Origin: an uncultured Gammaproteobacteria bacterium
GTDB taxonomy: Bacteria > Pseudomonadota > Gammaproteobacteria > UBA9214
NCBI GenBank assembly: GCA_963773065.1
Contig: CAVYZN010000016.1
Span: forward strand, 1 to 64,000
Length of the DNA stretch: 64,000 nucleotides
Direction of reading: 5' to 3'
Below are positions 1 through 64,000 of the stretch, in pieces (position 1 is the first letter of the stretch; every line of letters starts with the position of its first letter). Both the position numbers and the translations under genes were made by a program. The notes below the pieces were generated by a model, which was given only the letters and a program-made list of their open reading frames with translations, was not told the origin of the DNA and ran no database searches.

Positions 1-30
1 TTCTCTGCGTCTCTGCGGTGAATAAAAAGT

Positions 31-966
31 CTAGCCGCCATACACGGGCGGTTCGCCCGGCGGGCGGGTTTTGAAACGCCGGTGCACCCACAGGTATTGT
101 TCCGGTTGTTGCCGGATGCGTTCCTCGATGAGACTCGTGATGCGGCGCGTGTCCTGTTCGAGGTCCCCGCCCGGGAAATTCTCCAGCGCCGGGAGCAGGG
201 TGAGTTCATAGCCGCGCGCGCCGGGCAGGCGTCGCTGAAAGAAGGGCACCACCGGCGCGCCGCTCACCCGGGCGAGGCGCGAGGTCGCCGTCAGGGTGGC
301 GGCGGGTATGCCGAAGAAGGGCACGAACACGCTGTTGTCGCTGCCGAAATCCTGGTCGGGGGCATACCACACCGGCCGGTTCTGTTTCAGACTTTCCAGC
401 ATCGCGCGCAGGTCATCGCGCGGGATGACCTTTTCGAACAACCGGCGGCGCGATCTCCTCTGCAGGGTCTCGATGACGGGATTCTTGTGGGAGCGGTAGA
501 GCACATGAAAGGGCGTATGCAGCGACAACAGCCGGCCGCCGATCTCCAGGGTGGTGAAATGGGCGCTGAGCAGGATGGCGCCCCTGCCTCGTCACAGGGC
601 GGCCTCAAGATGCTCGAGCCCGTTGACCGTCACCAGTTCTCTGAGCCGGCGTTCGGACCCCCACCAACCGAGCGCCGTTTCGATCAGCGCGATGCCGAGC
701 GAGGCGAAGTGGGCATCCAGCAGTCGCTGGCGCTCGCTGTCGGTGAGCGCCGGGAAGCACAGGCTGAGATTGGTCAGGGCAATGTGCCGGCGATCCCTCG
801 CCAGCATCTGGATGACATGTCCCAGACCCCGCCCGATGGCCAGTTGCCAGGCATAGGGCAGCCGGGTTACGCACCACAGCAGCCCGGCCGCCAGCCAGGT
901 GATCCCGTGGCGCGGGCGGTAGCGGGCGCGGCGTTCGGACCGGCAGGCTTCGGTCAGTGCGGGCAT
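31..966 (-). CDS. lpxL: Lipid A biosynthesis lauroyl acyltransferase (LpxL/HtrB family), split by a frameshift near 590
   Basis: ORFs 592..966 (N-terminal TM, RRHIALTNLSLCFP) and 31..528 (WYAPDQDFG, FVPFFG, PEQYLWVHRRFKTRP) join into one typical LpxL; divergent from hldE. Confidence 0.9.
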
Positions 967-1076
967 GGTGTTTACCGGGTGGCGTCGGGTCCTTGCGGAT
1001 GGGATGGCCGTGATTATGGCATGAAAGGCCTGTGCTATTATCGCCGCAATGACTGAGGCGCCGGGTTGATGCTGTC

Positions 1077-2517
1077 ATGAAGCTGCCTATTCCTTCCTTT
1101 GACCAGGGGCGGGTTTTGATCGTCGGGGATGTCATGCTGGACCGTTACTGGCATGGCACCACCTCCAGAATCTCACCGGAAGCGCCGGTGCCGGTGGTGC
1201 ATGTCGGAAAGTCCGAGGAACGACCCGGCGGCGCCGCCAACGTGGCGCTCAATACCGCGGCGCTCGGCGCCCGCACCCGGCTGCTCGGGGTGACCGGCGA
1301 GGACGAGGCCGCCGCCTCGCTCGAGGCGCAACTCGCCGCGGCCGGTATCGAATGCCGTTTCCAGAAACTCACGCATGTCCCCACGGTGACCAAGTTGCGG
1401 GTGATCAGCCGTCATCAGCAACTGATCCGCCTGGATTTCGAAGACCGTTTCCAGGGCATCGACACCGAGCGCCTGCTGCGCGAGTTTCGCCAGGGGCTCG
1501 CCGGCTGTGATGTCGTGGTGCTCTCGGATTACGGCAAGGGAACGCTGGCGCAGGTCGGCGGGCTGATCGCGGCGGCGCGGCAGGCGGGCAAGCCGGTGCT
1601 CGTCGATCCCAAGGCGCCCGATTTCTCGCGTTACCGGGGCGCGAGCGTCATTACCCCCAATCTGGCGGAATTCGAGCTCGCGGCAGGGCCGTGCGCCGAT
1701 GAACGGACGCTGTGCGAGCGCGGCGGCGCCCTGCTTGCCCGCTATGCGATCGACGCCCTGCTGGTGACGCGCGGTGAACAGGGCATGACCCTGTTGCGCC
1801 GGGATGAAGCGCCGCTGTACCTGCCGGCCGAGGCGCGCGAGGTCTTCGATGTGACAGGCGCGGGTGACACGGTCATCGCGGTGCTGGCCGCCGCGCTGGC
1901 CGCGGGCGCCGACCTGCCGGCAGCGACCGCGCTGTCCAATCTGGCCGCCGGCATCGTGGTGGGCAAGCTCGGCACGGCCAGCGTCTCCCTGCCCGAGTTG
2001 CAGCGCGCCGTGCAGCGGGCGCAGGGCGCCGGTTACGGGGATTTGAGCCGGGAACAATTGCTGGCCGCGGTCGCGGATGCTCGCGCGCGCGGCGAACGGA
2101 TCGTCATGACCAACGGCTGCTTCGATCTTCTGCATGCGGGCCACGTCGCCTGTCTGCGTGAGGCGAGGCGCCTGGGTGACCGGCTGATCGTCGCCGTGAA
2201 TGACGATGCCTCCGTCACCCGGCTCAAGGGGAACGGCCGCCCGTTGAACCCGCTGGCACGGCGCATGGCGGTGCTGGCAGGCCTGGAGAGCGTTGACTGG
2301 GTTGTGCCGTTTTCGGAGGATACGCCGGAGCGGCTGATCGGCGAGATCGGCCCCGACGTGCTGGTCAAGGGCGGTGATTACCGGCCGGAGCAGATCGCCG
2401 GTTTCGACTGCGTGAGCAGGAAATGGCGGCGAGGTCGTGGTGCTGGGCTACGAGGACGGCTGCTCGACCAGCGCGCTGATCGAGACCATCCGGCAGCGGG
2501 AATCGCGAAAGTCGTAA
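1077..2517 (+). CDS. hldE: Bifunctional heptose-7-phosphate kinase / heptose-1-phosphate adenylyltransferase, frameshift near 2420
   Basis: [47 protein letters not shown]; the C-terminus [11 protein letters not shown] continues in another frame to TAA at 2515-2517. Confidence 0.95.
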
Positions 2518-2528
2518 GAAAATACGGT

Positions 2529-2559
2529 TTTCACCGCAAAGACGCAAAGAACGCAGAGA
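2529..2559. repeat. Left arm of a 9-bp-period REP-like intergenic inverted repeat (right arm at 4238-4268)
   Basis: TTCACCGCAAAGACGCAAAG matches the reverse complement of CTTTGCGACTTTGCGGTGAA at 19/20; related arms at 1-24, 32305-32367, 42443-42461 and 57755-57824. Confidence 0.75.
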
Positions 2560-2699
2560 ATCGAATAAATAACAAATTTACACATAGGTAACTGAAGTTT
2601 AGAGATTTCTACCTTTGCCCGATGCCGAGGGCATCCAGGCTACGCGAGAAATATTTTCAAAAAATGCAGAAAAAGCTTGACATGAAATTCGATTTGCGA

Positions 2700-2752
2700 G
2701 GTCGGCGCGTTGCTCGCTCGGTGTTGTTTTTAGAGCGAGCAACGCGGCGACC
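2700..2752. terminator. Strong GC-rich hairpin inside the IS left end, just upstream of the transposase
   Basis: GGTCGGCGCGTTGCTCGCTC pairs with GAGCGAGCAACGCGGCGACC (one mismatch), 32 nt before ATG 2785; terminator or translational-shield role is inferred. Confidence 0.55.
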
Positions 2753-2784
2753 AATGAAGGGTTTTCGATCTCGGATACCCTCTC

Positions 2785-4061
2785 ATGTCGCTCACCGCCC
2801 AAGTTTGCCTGCTGCTCTCGGAATGGATTTCCTTTCTTCTGCTGGCCGTTCCACCACGCTCCCGTCGGACGTTTGTCGAACTCCTGATCGGTTGCATGCT
2901 CAACCCGGAAGGCTGGGTCACCCGCGCCATCGGGGCCATTCGCCGCGAGGCGCACTGGACCACCTATTACAAGCTGATCGAGCGAGCGCAGGTATCGGTC
3001 GCCGACTTGTCCGTCCGTTTGCTGCAATTGGTGCAAGCGGTGTTCCCGAACGAACTGGTGAATCTGATCATCGACGATACGCTGGTTCCGCGTTGCGCGA
3101 AGTCGGGACCTGGTATCAGTATCAAACACGATCACAGCCACAAGGCCAATCGGCCCACCTTTCTGAACAGCCAGTGCTGGGTCACGCTGGCACTGGTCGT
3201 GCGCGTCAGGCTGGGCTCGGCGCTGACGATACCGATCCGCTCCTGGTTGGTCGAAGAATCGGGCCAACGCGGCAAGCTCTGGGTGGCGAGGCAACTGATC
3301 GATTCGATCAGGGGGCACGTCAAGGAGGTGCGTTTGCTGATCGATGCATGGTTCATGCGCAAGCGCCTGATTCTGCCCTTGCTCGAACAGAAGGTGCGCA
3401 TCATCGGGCAGGTGCGGCGGGATACGGCGCTGTTTCTGCCGCCGGAGTCGGAACCGAAGCGCCGGGGGCCAAAACGCAAATACGGGCAGCGGATCGATGC
3501 GGCCATGCTGGATACGCTGCCCGCGCAGGAGATCGAACTGATGCTGTACGGCAAGATGCAGCGGGTGAGGCTGCGCTCGGTCACCGCCGTGGTGCGATTC
3601 CTGAAGGGGGTGCCGGTGCGGGCGGTGTGGTGCGAGATGCGCCAGGACGACAACACCTGGTCGCGTCCGCGATTGATTCTGGCGACCGAGACAGAACTGT
3701 CGGCTCAAGCCGTGGTGGAAATCTATGCCGAGCGCTGGGGTATCGAGCCGTTGTTTCACAACCTGAAGCGATGGTGGGGAATGACGAACCTGTGGCAGCA
3801 ATCGAAGGCCGCACTGGAACTGTGGATGCAGGTTCGTTCCACGGCGTATGCCCTGGTGCAATTGTCGCCCTGAAGTTGTGGGAATTCTTCCCGTTGATGG
3901 AGATCGCACCTTGGCGCAAGGGAGCGTTGATTACGGCTGGACTTTTCGGCCAGTGGATGCGCATCCAATTTATCGGACTTCGCGTGCGCGATGCCTGCAA
4001 CCCGAAGTCGGGGAATTTTGTGATGCCTTTCCCCGTCCAGGATCAGCGTTTGCAGTGTTGA
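2785..4061 (+). CDS. DDE transposase (IS701/IS4-like), frameshift near 3868
   Basis: Motifs IIDDT, LIDAWF and YAERWGIEPLFHNLK; the C-terminus continues in the 2622..4061 frame; lies between the IS terminal repeats. Confidence 0.9.
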
Positions 4062-4301
4062 AGTATGCGGCATCGCGTTTGTCGGTTTCGAATCGTGTTC
4101 TTTACGTTTGTCGTGCCTCGCCAGCATGGATAATTCAGGGCGGCAGGCAACGGCGTGTGTCTAAACTTCAGACATAGGTAATACAGCGGCATTATTCCGA
4201 CCACTTATTGTTTGATAGATGTTTCATTAGATTTTTCCTTTGTGTACTTTGCGACTTTGCGGTGAATATATGTTTCTGACAAATACATCAGCCAAAACTA
4301 A

Positions 4302-5253
4302 ATGATCATCGTCACCGGAGGCGCCGGGTTCATCGGCAGCAATATCGTCAAGGGGCTCAATGAGCGGGGCCGCGAGGATATTCTGGTGGTGGACGACCTG
4401 ACGGACGGCGCGAAATTCCGCAATCTCGCCGATTGCGAGATTCTCGATTTCATCGACAAGGACGACTTCATCGCGACGCCGCAGGGATGCGCGGGGCTGG
4501 CGGTGCCGGTGGAGGCGGTTTTTCACCAGGGCGCCTGTTCCAGCACCACGGAGCAGGATGGCCGCTATCTCATGAAAAACAACTACGCGTATTCCCGGCA
4601 GTTGTTGCAGTTCTGCCTTGAGAATCAGGCGGCGTTTCTATACGCCTCATCGGCCTCGGTATACGGCGGCGGGGATGACTTCGGCGAAACCCGCGAAAAC
4701 GAGGCCCCGCTCAACGTCTACGGCTATTCCAAGTTCCTGTTCGACCAGCAGGTGCGGCGGATCCTGCCCAGGGCGAGGAGCCAGGTCGCGGGTTTCCGCT
4801 ATTTCAACGTGTACGGACCCCGTGAACAGCACAAGGGCGACATGGCCAGCGTGGCCTGGCATTTCAGCCGGCAGCTCGACATGCCGGTGCAAACCCGCGC
4901 CTCTTCAGGGGCTGTGACGGCTATGCCGATGGCGAGCAGCGCCGTGATTTTGTCTACGTGGACGACGTCGTGGACGTCAATCTCTGGTTCCTGGACCATG
5001 CCGACAAATCCGGGATCTTCAATATCGGCACCGGATCCTCCCACACCTTTAATGCGCTCGCCGCCGCGCTGATCGACTGGTACGGCCGGGGTGAGGTCGA
5101 GTACATTCCCCTTTCCGGAGCATTTGCGCGGCCATTACCAGTCATACCCGGGCCGACCTCACGGCGCTGCGCGCGGCGGGATACGAAAAGCCGTTCCGAT
5201 CCCTCGAGGAAGGCGTGCCGCTGTACATGAAGTGGCTGAGTGATCATGGATGA
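4302..5253 (+). CDS. hldD: ADP-L-glycero-D-manno-heptose 6-epimerase, several frameshifts
   Basis: [52 protein letters not shown]; later frames give [16 protein letters not shown] and LYMKWL. Confidence 0.93.
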
Positions 5254-5316
5254 CGGCGGCGCGGCGGCACGGGGATGCGGTCATCGCGCCCGGCGCGAGG
5301 CGTCGACCGACCTCGC

Positions 5317-6600
5317 GTGAGAGCGCTCTATACAGCCCTGCTCTATCTGCTGGCGCCCCTGGTGCTGCTACGCCTTGCCTGGCGCGGACTGCGTTATCCG
5401 GAGTACCGGCAATGCTGGGCGGAACGCTTCGGCGCCATACATCCCGCCGTGGGAGAACGGGTCATCTGGGTGCACGCCGTGTCCGTGGGCGAGGTTCAGG
5501 CGGCCGAATCCATGATCAGGGCGTTGCTTGACCTGTACCCGGAGTATTCGATCCTGATGACGACAGTTACCCCCACCGGCGCGGCGCATGTCGCGGAACT
5601 GTTTGATGGCGAGGTCGCGCACGTCTATGCCCCGTATGACCTGCCCGATGTGGTGTCGCGTTTTATCGATCGCGTCCGCCCGCGGCTGGCTATCGTCATG
5701 GAAACCGAATTGTGGCCGAACCTCTTCCGGGCCTGCCGCAGGAAGAAAATTCCGCTGTTGCTGGTCAATGCCCGCCTTTCGGATAAATCGCTGGCGGGGT
5801 ACCGGCGTTTCCGCGGGCTGATCGGCAAGACGCTCGAGGCCGTCACGCAGATTGCGGCCCGCACGCCACTCGATGCGGAGCGCTTCGTGTCGCTGGGCGC
5901 CGCTCCCGACAGGATCAGTGTCTCGGGCAACCTGAAATTCGAACTGCACATACCAGCCGGCCTGCATGAAAAGGCGGCCTGCTGCGCCTGGAGTGGGGCG
6001 TGAACCGGCCCGTGTGGATCGCCGGCAGTACCCACGAGGGTGAAGACGAACTGATCCTCGACGTGTTCAGGGAGATTCGCAAGACAATCAGCGACTGCCT
6101 GCTGGTGCTGGTTCCCCGCCATCCGGAGCGATTTGCCGCGAGTCGCCGAGCTGTGCCGCCAGCGCGGCTACCGCGGCGTGCTGCGCAGCGAGCGGCTGGC
6201 CTGCGAGCCGGATACCGCCGTCTTCATCGGCGATTCGATGGGCGAACTGCTGATGTTCTATGCCGCCGCGGACGTGGCCTTCGTGGGCGGCAGCCTGGTC
6301 GATGCCGGCGGGCATAACATGCTGGAGCCGGCCGCCCTGGGTAAACCGGTGGTGACCGGCCCGCATGTGGCCAATTTTTCCGGGGTCTGCCGATTGCTGC
6401 TAAGGCCGGCGCCTGCCGCCAGGTGGTGAATCACGGCGGAGCTGCAGGACACCGTACGGTGATGGCTGCAGGATAGCGGTGAACGCCACCGGGTGGGCGA
6501 CAGGGGCCGGGTAGCGGTCGAGCAGAACCGCGGTGCGCTGGCGACGGTGCTGGGGATGATCGACAATCAATCTGGCCGCGGGAGAAGGGAGAAGTGCTGA
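5317..6600 (+). CDS. waaA: 3-deoxy-D-manno-octulosonic acid (Kdo) transferase, frameshifted
   Basis: IWVHAVSVGEV, METELWPNL, NARLS, GNLKF, WIAGSTHEGE, VPRHPERF, GDSMGEL, GGSLVDAGGHNMLEPAA across three ORF pieces. Confidence 0.92.
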
Positions 6601-6706
6601 AGTAAGAGAGTAAGAAGTGAGAAGTGAGGGGGCAGGGCTTGACTTCTGATCCGGACCGACTAATCCAACTTCTTTTCACTTTTCACTTTTCACTTTTCAC
6701 TTTTCA
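6598..6706. repeat. Heptamer inverted-repeat element: degenerate (AAGTGAG)n arm, TTGACTTCTGA core, (CTTTTCA)5 arm
   Basis: Five exact CTTTTCA copies at 6672-6706 and complementary GAAGTGA-type units at 6598-6628; sits between convergent genes. Confidence 0.85.
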
Positions 6707-7233
6707 GCCGGTATAGCGAATACCGCGGCGGGCGGCCATGGCGGAGCCGATATCCTTTAACTGGCGGCTGCTCAGGCTGCTTTCCGCGCGCGGCAGGAAT
6801 TCCATGTTTTCCCGCTTGACGTGCTGCCGGTTCAACTGACAGAAGGCATGCACCCGTTCGGCCAGGGCGGCGTGATCGGTGACATCCCGCAGCCGTTTGA
6901 GATCGGTGGCGATTGCCTCCCAAAGGGCGTCGAGTTGCCGGTGTTCCTGCCTGAGGCCGTGCACCAGGTCCGCCATTTCAATGACTGGCGCGTGAGCAGG
7001 GGGAACAGGTCGATTTCCTCATCCTGGTGGTGGAACCGGGCGCTGGTTGAGAAATAGTTCATGACCTTGCGCGCCGCGCTATGGACTTCTTCTTCCTTGT
7101 CGGTCTTGCCCAGGATTGCGACCAGTTCTTCCAGCAGATCGCAATGGGCGAGGATTTTCGTATGGCAGGCGCGCAGCAGGGCCAGTGGCTGGTCAAAGCC
7201 GGGCAGGGTTTCAGGTAGTCCCTTGTCTTCCAT
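6704..7233 (-). CDS. Hemerythrin HHE cation-binding domain protein, frameshift near 6978
   Basis: FDQPLALLRACH, YF....HHQDEEIDLFPLL, LRQEHRQLD, QHVKREN..FLP are typical His/Glu HHE motifs. Confidence 0.85.
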
Positions 7234-7365
7234 CGCGTCTGTTTCCAGGCCGGTTATGCTTTGGAGGAAATGATGTGAGACAGGAAAAGTAATGAAGTGA
7301 GAAGTAAAAAGTGAGACGTTATCAAGATAGGAGTTGACTTCTGACGGGATCAGGCGATCATCCTG

Positions 7366-7533
7366 CTTCTCACTTCTCACTTCTCACTTCTCACTTCTCA
7401 CTTCTCACTTCTCACTTCTCACTTCTCACTTCTCACTTCTCACTTCTCACTTCTCACTTCTCACTTCTCACTTCTCACTTCTCACTTCTCACTTCTCACT
7501 TCTCACTTCTCACTTCTCACTTCTCACTTCTCA
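7366..7533. repeat. Perfect tandem repeat (CTTCTCA)24; right arm of a second heptamer element that starts near 7271
   Basis: 168 bp of exact 7-mers abutting the tolC stop; degenerate AAGTGAG arm at 7271-7316 and the same TTGACTTCTGA core at 7334-7344. Confidence 0.95.
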
Positions 7534-7535
7534 CT

Positions 7536-8862
7536 TCACTGCAGCAGGGCGTTGATCAGTTTCAGATCCTCTTCGCCGAGGGTGCCGGCGGATTGCTCCA
7601 GGCGCAGCATGTCCAGCAGATAGTCATAGCGGGAGCGGGCATGGTCGCGTTTGGCGCTCAGCAGGTCGCGCTGGGTATCGAGCACGTCGACGATGGTGCG
7701 GGTCCCCACGTCGAAACCGGCCTCGGCCGCCTCCAGTGCCTTCTCGTTGGATAGCACCGCCTGTTTCAACGCCGTCACCTTGCTGATGCCGGTCATGACG
7801 CCGCGGTAATTATCGCGTGCCTGCCGTTCGGTGGCAGCGAAGTTGCTGTACCTGGTTCTCCTGGGCCTGGTTGAACTGATACTGCGACTGGCGTGTTTTC
7901 GAGTTGACCAGCCCTCCCTGGTAGAGCGGCAGGTTCATCTCCACCCCGATGGAGCTGTCATTGCGTTCCTGGCTGATGCCGAGGCCGCCGAAGTTGTTGT
8001 TGCGCCAAGCGTAGTCGGCCGTCAGGTCCACGGTTGGATAATGACCGGAACGCTGGATGTCGATCTCCTGGCGGGCGACCTCGGTCGCCTGTCTTGCCGC
8101 GAGCAGCAGGGGGTTCTGGTCGGTCGCTATGCCGACCCATTGCTCCTCCACGGCGGGGTCGGGCGCGGTCAGGGGGATCTCGGGTTGCAGGATTTCAAGC
8201 GTTCCGGGAATGACACCCGTCAGTTCCCGCAATGCCTCCCGGGCATCGGCCAGCAGTTTCTCTGCATTGATTTCGTCGCTGACCGCGATGTCGTAGCGAG
8301 CCTGCGCCTCCAGCACATCCGTGATGGCGGAGAGTCCCACGTCGAAACGCTGTTTGGCCTGGTCCAGGGTGCGTGCGATGGCATCCTTATCCCCCTTGAC
8401 GAACGCCAGATTGTCCTGTGCGCCGAGCACCAGAAAATAACGTGTCGCCACGCGCAGGACCAGATCCTGCTCTGCGGCGGTCAGTTGGGCCTGCGCCTGG
8501 GCGACAACACTGTCGGATTGCTCGAGCTTCAGAAAATTCTCGCGCTGGTAGATGGCCTGGCGCAATTGGGCGCCAAAGGTCTTGTTGGTGGCATAGCTGT
8601 TCTCAGGGTCGCCGGCCGAAGGCGAACGGTTGTGATAACGGTCCCTGGTGACGACGCCAGTCGTGCCGATATTGGGCAACAGCGGCGCGCGGCTTTGCGG
8701 GATAACCTCCGTTGTAGCCTGATAGCTCGCTTCCGCCGCCAACAACTGGGGGTCCGATTGCACGGCCAGTTGATAGACCGAGAGCATGTCATCGGCAAGG
8801 CCCGGCAGCGGCACCGCCAGCCACAGGAGATGCAGCAGAAACCGTTTGCGGGTTAGACGCAT
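7536..8862 (-). CDS. tolC: TolC family outer membrane channel, frameshift near 7835
   Basis: Signal peptide, [58 protein letters not shown]. Confidence 0.92.
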
Positions 8863-8894
8863 GCGTATGTCCTTGATCACCGGGGCGTATATCA

Positions 8895-9557
8895 CTAAAG
8901 GACAAACCGCTGTGGTGCCGCCGCATGCAGGAGCGGCGGCAGCGAGGTTTCGAACAGGCTCTCCTGTGACCAGTTGTGCTCGTCGATCCGGGTGATGAGC
9001 AGCGCTTCCATGATCGGCGGTGTGCCGGTTATGACGAACAGGCGGCCGCCGACTGCCAGATTGTCGTGGAAGTGCCGGTGCAATACCGGCAGTGAACCGG
9101 TCACGGCGATGACATTATAACGCGTAGCGGTGTCGATGCCGTTGGCGGCGTCGCCGTCTTTGAGCGTGACATTGCGGTAACCGTTTGCACCCAGTTTTAC
9201 CGCGGCGGCCTCACGGAATTCCGTAAATATCTCGTAACTGGTAACGTGATTGCCCAGCCTGGAGAGGCAGGCCGTCAGGTAGCCGCTGCCCGTGCCGATT
9301 TCCAGGATCGAATCAGCGGGCTGGATGTCCAGGACCTGCAGCAGGCGCCCTTCCGTCTTGGGCGCCATCATGACCTGTTCGCGGCCCAAGGGGATATTGA
9401 TATCGGCGAAGGCTAGGGAACGGTATTTCCCGGGCACGAAGTCTTCGCGGGGGGTGCTGCTCATCACATCCAGAACTCTTTGGTCGAGCACATCGCAGGG
9501 ACGCACCTGCTGCTCGATCATGTTGAAGCGGGCTTGTTCAATATCTATCTGACTCAT
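8895..9557 (-). CDS. pcm: Protein-L-isoaspartate O-methyltransferase family protein
   Basis: ARFNMIEQQVRP, PREDFVP, ILEIGTGSGY, SLFET; usual neighbour of tolC. Confidence 0.9.
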   Translation of the reverse strand: MSQIDIEQARFNMIEQQVRPCDVLDQRVLDVMSSTPREDFVPGKYRSLAFADINIPLGREQVMMAPKTEGRLLQVLDIQPADSILEIGTGSGYLTACLSRLGNHVTSYEIFTEFREAAAVKLGANGYRNVTLKDGDAANGIDTATRYNVIAVTGSLPVLHRHFHDNLAVGGRLFVITGTPPIMEALLITRIDEHNWSQESLFETSLPPLLHAAAPQRFVL

Positions 9558-9735
9558 ATGAGTTTGTTGCACGGTTAATAGGCAAGGCGAACAAGGGTAC
9601 GGGGTTTGCCGCCGACTGGCAAGGATTTGACCCGGATAAGGATTGCCATCATCAGTCAAAACAATGTCTTATGTAATTACAGGTTTATTGGCTCGCTTGC
9701 AATGACAGGCGCCTTTCGCTACCGTGTAGCCTGCG

Positions 9736-9812
9736 TAGCTGGGGGTGCCCGAGTCGGGCTGAGACAGACCCTTCGAACCTGATCCGGCTGAAACCGGCGT
9801 AGGGAAGCTCAG
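9736..9812 (+). ncRNA. TPP riboswitch (THI element)
   Basis: GGGGTGCCC..GGGCTGAGA..ACCCTTCGAACCTGATCCGG..ACCGGCGTAGGGAAG matches the TPP aptamer consensus; directly upstream of thiC. Confidence 0.95.
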
Positions 9813-9855
9813 GTACCTGCCGGCCGCGATACCCCCATCAAGACAGGAAGGTACC

Positions 9856-11739
<1,884 letters not shown>

Positions 11740-11833
11740 ATATCTGTCTGGCATCCACGGACGCGGGTTTGCCGGTACCCGGTTCATCAAGGTAGTGCAC
11801 CAAGGGACAGTTCATTCTTCAAGGATCTTCTCC

Positions 11834-12757
11834 ATGATTGACTTCAAGCAAAACTTCAGCGCGCGCATGCTGCTCAGGATGATCGTACTATCCCTGGTTG
11901 TTCTGGTCGGCATCCTGGCCAATATCGAGTTCTTCAAAAATCTCTATTTCAGCCACCAGCTGACCTCGGCCGGCCTGATCACCAACGGCGGTATCCTGCT
12001 GTTGTTTTCCCTCGGGCTGGTGAAGGTCGTGCTGTCCCTGCTGCGCTACATGCGCGAGGAGTCCGCCCTGGCGAAGTTCGTCACCGCCCTGGGGAGCGAG
12101 AAAAATCCCCTCAAGGGAATCAGTCCGAGAAGCCTCGTGGCGCAGCGCTACGCCATGATCGTGGCGATGAGCGAGAAGAACGCCCGCATCAACCAGAGCG
12201 CGCTGGCCGCCACCCTGGCGGCGGACGAGAGCACGCGCACCAGTTTCGCCAAATACGTAAGCAACATCCTGATCCTGACCGGCGTATTCGGCACCTGCGT
12301 CTCCCTGTCGATCGCCCTGGCGGGTGTCACCGATCTGCTCGATTCGGCCCAGGGCAGCGGGAATATGGGGCTGGTCATGCACGGGATGTCAACGGCGCTG
12401 TCCACCACCATCACGGCCATCGTGTCCTATCTCTTCTTTGGCTACTTCTACCTCAAGCTGAATGATGCCCAGGTGCATGTCCTGAGCAGCCTCGAGGAGG
12501 TGACCACGCTGTACCTGCTGCCGACCTTCGCGCGCGACAAGGACAGCCTGCTGCACGAGGTCGCCGGCCTGGTCCACGGCCTGCGCCAGGCGGCCGAAGC
12601 CATGAGAGCCACCCAGCAGGATTACGCGGCAGCGGGCAACCGCCTGCACGAGGTGTTGACGACACTGGACCTGCGGGTGAACAGCGTGACCGATGATGTC
12701 GGGACGATCAAGAAACTGCTGCGTGATGGATTCCGTCTTCCCGCCAAGGTCGAGTGA
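11834..12757 (+). CDS. MotA/TolQ/ExbB proton-channel family membrane protein
   Basis: About four hydrophobic helices; GVFGT and GMSTALSTT correspond to the ExbB/TolQ GLxGT and GIxxALxTT motifs; C-terminal helical tail. Confidence 0.8.
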   Translation: MIDFKQNFSARMLLRMIVLSLVVLVGILANIEFFKNLYFSHQLTSAGLITNGGILLLFSLGLVKVVLSLLRYMREESALAKFVTALGSEKNPLKGISPRSLVAQRYAMIVAMSEKNARINQSALAATLAADESTRTSFAKYVSNILILTGVFGTCVSLSIALAGVTDLLDSAQGSGNMGLVMHGMSTALSTTITAIVSYLFFGYFYLKLNDAQVHVLSSLEEVTTLYLLPTFARDKDSLLHEVAGLVHGLRQAAEAMRATQQDYAAAGNRLHEVLTTLDLRVNSVTDDVGTIKKLLRDGFRLPAKVE

Positions 12758-12759
12758 CC

Positions 12760-13702
12760 ATGGATGAGGGTTTCATCGATCTTCGCCGGCATACCGAGGC
12801 CGGTATCAGCAGCCTGAATTTCTGGCCCTCGTTCACCGATGTCATGATGGTCGTGGTGGTGATCTTCATGATGGCCAGCTCGGTGCTCATACTGCGCAAT
12901 ATGGACCTGGTGAGGGAACTGCGAGCGACCATCGATGCGCAGCTCCACGCCGAGGAAGCGGCGCGCTCGGCGACACAAACCAGCGCCACCCTGGAGGAGC
13001 AACTCGCACAGACCCAGAGTGAACTCACCCAGTTGCGCATGCGCCTGATGCGCGCCAACGAGATCAACCAGGCTCGCACCGAGGAGTTTACCCGGCAGGA
13101 ACAGCGCCTGCTCGCTCTGGAGGCGGACAAGCAGCAATTGACGTCCGGCCTGCAGCAGTCGCGGCGTGAGGCACAACTGTACCAGGATCAGTTCACCCAG
13201 ACGCAGGCCGAATATGCGCAGTTGAACGATGCCCACGCCACCCTGAAAAAGCGATTGCAGGAGGTACTCGACCAGTTGTCACCAACTCGAAAAGAGCAGC
13301 CAAGATCAGGCCGCCGAACTGGCCCAATTCAGGCAGCAGCGTTCATTGAGCGAACAACAGATGGTAGCGCTGCAGGGTGAGTATGACGAACTCAGGGGCA
13401 AGTACGACAAGCTGATCAAACCGGCGCGTTCCGCCGTTGGCAAACACGTCGTGTCGGTGCGCTATTGGAAAGAGGACGAGGATTACCAGCTCAGGATGAA
13501 GGAGTCGGAGGAGGACGATTACCAGACCGTCACCGTGGATCAGTTGAATGAGCGTCTGGCAAGGCTCAAGGATGAGTATGCCGGCAACCTCTACGTCAAG
13601 GTGATCATCCCGGACAGCAGCGGCCTATCGTACAGCGAGGCGTGGAACTTTATCAACGATCTCCTCAAGAAGTACGACTACTACCACCAGGATGAGCCCT
13701 GA
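12760..13702 (+). CDS. Single-TM partner subunit (MotB/ExbD-like TM with Asp), long coiled coil and ExbD-like C-terminal domain; frameshift near 13280-13345
   Basis: FWPSFTDVMMVVVVIFMM, then a Gln/Glu/Leu heptad-rich stretch; 13346..13702 ends with LYVKVIIPDSSGLSYSEAWNFINDLL; directly follows the previous gene. Confidence 0.7.
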
Positions 13703-14038
13703 GACGCATCGGTACACCGTCCGGCCGGTACGCAAGGCAGCCCGGGATCGACGCCGGGTTATCATCGCTGATGACGACGGGCATCAACGGTCGCCGCGAC
13801 AGCGGCATGGCTCCGCTGCCGGCAACCCGGGGGGATTCGACCGCAGGGCAATGCCAGTGGGGTACGCGGCAGGCACGCACATGACCAGCGCTCGTGAAAA
13901 TTCCCTGGATTGAGAGTGACCGATAGGGTATTTTCCCGTCGCAGAGTAACCGCAGTAACCGTGCGGCGCAAGCCCGCATCCAGAGGATGATTACAACTTG
14001 AAATTACAACGGAATCTCCCATTTATCGCGATATCCCC

Positions 14039-15313
14039 ATGAAGTCCGATAATGTGGTTGATTTTCAGGTAGTCACGGGCCTGGAGGGTCTGAAGTCTCT
14101 GGAAGCCAGCTGGCGCGAACTCACCGGCAGACTGGCCCGAAGATGCTTCTACCATGAGTATGACTGGTTCAGGAGCCGCCTGGAGTGTCAGGTTGACACC
14201 CATGCGCGAGCCGATTTTTGTCCTGGCGAGCCTGCCTGACAAGACACCGGTCGCCATCTTTCCACTGCAGCAAGCAAGGACCAGGAAGGGATGGATGACG
14301 CTTAGCAGCCTGCAGATATTCTGGCCATGTGATATGGATGTCAATGACTTCATCATGGACAACAGTCAAATTGACACCGACCTGATGCATCTTCTGATCA
14401 GAGCATCTAAGGCGGCAAGGCCGGCCACATTTCGATCTTCTGGAACTGCAGAATATACCGGAGGAGAGCGCCATCAGCGATGCCATGAAGTCCCATTCCC
14501 GCCCGTTGACCGTATCTGTACCGCGTCCATTGCAGCAAAACCATCGCCCTTGGCAAGACTTATGATGAAACCACCAGCGCCCTCTCGGGAAAATTCAAAC
14601 GCAACTTGCGAAGACAATTAAACAATCTGGTGAAATCCGGCGAGGTTGAATTCGCATTTTATGATGACGCTGCTGACCTGGAAAAGGCCTACGAAACCTT
14701 CCTCTGTGTCGAGGCAAATAGCTGGAAGGGACCCGATGGCACAGGCACGGCCGTGATATTGAATGAAGAACAAACCACCTTTTATCGCGAACTGGTGTCC
14801 CGATTTGCCAGGACCAACCAATGCCGAATCGATGTGATGACGGTATCCGGGAAACCTGTTGCCGTTCAACTCGGCATCATTTCAGGGAGTACGCTAAATC
14901 TTCTGAAAATTGCCTATGATAAAGCCTATAAAAGATTGGCTCCGGGGGTGTTGCTGCTGAACAAAACCCTGGAAATGTACAGCGGTCACCAGCGGATAAA
15001 ATACATCAGTTTCATAACCGGCGCCCGATGGAATGATGACTGGGCGCCCCTGGTCAACAAAGTTTACACGCATTCGATTTATCAACTAACACCGGCTGGC
15101 TTATATGGCTACACCTTTGAAAGCCTCAAAGTCTTCCTGTGTAAAGTAAAGTGCAGGTATTACTCCGGCAACGGTTTATTAAGCAAGCGTAATGGCGTCA
15201 TGGCCGGTTATGGCGCCAGACAAGCTAAATCGGCGTCACAACCTCACGCATGGGAGGACAAGGTGACGACTCGCATACGGGCTTCGCCAGGCAATGGCGC
15301 CAGTAACGGTTAG
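14039..15313 (+). CDS. GNAT acetyltransferase, CelD/BcsL-like, frameshifted
   Basis: LEASWREL...FYHEYDW, PVAIFPL, VEANSWKG, LKIAYDKAYKRLAPGVLL across three ORF pieces. Confidence 0.75.
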
Positions 15314-15821
15314 GGAGTTGAAGAAAAACACTGGCAACGTGAGCTCATTCCGGATTACCGTTCTGACAAGTTCCGACTTGAAACAGGATTGATGACAGAT
15401 ACGCAAACACCTTTCTCAGATTCAGAGTGAACCCTCCCAGCTCAGCGCCCAGTTACGGGATCAATTCCCCTTGCACGACTTTTTACCGTTGCAGCAGTCC
15501 ACCTCATTGTGTTGCGTTCATGGGGTGCGTCAGATATTCGTTTCGACAGCCGACATCATGCCAGTAATGACGGTGCCCATCATCCTATCAGCGGCAAAAT
15601 CCAACTCGTACTCGTGGTTTTCAACTATCTCATCCGCCGAGTTTTCGGAGTTCATTTCTGATAAAGTTATTCAATATTTGTCGGTTATCATGGGCGGATC
15701 GTCATTCTGTACCGCGTATAATGTGTTTATCCGAAAAGACCATGACATGCACGGGATTATCAGATGCATGTTTGTGGTTACGCATGTACATTGAGACAAT
15801 GTGTATAACAGGAATAACGCT

Positions 15822-16628
15822 ATGAGTTGGAAAGATGACGTCAAAACACGCTTTTCCGTTGCCCAGGATGCAAAAAAATGGGATCAGATGTATGAACAAG
15901 ATACCGAGAAGCTTGATGAACATATCTTTAGGCTGAGACGTGATTTCACGGTGGATTTCATAGTTAACAACTATGATGAACAAGCAAAGCTATGTGACTT
16001 GGGATGCGGAGCCGGACCAGTAATATTTCAAATGCTTAGTAGAGGCTATGATATGGTTGGGCTTGACTACTCCGGGGATATGCTGGGCAACGCGGCTAAA
16101 CGACTCAGTGCTGGGCAGATACGCAATAAACCCTTGATCAATGGCAATTGTGAGCTGTTGCCATTTGGAGATAGCAAATTTGATTGTGTTGTTTGTTTGG
16201 GTGTCATCAGTTATGTGGAGAATTACGAAAATATTATTAAAGAAATCTTCAGGGTTCTCAAACCAGGCGGTACTGTCCTGGTGAGCTTCCGAAATAAATA
16301 TAATTTGATTATGAACGACCCGATCGTCTCGTTAATTTCTCTGGCAAAAAAAATATTGTTTATGGGCGAGAAGAAAAACGGGTTTGAGATCGGGCAATAT
16401 TTGAGTGCGCGCGAAGTGCAAGCATTGATAAAGTCCAAGGGTTTTGACTTTCTTGATTTCAGGGGAATCGGCTTTGGTCCATTCAGCATTAAACACAGAC
16501 GATTGTTTAGTGACAAGACATCCATAAAAATAAGTCAGTACATATCAAGCCTTGCGGATAAATTAAATGCGGAATTTGTTTATAGGCTGGCTTCAGATGT
16601 AAATATCCTGATTTTCAGAAAACCCTGA
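15822..16628 (+). CDS. Class I SAM-dependent methyltransferase
   Basis: LCDLGCGAG, VGLDYS, LPFGDSKFDCVVCLGVISY, EIFRVLKPGG. Confidence 0.9.
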   Translation: MSWKDDVKTRFSVAQDAKKWDQMYEQDTEKLDEHIFRLRRDFTVDFIVNNYDEQAKLCDLGCGAGPVIFQMLSRGYDMVGLDYSGDMLGNAAKRLSAGQIRNKPLINGNCELLPFGDSKFDCVVCLGVISYVENYENIIKEIFRVLKPGGTVLVSFRNKYNLIMNDPIVSLISLAKKILFMGEKKNGFEIGQYLSAREVQALIKSKGFDFLDFRGIGFGPFSIKHRRLFSDKTSIKISQYISSLADKLNAEFVYRLASDVNILIFRKP

Positions 16629-16861
16629 CCCGGGTATATCAGCTAACGTTCCTAACTGGCGGTAAAGGCATGATCGGGAAGCTGCAAAAATGCCTCTCAC
16701 TGCAAATTCATGCTCGATAAACGGAAGTCGGAGCATTCAATTTCCCAGAAACCATCTTACAAGTGTTATGTACGGTCACTTTTGCTGTTCGCCAGGACAA
16801 ATACGCGCTATAAAATATGATTTTACTCAACTTGGCCTGTTCATGGCCCCGGAATCATCAG

Positions 16862-17993
16862 ATGCCAGCAACGACTAAAGACAACGGCTTGCTCGAGGTA
16901 AGAGTCGCCACGGCTGATGAGTTTGAACAGAGCAGGGAAACATGGAATACGCTGGCCGCAGCGATGAAGTATCCCACCATCTTCTGCTCATGGGAGTGGA
17001 TCCACACCTGGTGGAACCATTTCGGAAAAGCACATGAACCCGCGATCCTCTTCATTTACCGCAGAGGCGAGTTGACTGGCATACTGCCGTTATTCATGGA
17101 AAACCGCAGAGAGGTCTGTACACCCGTTCCCGAGGAAGCTGGGATTCTGTGGCAGCACCAAATTGTATCCCGATCATCTCGATATCATCTGTGCTGCAGA
17201 TGACGCCAAGCAGTGCCTGGATGCGGCATTTGGTTTTCTGACGGCTGATTTCAGGTGTTGGGATATTCTGCAATTATGCTTTATTGCCGAAGACAGCAAT
17301 CTTTACTCATGGTTATGGTCAAACCGTGACCGGATCAAGTGGCGGATAAAGGACCGAACCGTTGCCCCCTATCTAAACCTTGCCGGCTCATTCGACGACT
17401 ACATGGGAAGTTTTACAAGTCGCCAGAGATACCCTGTCCAGAGCCGCAGGAAAAAGCTGCTTGAACGCCATGCCATGCGCTATGTCAAATGTGATTTTGG
17501 AGACCTGGCAGAATGTCTGACTACGGTATTTGATCTCCATGCTCAGCGGGCCGTTGCTAAACGGATAGACAGTACCTTTACCGGTGATGAAATCTTCCAG
17601 TTTCATGTCGATCTCCTCAAGGAGATCCGGGACAAAGACTGGGTTTGGATCCGGTTTCTGAAAACCGGGGAAGAGATGATAGCTGCCTTTTATGGTTTCG
17701 TATTCGGCAAGCGTGTGTTCTATTATCAACTGGGGCATGATCCGGAATGGGCTAGTTTTTCTCCAGGCATGGTTATGCTCAATGAGACTATTCAGGAGTC
17801 ATTCGCTGGCAACTACCTGGAATTCAATTTCCTGCAGGGAGAGGAAGAATTCAAATACAAATGGACAAAAGATCAACGGATTCTGTATGACTTCTCTGTA
17901 TATCAGAATAATTTACAGAGTCGCGCACTTTATACCAAAGATATGTTGAAACAAGCGTTAAAGAAGTTGCTAGGACGACACCCTCGGACATAA
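16862..17993 (+). CDS. GNAT acetyltransferase, CelD/BcsL-like, frameshift near 17110-17165
   Basis: IFCSWEWIHTWWNHF, LTGILPL, YPDHLDII, YYQLGHDPEWASFSPGMV, FNFLQGEEEFKYKW. Confidence 0.85.
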
Positions 17994-18044
17994 TCCGCAG
18001 GTTTGCGAGTCTAACCGAATAAATAATCCAAAGTTGTCAGTTAC

Positions 18045-19520
18045 ATGATTAAACATGAGGCCAATGCTGTAAGCAATCCAGCACAGGATGCCCGCCAGCT
18101 TTCCAAGAAAACAGTACAAGCAGCCGGCTGGAACTATTTATCCTTCGGGCTCAGCAAGCTATCCCTCATCGTCACAATCACAATCCTGGCGCGACTGCTG
18201 GGTCCTGGGGAATTCGGAGTCGTCGGCTTTGCGACCCTGGCCATTGCCTACCTGTCCTTTCTGCAGGATCTTGGCCTGGGCCATGCCCTTGTCCAGAGAA
18301 GAACCGATATCGAGGAAGCCTCTGAAACGGTTTTCACATCCAACCTGGCAATCGGGTTTGCACTTACGCTGATTGTATTCATCACCGCTCCCTACATTGC
18401 CGATTTTTTTCGCGAACCGAGAGTCGAGCTGTTGATGCGGGTTCTGGGTCTGTCGTTTTCTATCGAGGCACTCGGATCAACCCACCTGGCTCTGCTTAGG
18501 AAGGAACTCGACTTCCGCCGCAAAATCATCCCGGATCTTGGTCGCGCGTTAATCAAGGGAATAGTCTCCATCAGCCTGGCGTTTCTCGGTTACGGTGTCT
18601 GGTCTCTGGTCATTGGCCAGCTTGCCGGTGCCGTCACCGCGGTTGTTCTGGCCTGGATCACTTGCCCGTGGCGTCCGCATTTCCATATCAACACCGCACT
18701 GCTGCGCAGCATGCTGAGTTTCAGCATGTCACTCATTGGAGTCAACATCATACACGCCATCGCTTCAAATCTTGGTTACACCCTCGTAGGCCGGCTGCTC
18801 GGCGATGCAGCGCTTGGCATCTACACCATGGCCTATCGAATACCGGATCTTGCTATCGACAGCATCTGGACCGTGCTCGCGCAGGTCCTGTTCCCCACCT
18901 ACTCGAATGTGCAGCATGATATGCGGCTACTGGCGAAGGGGTTCCTTGCAACGGTCCGTTACTTGCAGCTCGTCATCATGCCAATTTCACTCATGATGAT
19001 CCTTGTTGCCGATCCACTTGTGCATGCATTGCTCGGCCCCGAATGGATTGAGACTATCCCCATCCTCAGGCTTATTGCAGTTTCTTCCTTGATAATCTCG
19101 ATTGGGAGTAACGTAGGAGACGTGTATAAAGCGATTGGCCGACCAAGTATCCTGTGGAAACTCGGCATATTCAACCTTATGGCACTCACCATATGCCTGG
19201 TTATCGGTGTGAAGTATGGATTGCTGGGAGTAGCCATTGGCCGCATCGTCGCGGCCATCTATGTAATGGCTCTAAGATTGCTTTATGCAACCCGTGTGCT
19301 TGATATCTCATTACTGGATATCTGGCGGCAGATCCGTCCGGCATTCAACGGAGGGATCGTCCTCTGCCTGGTTGCACTGCCCGTGCTTGCTTCAACAGGA
19401 GACATGAATCCATTCATACAATTAATTCTTGTCTGCCTTACTGCCAGCCTGGCTTATTTAGGAGCGTTGTGGTTCCTTGAGAAGGACTCGGTTATTACCG
19501 TACTCGATATGCTGGGCTAA
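18045..19520 (+). CDS. Polysaccharide flippase (Wzx/PST family)
   Basis: ILARLLGPGEFG, DLGLGHALVQ, RKELDFR, GYGVWSLVIGQ; many TM segments over 491 aa. Confidence 0.9.
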   Translation: MIKHEANAVSNPAQDARQLSKKTVQAAGWNYLSFGLSKLSLIVTITILARLLGPGEFGVVGFATLAIAYLSFLQDLGLGHALVQRRTDIEEASETVFTSNLAIGFALTLIVFITAPYIADFFREPRVELLMRVLGLSFSIEALGSTHLALLRKELDFRRKIIPDLGRALIKGIVSISLAFLGYGVWSLVIGQLAGAVTAVVLAWITCPWRPHFHINTALLRSMLSFSMSLIGVNIIHAIASNLGYTLVGRLLGDAALGIYTMAYRIPDLAIDSIWTVLAQVLFPTYSNVQHDMRLLAKGFLATVRYLQLVIMPISLMMILVADPLVHALLGPEWIETIPILRLIAVSSLIISIGSNVGDVYKAIGRPSILWKLGIFNLMALTICLVIGVKYGLLGVAIGRIVAAIYVMALRLLYATRVLDISLLDIWRQIRPAFNGGIVLCLVALPVLASTGDMNPFIQLILVCLTASLAYLGALWFLEKDSVITVLDMLG

Positions 19521-19706
19521 AAAAGTTATTGCCGCGAGATGGAACACCCGATAGGAACTGACATGCAGGTACAGACACCATGACCGGTAATTACGCTGAA
19601 CCAGCGTGCATACTCCATTCAAATTACACGTTGGATAGCGGCGTAGAGAAAAACTCACCTCCTTGCGTGATGATGTATTCAACGCTGAACGAGGCCACAT
19701 GCTGAC

Positions 19707-20981
19707 ATGAAAATCGCCGTTGTTGAGACTTTTGGCACGGGCGGACTCATCCATTTCACATATCAATTGTGTCGAGCCCTCGCCAATAAGGGATGTGAAG
19801 TAAAACTGATTACCAGCGATGACTACGAACTCTCAGCCTTCCCACATAATTTCAGCGTAGACAGCTTCATGCACTTGTGGCCAAGCCACGATCCCGCCTC
19901 TATGCGACAGGTGCCGGGCACCCTGTCACATCGTATATGGCATAAACTGCGCTGGACGGCACGGAGAGCGTTCAGGGCGGCCAAATTAATATGGCAGTGG
20001 CGCCGTCTAACACGACTGTTACTAAGAGAACGCCCTGACATAGTCCAGTTCAGCTTGATTCATTATCCATTCCAGGCGTATTTCCTTTCCCGATTACAGC
20101 GCAGTGGTATCCTGTTGACGCAAATCTGCCATGAATATGAGCAGCGCGACACCAAACCCGGCTGGATCAACACACTGAACTCGAACCTTTCCCAGAAAAT
20201 CTACCGCAGCTTCTCCGCCATCTTCTTTCTGGCGGAAAAGACCAGGCAGGATTTCCACCGGTTCTCTGCCATACCTACAGAGCACACCTTCATCATTCCG
20301 CACGGAGACCAGTCAATGTTTCTTGATGACCGGGAGCGACGGCTGGACATGCGGGCACATTACGGGCTTTTGAAAGAAGACAAGGTGATTCTTTTTTTTG
20401 GTGTCATCCGCCCGAGTAAAGGCATTCCCGATCTGATTGAAGCATTTGCATTGTTGCCAAAAGATAGAAACGCCAAACTGCTGATCGTTGGCTACCCTAC
20501 CAAACACGCTGATATGGGTGAACTGCAGGACGACATAAACCGGCTTCACCTATCGGGTTCCGTCATCATCGATCCGCGCTATATAGCAATGGAAGAAGTA
20601 GGACCGTTGATGGAAGCAGCCACCCTGGTCGTATTCCCTTACCGCAATGCCACCCAAAGTGGCGCGTTACATCTGGCGTATTCTTTTGGCCGCCCGGTTG
20701 TTGCCACAAGGGTTGGCGGCCTGGCGGAGGATGTCAAGGATGGCCAAACCGGATATCTGGTTCCCCCACAGTCACCAGCGGACCTGGCCGCGGCCATTGA
20801 GCGTCTTCTTACGGATCCTGACCGTCTCGCACGGATGGGTATAGAGGCCCGAAAACTCTCCCAGACCCAGCATTCATGGGATGCCGTAGCCGAGCGTATA
20901 TTGAGCGTATATAACAAACTGTTACTTGATTCCGCTATCCCCACGGCACATACTTCAGCAACGCATACCTCGGGGTATTAA
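19707..20981 (+). CDS. Glycosyltransferase family 4
   Basis: ILFFGVIRPSKGIPDLIEAF, VVFPYRNATQSGALHLAYSFGRPVVATRVGGL. Confidence 0.92.
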   Translation: MKIAVVETFGTGGLIHFTYQLCRALANKGCEVKLITSDDYELSAFPHNFSVDSFMHLWPSHDPASMRQVPGTLSHRIWHKLRWTARRAFRAAKLIWQWRRLTRLLLRERPDIVQFSLIHYPFQAYFLSRLQRSGILLTQICHEYEQRDTKPGWINTLNSNLSQKIYRSFSAIFFLAEKTRQDFHRFSAIPTEHTFIIPHGDQSMFLDDRERRLDMRAHYGLLKEDKVILFFGVIRPSKGIPDLIEAFALLPKDRNAKLLIVGYPTKHADMGELQDDINRLHLSGSVIIDPRYIAMEEVGPLMEAATLVVFPYRNATQSGALHLAYSFGRPVVATRVGGLAEDVKDGQTGYLVPPQSPADLAAAIERLLTDPDRLARMGIEARKLSQTQHSWDAVAERILSVYNKLLLDSAIPTAHTSATHTSGY

Positions 20982-21489
20982 ACGTCTTTACATCATTAGC
21001 GGCTCATTCCTGCAGGGTGTGCGGTACTTGAAAATACCCGCAAGTCACGGTAAACATACCGCACTTCATCATACATTCGATCTCCTTCTGGACCGCATTT
21101 CTAAATGCGCCGTGAAAAGGCACGTCTCTCAGTGGATGTAATTCCCACCCGACAACTATCGCTCCAGCCAGTAGCAATCGGAGCGACCGGAGCCTGCTGG
21201 TGTGGAGTGTCATTATTGTAACCTGGTTGCAGGAGACCATAACAGTGCAGTGAACGCTAGGCATACCCTTGGTCCGGGCAGATGGCGACTATTATCGTAG
21301 ATGCCGCCGATTTCGAAGCGACCCGCCAGCGGCGTAGTATGCCTACGGTAGGGGGCGCGGCGCAGCAGATAGCGCAATGTGTCGGCGACTTTGGCCAATT
21401 CGACGTCCACCAAACGTCAGGCAGAATGGGCCTGTTTTCGTGTCGCGTCGAACATCATCAGCAGTTCCTTGCACATGAGTGGGAAGAGA

Positions 21490-21690
21490 ATCTCGATGTG
21501 GTCATGCGCCAGCCACATCGCGCCGGGGAGAAGCTGTTCGTGAACTATTCCGGGCAAACGGTTGAGGTGGTGGACCGGGCTAGCGGTGAGGTAAAGGCGG
21601 CACAGATTTTCGTCACCTTGCTGGTGGCTCCAACTATACGTACGCCGAGGCCACCTGGAGCCAGCAGCTGCCGGACTGGATCGGCCACGC
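21490..21690 (+). pseudogene. IS21-family transposase (IstA) fragment
   Basis: MRQPHRAGEKLFVNYSGQ..VVDRASGEV..AQIFV, then in a shifted frame SNYTYAEATWSQQLPDWI; no ends or istB seen. Confidence 0.85.
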
Positions 21691-22038
21691 AAATTGGCCG
21701 CCTGACATCATCACGGCACTGCCCACCGCCACACTGTATATGTTTCTCTACGGCAAGGAGCAAACTGTCCGGCTGCGTTCGGTTGTAGCCTGGCATCATT
21801 TCCTCACGCCACGTCGGTCTGTACGGTTTGGTGCGAGTGCTTCGATCCGGAGAAGAACACCAGTGTCCAAACCCCGTTTGCTGCTGCCACCGAGACCAAA
21901 CTGTCCGTCACAATCAGCGTGCGCCTCTATGACCGTTGCTGGGGCATCGAACCTGTTATTCCCTTAAATTCGCCTTCCCCGAACAGCACGGTAATCCCGA
22001 TTACCCTTGTAGCCATTTAGTCAGCGTCTTCCTGTTCA

Positions 22039-22218
22039 TCAATCAATGCTGGAGTTGTAAAACACATCCAGAGGAATAAATTCTACGATGATATTATTCA
22101 AACGCCTGTCTGGAATTCTGCGACGATCCACTGACTTTATCTGTCCCTTAGTGCCCGAGACGAGTAACGGAGAGGAATTATTTATGTCGCGTCTTTCCTT
22201 ATGCCTTCGTTCTCTCAT
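22039..22218 (-). CDS. 59-aa Arg-rich microprotein (absent from the ORF track), paralogue of 22544..22732
   Basis: Manual translation: MRERRHKERRDINNSSPLLVSGTKGQIKSVDRRRIPDRRLNNIIVEFIPLDVFYNSSID. Confidence 0.6.
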   Translation of the reverse strand: MRERRHKERRDINNSSPLLVSGTKGQIKSVDRRRIPDRRLNNIIVEFIPLDVFYNSSID

Positions 22219-22543
22219 TTTTAATGCGCATCCACACCTCGATACGCTCCTCCTTAATCTTGTTGTGCATTAACCGATTAGCTGTATACACATCATAGTC
22301 CTGAAATAATGGAATTTTCTTGTTTTTATTTGATCCAGATCAATTGGAATCTATATTTGACTCCCCTGGAAACCGCCTGAACGAATGTAACGGTTGGGGA
22401 GCAGGTTACATTATGCCGTTGTTTGTATCGAAGCCTTTGCAATAGATAAATCATCCTTCGATTTCCGCTAAGCAGTTGGATTCTTTGAGTGTTGCATAAA
22501 AAAGCGATCATGTGATCGCCCGTTGCTAAATATCCTTATTCAA

Positions 22544-22732
22544 TCAGGTTAGTTTGTAGAATGTCAACCAGGGCATCTCAGACAACAGTAACTGCCTTTC
22601 CTCGACCTCCAAATTGCTCAGGCGGCGATCCCTCGTTTTGCGTCGTTCCGACGTAACAATATCATGCATACTGTCTTCCAGCGGGAACGTGATAAGGACA
22701 TGTGAGTGTCGCCTTTCTTTAGTGTTTCTCAT
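22544..22732 (-). CDS. 62-aa Arg-rich microprotein with ERR/DRR motifs
   Basis: MRNTKERRH...ERRKTRDRRLSNLEVEE; GGAGGT Shine-Dalgarno just upstream of the ATG. Confidence 0.7.
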   Translation of the reverse strand: MRNTKERRHSHVLITFPLEDSMHDIVTSERRKTRDRRLSNLEVEERQLLLSEMPWLTFYKLT

Positions 22733-22874
22733 GATCTACCTCCCCAAGGTAGTGAGATGTCGGACTTACCTTGAGCAGGTTAACGGCCCATTAGTTCAAT
22801 CCTTAACTCAAAATATAGCAAGAGAATCAGGAAAGTTCTGCCGGGACAACACGATTTTCTGGTTATGTCTTTCT

Positions 22875-22905
22875 TTGCTTCGTCACTTTGTTCCTCGCAA
22901 TGACG
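22875..22905 (-). repeat. Single REP/RPE-like palindromic unit
   Basis: Reverse strand reads CGTCATTGCGAGGAACAAAGTGACGAAGCAA, resembling the widespread GTCATTGCGAG..GACGAAGCAA intergenic repeat (recognised from memory). Confidence 0.55.
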
Positions 22906-22951
22906 ACACATCAGAAATTCCCTAAGATCATCACGAGTCATGCCGCGCGGT

Positions 22952-23048
22952 CCGGGATGGGCTTGTCGCAGCCGTGTGCCGCCAGAACGGCGGCACGACG
23001 AGCCTACCGGGAGGTATTCACGGCGTGCTGCGGCAAGCCCATTCCCGG
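22952..23048. repeat. REP/MITE-like structured element
   Basis: CCGGGATGGGCTTGTCGCAGC pairs with GCTGCGGCAAGCCCATTCCCGG; inner hairpin GTGCCGCC..GGCGGCAC. Confidence 0.65.
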
Positions 23049-23243
23049 AGTATCCCTGAAGAGTGGCCTTACTATCGAAGGCAATAATAAAATAGCTGCG
23101 ATGCGCCCAAGAGGCCGTTCCTGGTCATCCCGACCGCGGGGCGCGATCTTTCCCGGCGCCGAAGTTCCGGCTGCCTGCCGGATCGGGTCAATGCATGACT
23201 GCCGGTTTGCCTGGCTATTGGCGGCGGGTTCACAATGGCCCCC

Positions 23244-23918
23244 ATGGCGTTTGTGATCGTCGACAGACTGCGTAAAGTCTATCAATCCCATGGTACGAGC
23301 CAGGTGGTTTTCGACGCGCTCTCCTTCACGCTCGACCGGGGGGAGGTGGTGGCTCTGCTCGGCGAGAGCGGGAGCGGCAAGACGACGCTGCTCAATCTGA
23401 TGAGCGGCATCGACACTCCGGATGCGGGCACCGTCCTATTCGACGGTGTGGCGGTCCATGGCCTGGGTGAACCCGCGCGCACCCTGTTGCGGCGCGAGCG
23501 GATCGGCTTCGTGTTTCAGTTCTTCAATCTCATCCCGACACTGACCGTGGCGGAGAACATCGCGCTGCCGTTGCAACTGCTGGGTCGGTCCCCTCAGACC
23601 GCCCATGAGCAGGTTGCCCGGCTGCTGGCGGAGACGGGACTGGCGGGGGCGGGGGAGCGCTATCCCGAAACCCTCTCGGGCGGGGAGCAGCAACGCGCCG
23701 CCATCGCCCGGGCGCTGGTCCACGAACCGGCCCTGCTGCTCGCCGACGAGCCCACCGGGAATCTCGATGAAAAGACCGCCCGGCGCATCATCGAACTGCT
23801 GACGGGACTGGTCCGCCGCAAGGGCGCCACCCTGTTGCTGGTCACGCACAGCGAGGCGGTGGCCCGCTCCGCCGACCGCATCCTGTCGCTGCGCCACGGG
23901 CAGGTGACGGCGGTCTGA
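23244..23918 (+). CDS. ABC transporter ATP-binding protein (LolD/MacB type)
   Basis: GESGSGKT, IGFVFQFFNLIP, LSGGEQQR, LLADEPTGNLD. Confidence 0.93.
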   Translation: MAFVIVDRLRKVYQSHGTSQVVFDALSFTLDRGEVVALLGESGSGKTTLLNLMSGIDTPDAGTVLFDGVAVHGLGEPARTLLRRERIGFVFQFFNLIPTLTVAENIALPLQLLGRSPQTAHEQVARLLAETGLAGAGERYPETLSGGEQQRAAIARALVHEPALLLADEPTGNLDEKTARRIIELLTGLVRRKGATLLLVTHSEAVARSADRILSLRHGQVTAV

Positions 23919-26433
23919 TGCTGCGGCGCGCCTTTCCGTCCCTGCTGCTGCGCGCCGGCTTGCGCTATTTGCTGCGCCACCGCTGGCAGGGCATGCTCGC
24001 GCTGACGGGCATTGCGCTGGGCGTGGCGGTGGTGCTCGCCGTGGACCTGGCCAACCGTGGCGCCCGGGCCGCCTTCGAGCTTTCCGCCGCGCAACTGCAG
24101 GGCGCGGCCACCCACCGGCTGATCGCCGCCGACGGGACACTGCCCGAATCCCTCTATGTTGCGTTACGACGCCAGCCGGGACACCCGCCCATGGCGCCGG
24201 TGGTGACGGACTGGGTGCGGGTGGCGGGACAGGCGGGCCGTTACCGGCTGGTCGGTCTGGACCTGTTTGCGGAAGGCCCGTTCCGCGGCCGGCTCGCGGC
24301 GGTCGCGCAGCGGCGGGATTTCATCGGCGACTGGCTCACCCGTCCCGATGCGCTGGTGCTCGGCGCCGCCACCGCCCGGCAATTCGGCGTCGCGGCGGGC
24401 GACCCGCTGCAGATTGCTTACCGGGACCGGTTGTCCGCGCTGCGCCTCCTGGCCATCGACCCGGCCGTCGTCGCCGGCGGCGAGGACCTGTTGCTGGTGG
24501 ATATCGCCACCGCCCAGTCCGTGCTGGGTCTGGCCGGGCGTCTCAGCCATGTGGACCTGATCCTGGATGCCGCCGCTGAGCAATGGCTGCGGGAACGCCT
24601 CCCTGAAGGCGTGCAGCTCGTGACGGTGGCCGAGGACGCGGCGGGCGTGACCCGTCTGTCCGCCGCCTTCGAACTCAACCTGACGGCCATGAGCCTGCTG
24701 GCCCTGCTGGTGGGGATGTTCCTGATCTTCAACGCCATGAGCTTCTCCATCGTGCAGCGGCGCAGCCTGCTGGGTCGTTTGCGCGCCGTCGGGGTGACGC
24801 CGCGAGAATTGTTCCTGCTCATCCTGGCGGAGGCGGCGATCCTCGGAGTGCTGGGTACGGTGGTGGGATTGCTGCTGGGCGTCTGGCTGGGGGAGGGGCT
24901 GACGCGCCTGGTCGCCGCGACGGTGAGCGAGCTTTACTACGAGGTGAGCGTGGCGGCACTGCATCTTGAGCCCGTGGCGTTCCTCAAGGCGGGCGGTCTG
25001 GGTTTGGCGGCCACGCTGGCCGCGAGCCTGGTGCCGGCGCGGCAGGCCGCCTGGACGCCGCCGCTCACCACGCTCTCGCGCGCGGCGCTGGAGCAGGCCA
25101 CGCAACGCCGGTTGCCCTGGCTGGCGGGGCTGGGACTGGCGGCGCTGGTGTGCGGCCTGACGCGTTGCCCTGGTCTTGCCGGGCGGGGTGATGACGGGTT
25201 TCTGCGGTCTGTTTCTGCTCGTGCTCGGCGCCGCCCTGATCACCCCGCCGCTGCTGCACGGGCTGCATCGGCTGCTCGCCGCACGGTTGCCGGCCGGCAT
25301 CCTGGGCATGGGTGTGCGCAACCTGGACCGGCACCTCTCCCGCCTGGGGATCGCCATCGCCGCCCTGATGGTGGCCCTGTCCGCCGGCGTCGGTGTGGGC
25401 GTGATGGTGGACAGCATGCGCGGCGCCGTTGCCACCTGGCTGAACGATCTGCTGCGCGCCGATCTCTACGTGGCGGCCGCCGGTTTCCGGGAGGGCGAGA
25501 CCCTGCCCGCCGCGGTGGTTGCGGAAGTCGCGACGCTGCCTGGCGTTGCGGCGGTGAGCCGCTACCGCCAGCGCACCCTGCGGCTGCCTGAAACGGCAGG
25601 TGACACTGATCGGCGCCCATCTGGCGGCGCCCTCGCGCCGGGGTTTCGAACTGCTTGCGGGCGGCGACGCCCCGGTGTGGGACGCGTTCGACCGCGGCGG
25701 GCTGCTGGTATCGGAACCCCTGGCCTACCACCTCGGTCTGGCGCGTGGCGATCATCTGCGCCTGCCGACGCCCGCGGGGTGGCGTGATTTCACCGTCGCC
25801 GGTGTCTTCCGGGACTATGCCAGTGAACACGGCCGCATCTTTCTGGAGGAGGCCGCCTACCGGCGGTATTGGTCGGACCCGGCGGTGAACACCCTGGCGC
25901 TGTTTGCCGCCGGCGGCGATGCGGCCGGCCTGCGCCGCGAGGTGAGCGAGGCTTTCGCCGAGCGTTACCGGCTGGTGTTGACGCCGGCCCGCGCCATCCT
26001 GGCCGAATCCCTGGCCGTATTCGATCGCACCTTTCGCATCACCCGGGTGTTGCGCGCCCTGTTGCTCAGCGTGGCCTTCATCGGCGTGTTGAGCGCGCTG
26101 ATGGCGTTGCAACTGGAGCGCAGCAAGGAGTATGCGGTGTTGCGCGCGCTGGGCTTGACACGCGCGCAGATCGCCGGGCTCATCACCGGCGAGTCGCTGG
26201 TCATCGGTCTGGTTGCCGGCGGTATCGCCATCCCGACCGGACTGCTCATGGCCTGGGTGCTGATCGAATCCGTGCAGCGCCGCGCCTTCGGCTGGACCAT
26301 GCCCTTTGACGTGGATGCCGGGCTGCTGGCACAGGCCGTGCTCGTCGGTCTGCTGGCCGCGGCGGCGGCCGCGATCTACCCGGCCTGGCGCTCGTCCCGG
26401 CGGGATCCGGCGCCGCTGCTGCGGGAAGACTGA
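23918..26433 (+). CDS. FtsX-like ABC permease with two permease repeats, frameshifted
   Basis: GIALGVAVVLAVDLAN, AFELNLTAMSLLALLVGMFLIFN, VFDRTFRIT, VQRRAFGWTM, LRED; three ORF pieces. Confidence 0.88.
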
Positions 26434-26435
26434 GC

Positions 26436-27557
26436 ATGCGCCTGCTGCCGCTCCTGGTGCTTGTCCTCCTGCTGTCGGCCTGTGAGGGAGAGGCCCCGCC
26501 GATGGCTGCGTCCGTGCCGGTCGATCGCGTGCTGGGCACTGAACCCGATCCGGGCTTCGCGCGCGCCAGGGCGCCGGCCGTGTTGCAGTTCCCCGCGGAT
26601 CACGGTCCGCATGACGATTTCGCCACCGAGTGGTGGTATCTGAGCGGTAACTTGTACACGCCCGGCGGGCGGCGTTTCGGTTACCAGTTCACGCTGTTTC
26701 GCATCGGCCTGCGCCCCGGCGCGCCGGCGGCTGATTCGCGCTGGCGCAGCAACCAGATCTACATGGGACATGGCGCGATCACCGACGTGGCGGGCGGGCG
26801 GCATTATTCGGCGCAACGCCTCTCGCGCGCGGCGCTCGGCCTGGCGGGCGCCGTGTCGCAGCCGCTGGCGATCTGGCTGGAGTCCTGGTCATTGCGCGGT
26901 GGCGGCGCTCCGTTTCCGCTCGCGCTGTCCGCCGAGGCAGAGGACTTCGGGATTGCCCTGAATCTGGCGGCCGGTGAAAAACCGCTCATCCTGCAGGGCG
27001 AACAGGGCTTGTCGCGCAAGAGCGCCACACCCGGCAATGCGTCTTACTATTACTCTTTTACCCGTCTGCCGACCACGGGAACGCTGCGCGTGGGCGCAAC
27101 GAACTACCGGGTAAGCGGCGAGTCCTGGCTGGACCACGAATGGTCCAGTTCGGCGCTGGACGACGACCAGGCCGGCTGGGACTGGTTTGCGCTGCAACTG
27201 GACGATGGCCGGGAGCTGATGTTCTACCGGCTGCGTTACCGCGACGGCGGCATGCATCCCTTACAGCCGGGGCAGCCTGGTGCTGCCGGATGGCAGTTCC
27301 CGCGGCCTGACGCCGGCGCTCGTCACGCTCACGCCGGAGCGTTACTGGAAAGCCCCGGACGGCGCCCGCTATCCGGTGGCATGGCGGCTGGCGGTGCCCG
27401 GGGAGGGCCTGGACCTGCGCGTGCGGGCGGTGCTGGACGACCAGTTGCTGGATCATACGGTCCGTTACTGGGAGGGGGCCGTGGATGTCACCGGCAGCCA
27501 CACCGGCAAGGGTTACCTCGAACTGAGCGGCTACACGCATCACACGGGGACAGGTGA
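26436..27557 (+). CDS. Lipocalin-like CrtC/AttH-family lipoprotein, frameshift near 27260
   Basis: Lipobox LSAC; FPADHGPH..FATEWWY, GYQFTLFR, ASYYYSFTRL, WLDHEWSS, GWDWF, YWEGAV, GYLELSGY; end approximate. Confidence 0.85.
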   Translation: MRLLPLLVLVLLLSACEGEAPPMAASVPVDRVLGTEPDPGFARARAPAVLQFPADHGPHDDFATEWWYLSGNLYTPGGRRFGYQFTLFRIGLRPGAPAADSRWRSNQIYMGHGAITDVAGGRHYSAQRLSRAALGLAGAVSQPLAIWLESWSLRGGGAPFPLALSAEAEDFGIALNLAAGEKPLILQGEQGLSRKSATPGNASYYYSFTRLPTTGTLRVGATNYRVSGESWLDHEWSSSALDDDQAGWDWFALQLDDGRELMFYRLRYRDGGMHPLQPGQPGAAGWQFPRPDAGARHAHAGALLESPGRRPLSGGMAAGGARGGPGPARAGGAGRPVAGSYGPLLGGGRGCHRQPHRQGLPRTERLHASHGDR

Positions 27558-27579
27558 CGCAAGGGTGTGGAAAACCCTC

Positions 27580-28480
27580 ATCCCAGTAAGGGCGGTCACC
27601 GAAGCGTCCCGCCAGAAAATCCGAGAAGACCTGGATGCGCCGGGGCAGCATGCGACCCGGCGGGTAGACGGCGTAGATTCCGACAGCGGGTCGCCGGTAG
27701 TCATTCAGGATGCTGACCAGGCTGCCTTCCCTGAGATAACTGCCCAGGATGAAGGTGGGACCGGTCGTGATGCCCAGACCGGCGACGGCGGCACAGGCCA
27801 GGGCCTCGCCGTTGTTGGCGCGGATGCGGATCTGCGGCTGGGCGAAGACCGTCCTGCCCTCCGGTGTCTCGAATCGCCACTGCTGCCGGTAGCCGATGTT
27901 GCTGTACTGCAGGCCGATATGCCGCCGCAGATTCATCCGGGTGCGCCGGTTCCCCGTGGCGATCGAGGTAGGCCCGGCTGGCGCAGGTCACGGCGCGCGA
28001 GATCCCCAGGCGGCGCGCCACCAGCGTGGAATCCTGCAGTTCCCCGATTCTGACCGCCAGATCGAAACCCTCCTCGACCAGGTTGATGTTGCGGTCATTG
28101 AGGTCCAGGTTGAGTTCGATGGCGGGATGTGTGTCGAGAAAGTCCGTGATGGCGCCGGAGAGATGCTTGAGGCCGAAGGTGAGCGGTGCGGCCAGTTTGA
28201 TGGCACCGCGTAATTCGGTGGTCTCGGCGGCTACGCTCTGCTCCGCCTCATCGAGCTCCGCGAGGATCTGCAGCGCGCGCTGGTAAAAGTTTCTGCCGGC
28301 ATCCGTCAACGTCAGGCGCCGCGTGGTGCGATGCAGCAGCCGGCTGCCCAGACGGCTCTCCATCTGGCTGATACGCCGGCTGACCATCGATTTCGCCACG
28401 CCGAGTCGCTCGCCGGCGGCATTGAAGGTACCCGCCTCCACGACCGCGACCAAGGCTTCCAGGTCCGCGAATTTGCCCAT
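27580..28480 (-). CDS. LysR-family transcriptional regulator, frameshifted; 3' end approximate
   Basis: AVVEAGTFNAAGERLG, LLHRTTRRLTLT, NLVEEGFDLAVRIG, ANNGEAL, PYWD; divergent from pirin. Confidence 0.9.
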
Positions 28481-28646
28481 ATTGTTGCTAAATATAGAAC
28501 AATAAAGTTTCTCAAATGTCTGTTTATCAATTTATTCGCAACAGCCATGCTTACATCACCCGGTGCGGAGAGGTACTGCACACGTACTACCTGAGGAGAA
28601 CACCATGACGACATCCGACAGACTCCTCGACAGAGGAGAAACAGAA

Positions 28647-29529
28647 ATGAATACAGCAATACCCGGAAAGAACCCCGCGTGGAGAAGCGTCTCACGCATC
28701 ATCAAGGGCATGCCGGCCACCGACGGGGCCGGTGTGGAACTCACCCGGGTCATCGGCCAGCCGGCGTTGCCCATGCTCGATCCCTTCCTGCTGCTGGATG
28801 CCTTCCGCTCCGACAGGCCCGAAGACTATATCGCCGGGTTCCCGTCGCACCCGCATCGCGGCTTCGAGACGGTCACCTATCTGCTCGCCGGGCGCATGCG
28901 TCACCGGGACAACGCGGGCCATGAGGGCGTCATCGAGCCCGGCGGCATCCAGTGGATGACGGCCGGCAGGGGCATCGTGCATTCGGAAATGCCGGAACAG
29001 GCAAATGGTCTGCTCGAGGGTTTCCAGCTCTGGGTGAATTTGCCCGCCGCCCACAAGATGGATCGACCCGGCTACCAGGAATACCCGGCGGAACAGTATT
29101 CCCCTGGAATCACGGGAGGGGGGTGTCGAAGTTCGGGTCATTACCGGGGTGACGTCGCAAGGCACCCGGGGACCGGTAGTCCAGCCCTTGACCGAGCCCC
29201 TCTACCTGGATGTCCGGGTGCCGGCCGGCCGGGAATTCATCGAGCGGTTGCCGGCGGCGCATAATGCCTTCGTCTATGTCATCCAGGGACCGGTGTCTGC
29301 CCGGGATGTGGATGGCCGGGCGGTGCAACTGCGTCGTGATGACCTGGGGGTGCTATCCCGTGGCGATACCGTCAGGTTTGAGGCCGGGGAAGAAGACGTG
29401 CGTTTCCTGGTCGTGGCCGGCAGGCCCCTCAATGAGCCGGTAGCCCGCAGCGGTCCCTTCGTGATGAACACCAAGGCCGAGATCCAGCAGGCCTTCGAGG
29501 ATTATGGGCAGGGAGGTTTTCTGTGGTAA
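28647..29529 (+). CDS. Pirin family protein, frameshift near 29100-29130
   Basis: DGAGV, LDPFLLLD, HPHRGFETVTY, QWMTAGRGIVHSEMP, GPFVMNT. Confidence 0.93.
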
Positions 29530-29774
29530 ATGGCGACGTACTAAACCATCGCCGATTGCCAGTTACCAGCGTTGTCGCACGATTTCATTGCCATGTGCAA
29601 AGCCGGCGCAATTCCGGTAACTTCTTGTCCCCGGATCGCCTGGTTCATCGTCTGGCCACCGCTGGTCGGTGATCGATTGCCGGAGGGTAACCCAGCCGAT
29701 CCTGTAGTAGGATCTATCCTTAGACCCGGGGGGACCTTTGAAGATACCAGACAACGGCGCCGACGAGCATCGTC

Positions 29775-31400
29775 GTGCGGCATTTCCGGCAGATCCTGCT
29801 GTGGCCGCTGCAGCTCATGCCCATTCAGGAAAATGCGCAGACCCAGAAACCCTGGGAAGTGCTTGAACAGATGGGGACGGCCAATCCCTGGCGCGAACTT
29901 TCCTCCGAGTTCAGCGGCGATCAGACGAAATTCCAGCGGCGGCACTACATCGAATTTGTCACTTTTCTGCCCAAGGTTCAGCGCTTCCTGTATGGCGAGG
30001 GCCTGGGGGGCGAGCGGGATGCCTGGCACTCGGAATCGCCGGTGCGCGTGTTCCGGCGCAATGACATCGCCAGGGCGAGGATTACCTACCAGCGTGACCA
30101 GCCTCCCGTACTCTTCAACGTCGGGCATGTGGAACTGTACTTCTTCTACGACATGGAGGTCATCCTGCTGGCCGTGGAGATCTTCGCCGACGATCTCAGC
30201 CTGCACCAGGTCCAGCATACCCTGTATGGCTTCGGGCGCGCCTATCCGCTCGACTGGGAGCCGGGAGGCGCGGGGAGCCACTGCCTGGATCGGGTCGAGT
30301 GGCTTAACGCAGATGAGGAGATCCTCGCCGCCTCCGATTATGAAAAGGAAGAGCGGTATCTCGCGTTCGTCGCCCGGCATCGGGCGCCCCATATCGCCTC
30401 ACACTGGGAATACCTGCTCCGGCCGCTGGCGCTGCATTACTCGAGCACGGCGGAACTGATCCGCTACCGGCAGATCGAATTCCACCGCATGCCGCTGATC
30501 GCCTATATCGCCATCGATGACCCCGTAGCTCTCAAGCGCGCCGACTTCATCCGCCTGGGGCTGGCGGCCGCACCGGGTAGCGGCGATGTGCTGCCGTACT
30601 CCGAGCGTTACCTGCGCGGCTTCGAACGCCGCTACTGTTACGACCGCTATTGGTGTCCCGGGGTCAACGGACTGAACACCCGTTTCATCTGCACCGGGCC
30701 GACGCTGATCGTGATCGGCAGCGCCAGGCAGTCCAGTTTCGTCGATGGTGAGACCGGCATCCTCGGGCAGTTCCGGCACCAGTATTTTCTGCTCTTCCTG
30801 GTCGCGCACTTTCACCGGGCGGCGCTGCTGATGTTCTCCAACCGTCTGGTCAACGCGCTGAACAGGCTCGATATCCAGAACACCGACGCCATCCGGCAAT
30901 TCAAGCGCACGATACGGCAGATCCTCGAGATCTTCCTGCGTTTCACCCACCGCTACTGGTTCCACGAGATCTCGGATCAGGCGCAGGCGAAGGAGCTGTT
31001 CCGCATGTGCGCGGACAACCTCGACACCGAGGAACTCTTCAACGAGGTGCGCGAAGAAGTCCAGGACATGAGCCACTACCTGGACAGCGATTCGTTGCGC
31101 CGCCAGTCGAATTCGATGCTTCGGCTGACCGTGGTCACGATCTTCGGCTTGATCGGGACCGTAGCCACGGGCTTCCTGGGCATGAACCTGATCGACGAAA
31201 CCAGAGCCTCCATCGCGGTGAAGCTGCTCTACTTTATGTTGGTCGCGTTGCCCACCGCGGCTATGACGCTGTATGCCGTGCTGCGGTCCCGCCGCCTGTC
31301 GGATTTCTTCGATGCCCTGTCTGACGAGCGGATGCCGGTGCGGGCCAAGTATGCGGCGCTGGCAAATGTCTTCCGCAGGCGTACCCGGCCGATCCGCTGA
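29775..31400 (+). CDS. Atypical CorA-like membrane protein with a large N-terminal soluble domain
   Basis: C-terminal two TM helices with LTVVTIFGLIGTVATGFLGMNL (GMN motif) after a long helical stalk; 541 aa; start approximate. Confidence 0.7.
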   Translation: MRHFRQILLWPLQLMPIQENAQTQKPWEVLEQMGTANPWRELSSEFSGDQTKFQRRHYIEFVTFLPKVQRFLYGEGLGGERDAWHSESPVRVFRRNDIARARITYQRDQPPVLFNVGHVELYFFYDMEVILLAVEIFADDLSLHQVQHTLYGFGRAYPLDWEPGGAGSHCLDRVEWLNADEEILAASDYEKEERYLAFVARHRAPHIASHWEYLLRPLALHYSSTAELIRYRQIEFHRMPLIAYIAIDDPVALKRADFIRLGLAAAPGSGDVLPYSERYLRGFERRYCYDRYWCPGVNGLNTRFICTGPTLIVIGSARQSSFVDGETGILGQFRHQYFLLFLVAHFHRAALLMFSNRLVNALNRLDIQNTDAIRQFKRTIRQILEIFLRFTHRYWFHEISDQAQAKELFRMCADNLDTEELFNEVREEVQDMSHYLDSDSLRRQSNSMLRLTVVTIFGLIGTVATGFLGMNLIDETRASIAVKLLYFMLVALPTAAMTLYAVLRSRRLSDFFDALSDERMPVRAKYAALANVFRRRTRPIR

Positions 31401-31405
31401 CGGGG

Positions 31406-32278
31406 ATGCAGAAGGTTGATTGCCAGATCCGCCTCGGTGATGGACGCCGTCTCGGTTATGCCGAATATGGTGATCCGGAGGGACAGCCGCTTTTTTACTG
31501 CCACGGGTTCCCGGCTTCCCGCCTCGAAGCCGCGCTTCTGGACCCGGCGGCCCGAAAGGTCGGGGTGCGCGTCATCGCGGCGGATCGGCCTGGCTGCGGG
31601 CTGTCGGATTTCAAGCCCGATCGCCGGATCGGTGACTGGCCGGGCGATGTGGTCGAATTGGCCGATGCCCTGGATATCGACCGCTTTTCCGTCGTGGGTG
31701 TGTCCGGCGGCGGGCCCTATGCGCTGGCCTGTGCCTGGAAAATACCGGAACGTCTGAAGGCGGCCGGTGTGGTCTGTGGCCTGGGTCCAGTCATTGAACC
31801 CTGGGCTACCAGGGACATGCAGTGGAATCGACGACTGGTATTCAGATTGGCCCGGCTGGCACCGTGGCTGCTGAGAATGATCTATGCAGGCGTGATTGAT
31901 CAGCTCATACGCCGGCGTCCGGCGGTGATCCTGTCGCTGCTGACGCGCACCCCCGTCTTGCCCGACCGACGGGTGCTTGATCGCCTGGATGTGAGAATAG
32001 CGCTGCTGGCTTCCATACAGGAGGCCGTGCGCAGTGGTCCGCGCGGCATCTTGTATGAACTATCCCTGTACACGCATGAATGGGATTTCAGACCGGAGGA
32101 GATTGTCATGACCGTCGACCTCTGGCATGGCGAGGCGGATCCCATCGTACCCGTGGTGCATGCGCGCGCACTGGTTGAAAGACTGCCTCGTGTCCGTCCC
32201 AGAATCCTGGCCGAGGAAGGTCATTTCTCGCTGCCCATAAACCACATGGAAAGCATTCTCCTGTCGTTGACGGGTTGA
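31406..32278 (+). CDS. Alpha/beta hydrolase
   Basis: YCHGFPASR, DRPGCGLS, nucleophile motif GVSGG, WHGEAD, EGHF. Confidence 0.92.
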   Translation: MQKVDCQIRLGDGRRLGYAEYGDPEGQPLFYCHGFPASRLEAALLDPAARKVGVRVIAADRPGCGLSDFKPDRRIGDWPGDVVELADALDIDRFSVVGVSGGGPYALACAWKIPERLKAAGVVCGLGPVIEPWATRDMQWNRRLVFRLARLAPWLLRMIYAGVIDQLIRRRPAVILSLLTRTPVLPDRRVLDRLDVRIALLASIQEAVRSGPRGILYELSLYTHEWDFRPEEIVMTVDLWHGEADPIVPVVHARALVERLPRVRPRILAEEGHFSLPINHMESILLSLTG

Positions 32279-32304
32279 CACCGGACCTGCTATTTCATGA
32301 TTTA

Positions 32305-32367
32305 AACGCCAAAACGCCAAGATTTTATCTTCGATTCCAACTATTTACTCATGGCGTCTTGGCGGTT
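32305..32367. repeat. 9-bp-period REP-like hairpin
   Basis: AACGCCAAAACGCCAAGA pairs with TCATGGCGTCTTGGCGGTT, downstream of the hydrolase gene. Confidence 0.65.
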
Positions 32368-32668
32368 CCATATGAATAAAACAGACCCTCCCTCATGCGC
32401 TGCTGGTCGCTAAGTTTCCGTCGATTATTTTTTCACCTGATACCAGTCGATCTGCCTGCCGATTCGGCTCTCTTGTCTCAAGAAGCCGATCGGTGCCGGT
32501 AACCCAGATACCGCGAAAAACTGCAGGAACCTGACCAGTCGCTACAGGCCAGGACATCACCAGCCGATAATGATTCTGTCCTATGTAATGTAATGACCGC
32601 GAGATATACCTCGCTGTCCAGGGGTAGTGTCAGGCGGTATCTAATGACGCTGCCATGGAGGAAACGCA

Positions 32669-32986
32669 ATGACCACCTACTATGCCGTTGATCACAAAGA
32701 CATATGGTTAGTGGATGGATCCAGCACGGGGAATGTTATCCACCTCCAGCTTCCATGTACTGCACGTGTCACCGCTAGGGAATGCTGGTTGCTGCTGGGC
32801 CAGAATGATATCCAAGGGGCGGCGGATAAATTGTCTGACATGCTGGAGCTGAACGACTGGGATCAACGCGCGGCGGATGACCCGCGGTTTATCTTCTTCC
32901 TGAAGCTGTCTGCCGCACGGCAGGGGATGCTCTCGTCGGATACCGTCAGGGAACTGGTCGCGCACATGCTGGCCATCGGGGATTGA
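32669..32986 (+). CDS. Hypothetical protein (105 aa)
   Basis: GGAGG Shine-Dalgarno before the ATG, protein-like composition, followed by a large palindrome. Confidence 0.6.
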   Translation: MTTYYAVDHKDIWLVDGSSTGNVIHLQLPCTARVTARECWLLLGQNDIQGAADKLSDMLELNDWDQRAADDPRFIFFLKLSAARQGMLSSDTVRELVAHMLAIGD

Positions 32987-33027
32987 CCCGCTAAGCAATC
33001 TCTGATGCGGCTATTCCGGTGCATCAA

Positions 33028-33067
33028 TCAAACGGAGACGGCGGCCATGGCCGCCGTCTCCGTTTGA
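33028..33067. terminator. Perfect 40-bp palindrome, probable terminator
   Basis: TCAAACGGAGACGGCGGCCA|TGGCCGCCGTCTCCGTTTGA. Confidence 0.6.
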
Positions 33068-33370
33068 GGTCTGGGTTCGGCAATAGGGCAGGATCATTGC
33101 AATTCACGGCAGTCCGGACATCGCTCGCCGATCCCTTGCGTCCACTCTATACTGGTATTCAGCATGTTGCCTGAGGGGCTGCGGTTGGTTAATCGGTACT
33201 TTGGCCTTTTGCCAGGCATACCCTTCGCCATGTGTGAGGCTTGAGATACAGCCCTATCGGGACATGGAGACAGGCTAGCTGTCGCGGACTGTTCAAGCGC
33301 GGTTTCAACCTGTAACTGATTGCGGATTGGCTTGATTGCCGCGTACCGCAGCAGACAAGAGAATAATCAC

Positions 33371-34330
33371 ATGCATATACACGAGCTTGAGCACTGGCAG
33401 CATGCCCATGACTTTTCGGTGCTGCATGAGCATGGGGAAAGACGTACGCTGCAGGTACTCATACTCACAGCCACCATGATGGTTGTCGAGGTCGTTGCCG
33501 GCATCATCTATGGGTCAATGGCACTGCTGGCCGATGGCTGGCATATGGGCACCCATGCCGCTGCCTTCATGATCACCATCTTTGCTTACCGTTATGCCAA
33601 AAAAAACGCTGCCAGTCCGGCGTTCGCATTCGGTACCGGCAAGGTGAGTGTGCTGGGGGGGTTTGCCAGCGCCGTGACCCTGGCCGTCATTGCCCTGGTC
33701 ATGCTGACCGAATCGGTACAACGTCTGTTCAATCCGCATGTCATCCATTTCAATGAGGCGATCGGTGTCGCGTTGCTTGGATTGTCCATCAATATTATCA
33801 GCGCCTTTCTGTTACAGGACCATCACGGCCATGAGGCCCATGATGACCATGATCATGACAGTCATCATCACCATGACCACAATCTGAGGGCGGCCTACCT
33901 GCACGTACTGGCGGATGCGCTGACGTCCGTGCTCGCCATCATCGCCTTGGTATCGGGTAAGTATTTTGGCTGGAACTGGCTCGATCCGGTCATGGGTATA
34001 GTCGGCGCGGCCGTTATTACCCGCTGGTCATACGGGCTATTGAAGGAAACGGGTCCGGTATTGTTGGATGAAAGCATCGATGAACAATACAAGTCGCACA
34101 TCAAGCAAAGGATAGAGAATGATGCGGACAATGGCGTAACGGACCTGCATGTTTGGAGGGTCGGGCCGGCTCACTACGCGGTCATCCTGTCACTGGTTAC
34201 GCAATACCCGAGGCCGCCGGAGCATTACAAGGCGCTATTGGACGATCTGGACCGGCTTTCCCACGTCACTATTGAGGTAAATCATTGCGCGGGTGGGCCC
34301 TGTGTTGTGCCAGGAACAAAAATCGCCTGA
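33371..34330 (+). CDS. dmeF: CDF-family Co(II)/Ni(II) efflux transporter
   Basis: GSMALLADGWHMGTH, FAFGTGKV, His-rich loop, HNLRAAYLHVLADALTS, DLHVWRVGP. Confidence 0.88.
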   Translation: MHIHELEHWQHAHDFSVLHEHGERRTLQVLILTATMMVVEVVAGIIYGSMALLADGWHMGTHAAAFMITIFAYRYAKKNAASPAFAFGTGKVSVLGGFASAVTLAVIALVMLTESVQRLFNPHVIHFNEAIGVALLGLSINIISAFLLQDHHGHEAHDDHDHDSHHHHDHNLRAAYLHVLADALTSVLAIIALVSGKYFGWNWLDPVMGIVGAAVITRWSYGLLKETGPVLLDESIDEQYKSHIKQRIENDADNGVTDLHVWRVGPAHYAVILSLVTQYPRPPEHYKALLDDLDRLSHVTIEVNHCAGGPCVVPGTKIA

Positions 34331-34442
34331 CCAGATATTGCCGCCGCAGAAACGTTGTGGGCTTTGATAATGTTGGCTTATTTTCGTATCGTGCTTTATG
34401 GCCCGAGAACGAAAGACCACTTTCACTGATTTGAGTCAAACA

Positions 34443-34514
34443 TTATATTGATATAAATATCAATATAAATAAATATCAGTCAATAATTGATAAATATATC
34501 AATAATTGATATAT
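34443..34514. promoter_or_regulatory. AT-rich operator array upstream of the HipBA-like operon
   Basis: Inverted repeats TTATATTGATAT-AA-ATATCAATATAA (34443-34468), TCAATAATTGA (34480-34490) and ATATATCAAT-A-ATTGATATAT (34494-34514). Confidence 0.7.
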
Positions 34515-34548
34515 ATTACATATCACTTGATTAGTACATCAAAATTTT

Positions 34549-34791
34549 ATGAGTGCAACGACTGAACTGCTCACCCAAATTATTACCCTTGGCAGGCAAA
34601 AGGGACTCAAACAGCAGGATATCGCCCGGCGCGCCAGGCTTCACCCGGAGTCGCTCTCGCGCGCCAAGAAATCCGGTGATATGCATGTTTCCAGTCTCGA
34701 TGAACTGGCCCGCGTGGTCGGATTGAAACTGGCCCTGGTGTCCGATCAGCCCGTGATCGAGAAGATCGATAAAGGGACCCTGTTTGAATGA
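34549..34791 (+). CDS. HipB-like XRE helix-turn-helix antitoxin
   Basis: GLKQQDIARRARLHPESLSR..LDELARVVGLKL; ATGA overlap with the HipA gene. Confidence 0.82.
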   Translation: MSATTELLTQIITLGRQKGLKQQDIARRARLHPESLSRAKKSGDMHVSSLDELARVVGLKLALVSDQPVIEKIDKGTLFE

Positions 34792-36160
34792 GCCGCGATC
34801 GTGAGGCGGTCGTCTGGACCAGTCTGGCCACACCTCCGGTACGTATGGGGCGGCTGTATCTGACGGACACGGATTGCCGCTTTTCCTATGACCCTGCCTA
34901 TCTGCAAACCGGGTTGCCTGGTTTGGGCCTGGTTTATGCGCCGGATATCTACCGGGAAAACACCATCATTCGAAAGCGGACGGCGTTCTTCGACTTCCTG
35001 CCGCCAATCCAGTCGCTGATACCACCGCAGGGTGAAAAGAATTTCCAGCGGCGTCTCATTCTGAGTTATCTCGCTAATACCGGGATTGTCCCCGCCCGGG
35101 GGATCGATGAGGACTGGGAGATTCTCAAGGTGTCGGGGCATGGCGCCATCGGCCACCTGGACGTTTTTGAATCGGACGAAAAGGCGCTGGCGTGGTACGC
35201 CGCTTCTGCCGATTCCACCTTGTTCGAAATTACCGCCGACCTGGGTTTTTCGCTGAAGGCATTTCTTACCTGGTTTGATCAGGATGCGGATGCCTGGCTG
35301 CACGTCATCGGCCCGACACCGAGCATCGGCGGGGCCATACCTAAACTGCTGGTGTCGATCCCGGAATCCGGTTGGGACGGTCGCATCGGCTTGCCGACCC
35401 GCATCGGTGTGCGCGGGGTAACCGATGTCGTACTTAAGCTTGAACAATCCAGCGCCTACCCGGGGATCATCGAGCTGGAAGCGCTGGCCCTCGCTATCCA
35501 CCGGGAAGCCGGGTTTGATGTGCCCAGGCACTGGATCGCGGAGATCAACGGCATCCCGGCACTGGCGGTCGAGCGCTTCGACCGGGATGGCACGCACACC
35601 CCGGTATTCACCGAGTCCCTGTATTCGATGCTCGCCTCGGGTGACGCGTCCGTCACCAACAACTACAGCTACAGCTATGACAAAATTGGGAGGGCATTCG
35701 ACCGGTCGCCCATCACACTGGTCGCCGACCGTGTCGCCGCGAAGCGGCATCTCCTGCAACGACTCGTTCTGGCGCTCCTGACAGGCAACGGCGACCTGCA
35801 TCTGGAGAACCTGTCGATTATCGATCGCGGTGAAGGGCCGCGTTTCTCCCCGTCTACGATCCCACCCCGATGCGTGCCTACTCGATCCACAATATGCTGT
35901 CCGTGATGCCCTTTGGCGACTACGGCGAGTTCACCGGCACACGCGGTGAACCCGTTGGCTTTACCGAGGCCGTGCTTAATTTCACGCGCAATCTGGGCAT
36001 CGGCAGGGCCGTGCTGCGCGATATCATCACCGCCTCACTTGAGTGTACGCGTGATTATCACCAGCGCGTCGCGGCGCTAAGGTCGCTGCCAGATGCCAAC
36101 AAGCAGAACCTGATCGCAATCACCCGGAAAATGGCATCGATGCTGGAAACTGTTGTCTAG
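34788..36160 (+). CDS. hipA: HipA-family kinase toxin, frameshift near 35850
   Basis: N-terminal MGRL..CRFSYDPAY, SIGGAIPKLLV, LAVERFDR, GNGDLHLENLS, FSP(V)YD. Confidence 0.88.
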
Positions 36161-36202
36161 ATGCGCACAATCCGGCAACCACACCACATGAGGGACGTCA
36201 CC

Positions 36203-38056
36203 ATGCGAGATCGCCTGATGCGCTTCGGCGGTGTCGCCGCCATGTTCCCGCTATCCGCATCGGCCTCGGGTGCGGGCGCCATGCCTTCCCTGGTGCATGA
36301 TATCGGCTACTGCGTCGTGCTGGCGGGCGTGCTTGCCATCGTGTTCACCCGCCTGAGGATACCGGTCATTGCGGCATTTCTGTTTGCCGGGGTGGTGGTG
36401 GGTCCGGTCGGGGCGGGGCTGGTAACCGATCCCGCCAACATCGAGACGATCTCCGGGCTGGGGTTGATCCTGTTGCTATTCCTGATCGGTCTCGAGATCG
36501 ATTTCCGCAAGCTACTGGCCAGCGGGCGTGTCCTGATTCTGAGCGGGGCGTTGCAATACCCGCTGTCGGTCGCCTTTGGTTTCGTCATTGCGCACTTGCT
36601 CATCTGGCTCGGGGTCGGCACGCAACTGCTGGGCGCCGGTAGCTATGCGCCTCTCTATGTCGGCTTCGTGGTGGCGGCATCCTCCACGCTGCTGGTGGTG
36701 AAGCTATTTCAGGAGTCTTTCGAACTGGATACCGAGGTGGGACGTGTGTCACTCGGCATACTCATCTTCCAGGATATCTGGGCGATCGGCATAATCGCCG
36801 CCCAGCCGAGCTTCAACGACCCCAAGATCGTACCGATACTGTTTTCCTTTCTGGGCATCGGCGTGCTGGCTCTGATAGCGGTGCTGTTTGCCCGGTTCGT
36901 CATCCCAATCGGCTTCCGCTGGGTCGCCAAGATGCCGGAAGTCATACTCGTGGCGGCGGTGTCGTGGTGCTTCATGGTGGTGTTCCTCGGGATGAATCTT
37001 GACGAGATCACCCGGGCGGCCTTTGGCTTCGACCTGCACATGGCCGTCGGTCCCGGCATGGGTGCGCTGATTGCCGGGGCCAGTATCGCCAGCCTGCCCT
37101 ACAGCACGGAAATCGTCGGCAAGGTCGGGGTGGTGAAGGACTTCTTCGTGACGCTATTCTTCGTCGGTCTCGGCATGGGTATACCCATGCCCGACGGTCC
37201 CGATGTGCTGTTGGTTGCCGGGCTGCTGGCCGCGCTGGCGCTGCTGGCCCGTTACGTGATCTTCTTTCCCTTGCTCTACTTCACGGGGCTGGACCGCGGC
37301 AATGCCATGGTGGCCTCGATCCGTCTCGCACAGATCTCCGAATTCAGCTTGGTGATCGGTTTTATGGGCACGCAGCTGGGCCATATCACAAATGGTCTGA
37401 ACAGCGCCATCATCTTCGCCTTCGTGATCACCGCGCTGCTGACCCCCACGCTTTACCGTCAGGCCGACCTCATCCACGAGAAACTCGCGGCGCTGTTGGA
37501 ACGCATCGGCTTCCGGGCGCCGGCAAGCATGGCGGCCGGTGAGGAGGAATCCTACCGGCTCGCGTTGCTCGGTTTCCATCGGGTCGCTTCTTCCCTGCTG
37601 CACGAGCTTGGCAGGAGGCATCCCGGGCTGCTTGCAAAGACGCTGGTCGTTGATTTCAATGTCACCATCCACCCCAGGATCGCCTCGCTCGGTCTTGCCG
37701 TGAAGTACGGTGACCTGCGCAACTCGGAAACCCTGCGGCATGCGGGGGTGGACAAGGCCAGGGTTATCGTCTGCACCGTACCGGATGACGTCCTGAAAGG
37801 CACGACCAACCTCCAGATCGTCGCGCTGGCCCGCCGCGTCAATCCAGGCGCCGTTATCATTGCCAACGCCATCGAACTGAAAGACAGCGGGAGACTGTAT
37901 GAAGCGGGCGCGGACTACGTCATTCTTCCGCGCATTGAAACGGCCAAGGCCGTGGAGCAGGCAATCGAGAAGGCGCTTGCCGGGGAGATCAGGGCGTATC
38001 GCGCGCAGGTCGAGGCCGGAGAAGGCGAGTGGCATGCGCGTCAGGAGGTCTTGTGA
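36203..38056 (+). CDS. CPA2/Kef-type cation:proton antiporter with C-terminal TrkA-N domain
   Basis: GLILLLFLIGLE, ILIFQD, KDFFVTLFFVGLG, AQISEFSLV, YGD...LRHAGV, GADYV. Confidence 0.9.
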   Translation: MRDRLMRFGGVAAMFPLSASASGAGAMPSLVHDIGYCVVLAGVLAIVFTRLRIPVIAAFLFAGVVVGPVGAGLVTDPANIETISGLGLILLLFLIGLEIDFRKLLASGRVLILSGALQYPLSVAFGFVIAHLLIWLGVGTQLLGAGSYAPLYVGFVVAASSTLLVVKLFQESFELDTEVGRVSLGILIFQDIWAIGIIAAQPSFNDPKIVPILFSFLGIGVLALIAVLFARFVIPIGFRWVAKMPEVILVAAVSWCFMVVFLGMNLDEITRAAFGFDLHMAVGPGMGALIAGASIASLPYSTEIVGKVGVVKDFFVTLFFVGLGMGIPMPDGPDVLLVAGLLAALALLARYVIFFPLLYFTGLDRGNAMVASIRLAQISEFSLVIGFMGTQLGHITNGLNSAIIFAFVITALLTPTLYRQADLIHEKLAALLERIGFRAPASMAAGEEESYRLALLGFHRVASSLLHELGRRHPGLLAKTLVVDFNVTIHPRIASLGLAVKYGDLRNSETLRHAGVDKARVIVCTVPDDVLKGTTNLQIVALARRVNPGAVIIANAIELKDSGRLYEAGADYVILPRIETAKAVEQAIEKALAGEIRAYRAQVEAGEGEWHARQEVL

Positions 38057-38165
38057 GTGGGGGATGAGTTGGCTGTGCCGGCTTCCACCGTGGCAGTGAC
38101 GGAAACACATGCCCGCTTCCGGCATCACCGGCCGATTCCCGAGCGGATACCCGAACGGTTCCGCC

Positions 38166-39224
38166 TCAGCGTTGCCCGGCCGCGAAGTCGATCATGCGTT
38201 GGGTGGCTCTCAGGGCCTTCTTCCTGATTTCCTCTGGGACGAATACTTCATTGCGGCTGCTCTGCAGGACCTCCGCGAGATTGCGCAGGGTATTCATCGC
38301 CATCCATGGACAGTGCGCGCAGCTCTCGCAGGTGGCGCCTACACCCGCGGAAGGGGCTTCCAGGAAGATCTTGTCGGGCGCGGCCTGTTTCATCTTGTAG
38401 AAGATGCCGTTGTCCGTGGCCACGATGAATTTTGTGTTGGGCAACCGTTGCGTCGCCCTGATGAGCTGGGTGGTCGAGCCGACGACATCCGCCAGCGCGA
38501 TGACCTCCTCCGGCGATTCCGGGTGTACGAGGATGGCGGCATCCGGGTGCTGCTTCGCCAGAACTTGCAGCGCCTCCGCCTTGAAGCGTTCATGGACGAT
38601 ACAGCTCGCCCGCCACAGCAACATGTCGGCCCCGGTGGTACGCCGCACATAGTCGCCCAGATAGCGGTCCGGGGCCCAGAGGATTTTATTGCCCTTGTCC
38701 TTGAGATAACTCACCACGGGAACGGCGATACTGGAAGTGACGACCCACTCGGCTCGCGCCTTGACCTCGGCGCAGGTATTGGCGTACACGACCACGGTAC
38801 GCTCCGGATGAGCGTCGCAGAAGGGGATGAATTCATGCGGCGGGCAACCCAGATCCAGCGAGCATTCGGCCTGCAGTGTGGGCATGAGGACGCGCTTCTC
38901 CGGGTTGAGGATCTTCGCGGTCTCGCCCATGAAGCGCACGCCGGCCACCACCAGAGTACTGGCCGGGTGCCGGTTTCCGAAGCGCGCCATCTCGAGTGAG
39001 TCGGATACCATACCGCCGGTCTCGTCTGCGACCTGCTGCAGGTCTTCATCCGTGTAGTAATGTGCGACCAGCACGGCGTCCTTTTCCCGAAGCAGGTGCT
39101 TGATCTCCTCGATGAGCGATTCGCGTTCACCGGGTGCATACAGCGGGCGTCCGATGCTCCCGGGCAGAGGGTACTCCCGCTCCAGCAGGATCGGGGGTAT
39201 CTGGGGAGTGGTCATATTGGTCAT
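38166..39224 (-). CDS. nadA: Quinolinate synthase
   Basis: [51 protein letters not shown]. Confidence 0.97.
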
Positions 39225-39386
39225 ATCACCAAGCCTGTACAGTCGTCTTCAAATATAAAAAATACAACTTATTGTTTTATATAAAAATGGTTGGTTTAGT
39301 CAGGTTATTGCATCAGGGCTTTGGCAACGGGAGAGCGGCGGTGCCGGCAGAGTGCGCCCCGATCACCGCCGGCGGCCGGGGATGTT

Positions 39387-39785
39387 TCATGCGACAGTCT
39401 GGTGTTCCTCGGCGGAAAGTTCCTTTTCTACCAGCTTCAGATAGCTCGAAGCCTCCTGGTCGCCCTGGCTGGCGGCGCGTTTGAACCATCTGGCGGCCTC
39501 GAGGTGGTCGCGCGGCATGCCCTGGCCATAGTAGTACATCATGCCGAGGTTGGTCTGCGCGTCCATAAATCCCTGTTCGGCCGCCTTGTGGTACCAACTG
39601 GCGGCGGTGACCAGATCCTGGATTATGCCCGCGCCCTCATCGTACATGACCCCGAGGTTGTACTGGGCCTCGACGTCACCAAGTTCCGCGAGGGGCAGCC
39701 ATTCCTCGTAGGCGGCCTGGTAATCGCCTTTCAGGTAGGATTGATAGCCACCCCCGAGAATTGTCCAGGTGGGCATGCCGGCCAT
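39387..39785 (-). CDS. Sel1-repeat (TPR-like) protein
   Basis: AQYNLGVMYDEGAG, WYHKAAEQG, AQTNLGMMYYYGQG; start uncertain. Confidence 0.88.
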   Translation of the reverse strand: MAGMPTWTILGGGYQSYLKGDYQAAYEEWLPLAELGDVEAQYNLGVMYDEGAGIIQDLVTAASWYHKAAEQGFMDAQTNLGMMYYYGQGMPRDHLEAARWFKRAASQGDQEASSYLKLVEKELSAEEHQTVA

Positions 39786-39945
39786 CAGGTATTGCTCATG
39801 ACTAGGGGATCGATAAACATCGGCGCAATTCTAATGATTTTCTCTCCGACATGTATAGTTATTGTTTATCGGGGTTCTTAATATGTGTGAGATGCCAGGC
39901 ACTGGTTAAACTCTATGTCGTCACCCCATGAATAGGAAGCTGGGC

Positions 39946-40362
39946 ATGTATCGTGTATCAAAGTCTGTCTCATTCTGTTACGGTCATCGCCTCATCAATT
40001 ACCAGGGCAAGTGTCAGCATCTCCACGGTCATAACGCGCGCGCGGTGATCACGCTGGAGAGTACCCACCTGGATGAACGCGGCATGGTTGAAGATTTCAG
40101 CGATGTCAAACGGCTGGTCTGGGAATGGCTGGATCGCGAGATTGATCATACCTTGCTGTTGCACAAGGATGACCCGGTATTACCGGTGCTGCAGGGCGCC
40201 GGTGAACGGGTCAGGGCCGTTGATCACAATCCGACGGCGGAAAATATTGCTCGCATGATCTACGATTTCGTGGCGAACACGGGCTACCCCGTGGTCGACG
40301 TCACCGTGTGGGAGACGGAGACCAGCCGTGCCAGCTATTCACGCATGCAGGCAGATACCTGA
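39946..40362 (+). CDS. queD: 6-carboxytetrahydropterin synthase
   Basis: FCYGHRL..YQGKCQHLHGHN, GMVEDF, DH, NPTAENIA, VWETE. Confidence 0.85.
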   Translation: MYRVSKSVSFCYGHRLINYQGKCQHLHGHNARAVITLESTHLDERGMVEDFSDVKRLVWEWLDREIDHTLLLHKDDPVLPVLQGAGERVRAVDHNPTAENIARMIYDFVANTGYPVVDVTVWETETSRASYSRMQADT

Positions 40363-40527
40363 GTGCGCACATGGGCGCAGTCGCGTGGCCGTATCCGTGT
40401 AAATCGGGGATATGGCAATGTCGGTAGCAACTCTCATGGGGCGCGTTCTCAAGGTTTTTCCTGTTCACTGTCGGCGCAGCGGCCATCGTTAACCTGACTT
40501 TCGCAACTCAAGCGCAGTGGTCGCCGC

Positions 40528-41745
40528 TCAATCCCGCCAGCGCCTGAAAATCAGCGTTGCGTTGGTGCCGCCAAAGCCGAAGCTGTTGGACATGATGGTA
40601 TTCAGCCCGGCGTTGGTCTGGCATTGGCGCACGATCGGGAAATCAGCGCCGGCCGGATCGAGTTCGGTAATGTTCGCCGACGCGCTGATGAAGTTCTCTT
40701 GCATCATCAACAGCGAGTATATGGCCTCATGCACGCCGGCGGCGCCAAGCGAGTGGCCCGAAAGGGACTTCGTCGAGGTGGTCCGGGGCGGCTTCGCGCC
40801 GAAGACCGTGCGGATGGCTTCCAGTTCACGCATGTCGCCGACCGGTGTACTGGTGCCATGGGCATTGATGTAATCAATCGGTTCATCAATCGTGGCCATG
40901 GCCTGCTGCATGCACCGCACGGCGCCTTCGCCTGAGGGTTGCACCATGTCATAACCATCGGAGGTCGCGCCATAGCCCACGAGTTCCGCGTAGATCCTGG
41001 CGCCGCGTTTACGGGCGTGTTCGAGTTCTTCCAGCACGACCATGCCGCCGCCGCCGGCGATGACGAAACCGTCACGGGTCGCATCGTAGGGACGCGAAGC
41101 GGTTGCCGGTGTCGCGTTGTATTTCGATGACAAGGCGCCCATGGCATCGAACATCAGCGTCAACGTCCAGTGCAGTTCCTCACCGCCGCCGGCAAAGACG
41201 ATATCCTGCTTGCCAAACTGAATCAGTTCATAGCCATTGCCTATGCAGTGGGCGCTGGTGGAGCAGGCGGAGCTGATGGAGTAATTCACCCCATGGATAC
41301 TGAAGGGGGTTGCCAAACAGGCGGAATTGGTGCTCGACATGGTCCGCGGCACCATGTAGGGTCCGACGCGCCGGATGCCCTTTTCCCTGAGTAGGTCGAT
41401 GGCCAGGGACACGTTCTCTGTGGATGCGCCGCCGGAACCGGCGATCAGGCCGGTACGGGGGTTCGATATCATGTCTTCACCGAGGCCGGAATCCTCCACC
41501 GCTTCCTTCATGGCGAGATAGTTATAGGCGGCGCTGTTTCCCATGAACCGCCGCAGCTTGCGGTCGATCAGGGCATCGACGTCAATGTTGATGGTGCCGG
41601 CAATCTGGCTGCGGAAACCAAGCTCCTCGTATTCCTTGATGAATTCGATCCCGGATCGCCCCGCGCGCAATGAGTCGGTGACTTCCCGCTTGTTATTGCC
41701 AATGCTGGAAACGATGCCCAGGCCCGTGATGACAACACGACGCAT
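40528..41745 (-). CDS. fabB: 3-oxoacyl-ACP synthase I
   Basis: [57 protein letters not shown]; follows fabA. Confidence 0.96.
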
Positions 41746-41755
41746 AACGAATTTC

Positions 41756-42298
41756 CTAGAAATTTTCCGTGGAGGTGAACAGACCGACACGCAGGCCGGT
41801 TGCATGATAAATCTCGCGACCGTCGACTTCGACGGTGCCATCGGCGATGCCCATGTTGAGCGTGCGCTGGATGACGCGCTTCATGTCGATGCGGTAGGTT
41901 ACCAGTGAATTCTTCGGCGTAACCTGCCCGGTGAATTTTACCTCACCGGCGCCCAGCGCACGCCCGCGTCCGGGGCTGCCGTTCCAGCCCAGGAAGAATC
42001 CGACCAGTTGCCACATGGCATCAAGACCAAGACAGCCCGGCATGACGGGATCTCCATCGAAATGACAGGCGAAAAACCACAGCTCCGGTTTGATGTCAAG
42101 TTCGGCGATGATATGGCCCTTGCCATAGGCGCCGCCCGAATCACTGATGTGGGTGATGCGCTCGAACATCAGCATGGGCGGCAGCGGCAGTTGTGCATTC
42201 CCAGGGCCAAACATCCTGCCATGTCCGCATTCAAGGAGTTCGGCAAAAGAAAAACTGTTTTTGCGTCCGGCACCTGGCTTTGGCGTTGTCTGGGTCAA
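41756..42298 (-). CDS. fabA: 3-hydroxydecanoyl-ACP dehydratase/isomerase
   Basis: [45 protein letters not shown]. Confidence 0.96.
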
Positions 42299-42665
42299 TG
42301 TTGATATTCCCTGCTGCGCGCAGCGTATTTGATCGGGGCGGGTATTCTAGTCTATTTTCCGGCTGTACTGTACTGGCATTCTCCATATGCCACTCGACGG
42401 GCCGTGAGGCACGTTCCTGCAACTAGCCAGCCCGAATTTTTAGCGCCAAGACGCCAAGAATTTCAATTGATGTGTCATACCGGATCGATAAAAAAGACCG
42501 TCAGAATAAACGAGGTATCCTAATAGAAGACACCGCTTGAATGTGTCAGGCGAATAAAATCCCCACAAGCTGCAACATACTGTGTGCCTTCAACAGAAAC
42601 CGAATGTTGTTAATACTTTGTTTTCTACTGGTGCGCATGGCGTTTTGATTAATGATAAATCGAGA

Positions 42666-43148
42666 TTAGTCCCGGAAATTGATATATTGCAGCGGCAGGC
42701 CAAGATTAGCCTCCCGCAGCAGGCGTATGACATCTTGCAGGTCGTCACGTTTCTTGCCGTTGACCCTGACCTTGTCTCCCTGGACGCTGCTCTGTACTTT
42801 TATTTTCGATTCCTTGATTTGTTTGATGATCATTCTGGCTGAATCCTGGTCTATGCCCTGGCGTATGGTGATATCCAGCTTCGCCTTGTTACCACTCGTC
42901 TCGATATCGCCCTCTGACAAGGCGTCGATATCAATGCCGCGTTTTGCCATTTTCTTGTGCAGAATGTCGAGCATCTGCTTTATCTGGAATTCATTGCCGG
43001 CCTGCAGTGACAGAACAGCATCTGTTTTCTCTACCCTGGCACCGCTACCCTTGAAGTCGAAACGAGTGTCGATTTCACGATTGGTCTGATCAATCGCGTT
43101 GGCGACTTCATGCATGTCAACTTCCGAAACGATATCAAACGACGGCAT
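42666..43148 (-). CDS. yajQ: YajQ family nucleotide/c-di-GMP-binding protein
   Basis: MPSFDIVSEVD, RFDFKG, GKKRDDLQ, LPLQYINFRD. Confidence 0.96.
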   Translation of the reverse strand: MPSFDIVSEVDMHEVANAIDQTNREIDTRFDFKGSGARVEKTDAVLSLQAGNEFQIKQMLDILHKKMAKRGIDIDALSEGDIETSGNKAKLDITIRQGIDQDSARMIIKQIKESKIKVQSSVQGDKVRVNGKKRDDLQDVIRLLREANLGLPLQYINFRD

Positions 43149-43334
43149 GCATCACTCCTGAAGACATGTGTATGATGGGGTTAGTCCGGCGATGGGCATT
43201 ATAGCCCCATAAACGATCGATGGTGGAGTACGCGCGTCGGGGAGGGGCGTTGTGATATTACCGCAGGTCCGGCATTGGCCGCAGCATGCGGTCTCAGGCG
43301 TGCCGGATGGGATGGATGTGTTGCAGGGTTGCGC

Positions 43335-44909
43335 TTATATGCCTGAGCGGATCAGCCCGAACCAGGTGAGTGTTCTTTTCAGGAAGCCGGGACGTCTGGT
43401 GACCCGTTTCGGTTTGGTGGCTCTGTCCCTGTTTTTTACCTGCTCCCGGTCGGCACAAGACAGAGCCGCTTTTTGTTCGGGCCAGTCTGCTGCGGCGTCC
43501 GCAAACAAGGGTGTCAACAGGATCGTGGAGTCCTGGTCATCCCCGTTCAATGATGTATCGGTCTCCACGGCATCCATGGAGACGGCTGGATACCCGGAAC
43601 ATGCAACGCGCGGTATGACTGGTGCTGGCGCTGTCCCACCGTGGCTTTCATTCATTGCGATGGGTGCGGGTACGACGGCCATTTTCTCGGGTACCGACCC
43701 GGCGAAGGTGTTTGAAATGCGTTCGGGTATCTCTGCGACCAGGCAGTCGGTCTCATCGGCTTTCTTGTTTGCCGTGCTGAAATGATCATATTGAAAGCCG
43801 GGAGAGAATATCTCGATTTCTTCAACCTCCATGTCCTCGCTCTGGAACAAATTCCTGGTGTTGGTAATGGTCTTGGGTACCCTATTGACGAAGGCAGCTT
43901 CAGCATCACTGCCTGTTTCAGGTTCAGTCAGCATAACCTGTTCTGTTTCAGGAGTTGCATCAGGGAGGGTAGTTTCATCATAAACGATCTGGTTGCCACC
44001 TCGTGTAATTGCCCGGGTCAACCGCTGATCGGCGATGGCGATCAGTTCACTAAGCCGCATATCCCTGCGGATTTCAGGCGTGGCGACACCGATGCTGACT
44101 GTTACGGTCGCCTTGTCATTACCTGATTTGAAGATGCGGGTACTGATATTGCTATTAATACGCTCTGCCAGGTTGTGTATTCCCGACTTGTTCATGCCGA
44201 GCAAAAGCAGTGCAAAGCGCGCCGTACCGATGCGCGCTACGACGTCTTCCTGACGAACTGACATGCTCAGGATTCTCGCCAGGGTTTGAATGATGGACTC
44301 GGAGAATGATTCTCCGTATTGCCGGTAGACTGTGAGGTACCTGTCGATCTCTATACGGAACAGGGTAAGACTTTTGTAGTGCCGGATGGCATAAGACAGT
44401 TGCTGGTAGCCGCGCTCCATGAAAGCGGCTTCGTTAGCAAGCCCGGTGAGTGTATCTATCGTCGACCTGTCTTCCAGGGCGGTAGTTTTTTCCTTGAGTG
44501 CGTTGGTGACCGCGTGAGAATTGGCGTGCGTCTGGGTGCGTGCGAGCAGATAAACCGCGTCGAATGGTTTGCCGATGAAATCAGTGGCGCCGGCCTGTCG
44601 CGCCCGTTCCATGGTGGTCTCAGTATCATTCGCGCCGGTTATGATAATGACCGGAAGTTCACGGATATGTGGCAGGTGAGAGTTCCTGATCCGATTGAGC
44701 AGGCCAAAACCATCCAGTTTTGGCATGGTAAGATCGGAAACAACCAGAGAGACGTGCATATCACCGCTGAGGATTTCCCAAGCATTCTCGCCATCAACGG
44801 CTTCGATGGTTTCAAAATGATCGCGCAGTATCTTGCGGGCTGTCACCCGGATGACCTTAGAATCATCTACAATCAGTAATCTTTGTTTTTCCTTGGACTT
44901 ATCACTCAT
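43335..44909 (-). CDS. REC-GGDEF response regulator with degenerate active site and long C-terminal tail
   Basis: REC (LIVDDS, VSDLTMPKLDG, GKP); DTLTGLAN; RQEDVVARIGTARF in place of RxxDxxxxxGGDEF. Confidence 0.88.
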   Translation of the reverse strand: MSDKSKEKQRLLIVDDSKVIRVTARKILRDHFETIEAVDGENAWEILSGDMHVSLVVSDLTMPKLDGFGLLNRIRNSHLPHIRELPVIIITGANDTETTMERARQAGATDFIGKPFDAVYLLARTQTHANSHAVTNALKEKTTALEDRSTIDTLTGLANEAAFMERGYQQLSYAIRHYKSLTLFRIEIDRYLTVYRQYGESFSESIIQTLARILSMSVRQEDVVARIGTARFALLLLGMNKSGIHNLAERINSNISTRIFKSGNDKATVTVSIGVATPEIRRDMRLSELIAIADQRLTRAITRGGNQIVYDETTLPDATPETEQVMLTEPETGSDAEAAFVNRVPKTITNTRNLFQSEDMEVEEIEIFSPGFQYDHFSTANKKADETDCLVAEIPERISNTFAGSVPEKMAVVPAPIAMNESHGGTAPAPVIPRVACSGYPAVSMDAVETDTSLNGDDQDSTILLTPLFADAAADWPEQKAALSCADREQVKNRDRATKPKRVTRRPGFLKRTLTWFGLIRSGI

Positions 44910-45219
44910 GTCCTGTCCCGGATGGTCCACCTCTTGTGTGCTTGGATATCGACATCCGGTGGGCGACCTTTAGGTTGTCAGTCGATAAGTGCGGGGTCGA
45001 TCCGGATTAACATCCGCTGGATGCATGGAATGGTGATATTCCATCTGCGATTTATAAGGATTTGGATGGGGTGATATGATCCACGACACGGCAGCATCCA
45101 GCAGGGCGGGGATTCAGTCCATGCAGACCGGGGCGACACTGCCGCTACATGAGGGCATGGAAACGCAGGGACAGCAGTGATATGGACATGGGGATATCAT
45201 CAGTCGGGCAGAAAAAAGG

Positions 45220-46620
45220 ATGACGCTGGCCCTCAATAAGATGTTTACATGGTTCAACGGGCTGGTCTGGGAGCAAGACCTGCGTCAACTGAGCGGCCTG
45301 CACAGGGTGGTGGTTTTTATTGCTCGTGTACTGCACATGCTCGTGAGGGAGCTGCTGGGTGGGCAGCTCAACCTGCGTGCCATGAGTCTCGTCTACACCA
45401 CGCTGTTATCACTGGTTCCCCTGCTGGCGGTCAGCTTCTCGGTGCTCAAGGGTTTCGGTGTTCACAACCAGATAGAACCGATGCTGCGCAATATCCTAGC
45501 TCCGCTGGGGCCGGAGGGGGGCGAGGTGGCCGAGAAGCTCATAACCTTCGTCGAAAATGTCAATGTCGGCGTACTGGGTTCGGTCGGTGTGGCACTGCTC
45601 ATCTATACAGTCATCGCGCTGTTGCAGAAGATCGAGGCGGCCTTCAACTTCGTCTGGCAGGTCGAGCATTTGCGTTCGTTTTCACGGCGTCTAAGCAACT
45701 ATCTCAGCGTGGTCCTGATCGGCCCGGTCATGATATTCACCGCCACTGTTCTCAGTTTGGACATTGCGCAGCGGCTCCTTGCGATCAAACCTTTTACCAA
45801 GGTGCTCATGTCTGCGGGCGAATTGGTTCCCTATTTTCTCGTATGCCTGGCATTCACATTTATTTATTTTTTTATGCCCAATACCCGTATCCGGGTACGG
45901 GCGGCGCTGGTTGGCGGCGTCATTGCCGGCATACTCTGGAAAATGACCGGCTGGGGATTTTCGGTCTTTATCGCCTCTTCTTCGAAATATGCCGCGATCT
46001 ATTCGAGCTTCGCGATATTCATTCTGTTGCTCATCTGGTTTTATGTGAGCTGGCTGATTCTTCTCGTGGGGTCGCGGATTGCCTTTTTTGTTCAGTACCC
46101 GAAATACATGACCCTGCATCGGGTGCAGTTTGTGCTGAGTAACCGGTTGCGTGAGCGGCTGGCGATACAGATCATGTACCTGGTTGCCTATGACTTTTAT
46201 CACAACGGGTCGCCGTGGAGCCTCGATGCGCTGGTTGAACGACTCGATCTGCCAGCAGAGCCGGTACACCGCGTTGTCTCGATACTGGTTGAATATGGTT
46301 ACCTGGTGGAAGTTACTGGGGAGGATCCGACGGTTTACCTGCCGGCGCATGCTATCGAAACCATGCGCTTATCCGATATGCTGGCCAATGTACGCCAGGC
46401 CGGTGAAAGCCGATTCCTGAACGACCAGCAGTTAAAACCGATCAGCATCGCCGATCAGGTGATCCTCGAACTCGAAGGTGTATGCAGGGAAACTATGGGT
46501 GGCAGGACGCTCAAGGACCTGGTGGTTGCCGGGGATGGGAGAATGCTCGGACTAGGGATGTGCCTGTGCGCGAACCGGGGTTACCATTGCGGTCACCGGA
46601 TTCTGCCTGGCCTGCAATGA
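45220..46620 (+). CDS. YihY/BrkB family membrane protein with C-terminal winged-helix extension
   Basis: RAMSLVYTTLLSLVPLLAV, IEAAFNFVW, YAAIYSSFA, WFYVSWLILLVG; true stop may be near 46555. Confidence 0.88.
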   Translation: MTLALNKMFTWFNGLVWEQDLRQLSGLHRVVVFIARVLHMLVRELLGGQLNLRAMSLVYTTLLSLVPLLAVSFSVLKGFGVHNQIEPMLRNILAPLGPEGGEVAEKLITFVENVNVGVLGSVGVALLIYTVIALLQKIEAAFNFVWQVEHLRSFSRRLSNYLSVVLIGPVMIFTATVLSLDIAQRLLAIKPFTKVLMSAGELVPYFLVCLAFTFIYFFMPNTRIRVRAALVGGVIAGILWKMTGWGFSVFIASSSKYAAIYSSFAIFILLLIWFYVSWLILLVGSRIAFFVQYPKYMTLHRVQFVLSNRLRERLAIQIMYLVAYDFYHNGSPWSLDALVERLDLPAEPVHRVVSILVEYGYLVEVTGEDPTVYLPAHAIETMRLSDMLANVRQAGESRFLNDQQLKPISIADQVILELEGVCRETMGGRTLKDLVVAGDGRMLGLGMCLCANRGYHCGHRILPGLQ

Positions 46621-47100
46621 AGCCACTTTAATCGTGATCCATTGCGGCAGCTTGGCCCTGAGTTCCCGGTACAAGTTGTCTGTCGATATCGCCGGGCATC
46701 CCGCAAGACCGGGTTCATGGCTGATGCGGTAGTACCAGGCCGGGTAGCCGCCAAGTTTAATCGGGGCGGTGGACGGATAGGGGCCGCTACGGTCAACGGA
46801 TGCACCATTCATCAGCCAGTTGCCACCGCAGAACTTCCTTCCTACCTCGTCTTTTGCCCGCCCCAGTTCGACATGGACGAGTGCCTCGGCGACGGATGCC
46901 GTTTTGGCCTTGTCTCGCGGTATCCAGGCGATAAAATGATCCAGTCGCGGATCCACCTGTATGACTTCACTGACGGTGTCGGGTTCCATGCCGTCATTTT
47001 CGGTGACGCCCACCCGATGTGTGGCGCAACCCTCCAGCAGCGCGACCAGGCCGATCAGGGTGATGCTTGCGATGTACCTGGAGTGCATGCGGGCCGTCAC
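46552..47100 (-). CDS. Hypothetical lipoprotein
   Basis: Hydrophobic N-terminus ending in lipobox LEGC. Confidence 0.6.
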   Translation of the reverse strand: MTARMHSRYIASITLIGLVALLEGCATHRVGVTENDGMEPDTVSEVIQVDPRLDHFIAWIPRDKAKTASVAEALVHVELGRAKDEVGRKFCGGNWLMNGASVDRSGPYPSTAPIKLGGYPAWYYRISHEPGLAGCPAISTDNLYRELRAKLPQWITIKVASLQARQNPVTAMVTPVRAQAHP

Positions 47101-47288
47101 TTGTCATCTCCGAACCTGATATCATTTGCCGGTATTCACCTGCCACAGTCCTGGTTATCAGGATAGTGACCCTGGAGCGGGAATTCTGTGAACCGGGGCG
47201 GATATTTCCAAACCGGCACGTACGCGGCCTTACGGGAAGATTTTCCTGCTACGATTTACGACTTGTAATTACGTTCAGGTGGAATGTA

Positions 47289-47492
47289 ATGCCGGTTGGG
47301 CATGGAAAAATTGATGAGTGCGTCGAGGCCTTGTGTCACAAGGGCTGTAGCATGGTTTATGGGTATATCCGCGCATTGCAGCAGGACGAGGAATTCCCCG
47401 AGGTGGCGGATCTCTCCAAGGCAGAACGCCAGTCAGTACTGGCGCAACTAATAGCCATCATGGATATCTACGACGGCAGTTGTGGCAGTTAA
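47289..47492 (+). CDS. Small hypothetical protein (67 aa)
   Basis: MPVGHGKIDECVEALCHKGC...LIAIMDIYDGSCGS; AGGTGG upstream. Confidence 0.55.
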   Translation: MPVGHGKIDECVEALCHKGCSMVYGYIRALQQDEEFPEVADLSKAERQSVLAQLIAIMDIYDGSCGS

Positions 47493-47507
47493 AGACGGGT
47501 AAGAGTA

Positions 47508-47737
47508 ATGGTATTTCAGGACAGTTTTATTGTTGCAACCCGCGGACGAGGCACTTATTCGATCACTGCGGCGGTCCAGGAGAGAGTGCCAGATCGGGCG
47601 TGCAAACCGGGCTATGCAATGTATTTATCCACCATACCAGCGCCTCCCTGATTCTCTGCGAAAATGCCGACCCGCAGGTACGTGCTGACCTGGGACGCTA
47701 CATGGAACGGCTGGTCCCGATCGCCTGCAATTGCTAG
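47508..47737 (+). pseudogene. yjbQ: Truncated YjbQ family gene (secondary thiamine-phosphate synthase family)
   Basis: TRGRG, GLCNVFIHHTSASLILCENADPQVRADL..MERLVP, then similarity stops; C-terminal half missing. Confidence 0.8.
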
Positions 47738-47853
47738 GGCATCCTGCCTCTCGCGACGCTTGCTCATCATTGTAGATCGCCCCTGCTGTCATGCACCACG
47801 GACTGAATGACGAATAAATCAGAGCCTGCTTGTCGAAGTTCTATCCACAGGCA

Positions 47854-48573
47854 TCAGATGCGACACACCGAACGTGCACCAAAAATGATGCTGCCCACGC
47901 GCACCATGGTTGAGCCCTCGGTGACGGCTATTTCGTAGTCCCCGCTCATTCCCATGGACAGTTCGCGGAACATGTCATCGCCAAAACGCGCTGCGCAGGC
48001 ATCGCGCAGTTTGCGAAGTCCAGAAAATGCCAAGTGAGAGCCAGGAATGGAAGACTCACGACGTCCGATCGTCATAAGACCCCGCAGTCTGATGCCGTTA
48101 AGATCTGCCTGCAATAACTCATCCACGAAGGTGTAGACACTCTCCGGCTGCAGACCGAATTTAGCCGGGTCATCTGCGATGTTGATCTGTAACAGGGTAT
48201 TCACCACTACCCCCGAAGCCTCGGCATAGACGGAAAGTTTGTGCGCGAGTTTAAGGCTGTCCAGTGTATGGAGCCATGTAAAATTCCCCGGGATATGTCT
48301 GGCCTTGTTGGTTTGCAGATGACCGATGAAGTGCCATTCGTTTGCCTGATCCCGTATGAGCGGCAGCTTGGTCATGGCATCCTGAACGGTACTTTCCCCA
48401 AAAATATGTTGTCCCGCTTCGATGGCGCGGATGATGTCTGCGGTAGTTATGTATTTTGAAACGGCAATCAGGCGGATTTCATCCGGATTCCGTCCGGCTG
48501 ACATGGCCGCGTTGCGGATGCGTTCCCTGACGGTCTGCAGGTTGGCCTGAATATCGGGTGATGGTCTTGTCAT
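47854..48573 (-). CDS. yggS: YggS/PLPBP pyridoxal phosphate homeostasis protein
   Basis: LIAVSK, FGES.VQ, WHFIGHLQTNK, LRGLMTI, LSMGMSGDY, GSTMVRVG. Confidence 0.95.
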   Translation of the reverse strand: MTRPSPDIQANLQTVRERIRNAAMSAGRNPDEIRLIAVSKYITTADIIRAIEAGQHIFGESTVQDAMTKLPLIRDQANEWHFIGHLQTNKARHIPGNFTWLHTLDSLKLAHKLSVYAEASGVVVNTLLQINIADDPAKFGLQPESVYTFVDELLQADLNGIRLRGLMTIGRRESSIPGSHLAFSGLRKLRDACAARFGDDMFRELSMGMSGDYEIAVTEGSTMVRVGSIIFGARSVCRI

Positions 48574-48600
48574 GCCAACGGTGGCGCGGGGATGAGAGCG

Positions 48601-49559
48601 TCAGGGACAGACAAGATTGCGCGGTGTTCCGTCCAACCATGCCTTGATGTTGCCGGCAATCTCATCGATGAGTCTTTGCCGGGCATTGATACTGGCCCAG
48701 GCGATATGGGGAGTCACCAGCAGGTTTGGCATTGATACTTGCAGCAACGGATTACCGCCATGCGGCGGTTCCTCGCTCAGCACATCAACGGCTGCGCCCG
48801 CAATCCGTCCGGTCCGTACTGCGCGCAAGCAACGCAGCTTCATCGACAATTCCACCGCGCGCCGTGTTGATCAGGATGGCATCCCGGCGCATCAGTCCGA
48901 ATTCCCTGTCGCCGATCAGATTGCGTGTCTCCTCCGTCAACGGGCAGTGCAGACTGATTACATGGGATTTTTCCAGCAGGCTGTCCAACGGTGTTCGTCC
49001 CGGGCGAAGAGGGGATCCGGGTCGTTCGGCGACCAGGACGTTCATGCCGAACGCTACGCCTATCCTGGCGACGGCGTGGCCGAGTTCGCCATAACCGATG
49101 ATGCCGAGCGTCAACCCTTTCAGTTCCCGGATCGGGAAATCCATTAAACAGAAATCATCGGTTTTCTGCCATCGACCCTCTGCAATGGCCGCGCGGTATT
49201 CGGTCAGCCGTCGGGTGAGGGAGAGTATCTGCGCATAAACATGCTCGACGACCGACGGTGTAGCATAGCCGGTGACATTGCAAACGGCGATATCCAGGGT
49301 GCGGCATGAATCGAGGTCGATGTTGTTGGTGCCGGTGGCGGCAATGCAGACGAGTTTCAGCCTGTCAGCCGACCGGAGCGTGATATCCTTCGAGTCTGAC
49401 CTTGTTGCTGACGACGATGTCGGCATAGCGGACACGCTCGATGATCTGGGCCGGAGCGGTCCAGTCGTGGTATTCCCATTCATTCACGCTCGATCGGAGC
49501 GATGTCAGGTCAAGGTCATCACGGTCGACCGTGCGAAGGTCGAGGAACACGCCGCGCAT
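48601..49559 (-). CDS. D-2-hydroxyacid dehydrogenase (glycerate dehydrogenase-like), two frameshifts
   Basis: MRGVFLD, ATGTNNID, GIIGYGELG, SLHCPLT, INTARGG, DVLSEEPP, TPHIAWAS. Confidence 0.92.
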
Positions 49560-49566
49560 GATCGTG

Positions 49567-50139
49567 CTAGTCGATACCCAACATGCCCTGCTTCAGCGAA
49601 TTGCTGACCGGGTGCGCACCCAGCCAGATCGCGAGCAGGGAGCGAAAGAAGTCATCGCCTTCCACGTTGCCGCGCCATTCACCATTTATCCGCACTTCGG
49701 TCCCTGTGCCCGGCAGATAATTGATCTGGATGACCTCACCCTCGTGCATGGTGCGGAACAGGGTATTGAATTTATCGAGTCGCGATTTCAGTGCCGTCAT
49801 TTCAGCCGCAGTCAGATTGGCGGTCAGGCCGTCTGTCCATGCGTCGGTAATCTTCTCCTTGCTGACTTCCTTGTAGAGGAAATGCATCATTACACTGGCC
49901 GGACCTGAACCGGAAAGGATTGCCTGCGCATCGCTCGTTTTCGCCGGCAGGTAAAGTGCGCCGATGTAAATATCGAGGAACAGCTTTTCGCGGACACCGG
50001 CGCCGTTCAGTACCAGTGTGGGTCCGCCGTTTGCCAACGTCAGGGAGTCGGGGATCTCGACGCCGCTTATCTTGACGGCCGCGGCCGGTAAGCTGGTGAG
50101 AATCAGGTTTAATAAAAGAAATACAGCTCGCTTGCGCAT
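49567..50139 (-). CDS. Chalcone isomerase-like exported protein
   Basis: Signal peptide, LVLNGAGVREKLFLDIYIGALYL, LLAIWLG.HP..LKQGMLG. Confidence 0.88.
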   Translation of the reverse strand: MRKRAVFLLLNLILTSLPAAAVKISGVEIPDSLTLANGGPTLVLNGAGVREKLFLDIYIGALYLPAKTSDAQAILSGSGPASVMMHFLYKEVSKEKITDAWTDGLTANLTAAEMTALKSRLDKFNTLFRTMHEGEVIQINYLPGTGTEVRINGEWRGNVEGDDFFRSLLAIWLGAHPVSNSLKQGMLGID

Positions 50140-50194
50140 TGTGGTTGCTCCGTTGGTTTTCACGATAATCGGTTCAGGTTCCGGGTACCGGAAT

Positions 50195-50743
50195 TTACTG
50201 CCGCCTGGAAGGGTGGCGGGTGATTTCTTCCACATAGACGGGGAAGGCATTTCCCTTTAGATCGCTACAGTATTTGCTGAGGGTAAGCTTGACAACCGGG
50301 AATGCCAATTGGTCCCAGGGTATCTCGTGTTCTCCAAACAACCTGACCTCAAGGCTCTCCGGGCCGGGTTCAAATTTTTCCTCCTCGAGGCTGGCGCGGA
50401 ACATCAGGTAGACCTGGCTGATATGGGGGATGCTGAAAACACCGTAGAGTTCCAGTTTGCCGACCCGGGCGCGGGCTTCTTCCCAGGTTTCACGGGCGGC
50501 GGCCTGTTCGGTTGTTTCGCCGTTTTCCATGAACCCTGCCGGCAGGGTCCATAGACCGTAGCGAGGCTCGATGGCGCGCCGGCAGAGCAACAGGCGACCT
50601 TTCCATTCCGGAATGCAGCCGGCCACGATCTTCGGGTTCTGGTAATGAATCGTGGCGCAGGCTTCGCACACATGGCGGTGCCGGTCATCGCCTGCGGGTA
50701 TTTTCACGGTTAGCCGTGCGCCGCAGTTGCTGCAAAAGATCAT
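50195..50743 (-). CDS. Nudix hydrolase with N-terminal zinc ribbon
   Basis: FCSNCG, CEAC..IHYQNP, Nudix box GFMENGETTEQAAARETWEEA. Confidence 0.93.
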   Translation of the reverse strand: MIFCSNCGARLTVKIPAGDDRHRHVCEACATIHYQNPKIVAGCIPEWKGRLLLCRRAIEPRYGLWTLPAGFMENGETTEQAAARETWEEARARVGKLELYGVFSIPHISQVYLMFRASLEEEKFEPGPESLEVRLFGEHEIPWDQLAFPVVKLTLSKYCSDLKGNAFPVYVEEITRHPSRRQ

Positions 50744-50954
50744 GCGAATCTCTTGGCGGTGGATTCTTAACAGAGCGGGATGAGTAGTACAGACGGACAA
50801 TAGCATAGATTCAGGAGGTAAGGCAGAATCTTAAGGATGGAATGATACTATTGAAACTTAATGAATATAATCACGCAATAACAATCGATGCAGATATTCA
50901 TTGCATATGATTTATTTTTTGACGTTTCGCTAATAAGTGTCTTTGTATACCGGC

Positions 50955-50980
50955 AAAAAACCGGCTTCGGCCGGTTTTTT
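50955..50980. terminator. Rho-independent terminator (bidirectional form)
   Basis: AAAAAACCGGCTTCGGCCGGTTTTTT, just past the stop of the upstream Nudix gene. Confidence 0.85.
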
Positions 50981-50992
50981 CTGGGTGGGGCC

Positions 50993-51515
50993 TCAGGGAT
51001 AAACATAAGATGCCGCCAGCAGCAATCCAAGCATGGTCTTGGCGTCATGGATAGTGCCGTCGTGAACCTGTTCGATTGTCTTGCTGAAAGGCACCCAGTG
51101 AATCTCGATTAATTCATGCCGCTCCGGGCTGTGCGGCAACCGGTGTCAACTCTCTGGCAAGGAAGAGGTGAATTACCTCGTCGCAAAAACCGGGCGTCAT
51201 CAGCACCGCACCGAGAGTCTGCCAGTGTCTGGCCCGCAGTCCGGCTTCCTCCGTCAGTTCACGCGCGGCGGCGGCTTGCGGTTCTTCATTTTTATCAAGC
51301 TTGCCGGCCGGCAGTTCCCACAGCCAGCCGCCTGCGGCATGCCGGAACTGGCGCAGCAGGCAAACGTGCTGATTTTCATTCAAGGCGACAACCGCCGCAC
51401 CGCCAGGATGACGGACAATCTCCAGTTCCAGCGGTTCTCCGTTGGGAAGGGTAAGGGATTCGATGCCGAGCCGGACGACCCGGCCCTCGAATACCGGCTT
51501 GGTCTTGTGGGACAA
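50993..51515 (-). CDS. ADP-ribose pyrophosphatase-like Nudix hydrolase, frameshift near 51125
   Basis: EIVRHPGGA, RQFRHA, ELPAGKLD..AAARELTEEAGL, PGFCDE, HDAKT; TTG start with GGAG. Confidence 0.88.
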
Positions 51516-51601
51516 TGTTTTCTCCAGTGGGCAGCCGTGATGTCCGCGATCCACACGATGATACTGTAAAACGCGGCAATTCTGCGGAGAAAGGTCGGGT
51601 G

Positions 51602-52027
51602 ATGGAACCATTTTATGAAAGACAGCCACTGCGGTTTGATTGCACCCGTTGCGGGCGTTGCTGTGTGACGGGTGAAGGTTATTACGTCTTTCTGAACGGG
51701 AATGAAGCGGAACGAATCCGTGCCTATCTCAAGTTGTCCCACAGATGGTTTCGCCGCCGGTACCTGCAACGGTTGCCGGACGGTGATCTGGTTGCGGCAT
51801 CGCAGAGTGACGGGCGCTGTGTGTTTCTCGAAGTCAGTGGAAGTTGCGGCGTTTACCCGGTACGCCCCTTGCAATGCAGCACGTATCCGTTCTGGCCCGA
51901 GATCGTGTCCTGTCAGACGGACTGGAAGCGGGAATCACGGCGCTGCGAAGGCATCAATCGAGGCGAGGTGGTGCCGGTCACACGCATAAGGAAGCTTGTC
52001 AACGCCTGTCTTGCACGGAAAGTCTGA
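51602..52027 (+). CDS. YkgJ family cysteine-cluster protein
   Basis: FDCTRCGRCC, CVFL, CGVYPVRPLQCSTYPFW, CEGI. Confidence 0.9.
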   Translation: MEPFYERQPLRFDCTRCGRCCVTGEGYYVFLNGNEAERIRAYLKLSHRWFRRRYLQRLPDGDLVAASQSDGRCVFLEVSGSCGVYPVRPLQCSTYPFWPEIVSCQTDWKRESRRCEGINRGEVVPVTRIRKLVNACLARKV

Positions 52028-52028
52028 A

Positions 52029-52865
52029 TCATTCACTCCGGGGTTCGAATACGGAAAACCACTGGCTGGCGCCGGATGGTGCGTGCCAGTCGAGATAGAG
52101 GCTGACCAGTCGCATCCCCAGCGCCGGTTCAAAGACGTTGCCGCGCATGAGCGTGTCGAATTGATCTCCAGCCAGCAGTTGGTGCGTCGTTGTCAGGTAG
52201 AGGCGGTCCAATACCCTTGCGTCCAACAGGGTGTGCAGAACATCGGGTCCGGCGATGGCGTAGATGTTGCCGTATCCCATGGTGGCCAGTGTTGCGACCA
52301 ACTCGGCACCGTCCACCGTTCTGTCCGCGCCGGCAAATATGACATCGACTCCATGATCCCTGAACAGAGCTACCCGGTCGGGTTCTGTTTGACGGCCAGT
52401 GAAGATGAAGATCCGGCGGTTCTGGTACGCCTTGAGCGACTCGACAGGGATTGCAAGGCTGCGGCTCAGAATGGCGATATCCGGCTGTGCCGTCAGGCCG
52501 TGACGGCTGCGCCATTCCCGGATGTCACGATAATCCGGGTGGTCGCTCACCGGCAGCTTATCCTGGGCTTCCTCACTTTCGCTCTGTCTGAAAAACCGCC
52601 CGCTGGTGACCAGGATATCGGCCTGTCCCGCAAGTTCCTGGTAAAGCCGCCAGTCGCGGGGGTTGTTTATCGCGGTGGGAACCTGGTGTGTCGCCCGTCC
52701 TGTCCTTGCGATGGCGATTCGACCATCGAGGGAAGAGATGAAGTTGCTGTAGACAAATGGTTTCTCTGAAGTCCCCTTGGTGTGCAATGCCTGTTCAAGA
52801 TAGAGGCCCTCCAGCTGGTATTCCTTGGAAGAGGGCGGGAATAGCCGGGAAATGGTCGCTTGCAT
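52029..52865 (-). CDS. RibD C-terminal / dihydrofolate reductase family protein
   Basis: PFVYSNFISSLDGRIA, LDRLYLT. Confidence 0.8.
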   Translation of the reverse strand: MQATISRLFPPSSKEYQLEGLYLEQALHTKGTSEKPFVYSNFISSLDGRIAIARTGRATHQVPTAINNPRDWRLYQELAGQADILVTSGRFFRQSESEEAQDKLPVSDHPDYRDIREWRSRHGLTAQPDIAILSRSLAIPVESLKAYQNRRIFIFTGRQTEPDRVALFRDHGVDVIFAGADRTVDGAELVATLATMGYGNIYAIAGPDVLHTLLDARVLDRLYLTTTHQLLAGDQFDTLMRGNVFEPALGMRLVSLYLDWHAPSGASQWFSVFEPRSE

Positions 52866-53072
52866 GGGGTGAGATTCTATAAGGCCGGCAGTATAACGAC
52901 AGGATCTTGCCGCTGCGTACCTGCTGGCAGCAAATGCGCGGTCCGGAGCGATGACTTCGGTGATACGGGTGATAGCGACTTAGCCGGCATTGGCTTGACC
53001 AGCGAGAAGCCTGTTAACTGGAGAAACGGGGCCAGCATGGCCCCGTTTTCCAATCGAAATGATGCAGTTAAC

Positions 53073-53474
53073 TCAAACCTTGGCAGTCTGATCCCCGACA
53101 TTTTTCTTATGGTAGTTTTCGATCGCGGCTTTGATGGCATCCTCTGCCAGTACTGAACAGTGAACCTTGACCGGCGGCAGGGCCAATTCCTCGGCAATGT
53201 CAGTGTTCTTGATTTGCCGCGCTTCATCAAGGGTTTTACCTTTGACCCATTCGGTCAGCAGTGAACTGGAAGCAATCGCGGAACCGCATCCATAGGTTTT
53301 GAACCGGGCATCTTCAATGATGCCGTTCTCATTGACCTTGATTTGCAGCTTCATCACATCGCCGCAGGCCGGAGCGCCGACCATGCCAGTACCGACCTGC
53401 TTATCATCCTTGTCAAAGGAACCGACATTACGCGGGTTTTCATAGTGATCAAGTACTTTTTCACTGTAAGCCAT
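53073..53474 (-). CDS. iscU: Fe-S cluster assembly scaffold
   Basis: MAYSEKVLDHYENPRNVG, GAPACGDVM, FKTYGCGSAIASSS, LPPVKVHCS. Confidence 0.97.
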   Translation of the reverse strand: MAYSEKVLDHYENPRNVGSFDKDDKQVGTGMVGAPACGDVMKLQIKVNENGIIEDARFKTYGCGSAIASSSLLTEWVKGKTLDEARQIKNTDIAEELALPPVKVHCSVLAEDAIKAAIENYHKKNVGDQTAKV

Positions 53475-53511
53475 TTAAGTTTCTCCAGACAAACCAAGTT
53501 AAAAAAAGTGA

Positions 53512-53955
53512 TCAGGCCGCGCTTTTCTGCAAACCCGTGTGAAACAGCGAGGACTGGGTATTCTCCATCTGGGGTTCCACTGCCTCGGCCAGGGATATGC
53601 CATCCAGATAGTCATATACCTGGCTACTCAATCGCCGCCACATCAACAGGCTGCCCGGAATCTCTCTTTCAGCGCTTGGTATCTCCTGGTGTTTCACCAT
53701 GTCATCGACTGCGTTGAGAACCTGTGCGATTGTGATCTCGCTGGCCGGGCGGGCAAGAAAATAACCACCACCTGGTCCGCGCATTCCCGTTACCAGCCCG
53801 TGCTGACGTAGCTTCGCGAACAACTGTTCGAGGTAGGAAATCGAAATGGACTGTTGGGAAGAAATATCCGCCAGGGTCACAGGCCCTTTTTTCTGATGCA
53901 GGGCCAATTCCATCATTGCTGTAATAGCATGACGACCTTTCGTTGATAACTTCAT
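53512..53955 (-). CDS. IscR-like Rrf2 regulator lacking the Fe-S cysteines
   Basis: MKLSTKGRHA, ISISYLEQLFAKLR, RGPGGGY; no Cys in the protein as translated from ATG 53955. Confidence 0.88.
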   Translation of the reverse strand: MKLSTKGRHAITAMMELALHQKKGPVTLADISSQQSISISYLEQLFAKLRQHGLVTGMRGPGGGYFLARPASEITIAQVLNAVDDMVKHQEIPSAEREIPGSLLMWRRLSSQVYDYLDGISLAEAVEPQMENTQSSLFHTGLQKSAA

Positions 53956-54076
53956 AACAAACCTCGATGAATACGGTACTGTCGGATTTTCTCCGATGCT
54001 CTCTGCCCCGTATTCCACGCAGATAACCCGCATCGTTACAAAGAAGTGATCTTAATGTTCCTTGCAAAAATAATAG

Positions 54077-54105
54077 TAATTGTTGACTATAATAGTCAAC
54101 AATTA
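54077..54105. promoter_or_regulatory. Type-1 IscR-like operator
   Basis: Perfect 14-1-14 inverted repeat TAATTGTTGACTAT-A-ATAGTCAACAATTA; the core fits YYGACTRWWWYAGTCRR. Confidence 0.85.
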
Positions 54106-54577
54106 TTTGGTGTGCCCTATAGGATCAATCAGGAAAAAATAGGATAGATAAATATTACAAACAATGGCTTAATTAACCACCTACCCTTAAGGGGATATAA
54201 GGCATAAAGCGGTCCTTGTTTGTGTGAAGAGAACGAGGACAAATGTCCGGAAATGCCATGAAAATGTATCAGCCAGATTCATTTCATGAATATTCAAGGA
54301 GACACTGTGTGTTGTCATTACGATTGGAGCAATGCCAAAGCAGGCGTCAAATGCCGGAAATCGAGAATTGATTTTGACTGCTTAATCGAATCATCTCCCC
54401 CATTGTGTGATAATGCAATGGCAGGTACTGAGCAGGTAGAGGCGGCGGGATTGGCACGGTGTTAATGAGTCAGCGATTCAGCATCTATGTCATAGGTTAT
54501 ACCTGTTTCTTATTAATCAACTGCGTATGAAGTGATTTGCTACAATCGGACCGATCATAACTCGGCAGGAGCACACC

Positions 54578-55036
54578 ATGGGATCCCAACACAAGTCGGA
54601 AGTCGATCGTCGCACGAAGTCACGTGACAGACTGGATGGTCTCGTTCAGTCCCGCACGGAAACGTTGTCCTTGTTGACCGAACTGGCAGGTCGACAGCCT
54701 TTTACCGCCGATCCTGAAATCGAACGAGCCCTGCGCCGTTTTTGCGAGGCATTGATCGACTATACGGCTAGCGCGCATTTCCAGTTGTACCGATATCTGG
54801 CGGACAACCGGGAACGTCAGGCAGTCAGTTATTACCATGGCTGACAGGATATATCCGAGAATTGTTGAAACGACGGATGTCATTTTGCGCTTCAATGACA
54901 AGTATGAAGCCATGTCACTGGACAACAGCGTCGAATTTCTCGCCGCAGATTTATCCAGCCTGGGTGAATGCCTCGCCGACCGAATCCAGCTTGAAGACCG
55001 GATCTATCAGCCGCCATGAACGGCACGAAGCATTAG
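54578..55036 (+). CDS. rsd: Rsd/AlgQ family anti-sigma70 factor, frameshifted
   Basis: FCEALIDYTASAHFQLY, IYPRIVETTDVILRFNDKY, DLSSLGECLADRIQLEDR. Confidence 0.85.
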
Positions 55037-55209
55037 CTCGGTCAGTCTATGGAGAGCGCCGGCCAGGCCAGGCGTGTTCATGTATAATAACTGCGCCATA
55101 ATATATGGCATGTATCTGATTTTACCTGAATACAGTCAAGTTATCCTACGATCTGTGGTGATTGGCATGTCACGGTCAGATGATAGTACCCGCCGGGGGG
55201 CTGCCAATA

Positions 55210-55740
55210 ATGAACAGACGCGAATTCCTGCGACTCGGCAGCGGGGCAGCCGCCATCCTGATCGTACCGGCGGGTTTACCAAACCGGATCTCCCTCTGGA
55301 ACGCTCCCTCGGTTTCTATAATACCCACACCGACGAAACACTGAAAACCGTCTACTGGGTGGAAGGAAAATACCAGCCTGATGGTCTGTCGGAGATCGAC
55401 CGGATTCTCCGTGATCATCGCACAGGTGATGTCTACAAGATGGATAAAAGGCTTGCTGGACCTACTGTATATGCTGCAAACCCGGATTGGACGCACGGAC
55501 AGGTTCCACATCATTTCCGGCTACCGTTCCCCCGCCACCAATGCGAAACTGCACGCGCAGAGTGCCGGCGTCGCAAAGCACAGCTATCACATGCAAGGAA
55601 AGGCCGTTGATATACGGCTGCCCGGCTATGACCTGAAAAAACTGCATCAGGCCGCGTTGGCTTTGAAGGCCGGCGGTGTGGGTTGCTATCCTTCCTCGAA
55701 TTTCATCCACGTGGATGTGGGGCCGGTGCGTCATTGGTAG
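55210..55740 (+). CDS. YcbK/DUF882 (peptidase M15 family) Tat-exported protein, frameshifted
   Basis: MNRREFL, FYNTHTDE, LRDHRT, ISGYRSPATN, SYHMQGKAVD, FIHVDVGPVRHW. Confidence 0.9.
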
Positions 55741-55985
55741 TCGAGGATACGCATACCGCCGATTATCCTGCCGCAACAGCAGGCCGTGGGCGTTCAGGCA
55801 TCCCCGCTTCATTTTCCCTGTCGCATGCCCGCAGGGAATAATAATTGCTGTACCGGTTTGCCGGACCCATTCCCATTCCGACCTTAATTTTCGTACAGTT
55901 AGTTGTAATATCCGCTGTCTCGCGCATTTATTTTAGCCGGCGGGATCTGACATATACTGCAGCAGTCAGAAACGGAGTAGCTCCA

Positions 55986-56786
55986 ATGCAAGTAGACGAT
56001 TGCGCACCGGCGACAATCCGGACACTGCTAGACATCATGGCCCGGCTGCGTGACCCGGATAATGGCTGTCCCTGGGACAGGCAACAGGATTTCCGCAGCA
56101 TTGCGCCCTATACCCTGGAGGAAGCCTGCGAGGTCGTTGATGCGATCGAGCGTGATGACAGGGCTGACCTTCAGGACGAGTTGGGTGATCTGTTGTTCCA
56201 GGTGGTCTATCATGCCCAGTTGGCCAGTGAGTCCGGGTGGTTTGATTTTTCCGATGTCGTGCGGGGCATCTGCGACAAGATGGTCCGCAGGCATCCGCAC
56301 GTCTTCGCCGACGTGGTTATTTCCGATGCCGATGCGCAGACCCATGCTTGGGAGAGGCACAAGCAAGGGGAGCGGGGCGAGCTTCCCGGCGGCAGCGCGC
56401 TTGACGGCGTGCCCCTTGTGCTGCCGGCGCTTATGCGTGCCAACAAGCTGCAGAAGAAGGCATCCCGCGTTGGTTTCGACTGGCCGGATATACTGGGTGT
56501 TTTCGACAAGGTGGATGAGGAACTGGACGAACTGCGCGTCGAAATCGATAACGGCCTGGATCAGGAGGCGCTGAAAGATGAGGCCGGAGACCTGTTGTTC
56601 GCCGTAGTCAACCTGGTGCGTCATGCGGGGGTGGAACCCGAATCCGCCCTGCGCCAGGCCAACAGGAAATTCACGAAACGATTTCACCAGGTTGAGAAAC
56701 ACTGTCATGAAGATGGAATCAGCGTCAGCGAAACCGATCTCGATACACTGGACTGGTATTGGGATCAGGTAAAACTTAAGGAATGA
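55986..56786 (+). CDS. mazG: Nucleoside triphosphate pyrophosphohydrolase
   Basis: LRDPDNGCPWD, EEACEV, DELGDLLFQ, RRHPHVF, GFDW, EAGDLLF. Confidence 0.96.
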   Translation: MQVDDCAPATIRTLLDIMARLRDPDNGCPWDRQQDFRSIAPYTLEEACEVVDAIERDDRADLQDELGDLLFQVVYHAQLASESGWFDFSDVVRGICDKMVRRHPHVFADVVISDADAQTHAWERHKQGERGELPGGSALDGVPLVLPALMRANKLQKKASRVGFDWPDILGVFDKVDEELDELRVEIDNGLDQEALKDEAGDLLFAVVNLVRHAGVEPESALRQANRKFTKRFHQVEKHCHEDGISVSETDLDTLDWYWDQVKLKE

Positions 56787-56907
56787 AGCGTGCGACCGCT
56801 TGCCGACCGGCGCTTGTCGATGTACAGATGTTTGGGTAACAGTAGGGCGGCATACCCCGCCGTGTACCCCATGTTCGATACACATCAGAGCCTGAGAGCA
56901 TGACAGC

Positions 56908-57726
56908 ATGACAGAGAATCATCCCGGAAACGTCATTGAAATCGAGGACCTCGTGACCCATTACGGGACCAGGGAGATCCTGAAAGGGATAAACCTTGCC
57001 ATCCGCTCGGGTGAGATCATGGTCATCATGGGAGGCAGCGGATCCGGCAAGACCACGTTGATGCGCAACCTGCTGGGGCTGAATCGCCCGACCTCGGGCC
57101 GTATTCGTATTCTTGGAAAGGACATCACACAAATCGGCACGCGTGAGCTTTATGAGCTGCGCCGCAAGATGGGCGTTGCATTTCAGGGCGGGGCCTTGAT
57201 TGGTTCCATGAGCGTCGCCGAAAACATCGAACTGCCGCTGCGCGTCCATACCAGGCTTGATGAAAAGACGATACGCATCATGACGCGCATGAAACTCGAG
57301 GTGGTGAATCTTGCCGGGTTCGAGAACCTGATGCCCTCGGAGCTTTCCGGCGGCATGCTCAAGAGAGCGGCGCTGGCGCGCTCGATCATCATGGATCCGA
57401 GCCTGCTGTTCTTCGATGAGCCATCCGCGGGACTGGATCCGGTCGTTTCCGCCGAGCTGGATGAGCTGATCCTGCGTCTCAAGGACGCGATGAGCGTCAC
57501 CATCGTTGTGGTTACCCATGAACTCGAAAGCGCCCTCAAGATTGCCGACAGGATTACGGTGCTCGGGGACGGGCGTGTGCTGATGACCGGGACGGTTGAG
57601 GAGATAGGCAATAGTACTGATGCGACGATCCAGGGCATGCTCAATCGCCGCCCCAGAGAGGAGGCGGTGAATGCGGAGGATTACCTGGCGCGACTTACCG
57701 CTGACCGCAGCCAGCGGCATTACTAG
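56908..57726 (+). CDS. mlaF: MlaF/Mkl-type ABC ATP-binding protein
   Basis: GGSGSGKT, GVAFQGGAL, PSELSGGMLKRAALAR, FDEPSAGLDP, VVTHE. Confidence 0.85.
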   Translation: MTENHPGNVIEIEDLVTHYGTREILKGINLAIRSGEIMVIMGGSGSGKTTLMRNLLGLNRPTSGRIRILGKDITQIGTRELYELRRKMGVAFQGGALIGSMSVAENIELPLRVHTRLDEKTIRIMTRMKLEVVNLAGFENLMPSELSGGMLKRAALARSIIMDPSLLFFDEPSAGLDPVVSAELDELILRLKDAMSVTIVVVTHELESALKIADRITVLGDGRVLMTGTVEEIGNSTDATIQGMLNRRPREEAVNAEDYLARLTADRSQRHY

Positions 57727-57844
57727 AGGTCCCCGGCCCTGAAATTAACCAACAATGCCAAGACGCAAAGGATTTGATTGTCAGGTTGTTAAAGTTTCAT
57801 TGCGGGCTGTGGTCTTGCGTGAAACGGTGTTATGCGACACTTGC

Positions 57845-58445
57845 CTAGGATGGCTGGTTGGCAAGTTCCCTGACTTTCTCTTCCATCTTCGCCAGCAGGC
57901 CGGTGAAGCCTTCCTTCATCACGATTTCCTGATACGAGGTGCGGTAGTTGCTGATCAGGCTTACTCCTTCGATGCTGACATCATAGACCAGCCACCGCTC
58001 ATCCTTCAGGTGCAGCTTGTAGCTGACGGGTATCTCCGCGTTGCTGGTAATGATCATGGTATCCACAACCGCGCGGTCATCCATGACCTTCTCCCGCGAG
58101 TATACCACCGTTTCGTTGGTATAGGCTTCGACCCGGCCAATATAGGTGTTCTGGATCAGTTCGGCGAACAGGTCAACGAAATGTTGTTGCTCCTCCTTCG
58201 ATGCCTTTTTCCAGTTGGTGGCGAGGGTGCGCTGGGACATGGCGCGGAAATCAAAACGCTCGGTAATCACAACCCGTATTTTCTCGCGCCTGGCCGGTTG
58301 ATCCAGTCTGTGTATCCTTGAGTATGCCGATGATGGCTTCCACCGACGTGCGCACGGACTCGGTGGCGGTGGTCCCGGCAAAAGTCGTGCTTGCCAGTGT
58401 CGTCATGAAACCGAACAGTAACGGCAGGGAGAAACGTTTCAGCAT
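57845..58445 (-). CDS. mlaC: MlaC/Ttg2D phospholipid-binding periplasmic protein, frameshift near 58300
   Basis: Signal peptide; FDFRAMSQRTL, WLVYDVSIEGVSLISNYRT. Confidence 0.88.
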
Positions 58446-58511
58446 AATCGATGCCTCCTTACGGCATACGCCGGGTTCAGGTGATAGCACGCCCGTGGTT
58501 ACGCCCATGAG

Positions 58512-59280
58512 TCAGTTCTTGACCTTGTTCTCGCGGTATTGCATATAGGCATCCCGTACAAACAAATAGGGATCCAGAGCATCCTTCTTGATGGCCTCAT
58601 AGGTATCCTTGTCCAGCGACAGGTCATTGATTTTCTCATAGCCCTTGACCTCCCAGTAAGTCCAGCCCTCAAACAGGTAGTAGAGCAGATTCATGCGTGA
58701 ATCGGCGAAGGTGCCAATGGCATCCCTGACATCCGAGGGTCCCAGTATCGGCAGCACCAGATAGAAACCCGGTCCGATGCCATAGTGTCCCAGCGTCTGG
58801 CCCGTATCCTCATCCTGTTTTCTCAGATTAAAATGGTCCTTGGCCGTATCGAACAGGCCGCCGATCCCGAGTCGTTGTATTGACGAAAAAACGGGTCAAC
58901 TCATTTCCGGCAACCGTGAACTTGCCCTGGAAGCCCGCATTAACAATTCTAACGGGTGATGCCAGGTTGGAAAAAACATTCTGCACGGATACCCGCCAGG
59001 GCTCGGGCACGGCCCACCGGTAACCCCTGGCGACCGGTTTGAAGAGGTAGAAATACAGCTTGTCGTTAAACCAGAAGATGCCGCGATTGAGGGGCTGGAG
59101 CGGGTCGGAAACACTGTATTCCTCTTGCTCCTCATCAAACGGAAACTCGTCTTCTTCATTGTTCTGTGTATCCCCGGCAGCATCGGTCTGCGTCGCTTCA
59201 ATGGCGTCAGACCCGGGGTCCAGACTCGCGGCGGTCGGTGGGTAGGTAAGCACCAGCACAAGGATAAGCAGTTTTTTCAT
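58512..59280 (-). CDS. mlaA: MlaA/VacJ family protein, frameshift near 58870
   Basis: DPLQPLNRGIFWFND, RFFVNTT, DTGQTLGHYG, LPILGPS.VRD, DPYLFVRDAY. Confidence 0.9.
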
Positions 59281-59300
59281 GGTATCCCCTGAAACCATCG

Positions 59301-59747
59301 TTATTTTTTCTCGAATATGTATTTGCTGACCAGTTCTTCCAGGCTGATGGCCGATTCGGTTTCCTGAATCTCGCCACCCGGGCCCAGATAATCTTCCGAC
59401 CCGCCGGGGGTGAGTTTGATGAAGCGGTCGCCAATAATACCGGCTGTCCTGATCGAGGCAATGCTGTCATCGCTGAGATGGACAGCCTGGCTGATATCCA
59501 TGTGGACCACGGCCTCGTAATCCTCGCCATCGAGCTCGATCCCGGACACCTTGCCCACCTTGACGCCGGCCAGTTCAACGACCGCGCCTTCCTTGAGCCC
59601 GCTGATGGAAACGAACCGCGCCGAGACCGGGTATGACTTATCCATGAACAGGCGAATATCGCCCATCTTGATGGCAATAAAGGAAAAGCTGGCAAAACCC
59701 GCCAGCAGGAAGAGCCCCACGATCATTTCCAGGTTCATTTTTTTCAT
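59301..59747 (-). CDS. mlaD: MlaD MCE-domain protein
   Basis: VGLFLLAG, GLKEGAVVELAGVKVGKV, ASIRTAGIIGDRFI. Confidence 0.92.
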   Translation of the reverse strand: MKKMNLEMIVGLFLLAGFASFSFIAIKMGDIRLFMDKSYPVSARFVSISGLKEGAVVELAGVKVGKVSGIELDGEDYEAVVHMDISQAVHLSDDSIASIRTAGIIGDRFIKLTPGGSEDYLGPGGEIQETESAISLEELVSKYIFEKK

Positions 59748-59793
59748 AACTGGCTCCAAGTCGTCCGGTCACTGAAAGCCACCGGCGGTCTTC

Positions 59794-60585
59794 TCATGAA
59801 AGCACCAGTGACCCGATCAGGTAATCCCACACGAGTATAGTGACCGAGGCGAGCACCACGGCATCGGTCGTGATGCGGCTAACCCCCTCGGCGCCGAACA
59901 CGCCGCCGCGGTTGAGGTGCAGGAAATACCCCTTAAATGAGGCTATCCAGACGATGAGTACGCCGAAGATCATGGCCTTGATGGCGCACAGGCGGATGTC
60001 CACCCATTCCACGCTGTCATACATGCCCTGGAAATACGCGCCTTTCGCCACGCCCAGGAATACGACCCCGGCAAGATAACCGCCGATGATGCCAAGGATG
60101 TTGAAGATGAAGGTCAGCGCCGGCAGCGAGATGAGCGCGGCGATGAACTTGGGTGCGATCAGGAACTTGTAGGGATCGATGGCCATGCATTCCAGTGCAT
60201 CGATCTGTTCCGAGTGGCGCATGATGCCGATTTCCGCGCAGATGGCCGATCCGGCGCGACCGATCACCATCAGCGCCGTGAGCACCGGGCCCAGCTCCTG
60301 AATGAGGCTGAGCGCGACCGCCGAGCCGAGCAGTTCCTCCGAGCCGAATTTCTTGAGGTTGTGATAGCCCTGCAATCCGAGCACCATGCCGGTAAACAGG
60401 CCGGTGACCAGGATGACGATGACCGAGCGCGCGCCGATGAAATAGACCTGCCGGATAACGGGGTAGAGGGTGTAGGGCGGTTTCAGGATATTGATCAGTG
60501 TGGTGGCGAAGAAGATGCCCATCCTGCCAGAATTCTCAAGCAGATACAGAAATTCCCGGCCGAGTTTCTCGATCGCGCCACGCAT
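59794..60585 (-). CDS. mlaE: MlaE ABC permease
   Basis: GMVLGLQG, ELGPVLTAL..GRAGSAICAEIG.M..SEQIDAL, GAEGV. Confidence 0.93.
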   Translation of the reverse strand: MRGAIEKLGREFLYLLENSGRMGIFFATTLINILKPPYTLYPVIRQVYFIGARSVIVILVTGLFTGMVLGLQGYHNLKKFGSEELLGSAVALSLIQELGPVLTALMVIGRAGSAICAEIGIMRHSEQIDALECMAIDPYKFLIAPKFIAALISLPALTFIFNILGIIGGYLAGVVFLGVAKGAYFQGMYDSVEWVDIRLCAIKAMIFGVLIVWIASFKGYFLHLNRGGVFGAEGVSRITTDAVVLASVTILVWDYLIGSLVLS

Positions 60586-60680
60586 GGATAGTAAATGCCC
60601 TGGATGTCCTTGGTGTAGTCAGCGTACCGGCAGGCGAGGGATGATAGCGCATTTCATCGACGCCGGCGGGAACGCGGTGT

Positions 60681-61007
60681 TCATGCTTTTATCCCTTCCT
60701 CGACGGTTGCATACAGGGTGAAAACCGTGTCAAGCCGGGCCAGTTCCAGGACGCGTCGGGTCGGCTCGCTGGCCGCCACCAGGGCAAACCTGCCGCCATT
60801 GCGCTTCGACGCCTGCAGTGCCTCGACCAGCGAGGCGACGCCGGAACTGTCGATGTAGGTCACGCTGGAGAGGTCAACCAGGACCCTGCCGGCGCCATCG
60901 ACGGTTTTCAGCAGGATTTCGCGGGCGGCGGGCGAGCTTTCGAGATCCACGTCGCCTTTCAATACCACGATGGATGCGCCTTGTTTTTTGATAACCTCAT
61001 GTTTCAT
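60681..61007 (-). CDS. STAS-domain anti-sigma factor antagonist
   Basis: LKGDVD, VDLSSVTYIDSSGVASL with the conserved phospho-acceptor Ser. Confidence 0.92.
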   Translation of the reverse strand: MKHEVIKKQGASIVVLKGDVDLESSPAAREILLKTVDGAGRVLVDLSSVTYIDSSGVASLVEALQASKRNGGRFALVAASEPTRRVLELARLDTVFTLYATVEEGIKA

Positions 61008-62763
61008 CTTTGTGTCTCTTGAAGAATTTTACCATCCGCAGCAGATTTCCCTGGCCGGAAGGCGCGGGAAGATACTCCACCCTGTCCATGATGTTGTGAA
61101 TCAGGCACACGCCCAGCCCGCCGGGGTGCACCTCCTTCGGCCACACGGGCTTGACCTTCTCCTGGTCAACCGGAGGGGCCGAGTCTGTCAGGCAAAATTC
61201 CAGTATGCCGTCACGGCACAGGATCTCCAACGTGGCCTCACCATCGGCGACCCCCTTATAGGCGTGGCGGACCACATTCTGGCAGGCCTCCCCGACGGCG
61301 ATGACCAGGTCCTGCGCCAGGGCGGGCGGGCAGCCGCATTTCTCGCAGGTCTCGCGCACCACCTCCCGTACCGGCTGCAGTTCTTCCGCGCGGGCCGGGA
61401 AGGTAAGGCTGACCAGTGGCTCGGCGCAGCGGTTGGCGTCGTCTTTCATCATCTGGCGTGTCGGGTCCTCCACCGCCAGGATGGTGATATCATCATGGCG
61501 TTGTTGTCCGCTGTCCCTGAGCCGCGAGACGACGGATTGAATGCGCGCGGCGGCGGAATCCGCGTTGCACTCGGTGATGATCGCCTTAAAGCCCTGCACG
61601 TCGAGCCGCTGTCCGGTCCTTACCCTGCCTTCGGTGACACCGTCCGTGAATATGTAGAGTGTGCCACCATCGAGATCGATTAGCTCCTCCCGAATACCGT
61701 TCAACCCAGGTTTCAGCGGCATGATACCGAGTGGCGGCACGCTGGCGGGCACCGGGGTGAAGCTTCCGTCGGGGCGATGTATGAGGGGCGGTTCATGGCC
61801 GGCATTGGCCAGTCGCACCCTGCCGGTGGCGGGATCCAGCATTCCGCAAACCATGGTGACAAACATGCCGTGTATGGCCGTCTCGCAGAGTTCCCTGTTG
61901 ATGGTTGCCAGCAGGGCGCCGGGATCATGTAAGGTCTTGCCCATGCAGCGGAACAGGCTGGCCGTTTTGGACATGAGCAGTGCCGCGTCCATGCCCTTGC
62001 CGGAGACGTCCCCCAGACTGAAATAGATGCGGCCGTCTTCCAGTTCGAAGTAGTCGTAGAAATCTCCCGAAACCTCGTAGGCCGGCAGGTTGATCCCACA
62101 TACCGGGAACGGCGCCGGGCGCGCCGCTGGCAGCAGGCTGCGCTGCATTTCGATGGCAAGTTCAATTTCACGGTTGACGCGTTCCTGCTGCACCAGTACC
62201 TCCGCCATGCGGGCATTCCGGACGGCAAGGGCGGCCGCCGCCGTGAGGGTCTGCAGCATCATGAGATCCGTCTCGGAAAACAGGCCGTTTCCCTCCTTTT
62301 TGTTGATGAGTTCGATGGCGCCAAGCCGGATGTTCTGGGTGCTCATGGGTGAACACAGGATGGAACGGGTGTGGAAACCGGTGGTTTCATCGACGAAGTG
62401 AGTAAAGTTCGGATCCGTACTGACATCGCGCACCATGCGGCTGGAATTTTCCCTGACGCATTGTCCCACGATCCCTTCGCTGGCCTTCAAGGTGATGCCG
62501 CGTATATCGACCGGTCCGACGCTGGCCTTGCAGGTCAGCCGCAGGCCATTGTCTTCGAGAAGAAACAGGGAACCCGCCTCGGCGTTGACATACTTGGTGA
62601 TCAGTTCGAGCGCCTTCTGAATGGTGTCCTCGATGTTGAGTGTGACCGCCAGATGGCCGCTCATCTTGGCCAGCAATTCGAGATGCCCGGCCAGCGCCGG
62701 TGACTTGCGCCGATCCAGCCGGTTTGGATCCCTGCGTTCGCCTCCCGGGGGTAAGCTTTTCAT
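60997..62763 (-). CDS. GAF + SpoIIE/PP2C phosphatase + RsbW-like kinase fusion
   Basis: GAF (D..TGFHTRSILCSP, IELINK, FSETD); PP2C (SGDFYD, GDVSGKG, NAGH, TDGVTE, DDIT); HATPase (EACQNVVRHAY, GGLGV). Confidence 0.92.
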   Translation of the reverse strand: MKSLPPGGERRDPNRLDRRKSPALAGHLELLAKMSGHLAVTLNIEDTIQKALELITKYVNAEAGSLFLLEDNGLRLTCKASVGPVDIRGITLKASEGIVGQCVRENSSRMVRDVSTDPNFTHFVDETTGFHTRSILCSPMSTQNIRLGAIELINKKEGNGLFSETDLMMLQTLTAAAALAVRNARMAEVLVQQERVNREIELAIEMQRSLLPAARPAPFPVCGINLPAYEVSGDFYDYFELEDGRIYFSLGDVSGKGMDAALLMSKTASLFRCMGKTLHDPGALLATINRELCETAIHGMFVTMVCGMLDPATGRVRLANAGHEPPLIHRPDGSFTPVPASVPPLGIMPLKPGLNGIREELIDLDGGTLYIFTDGVTEGRVRTGQRLDVQGFKAIITECNADSAAARIQSVVSRLRDSGQQRHDDITILAVEDPTRQMMKDDANRCAEPLVSLTFPARAEELQPVREVVRETCEKCGCPPALAQDLVIAVGEACQNVVRHAYKGVADGEATLEILCRDGILEFCLTDSAPPVDQEKVKPVWPKEVHPGGLGVCLIHNIMDRVEYLPAPSGQGNLLRMVKFFKRHKDET

Positions 62764-63002
62764 CTTGTTTGGGTTCTGCCGGTAGTCATAATGCGGTACT
62801 GTTTTCAGGATATGGCATTATATAGCGATTCGGGATAGCGGGTGGCGAGTGATGGATATTGGATTAAGTTGCCGGCCGTGTTAGCGCGCCGGCAGTCATT
62901 CTGTATGAACGCGATGTGTGGCCCGTTGGCTAGTCAGAATACTTCCATTCCCATGTTATTTCACGGTATTGCATGATGGTTGCGCACGCTCATTTGAATG
63001 GT

Positions 63003-64000
63003 GTGAAAACGGCTACGAGGTGCTTTTCTGCCTGGCTTCACCAGGCGCCACGCTCCACGCGCGCGCGGCGGTTGGCGCGTGTGATCTGCCTGCTCTCGTT
63101 AATCCAGCCATGCGCCCGCAATGTCCCGGCGGCAGATGACGGCACCGGTTCCGCGGCGGGGGCGGCGATTGAGCCCGCAACCCTGGCGGTCATCGTGAAC
63201 GATGCCGACCCGTTAAGCCGGCGCATCGGCGCCTATTACGCACAGCGGCGCCATATCCCGGAAAAAAATCTGATTCATGTGAGTTTCGCGCCGGGTAATG
63301 CGGACATGACGCGCGGGGAGTTCGAGCGGGTCATGGCGAGCGTGAACGCCCGGGTATCTCCATCGGTCCAGGCCTATGCGTTGGCCTGGACCGTGCCCTA
63401 CCGGGTTGATTGCATGTCGATCACCACGGCCTTCGCCGCCGGTTATGACCCGGCATTCTGCGCCTCGGGTTGCAAGGCGACGCGGGCAAGCCCCTACTAC
63501 GATTCCGACAGCCGCCGGCCCCATGATGACTACACCTGGCGTCCGGCGATGATGCTGGCCGGAACCGGTTTCGATGACGTCAAGGCCCTGATCGATCGCG
63601 GGGTTGCGGCCGATGGCGCCCATCCGCGCGGAACCGCTTACCTGGTGAGCACCAGCGACACGGCGAGAAACGTGCGCAGTCGCTTTTATCCCGGCATTAT
63701 CCTGATGCAGTCGGATCGTTTCGCAGTTGAACTGATCAAGGGCGATACGCTGCGTTACCGCACGAATGTGATGTTCTACTTCACCGGACTTGCCAAGGTG
63801 AGCGGGATTGAAACCAACCGCTATTTGCCCGGCGCCATCGCCGACCATCTGACCTCGGGCGGTGGCATATTGACGGGCAACGGGCAGATGAGCAGTCTGC
63901 GCTGGCTGGAGGCCGGGGCGACGGGAAGCTACGGCACGGTCGTGGAACCCTGTGCGTTCACCCAGAAGTTTCCGCGGCCCGACATCGTGATAAACCGCTA
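63003..64000 (+). CDS. TIGR03790-family exported protein, partial (runs off the window; absent from the ORF track)
   Basis: Open frame LAVIVNDADPLS..IGAYYAQRRHIP, PYRVDCMSITTAF, RPAMMLAG, FYFTG, GAIADHLTSGGG, GATGSYGTVVEPC; start approximate. Confidence 0.8.
   Translation, partial: MKTATRCFSAWLHQAPRSTRARRLARVICLLSLIQPCARNVPAADDGTGSAAGAAIEPATLAVIVNDADPLSRRIGAYYAQRRHIPEKNLIHVSFAPGNADMTRGEFERVMASVNARVSPSVQAYALAWTVPYRVDCMSITTAFAAGYDPAFCASGCKATRASPYYDSDSRRPHDDYTWRPAMMLAGTGFDDVKALIDRGVAADGAHPRGTAYLVSTSDTARNVRSRFYPGIILMQSDRFAVELIKGDTLRYRTNVMFYFTGLAKVSGIETNRYLPGAIADHLTSGGGILTGNGQMSSLRWLEAGATGSYGTVVEPCAFTQKFPRPDIVINR

Follow-up and report, generated by a model that had tools for sequence, protein, structure and literature searches.

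A predicted ion-driven membrane motor of Gammaproteobacteria whose aspartate-bearing subunit may serve as its own coiled-coil connector

Two adjacent genes, here called A and B, at positions 11834-13702 on the forward strand encode a previously uncharacterised relative of ExbB-ExbD and TolQ-TolR, an architectural variant of a known motor kind. In the reading that we prefer, to which we assign a probability of roughly 60%, the pair is an ion-driven motor in which the coiled coil of B is both axle and rigid connector, and which works without a separate transducer. By the window we mean the whole stretch of 64,000 nucleotides that was analysed. The initial annotation had proposed an uncharacterised motor class. 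This stands insofar as no source assigns the pair to a Ton, Tol or Zorya system, but the motor kind itself is a known one. Full-text literature searches returned no description of the family, although supplements could list members, and the word 'coiled' is absent from the available texts of PMC12505986 and PMC12204202, supplements aside.

Gene A (11834..12757, +) starts with ATG at 11834, ends with TGA at 12755-12757 and encodes a MotA/ExbB/TolQ-type subunit of 307 amino acids, presumed to form a pentameric ring. The Pfam family PF01618 (MotA_ExbB) matched residues 114-218 (E 1.3e-5) with a score of 25.3 bits, where 22.9 is the cut-off, and the L070 relative also passed the gathering score, with 23.1 bits; both margins are small. 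The AlphaFold2 model of A, with a mean pLDDT of 77, was compared with the PDB using Foldseek. The best match was the ExbB chain 6ye4_A (E 2.7e-3), and 9ddo_A, likewise ExbB, gave the best target TM-score, 0.67. Ranks 1 to 10 were all ExbB chains with a probability of 1.00, followed by PomA, MotA, ZorA and TolQ; probabilities for these five proteins were about 0.9-1.0, and the query-normalised TM-scores of the matches were 0.33-0.51. A profile search of A against PDB sequences returned none of ExbB, TolQ, MotA and ZorA at E<=1. Judged from sequence and model, A is a divergent MotA/ExbB/TolQ-type subunit: the predicted model shows the fold class, and the sequence support for membership is marginal. 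At least 2264 homologues of A were found.

Three segments of A, residues 7-39, 45-73 and 142-169, stood out as strongly hydrophobic in a hydropathy scan. A fourth helix, at about 178-205, contains many Ser and Thr residues and stayed under the threshold of the scan; it lies within helix 175-232 of the AlphaFold2 model. Four transmembrane helices, as initially annotated, thus follow from the fold and not from hydropathy alone, while the annotated ExbB/TolQ type was borne out by Pfam and Foldseek. The predicted pore-lining helices (residues 141-205; 12254..12448, +) carry the motifs GVFGT and STALSTTIT, the columns of which are invariant across 38 A sequences, including T154 in the former (codon 12293-12295) and T192 in the latter (codon 12407-12409). 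When aligned by hhalign, T154 stands opposite TolQ T145 and T192 opposite TolQ T178 (E 0.018, probability 2.5%). The remainder of A, a cytoplasmic C-terminal helical region (residues 206-307; 12449..12754, +; AlphaFold2 helices 175-232 and 236-299), has no family match in Pfam. It closes with GFRL and a mostly conserved P (12728-12742), where G299, F300, R301 and L302 are invariant in the 38 sequences.

Gene B occupies 12754-13702 (+) with its stop at 13700-13702 and is found as two open reading frames in this assembly. Candidate starts are GTG at 12754, which overlaps the stop of A, and ATG at 12760. The 5' part in frame 1 (12754..13287, +) was taken from the list of open reading frames and the three-frame translation. 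A hydrophobic stretch was found at residues 19-51 by the hydropathy scan, and the transmembrane helix (12823..12900, +) begins with WPSFTD at 12823-12840, the Asp codon being 12838-12840. This motif had been pointed out initially, together with the position of B directly after A, and both recur in relatives: W-P-[SA]-F-T-D, and with it the transmembrane Asp, is conserved in 72/72 B ORFs from related loci, and A and B are adjacent, with B after A, in 80/80 related loci (the best 80 of at least 460). The distance from the stop of A to the start of B was -4 to +5 nucleotides in 52 of the 77 loci measured.

The Asp of B was aligned by hhalign with TolR D23 (E 0.0072, probability 5.4%); this residue equivalence, like those between A and TolQ, is only plausible. 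Weaker support for the helix came from the PADLOC model ZorB1 (22.6 bits, E 1.4e-5) and from ExbD models of NCBIfam (E 0.03-0.05). Pfam gave no match to PF02472 in the window B, and the best score among B members was 18.7 bits against a cut-off of 25.4. The NCBIfam ExbD/TolR models reached 12-14 bits on B, below their cut-offs of 127-216. As far as can be read from the sequence, B has the single N-terminal transmembrane helix with a conserved Asp by which ExbD and TolR are recognised. ExbD, TolR and MotB have N-in topology, and by analogy the stalk of B is presumably periplasmic.

The two pieces of B are separated by a +1 frameshift of one extra base at 13280..13287 (+), located from the reading frames, a DNA alignment and comparison with P0355, an intact B relative of 313 amino acids. 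The alignment confirmed the extra base against three relatives (L001, L002, L004). P0355 joins both window pieces around 13280-13287, its residues 1-178 corresponding to the 5' part, and the pieces are identical to it at 172/178 and 136/139 residues. A frameshift had already been noted initially. In the relative with an intact B, A is 97% and the end domain 98% identical to the window. Since three further genes are split within 8 kb, namely thiC (three pieces), waaA (two) and a tolC-like gene (two), and since such a close relative with an intact B exists, the break most likely arose through an error in sequencing or assembly. We consider it quite improbable that the pair is a decaying pseudogene here with B truly frameshifted. 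That the sequence as it stands contains the shift, and that the extra base lies outside any long homopolymer, would both speak for decay, but the neighbouring splits are better explained by sequencing error than by several core genes being lost at once, and the B pieces, 97-98% identical to the intact relative, carry no damage beyond the single shift.

The coiled-coil stalk (12901..13399, +), interrupted by the frameshift in this assembly, has a hydrophobicity period of exactly 3.5 over about 145-165 residues, in agreement with the annotated coiled coil of well over 100 residues, and no Pro/Gly break was found along it. Counted from the Asp, the a/d seam keeps to positions 6 and 2 (mod 7), in one register over the whole stalk. 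Across the B family, between 124 and 422 residues separate the Asp from the linker of the end domain, and this distance equals 5 mod 7 in 166 of 197 distinct sequences. Counted as distinct lengths, 23 of 46 fall in this class, against an expectation of 6.6 (Bonferroni p 7e-8), and a further 11 of the 46 belong to a class offset by a stutter. No enrichment was seen at any other modulus from 3 to 12. These sequence comparisons show a stalk length quantised in whole heptads and a seam that continues from the Asp-bearing helix. One unbroken seam and length variation almost exclusively in whole heptads together point to a rigid stalk, predicted to be about 21-24 nm long, and suggest that phase and stiffness matter. 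By this estimate the stalk would reach the outer part of the periplasm, which fits the earlier proposal that it could span this compartment. In some relatives the stalk has up to about 390 residues, or about 58 nm if straight, which to our knowledge is far beyond any known periplasm; a rule that length equals periplasm width can therefore not hold for all members. The longest stalks were seen in clam symbionts and Sedimenticola.

The helix and coiled-coil part of B also resembles the NCBIfam model NF006543 (PRK09039.1-2), named 'peptidoglycan-binding protein', with residues 14-180 matching profile positions 7-173 at E 5e-5. The score of 23 bits compares with a cut-off of 305, and the second half of this 350-position model has no counterpart in B.

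The stalk is followed by a conserved linker (KYxKLxxPxR) and a C-terminal alpha/beta domain (13400..13702, +), delimited from a 53-sequence alignment and ending in YDYY and the stop codon. The core of its AlphaFold2 model has a pLDDT of 85-93 and the order beta-beta-alpha-beta-alpha, as fits the small alpha/beta domain noted initially. This order would be compatible with the ExbD/TolR fold. A profile search set the end domain apart as a discrete family: at E<=1e-3 it collected 382 clusters, defined at 50% identity, and 350 of these also passed E<=1e-10. Among the best 150 of the 382 the domain was always C-terminal; no member of the very large ExbD/TolR family was recovered. The profile gave nine matches in PDB sequences with E-values of 0.18-1.8, none an envelope motor protein. 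Foldseek returned no match in the PDB at E<=0.001, and ExbD, TolR and TolA were absent from its top 50 matches. The hhalign probability against E. coli TolR was 0.2%. Searching the ESM Atlas, full-length B found its own unnamed clusters only and the domain alone found nothing. Weak, sub-threshold matches to PF02472 were seen in 6 of 53 B members, that of L044 in the correct register. The 'ExbD-like tip' of the initial annotation is thus unproven, having these sub-threshold matches in its favour and no support from hhalign, the PDB profile search or Foldseek. Measured against sequence families and, through its model, against solved folds, the end domain is novel, as it matched none of them. Its aromatic-rich conserved surface, as read from the alignment, could be a wall-binding site, and the domain may bind a partner in the envelope. 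Weak SH2 matches (E<=10) occurred in 18 of 53 members; two lay just over the cut-off, and all were regarded as chance.

Stretches of species-level genomes that carry the pair number at least 460, and most come from uncultured Gammaproteobacteria; carriers include contigs labelled Thiotrichaceae, Ectothiorhodospiraceae and Sedimenticola, as well as bivalve symbionts. As had been remarked before, no tonB, tolA, flagellar, OmpA-like or zorCDE gene was seen beside the pair: the 40 window ORFs scanned between 82 and 42298 contain no TonB, TolA, flagellar, OmpA-like or Zorya C/D/E domain. No TonB/TolA, tolB-pal or Zorya partner was found among 31 neighbour proteins from four locus types, no cpoB near the pair in the loci surveyed, and no ExbD/TolR gene by regular expression search of the related loci and the window. 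Besides A and B, no gene cluster is common to most loci and none is linked across all lineages. Housekeeping genes such as thiC, ffh, rimM, hemN and coaBC surround the pair, and several of their arrangements are conserved; from this chromosomal context the physiological role of the pair is probably an envelope housekeeping task. A role in defence, which the initial annotation had left open, is unlikely, as every type of neighbourhood seen places the pair among housekeeping genes. The glycan island that adjoins the pair in the window had been offered as a clue; this adjacency is not conserved in relatives.

In the proposed mechanism A and B would together be a membrane motor powered by protons or other ions, of the same kind as ExbB-ExbD, TolQ-TolR and MotA-MotB. 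Two B transmembrane helices would be surrounded by a ring of A subunits, presumably in a 5:2 stoichiometry, each B helix presenting its Asp to the ring of A threonines, and the passage of ions would turn the A ring relative to the B pair. Beyond the membrane the two B helices would run on as a single parallel coiled coil, unbroken and of the length given above, ending in the family-specific globular domain. As motor axle and rigid connector, B could then transmit force or torque to a partner in the vicinity of the peptidoglycan or outer membrane. It would unite roles that are split between TolR and TolA or between ExbD and TonB, so that a separate transducer would be unneeded.

Compared with ExbB-ExbD, the pair shares the best structural matches of A, an ExbD-type helix in B with the Asp followed by a hydrophobic run, and adjacent genes with stop and start usually a few bases apart. 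It differs in the extra N-terminal helix and longer cytoplasmic C-terminus of A, in the coiled coil of about 145-165 residues and the end domain unrecognisable as ExbD in B, and in having no TonB gene nearby. With TolQ-TolR-TolA it has in common the aligned residues, the Thr of A with TolQ T145/T178 and the Asp of B with TolR D23. B can as a working analogy be seen as TolR and the long helical, periplasm-crossing TolA in one chain, although here a separate TolA is lacking and tolB, pal and cpoB are not nearby. The MotA-MotB and PomA-PomB stators resemble the pair in the four-helix topology of A and in the Foldseek matches to PomA and MotA; they differ from it by the MotB plug (PF13677) and the OmpA-like domain, neither of which was among the Pfam matches of either B piece at E<=1, and by the flagellar genes, which are not found near the pair.

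The closest functional analogy is GldL-GldM, the type IX secretion and gliding motor, in which GldM is described, in the available text of PMC9389320, as a rigid, dimeric, periplasm-spanning shaft of the B type. Neither GldL nor GldM was among the listed Foldseek matches of A or of the end-domain model. The periplasmic part of GldM consists of globular domains and not of a coiled coil. TolQ-like motors have also been predicted whose Asp-bearing partner has a transpore helix and carries its own effector, a vWA domain, so that TonB or TolA would be unneeded as here; in the available text of PMC12204202 these are often heterologous pairs, in contrast to the single coiled-coil B with another end domain.

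Part of this evidence can be read in other ways. B might be an anchored stator, tethered to the peptidoglycan or the outer membrane like MotB, while the A ring drives a cytoplasmic or inner-membrane partner through its C-terminal region and GFRLP. We regard this as unlikely, though less so than the readings that follow. The roughly 100 conserved cytoplasmic residues of A that belong to no known family, with their invariant G299-L302, its MotA-like topology and Foldseek matches, and the possible wall-binding surface of the end domain would suit such an arrangement. Yet the pair has no linked gene for a cytoplasmic partner, B has no OmpA-like or MotB_plug match, and a heptad-exact length between 124 and 422 residues is not obviously needed by an anchor, even if any coil fixed at both ends might need it. 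An ordinary Ton/Tol paralogue, energising a transducer of the TonB or TolA type whose gene lies elsewhere in the genome, is improbable. ExbD and TolR have about 140 amino acids against the 290-540 of B, the end domain is matched to them neither by profile nor by fold, its 382 clusters include none of their very large family, and no TonB/TolA domain occurs in the window or the four loci scanned. The ExbB matches of A and the ExbD/TolR-like motif in the helix of B are what would be expected of such a paralogue, and tonB is often unlinked from exbBD according to the available text of PMC12204202.

The resemblance to ZorA-ZorB is at superfamily level only. In Zorya it is ZorA that bears the long cytoplasmic tail, ZorB attaches to peptidoglycan, and the system needs ZorC/D or ZorE; none of these hallmarks is seen in the pair, and A, with 307 amino acids, gives weak partial ZorA matches only. 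A Zorya-like or other anti-phage sensor on a MotAB-type core is very improbable. In its favour are weak matches in PADLOC, to ZorA1 at 17.9 bits (E 2.6e-4) and to ZorB1 as given above, ZorA structures among the Foldseek matches of A and the low-GC island beside the pair in the window. Against it, the long extension is on B and presumably extracellular, not on A and inside; zorC, D and E were not found in the window ORFs or the neighbours scanned; the housekeeping neighbours stand in conserved arrangements; and the island is not conserved beside the pair.

Within the preferred reading of A-B as a motor with its own axle and connector, a more specific version can be offered tentatively and at less than even odds: a self-contained trans-periplasmic drive shaft, in which the heptad-phased B dimer passes torque or a twist-derived pull to a partner in the outer envelope via the end domain. 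If so, the pair would join TonB, TolA and GldM as a fourth means of energising the outer membrane, and each lineage would have its stalk adjusted to its own envelope in steps of whole heptads. The pair bears on a general question, how the work done by 5:2 motors in the inner membrane is conveyed to the outer envelope. The Ton and Tol systems use a flexible connector that is a protein of its own, and there is debate over how rotation is turned into force. Axle and connector of A-B would be one rigid coiled coil, and the question of phase and stiffness would be directly testable in a two-gene system that is widespread and has no assigned function.

Some minor observations concern the loci themselves. 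A search for promoters and terminators at 11600-14200 found nothing above shuffled controls. In 12 loci B is followed by genes for a periplasmic Cys-rich protein and an MlaC-like protein, and in 8 a predicted lipoprotein is encoded downstream; these are candidate partners of the end domain. The genes 3' of B in relatives have no homologue in the window, and three neighbour clusters (13, 24 and 3) have neither a Pfam family at E<=0.01 nor a window homologue. One conserved neighbourhood was guessed from gene sizes to be a TonB2-type cluster (TtpB/TtpC-ExbB-ExbD-TonB). This was refuted by Pfam, which identified DsbD_2, a sigma-54 activator, DUF2244, HemN, a 2OG-Fe oxygenase, an MlaC-like protein, a glutaredoxin-like protein and TerB. 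An apparent fusion of A and B in L067, an ORF of 638 amino acids, proved to be an open alternative frame at a locus where the TGA of A overlaps the ATG of B.

By analogy with the known 5:2 motors, from which both the stoichiometry and the topology in the membrane are taken over, the pair encoded by genes A and B would be a new architecture within that kind. Gene A, the MotA/ExbB/TolQ-type subunit, runs on the forward strand from ATG 11834 to TGA 12757 (307 amino acids). Gene B, the partner with a transmembrane Asp, begins on the same strand either at GTG 12754, where it overlaps the stop codon of A, or at ATG 12760, and stops at 13702 with a frame change of +1 at about 13282. Relatives were surveyed using one genome per species, which gave 460 stretches encoding a relative; of these, the best 80 were analysed. 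All 80 carry the helix motif of B within 120 codons past the end of A; a strict motif test finds 67 complete, nine are complete ORFs with a variant linker and four are cut by a contig end. The distance from the stop of A to the start of B is -4 to +5 nt in 52 of the 77 loci measured, and +2 in the window. Judged from this gene order, the pair is a unit, and no third gene common to most loci was found among the best 80 of the 460.

The sequence signal for A as a MotA/ExbB-type protein is thin. Pfam MotA_ExbB matches residues 114-218 with 25.3 bits against a cut-off of 22.9, which places A in the superfamily. NCBIfam gave no match, PADLOC only weak and partial ZorA matches, and a 12-sequence profile of A found no solved motor protein among PDB sequences at E <= 1. 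The predicted fold speaks more clearly. An AlphaFold2 model built from 38 sequences (mean pLDDT 77) was compared with the PDB by Foldseek, and ranks 1-10 were all ExbB chains (probability 1.00, best E 2.7e-3, best target TM-score 0.67 for 9ddo_A), followed by PomA, MotA, ZorA and TolQ. The initial annotation of A as an ExbB/TolQ-type subunit is thus borne out; its four membrane helices are seen in part, as hydropathy gives three clear segments whereas the fourth, Ser/Thr-rich at about 178-205, is predicted by the AlphaFold2 model only. In a weak hhalign match to E. coli TolQ (E 0.018), GVFGT (T154) of A lies opposite GLFGT (T145) and STALSTT (T192) opposite AEALIAT (T178), and both threonines of A are invariant across the family (38 sequences). 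Outside its ExbB-like core, A is extended by an extra helix at the N-terminus and by a long one at the C-terminus (236-299), which ends in an invariant GFRL and then a P that is mostly conserved. At least 2264 homologues of A were found at E <= 1e-3 among 8000 candidates scored; the best 120 listed are nearly all of 306-308 amino acids, with names such as 'hypothetical', 'MotA/TolQ/ExbB proton channel family' and 'ExbB/TolQ'.

The WPSFTD motif of B (12823-12840, forward strand) begins the sole hydrophobic stretch of the protein (residues 19-51). Conservation of the transmembrane Asp in homologues holds throughout, the motif being found in 72 of 72 B ORFs of related loci (WPSFTD in 70, WPAFTD in two), and this Asp is placed opposite D23 of TolR by hhalign (E 0.0072). 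Models of ZorB1, ExbD and TolR match B weakly and in the helix only; B qualifies as ExbD/TolR-type by this helix and stays below the curated score cut-offs. A Pfam search of B gave no family above cut-off, and neither a MotB plug nor an OmpA-like domain. The short cytoplasmic N-terminus of B, so placed by analogy (residues 1-10, 12760-12789), carries a conserved motif, F-[VI]-D-L-R, in which F5 and L8 never vary and D7 and R9 hardly do; ExbD, TolR and MotB have no counterpart known to us.

Past the coiled coil, the final approximately 95 residues of B are predicted to fold as beta-beta-alpha-beta-alpha (pLDDT 85-93). Foldseek with this end domain found nothing at E <= 0.001, a sequence search of the PDB gave no relevant match, the ESM Atlas no lead, and hhalign no similarity to TolR (probability 0.2%). 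Sub-threshold matches to PF02472 (ExbD) occur in 6 of 53 aligned end domains, and in the one inspected (L044) the register is correct for the periplasmic domain; the ExbD-like tip proposed at the outset is therefore possible but unproven, these matches speaking for it and the Foldseek, PDB and hhalign results against it. A profile of the end domain was searched against 1.84 billion cluster representatives and found 382 clusters at E <= 1e-3, 350 of those at E <= 1e-10, and did not pull in the far larger number expected from an ExbD/TolR match. The domain is always C-terminal, in proteins of 128-540 amino acids, among the best 150 of the 382 clusters, and by these profile results it is a discrete family. 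Weak matches to Pfam SH2, spanning the linker and the first strands, were seen in 18 of the 53 members at E <= 10, two of which score slightly above the 21-bit cut-off (L075, 21.2 bits; L037, 21.9 bits); an SH2 identity is regarded as chance.

The length of the stalk, the coiled coil of B between the transmembrane helix and the linker, was measured in residues from the Asp to the invariant Pro of the linker KYxKLxxPxR. Both motifs are present in 197 of 299 distinct sequences, while the other 102, many of them fragments, lack one. The distance ranges from 124 to 422 residues, and 166 of these 197 sequences have a value of 5 mod 7. Each length was also counted only once, to lessen the weight of common descent: 23 of the 46 distinct lengths are then 5 mod 7 against 6.6 expected (Bonferroni p 7e-8). 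Another 11 are 2 mod 7, the offset of a coiled-coil stutter, and among the moduli from 3 to 12 none but 7 is conspicuous. In the three length classes with the most members, mean hydrophobicity has its strongest period at exactly 3.5, positions 2 and 6 mod 7 from the Asp are hydrophobic in nearly all 28-residue blocks from the membrane exit to the linker, and Pro or Gly never exceeds 30% of sequences at any position of the stalk proper. Because there is one period of 3.5, one register and no Pro/Gly break, the stalk is a single continuous heptad coiled coil with no hairpin, its phase fixed relative to the Asp-bearing helix at one end and the end domain at the other. If the register is carried back into the membrane, the Asp would take a 'b' position and face off the B-B seam, toward the expected ring of A.

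The coiled-coil rise is 0.1485 nm per residue. With this assumed rise, and 30 residues deducted for membrane helix and linker, the stalk is estimated at 21-24 nm in the common length classes and 41-58 nm in rare members. The distance from the inner membrane is about 10 nm to the peptidoglycan and about 20-25 nm to the outer membrane; given these dimensions, the usual stalk would set the end domain at or just beneath the outer membrane, in agreement with the earlier suggestion that it could span the periplasm. The longest B proteins among the loci (355-418 amino acids; L058, L063, L064, L065, L066, L074) are encoded on contigs whose labels name lucinid or Solemya clam symbionts, in one case Sedimenticola and in two only Gammaproteobacteria, and their extra length consists of insertions, such as 42 and 28 residues, of whole heptads.

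By homology, ion passage through the Asp and Thr sites would turn the ring of A relative to the pair of B, which would be prolonged as a stiff shaft. This shaft may turn, or twist and so shorten, and pull an outer partner, thereby combining TolR and TolA, or ExbD and TonB, in a single chain like the shaft proposed for GldM. A less preferred reading makes the shaft a fixed tether, the output being the rotating ring of A with its conserved cytoplasmic tail; against this, the loci analysed show no cytoplasmic partner in linkage with A and B, and an exact phase is conserved along the shaft. For these two reasons we favour the shaft as driver, and the twist-to-pull mechanism is physically reasonable. 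PMC12204202 predicts TolQ-like motors in which the Asp-bearing partner has a vWA effector domain of its own, which sets a precedent for a motor that needs no separate transducer, and in PMC10659934 the two MotB helices are themselves treated as a coiled coil.

By its domains and neighbouring genes, the pair matches none of MotB, Zorya or Ton/Tol. No homologue was found assigned to a known Ton/Tol/Zorya system, and B carries generic coiled-coil names only in its sources (e.g. 'chromosome segregation ATPase', 'EnvC', 'TolA-binding protein'). A full-text literature search, covering main texts, yielded no account of the family. PMC12505986 describes many non-flagellar 'GIT' motors, diverse in structure and of unknown function, and makes no mention of coiled coils.

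DNA alignment with three related loci (L001, L002, L004) shows one extra base in B of the window. An intact homologue from another contig (P0355, 313 amino acids) has an end domain 98% identical to that of the window, and its residues 1-178 and 175-313 match the first and second pieces of B with 172/178 and 136/139 identities. Since both pieces match this protein, a single +1 shift at about 13280-13287 is, on alignment, the sole damage to B. Three further genes are split: thiC (9980-11739) over three frames, waaA in two pieces (5275-6003 and 6000-6317) and a tolC-like outer-membrane efflux gene also in two (7536-7796 and 7810-8895). As four genes, core biosynthetic ones among them, are split within 8 kb, the break in B points to an assembly error, and the assembly of the window looks error-prone.

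Four neighbourhood arrangements recur. The clade of the window has thiC, A and B, then on the other strand unknown genes and an H+-pyrophosphatase. The second has HemN and a 2OG-Fe oxygenase upstream, with a secreted Cys-rich protein, an MlaC-like protein, a glutaredoxin-like protein and TerB downstream; the third has an MlaC-like protein directly upstream and radC, coaBC and dut after the pair; the fourth has ffh upstream and rimM and trmD after it. These contexts are housekeeping, not defence islands. An MlaC-like gene, its product predicted periplasmic, stands beside A and B in 16 of 73 listed related loci (74 rows when the window is included), and does so in two arrangements: downstream, past the secreted Cys-rich protein, which has no family assignment, in 12 (L039, L041, L046, L047, L051, L053, L059, L062, L070, L071, L076, L077) and upstream in four (L058, L064, L065, L066). 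This adjacency is the sole functional hint and a weak one; of the envelope and defence roles first left open, the latter is unlikely given the housekeeping contexts.

Synteny of the window with its relatives stops directly past B, where a low-GC stretch begins (about 14000-23000, GC 0.46-0.55 against about 0.60 around) with two Acetyltransf_6 (GNAT/FemAB-type acyltransferase) genes, a methyltransferase, a Wzx-type flippase and a GT4 glycosyltransferase. Because the genes 3' of B in relatives are absent from the window, the adjacency to this 'glycan island', formerly taken as a clue, is local and uninformative on function.

Eight loci (L006, L015, L021, L024, L025, L033, L034, L035) have downstream of B a predicted lipoprotein of about 170-200 amino acids, whose signal peptide ends in Cys and whose gene is opposite in strand to B in seven; two members scanned against Pfam gave no family. 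Two contigs with a proteobacterial-type locus (L024, L027) are labelled 'Halobacteria archaeon', and one homologue (P0012) Candidatus Promineifilaceae, which we take to be a Chloroflexota lineage; all three probably stem from mis-binned metagenome contigs. Elsewhere in the window, a DDE transposase ORF (DDE_5 / DDE_Tnp_1) lies at 2785-3873 between hldE-like kinase/cytidylyltransferase and epimerase genes, and an ORF at 34788-35906 has a HipA-like C-terminal kinase domain and may encode the toxin of a toxin-antitoxin pair.
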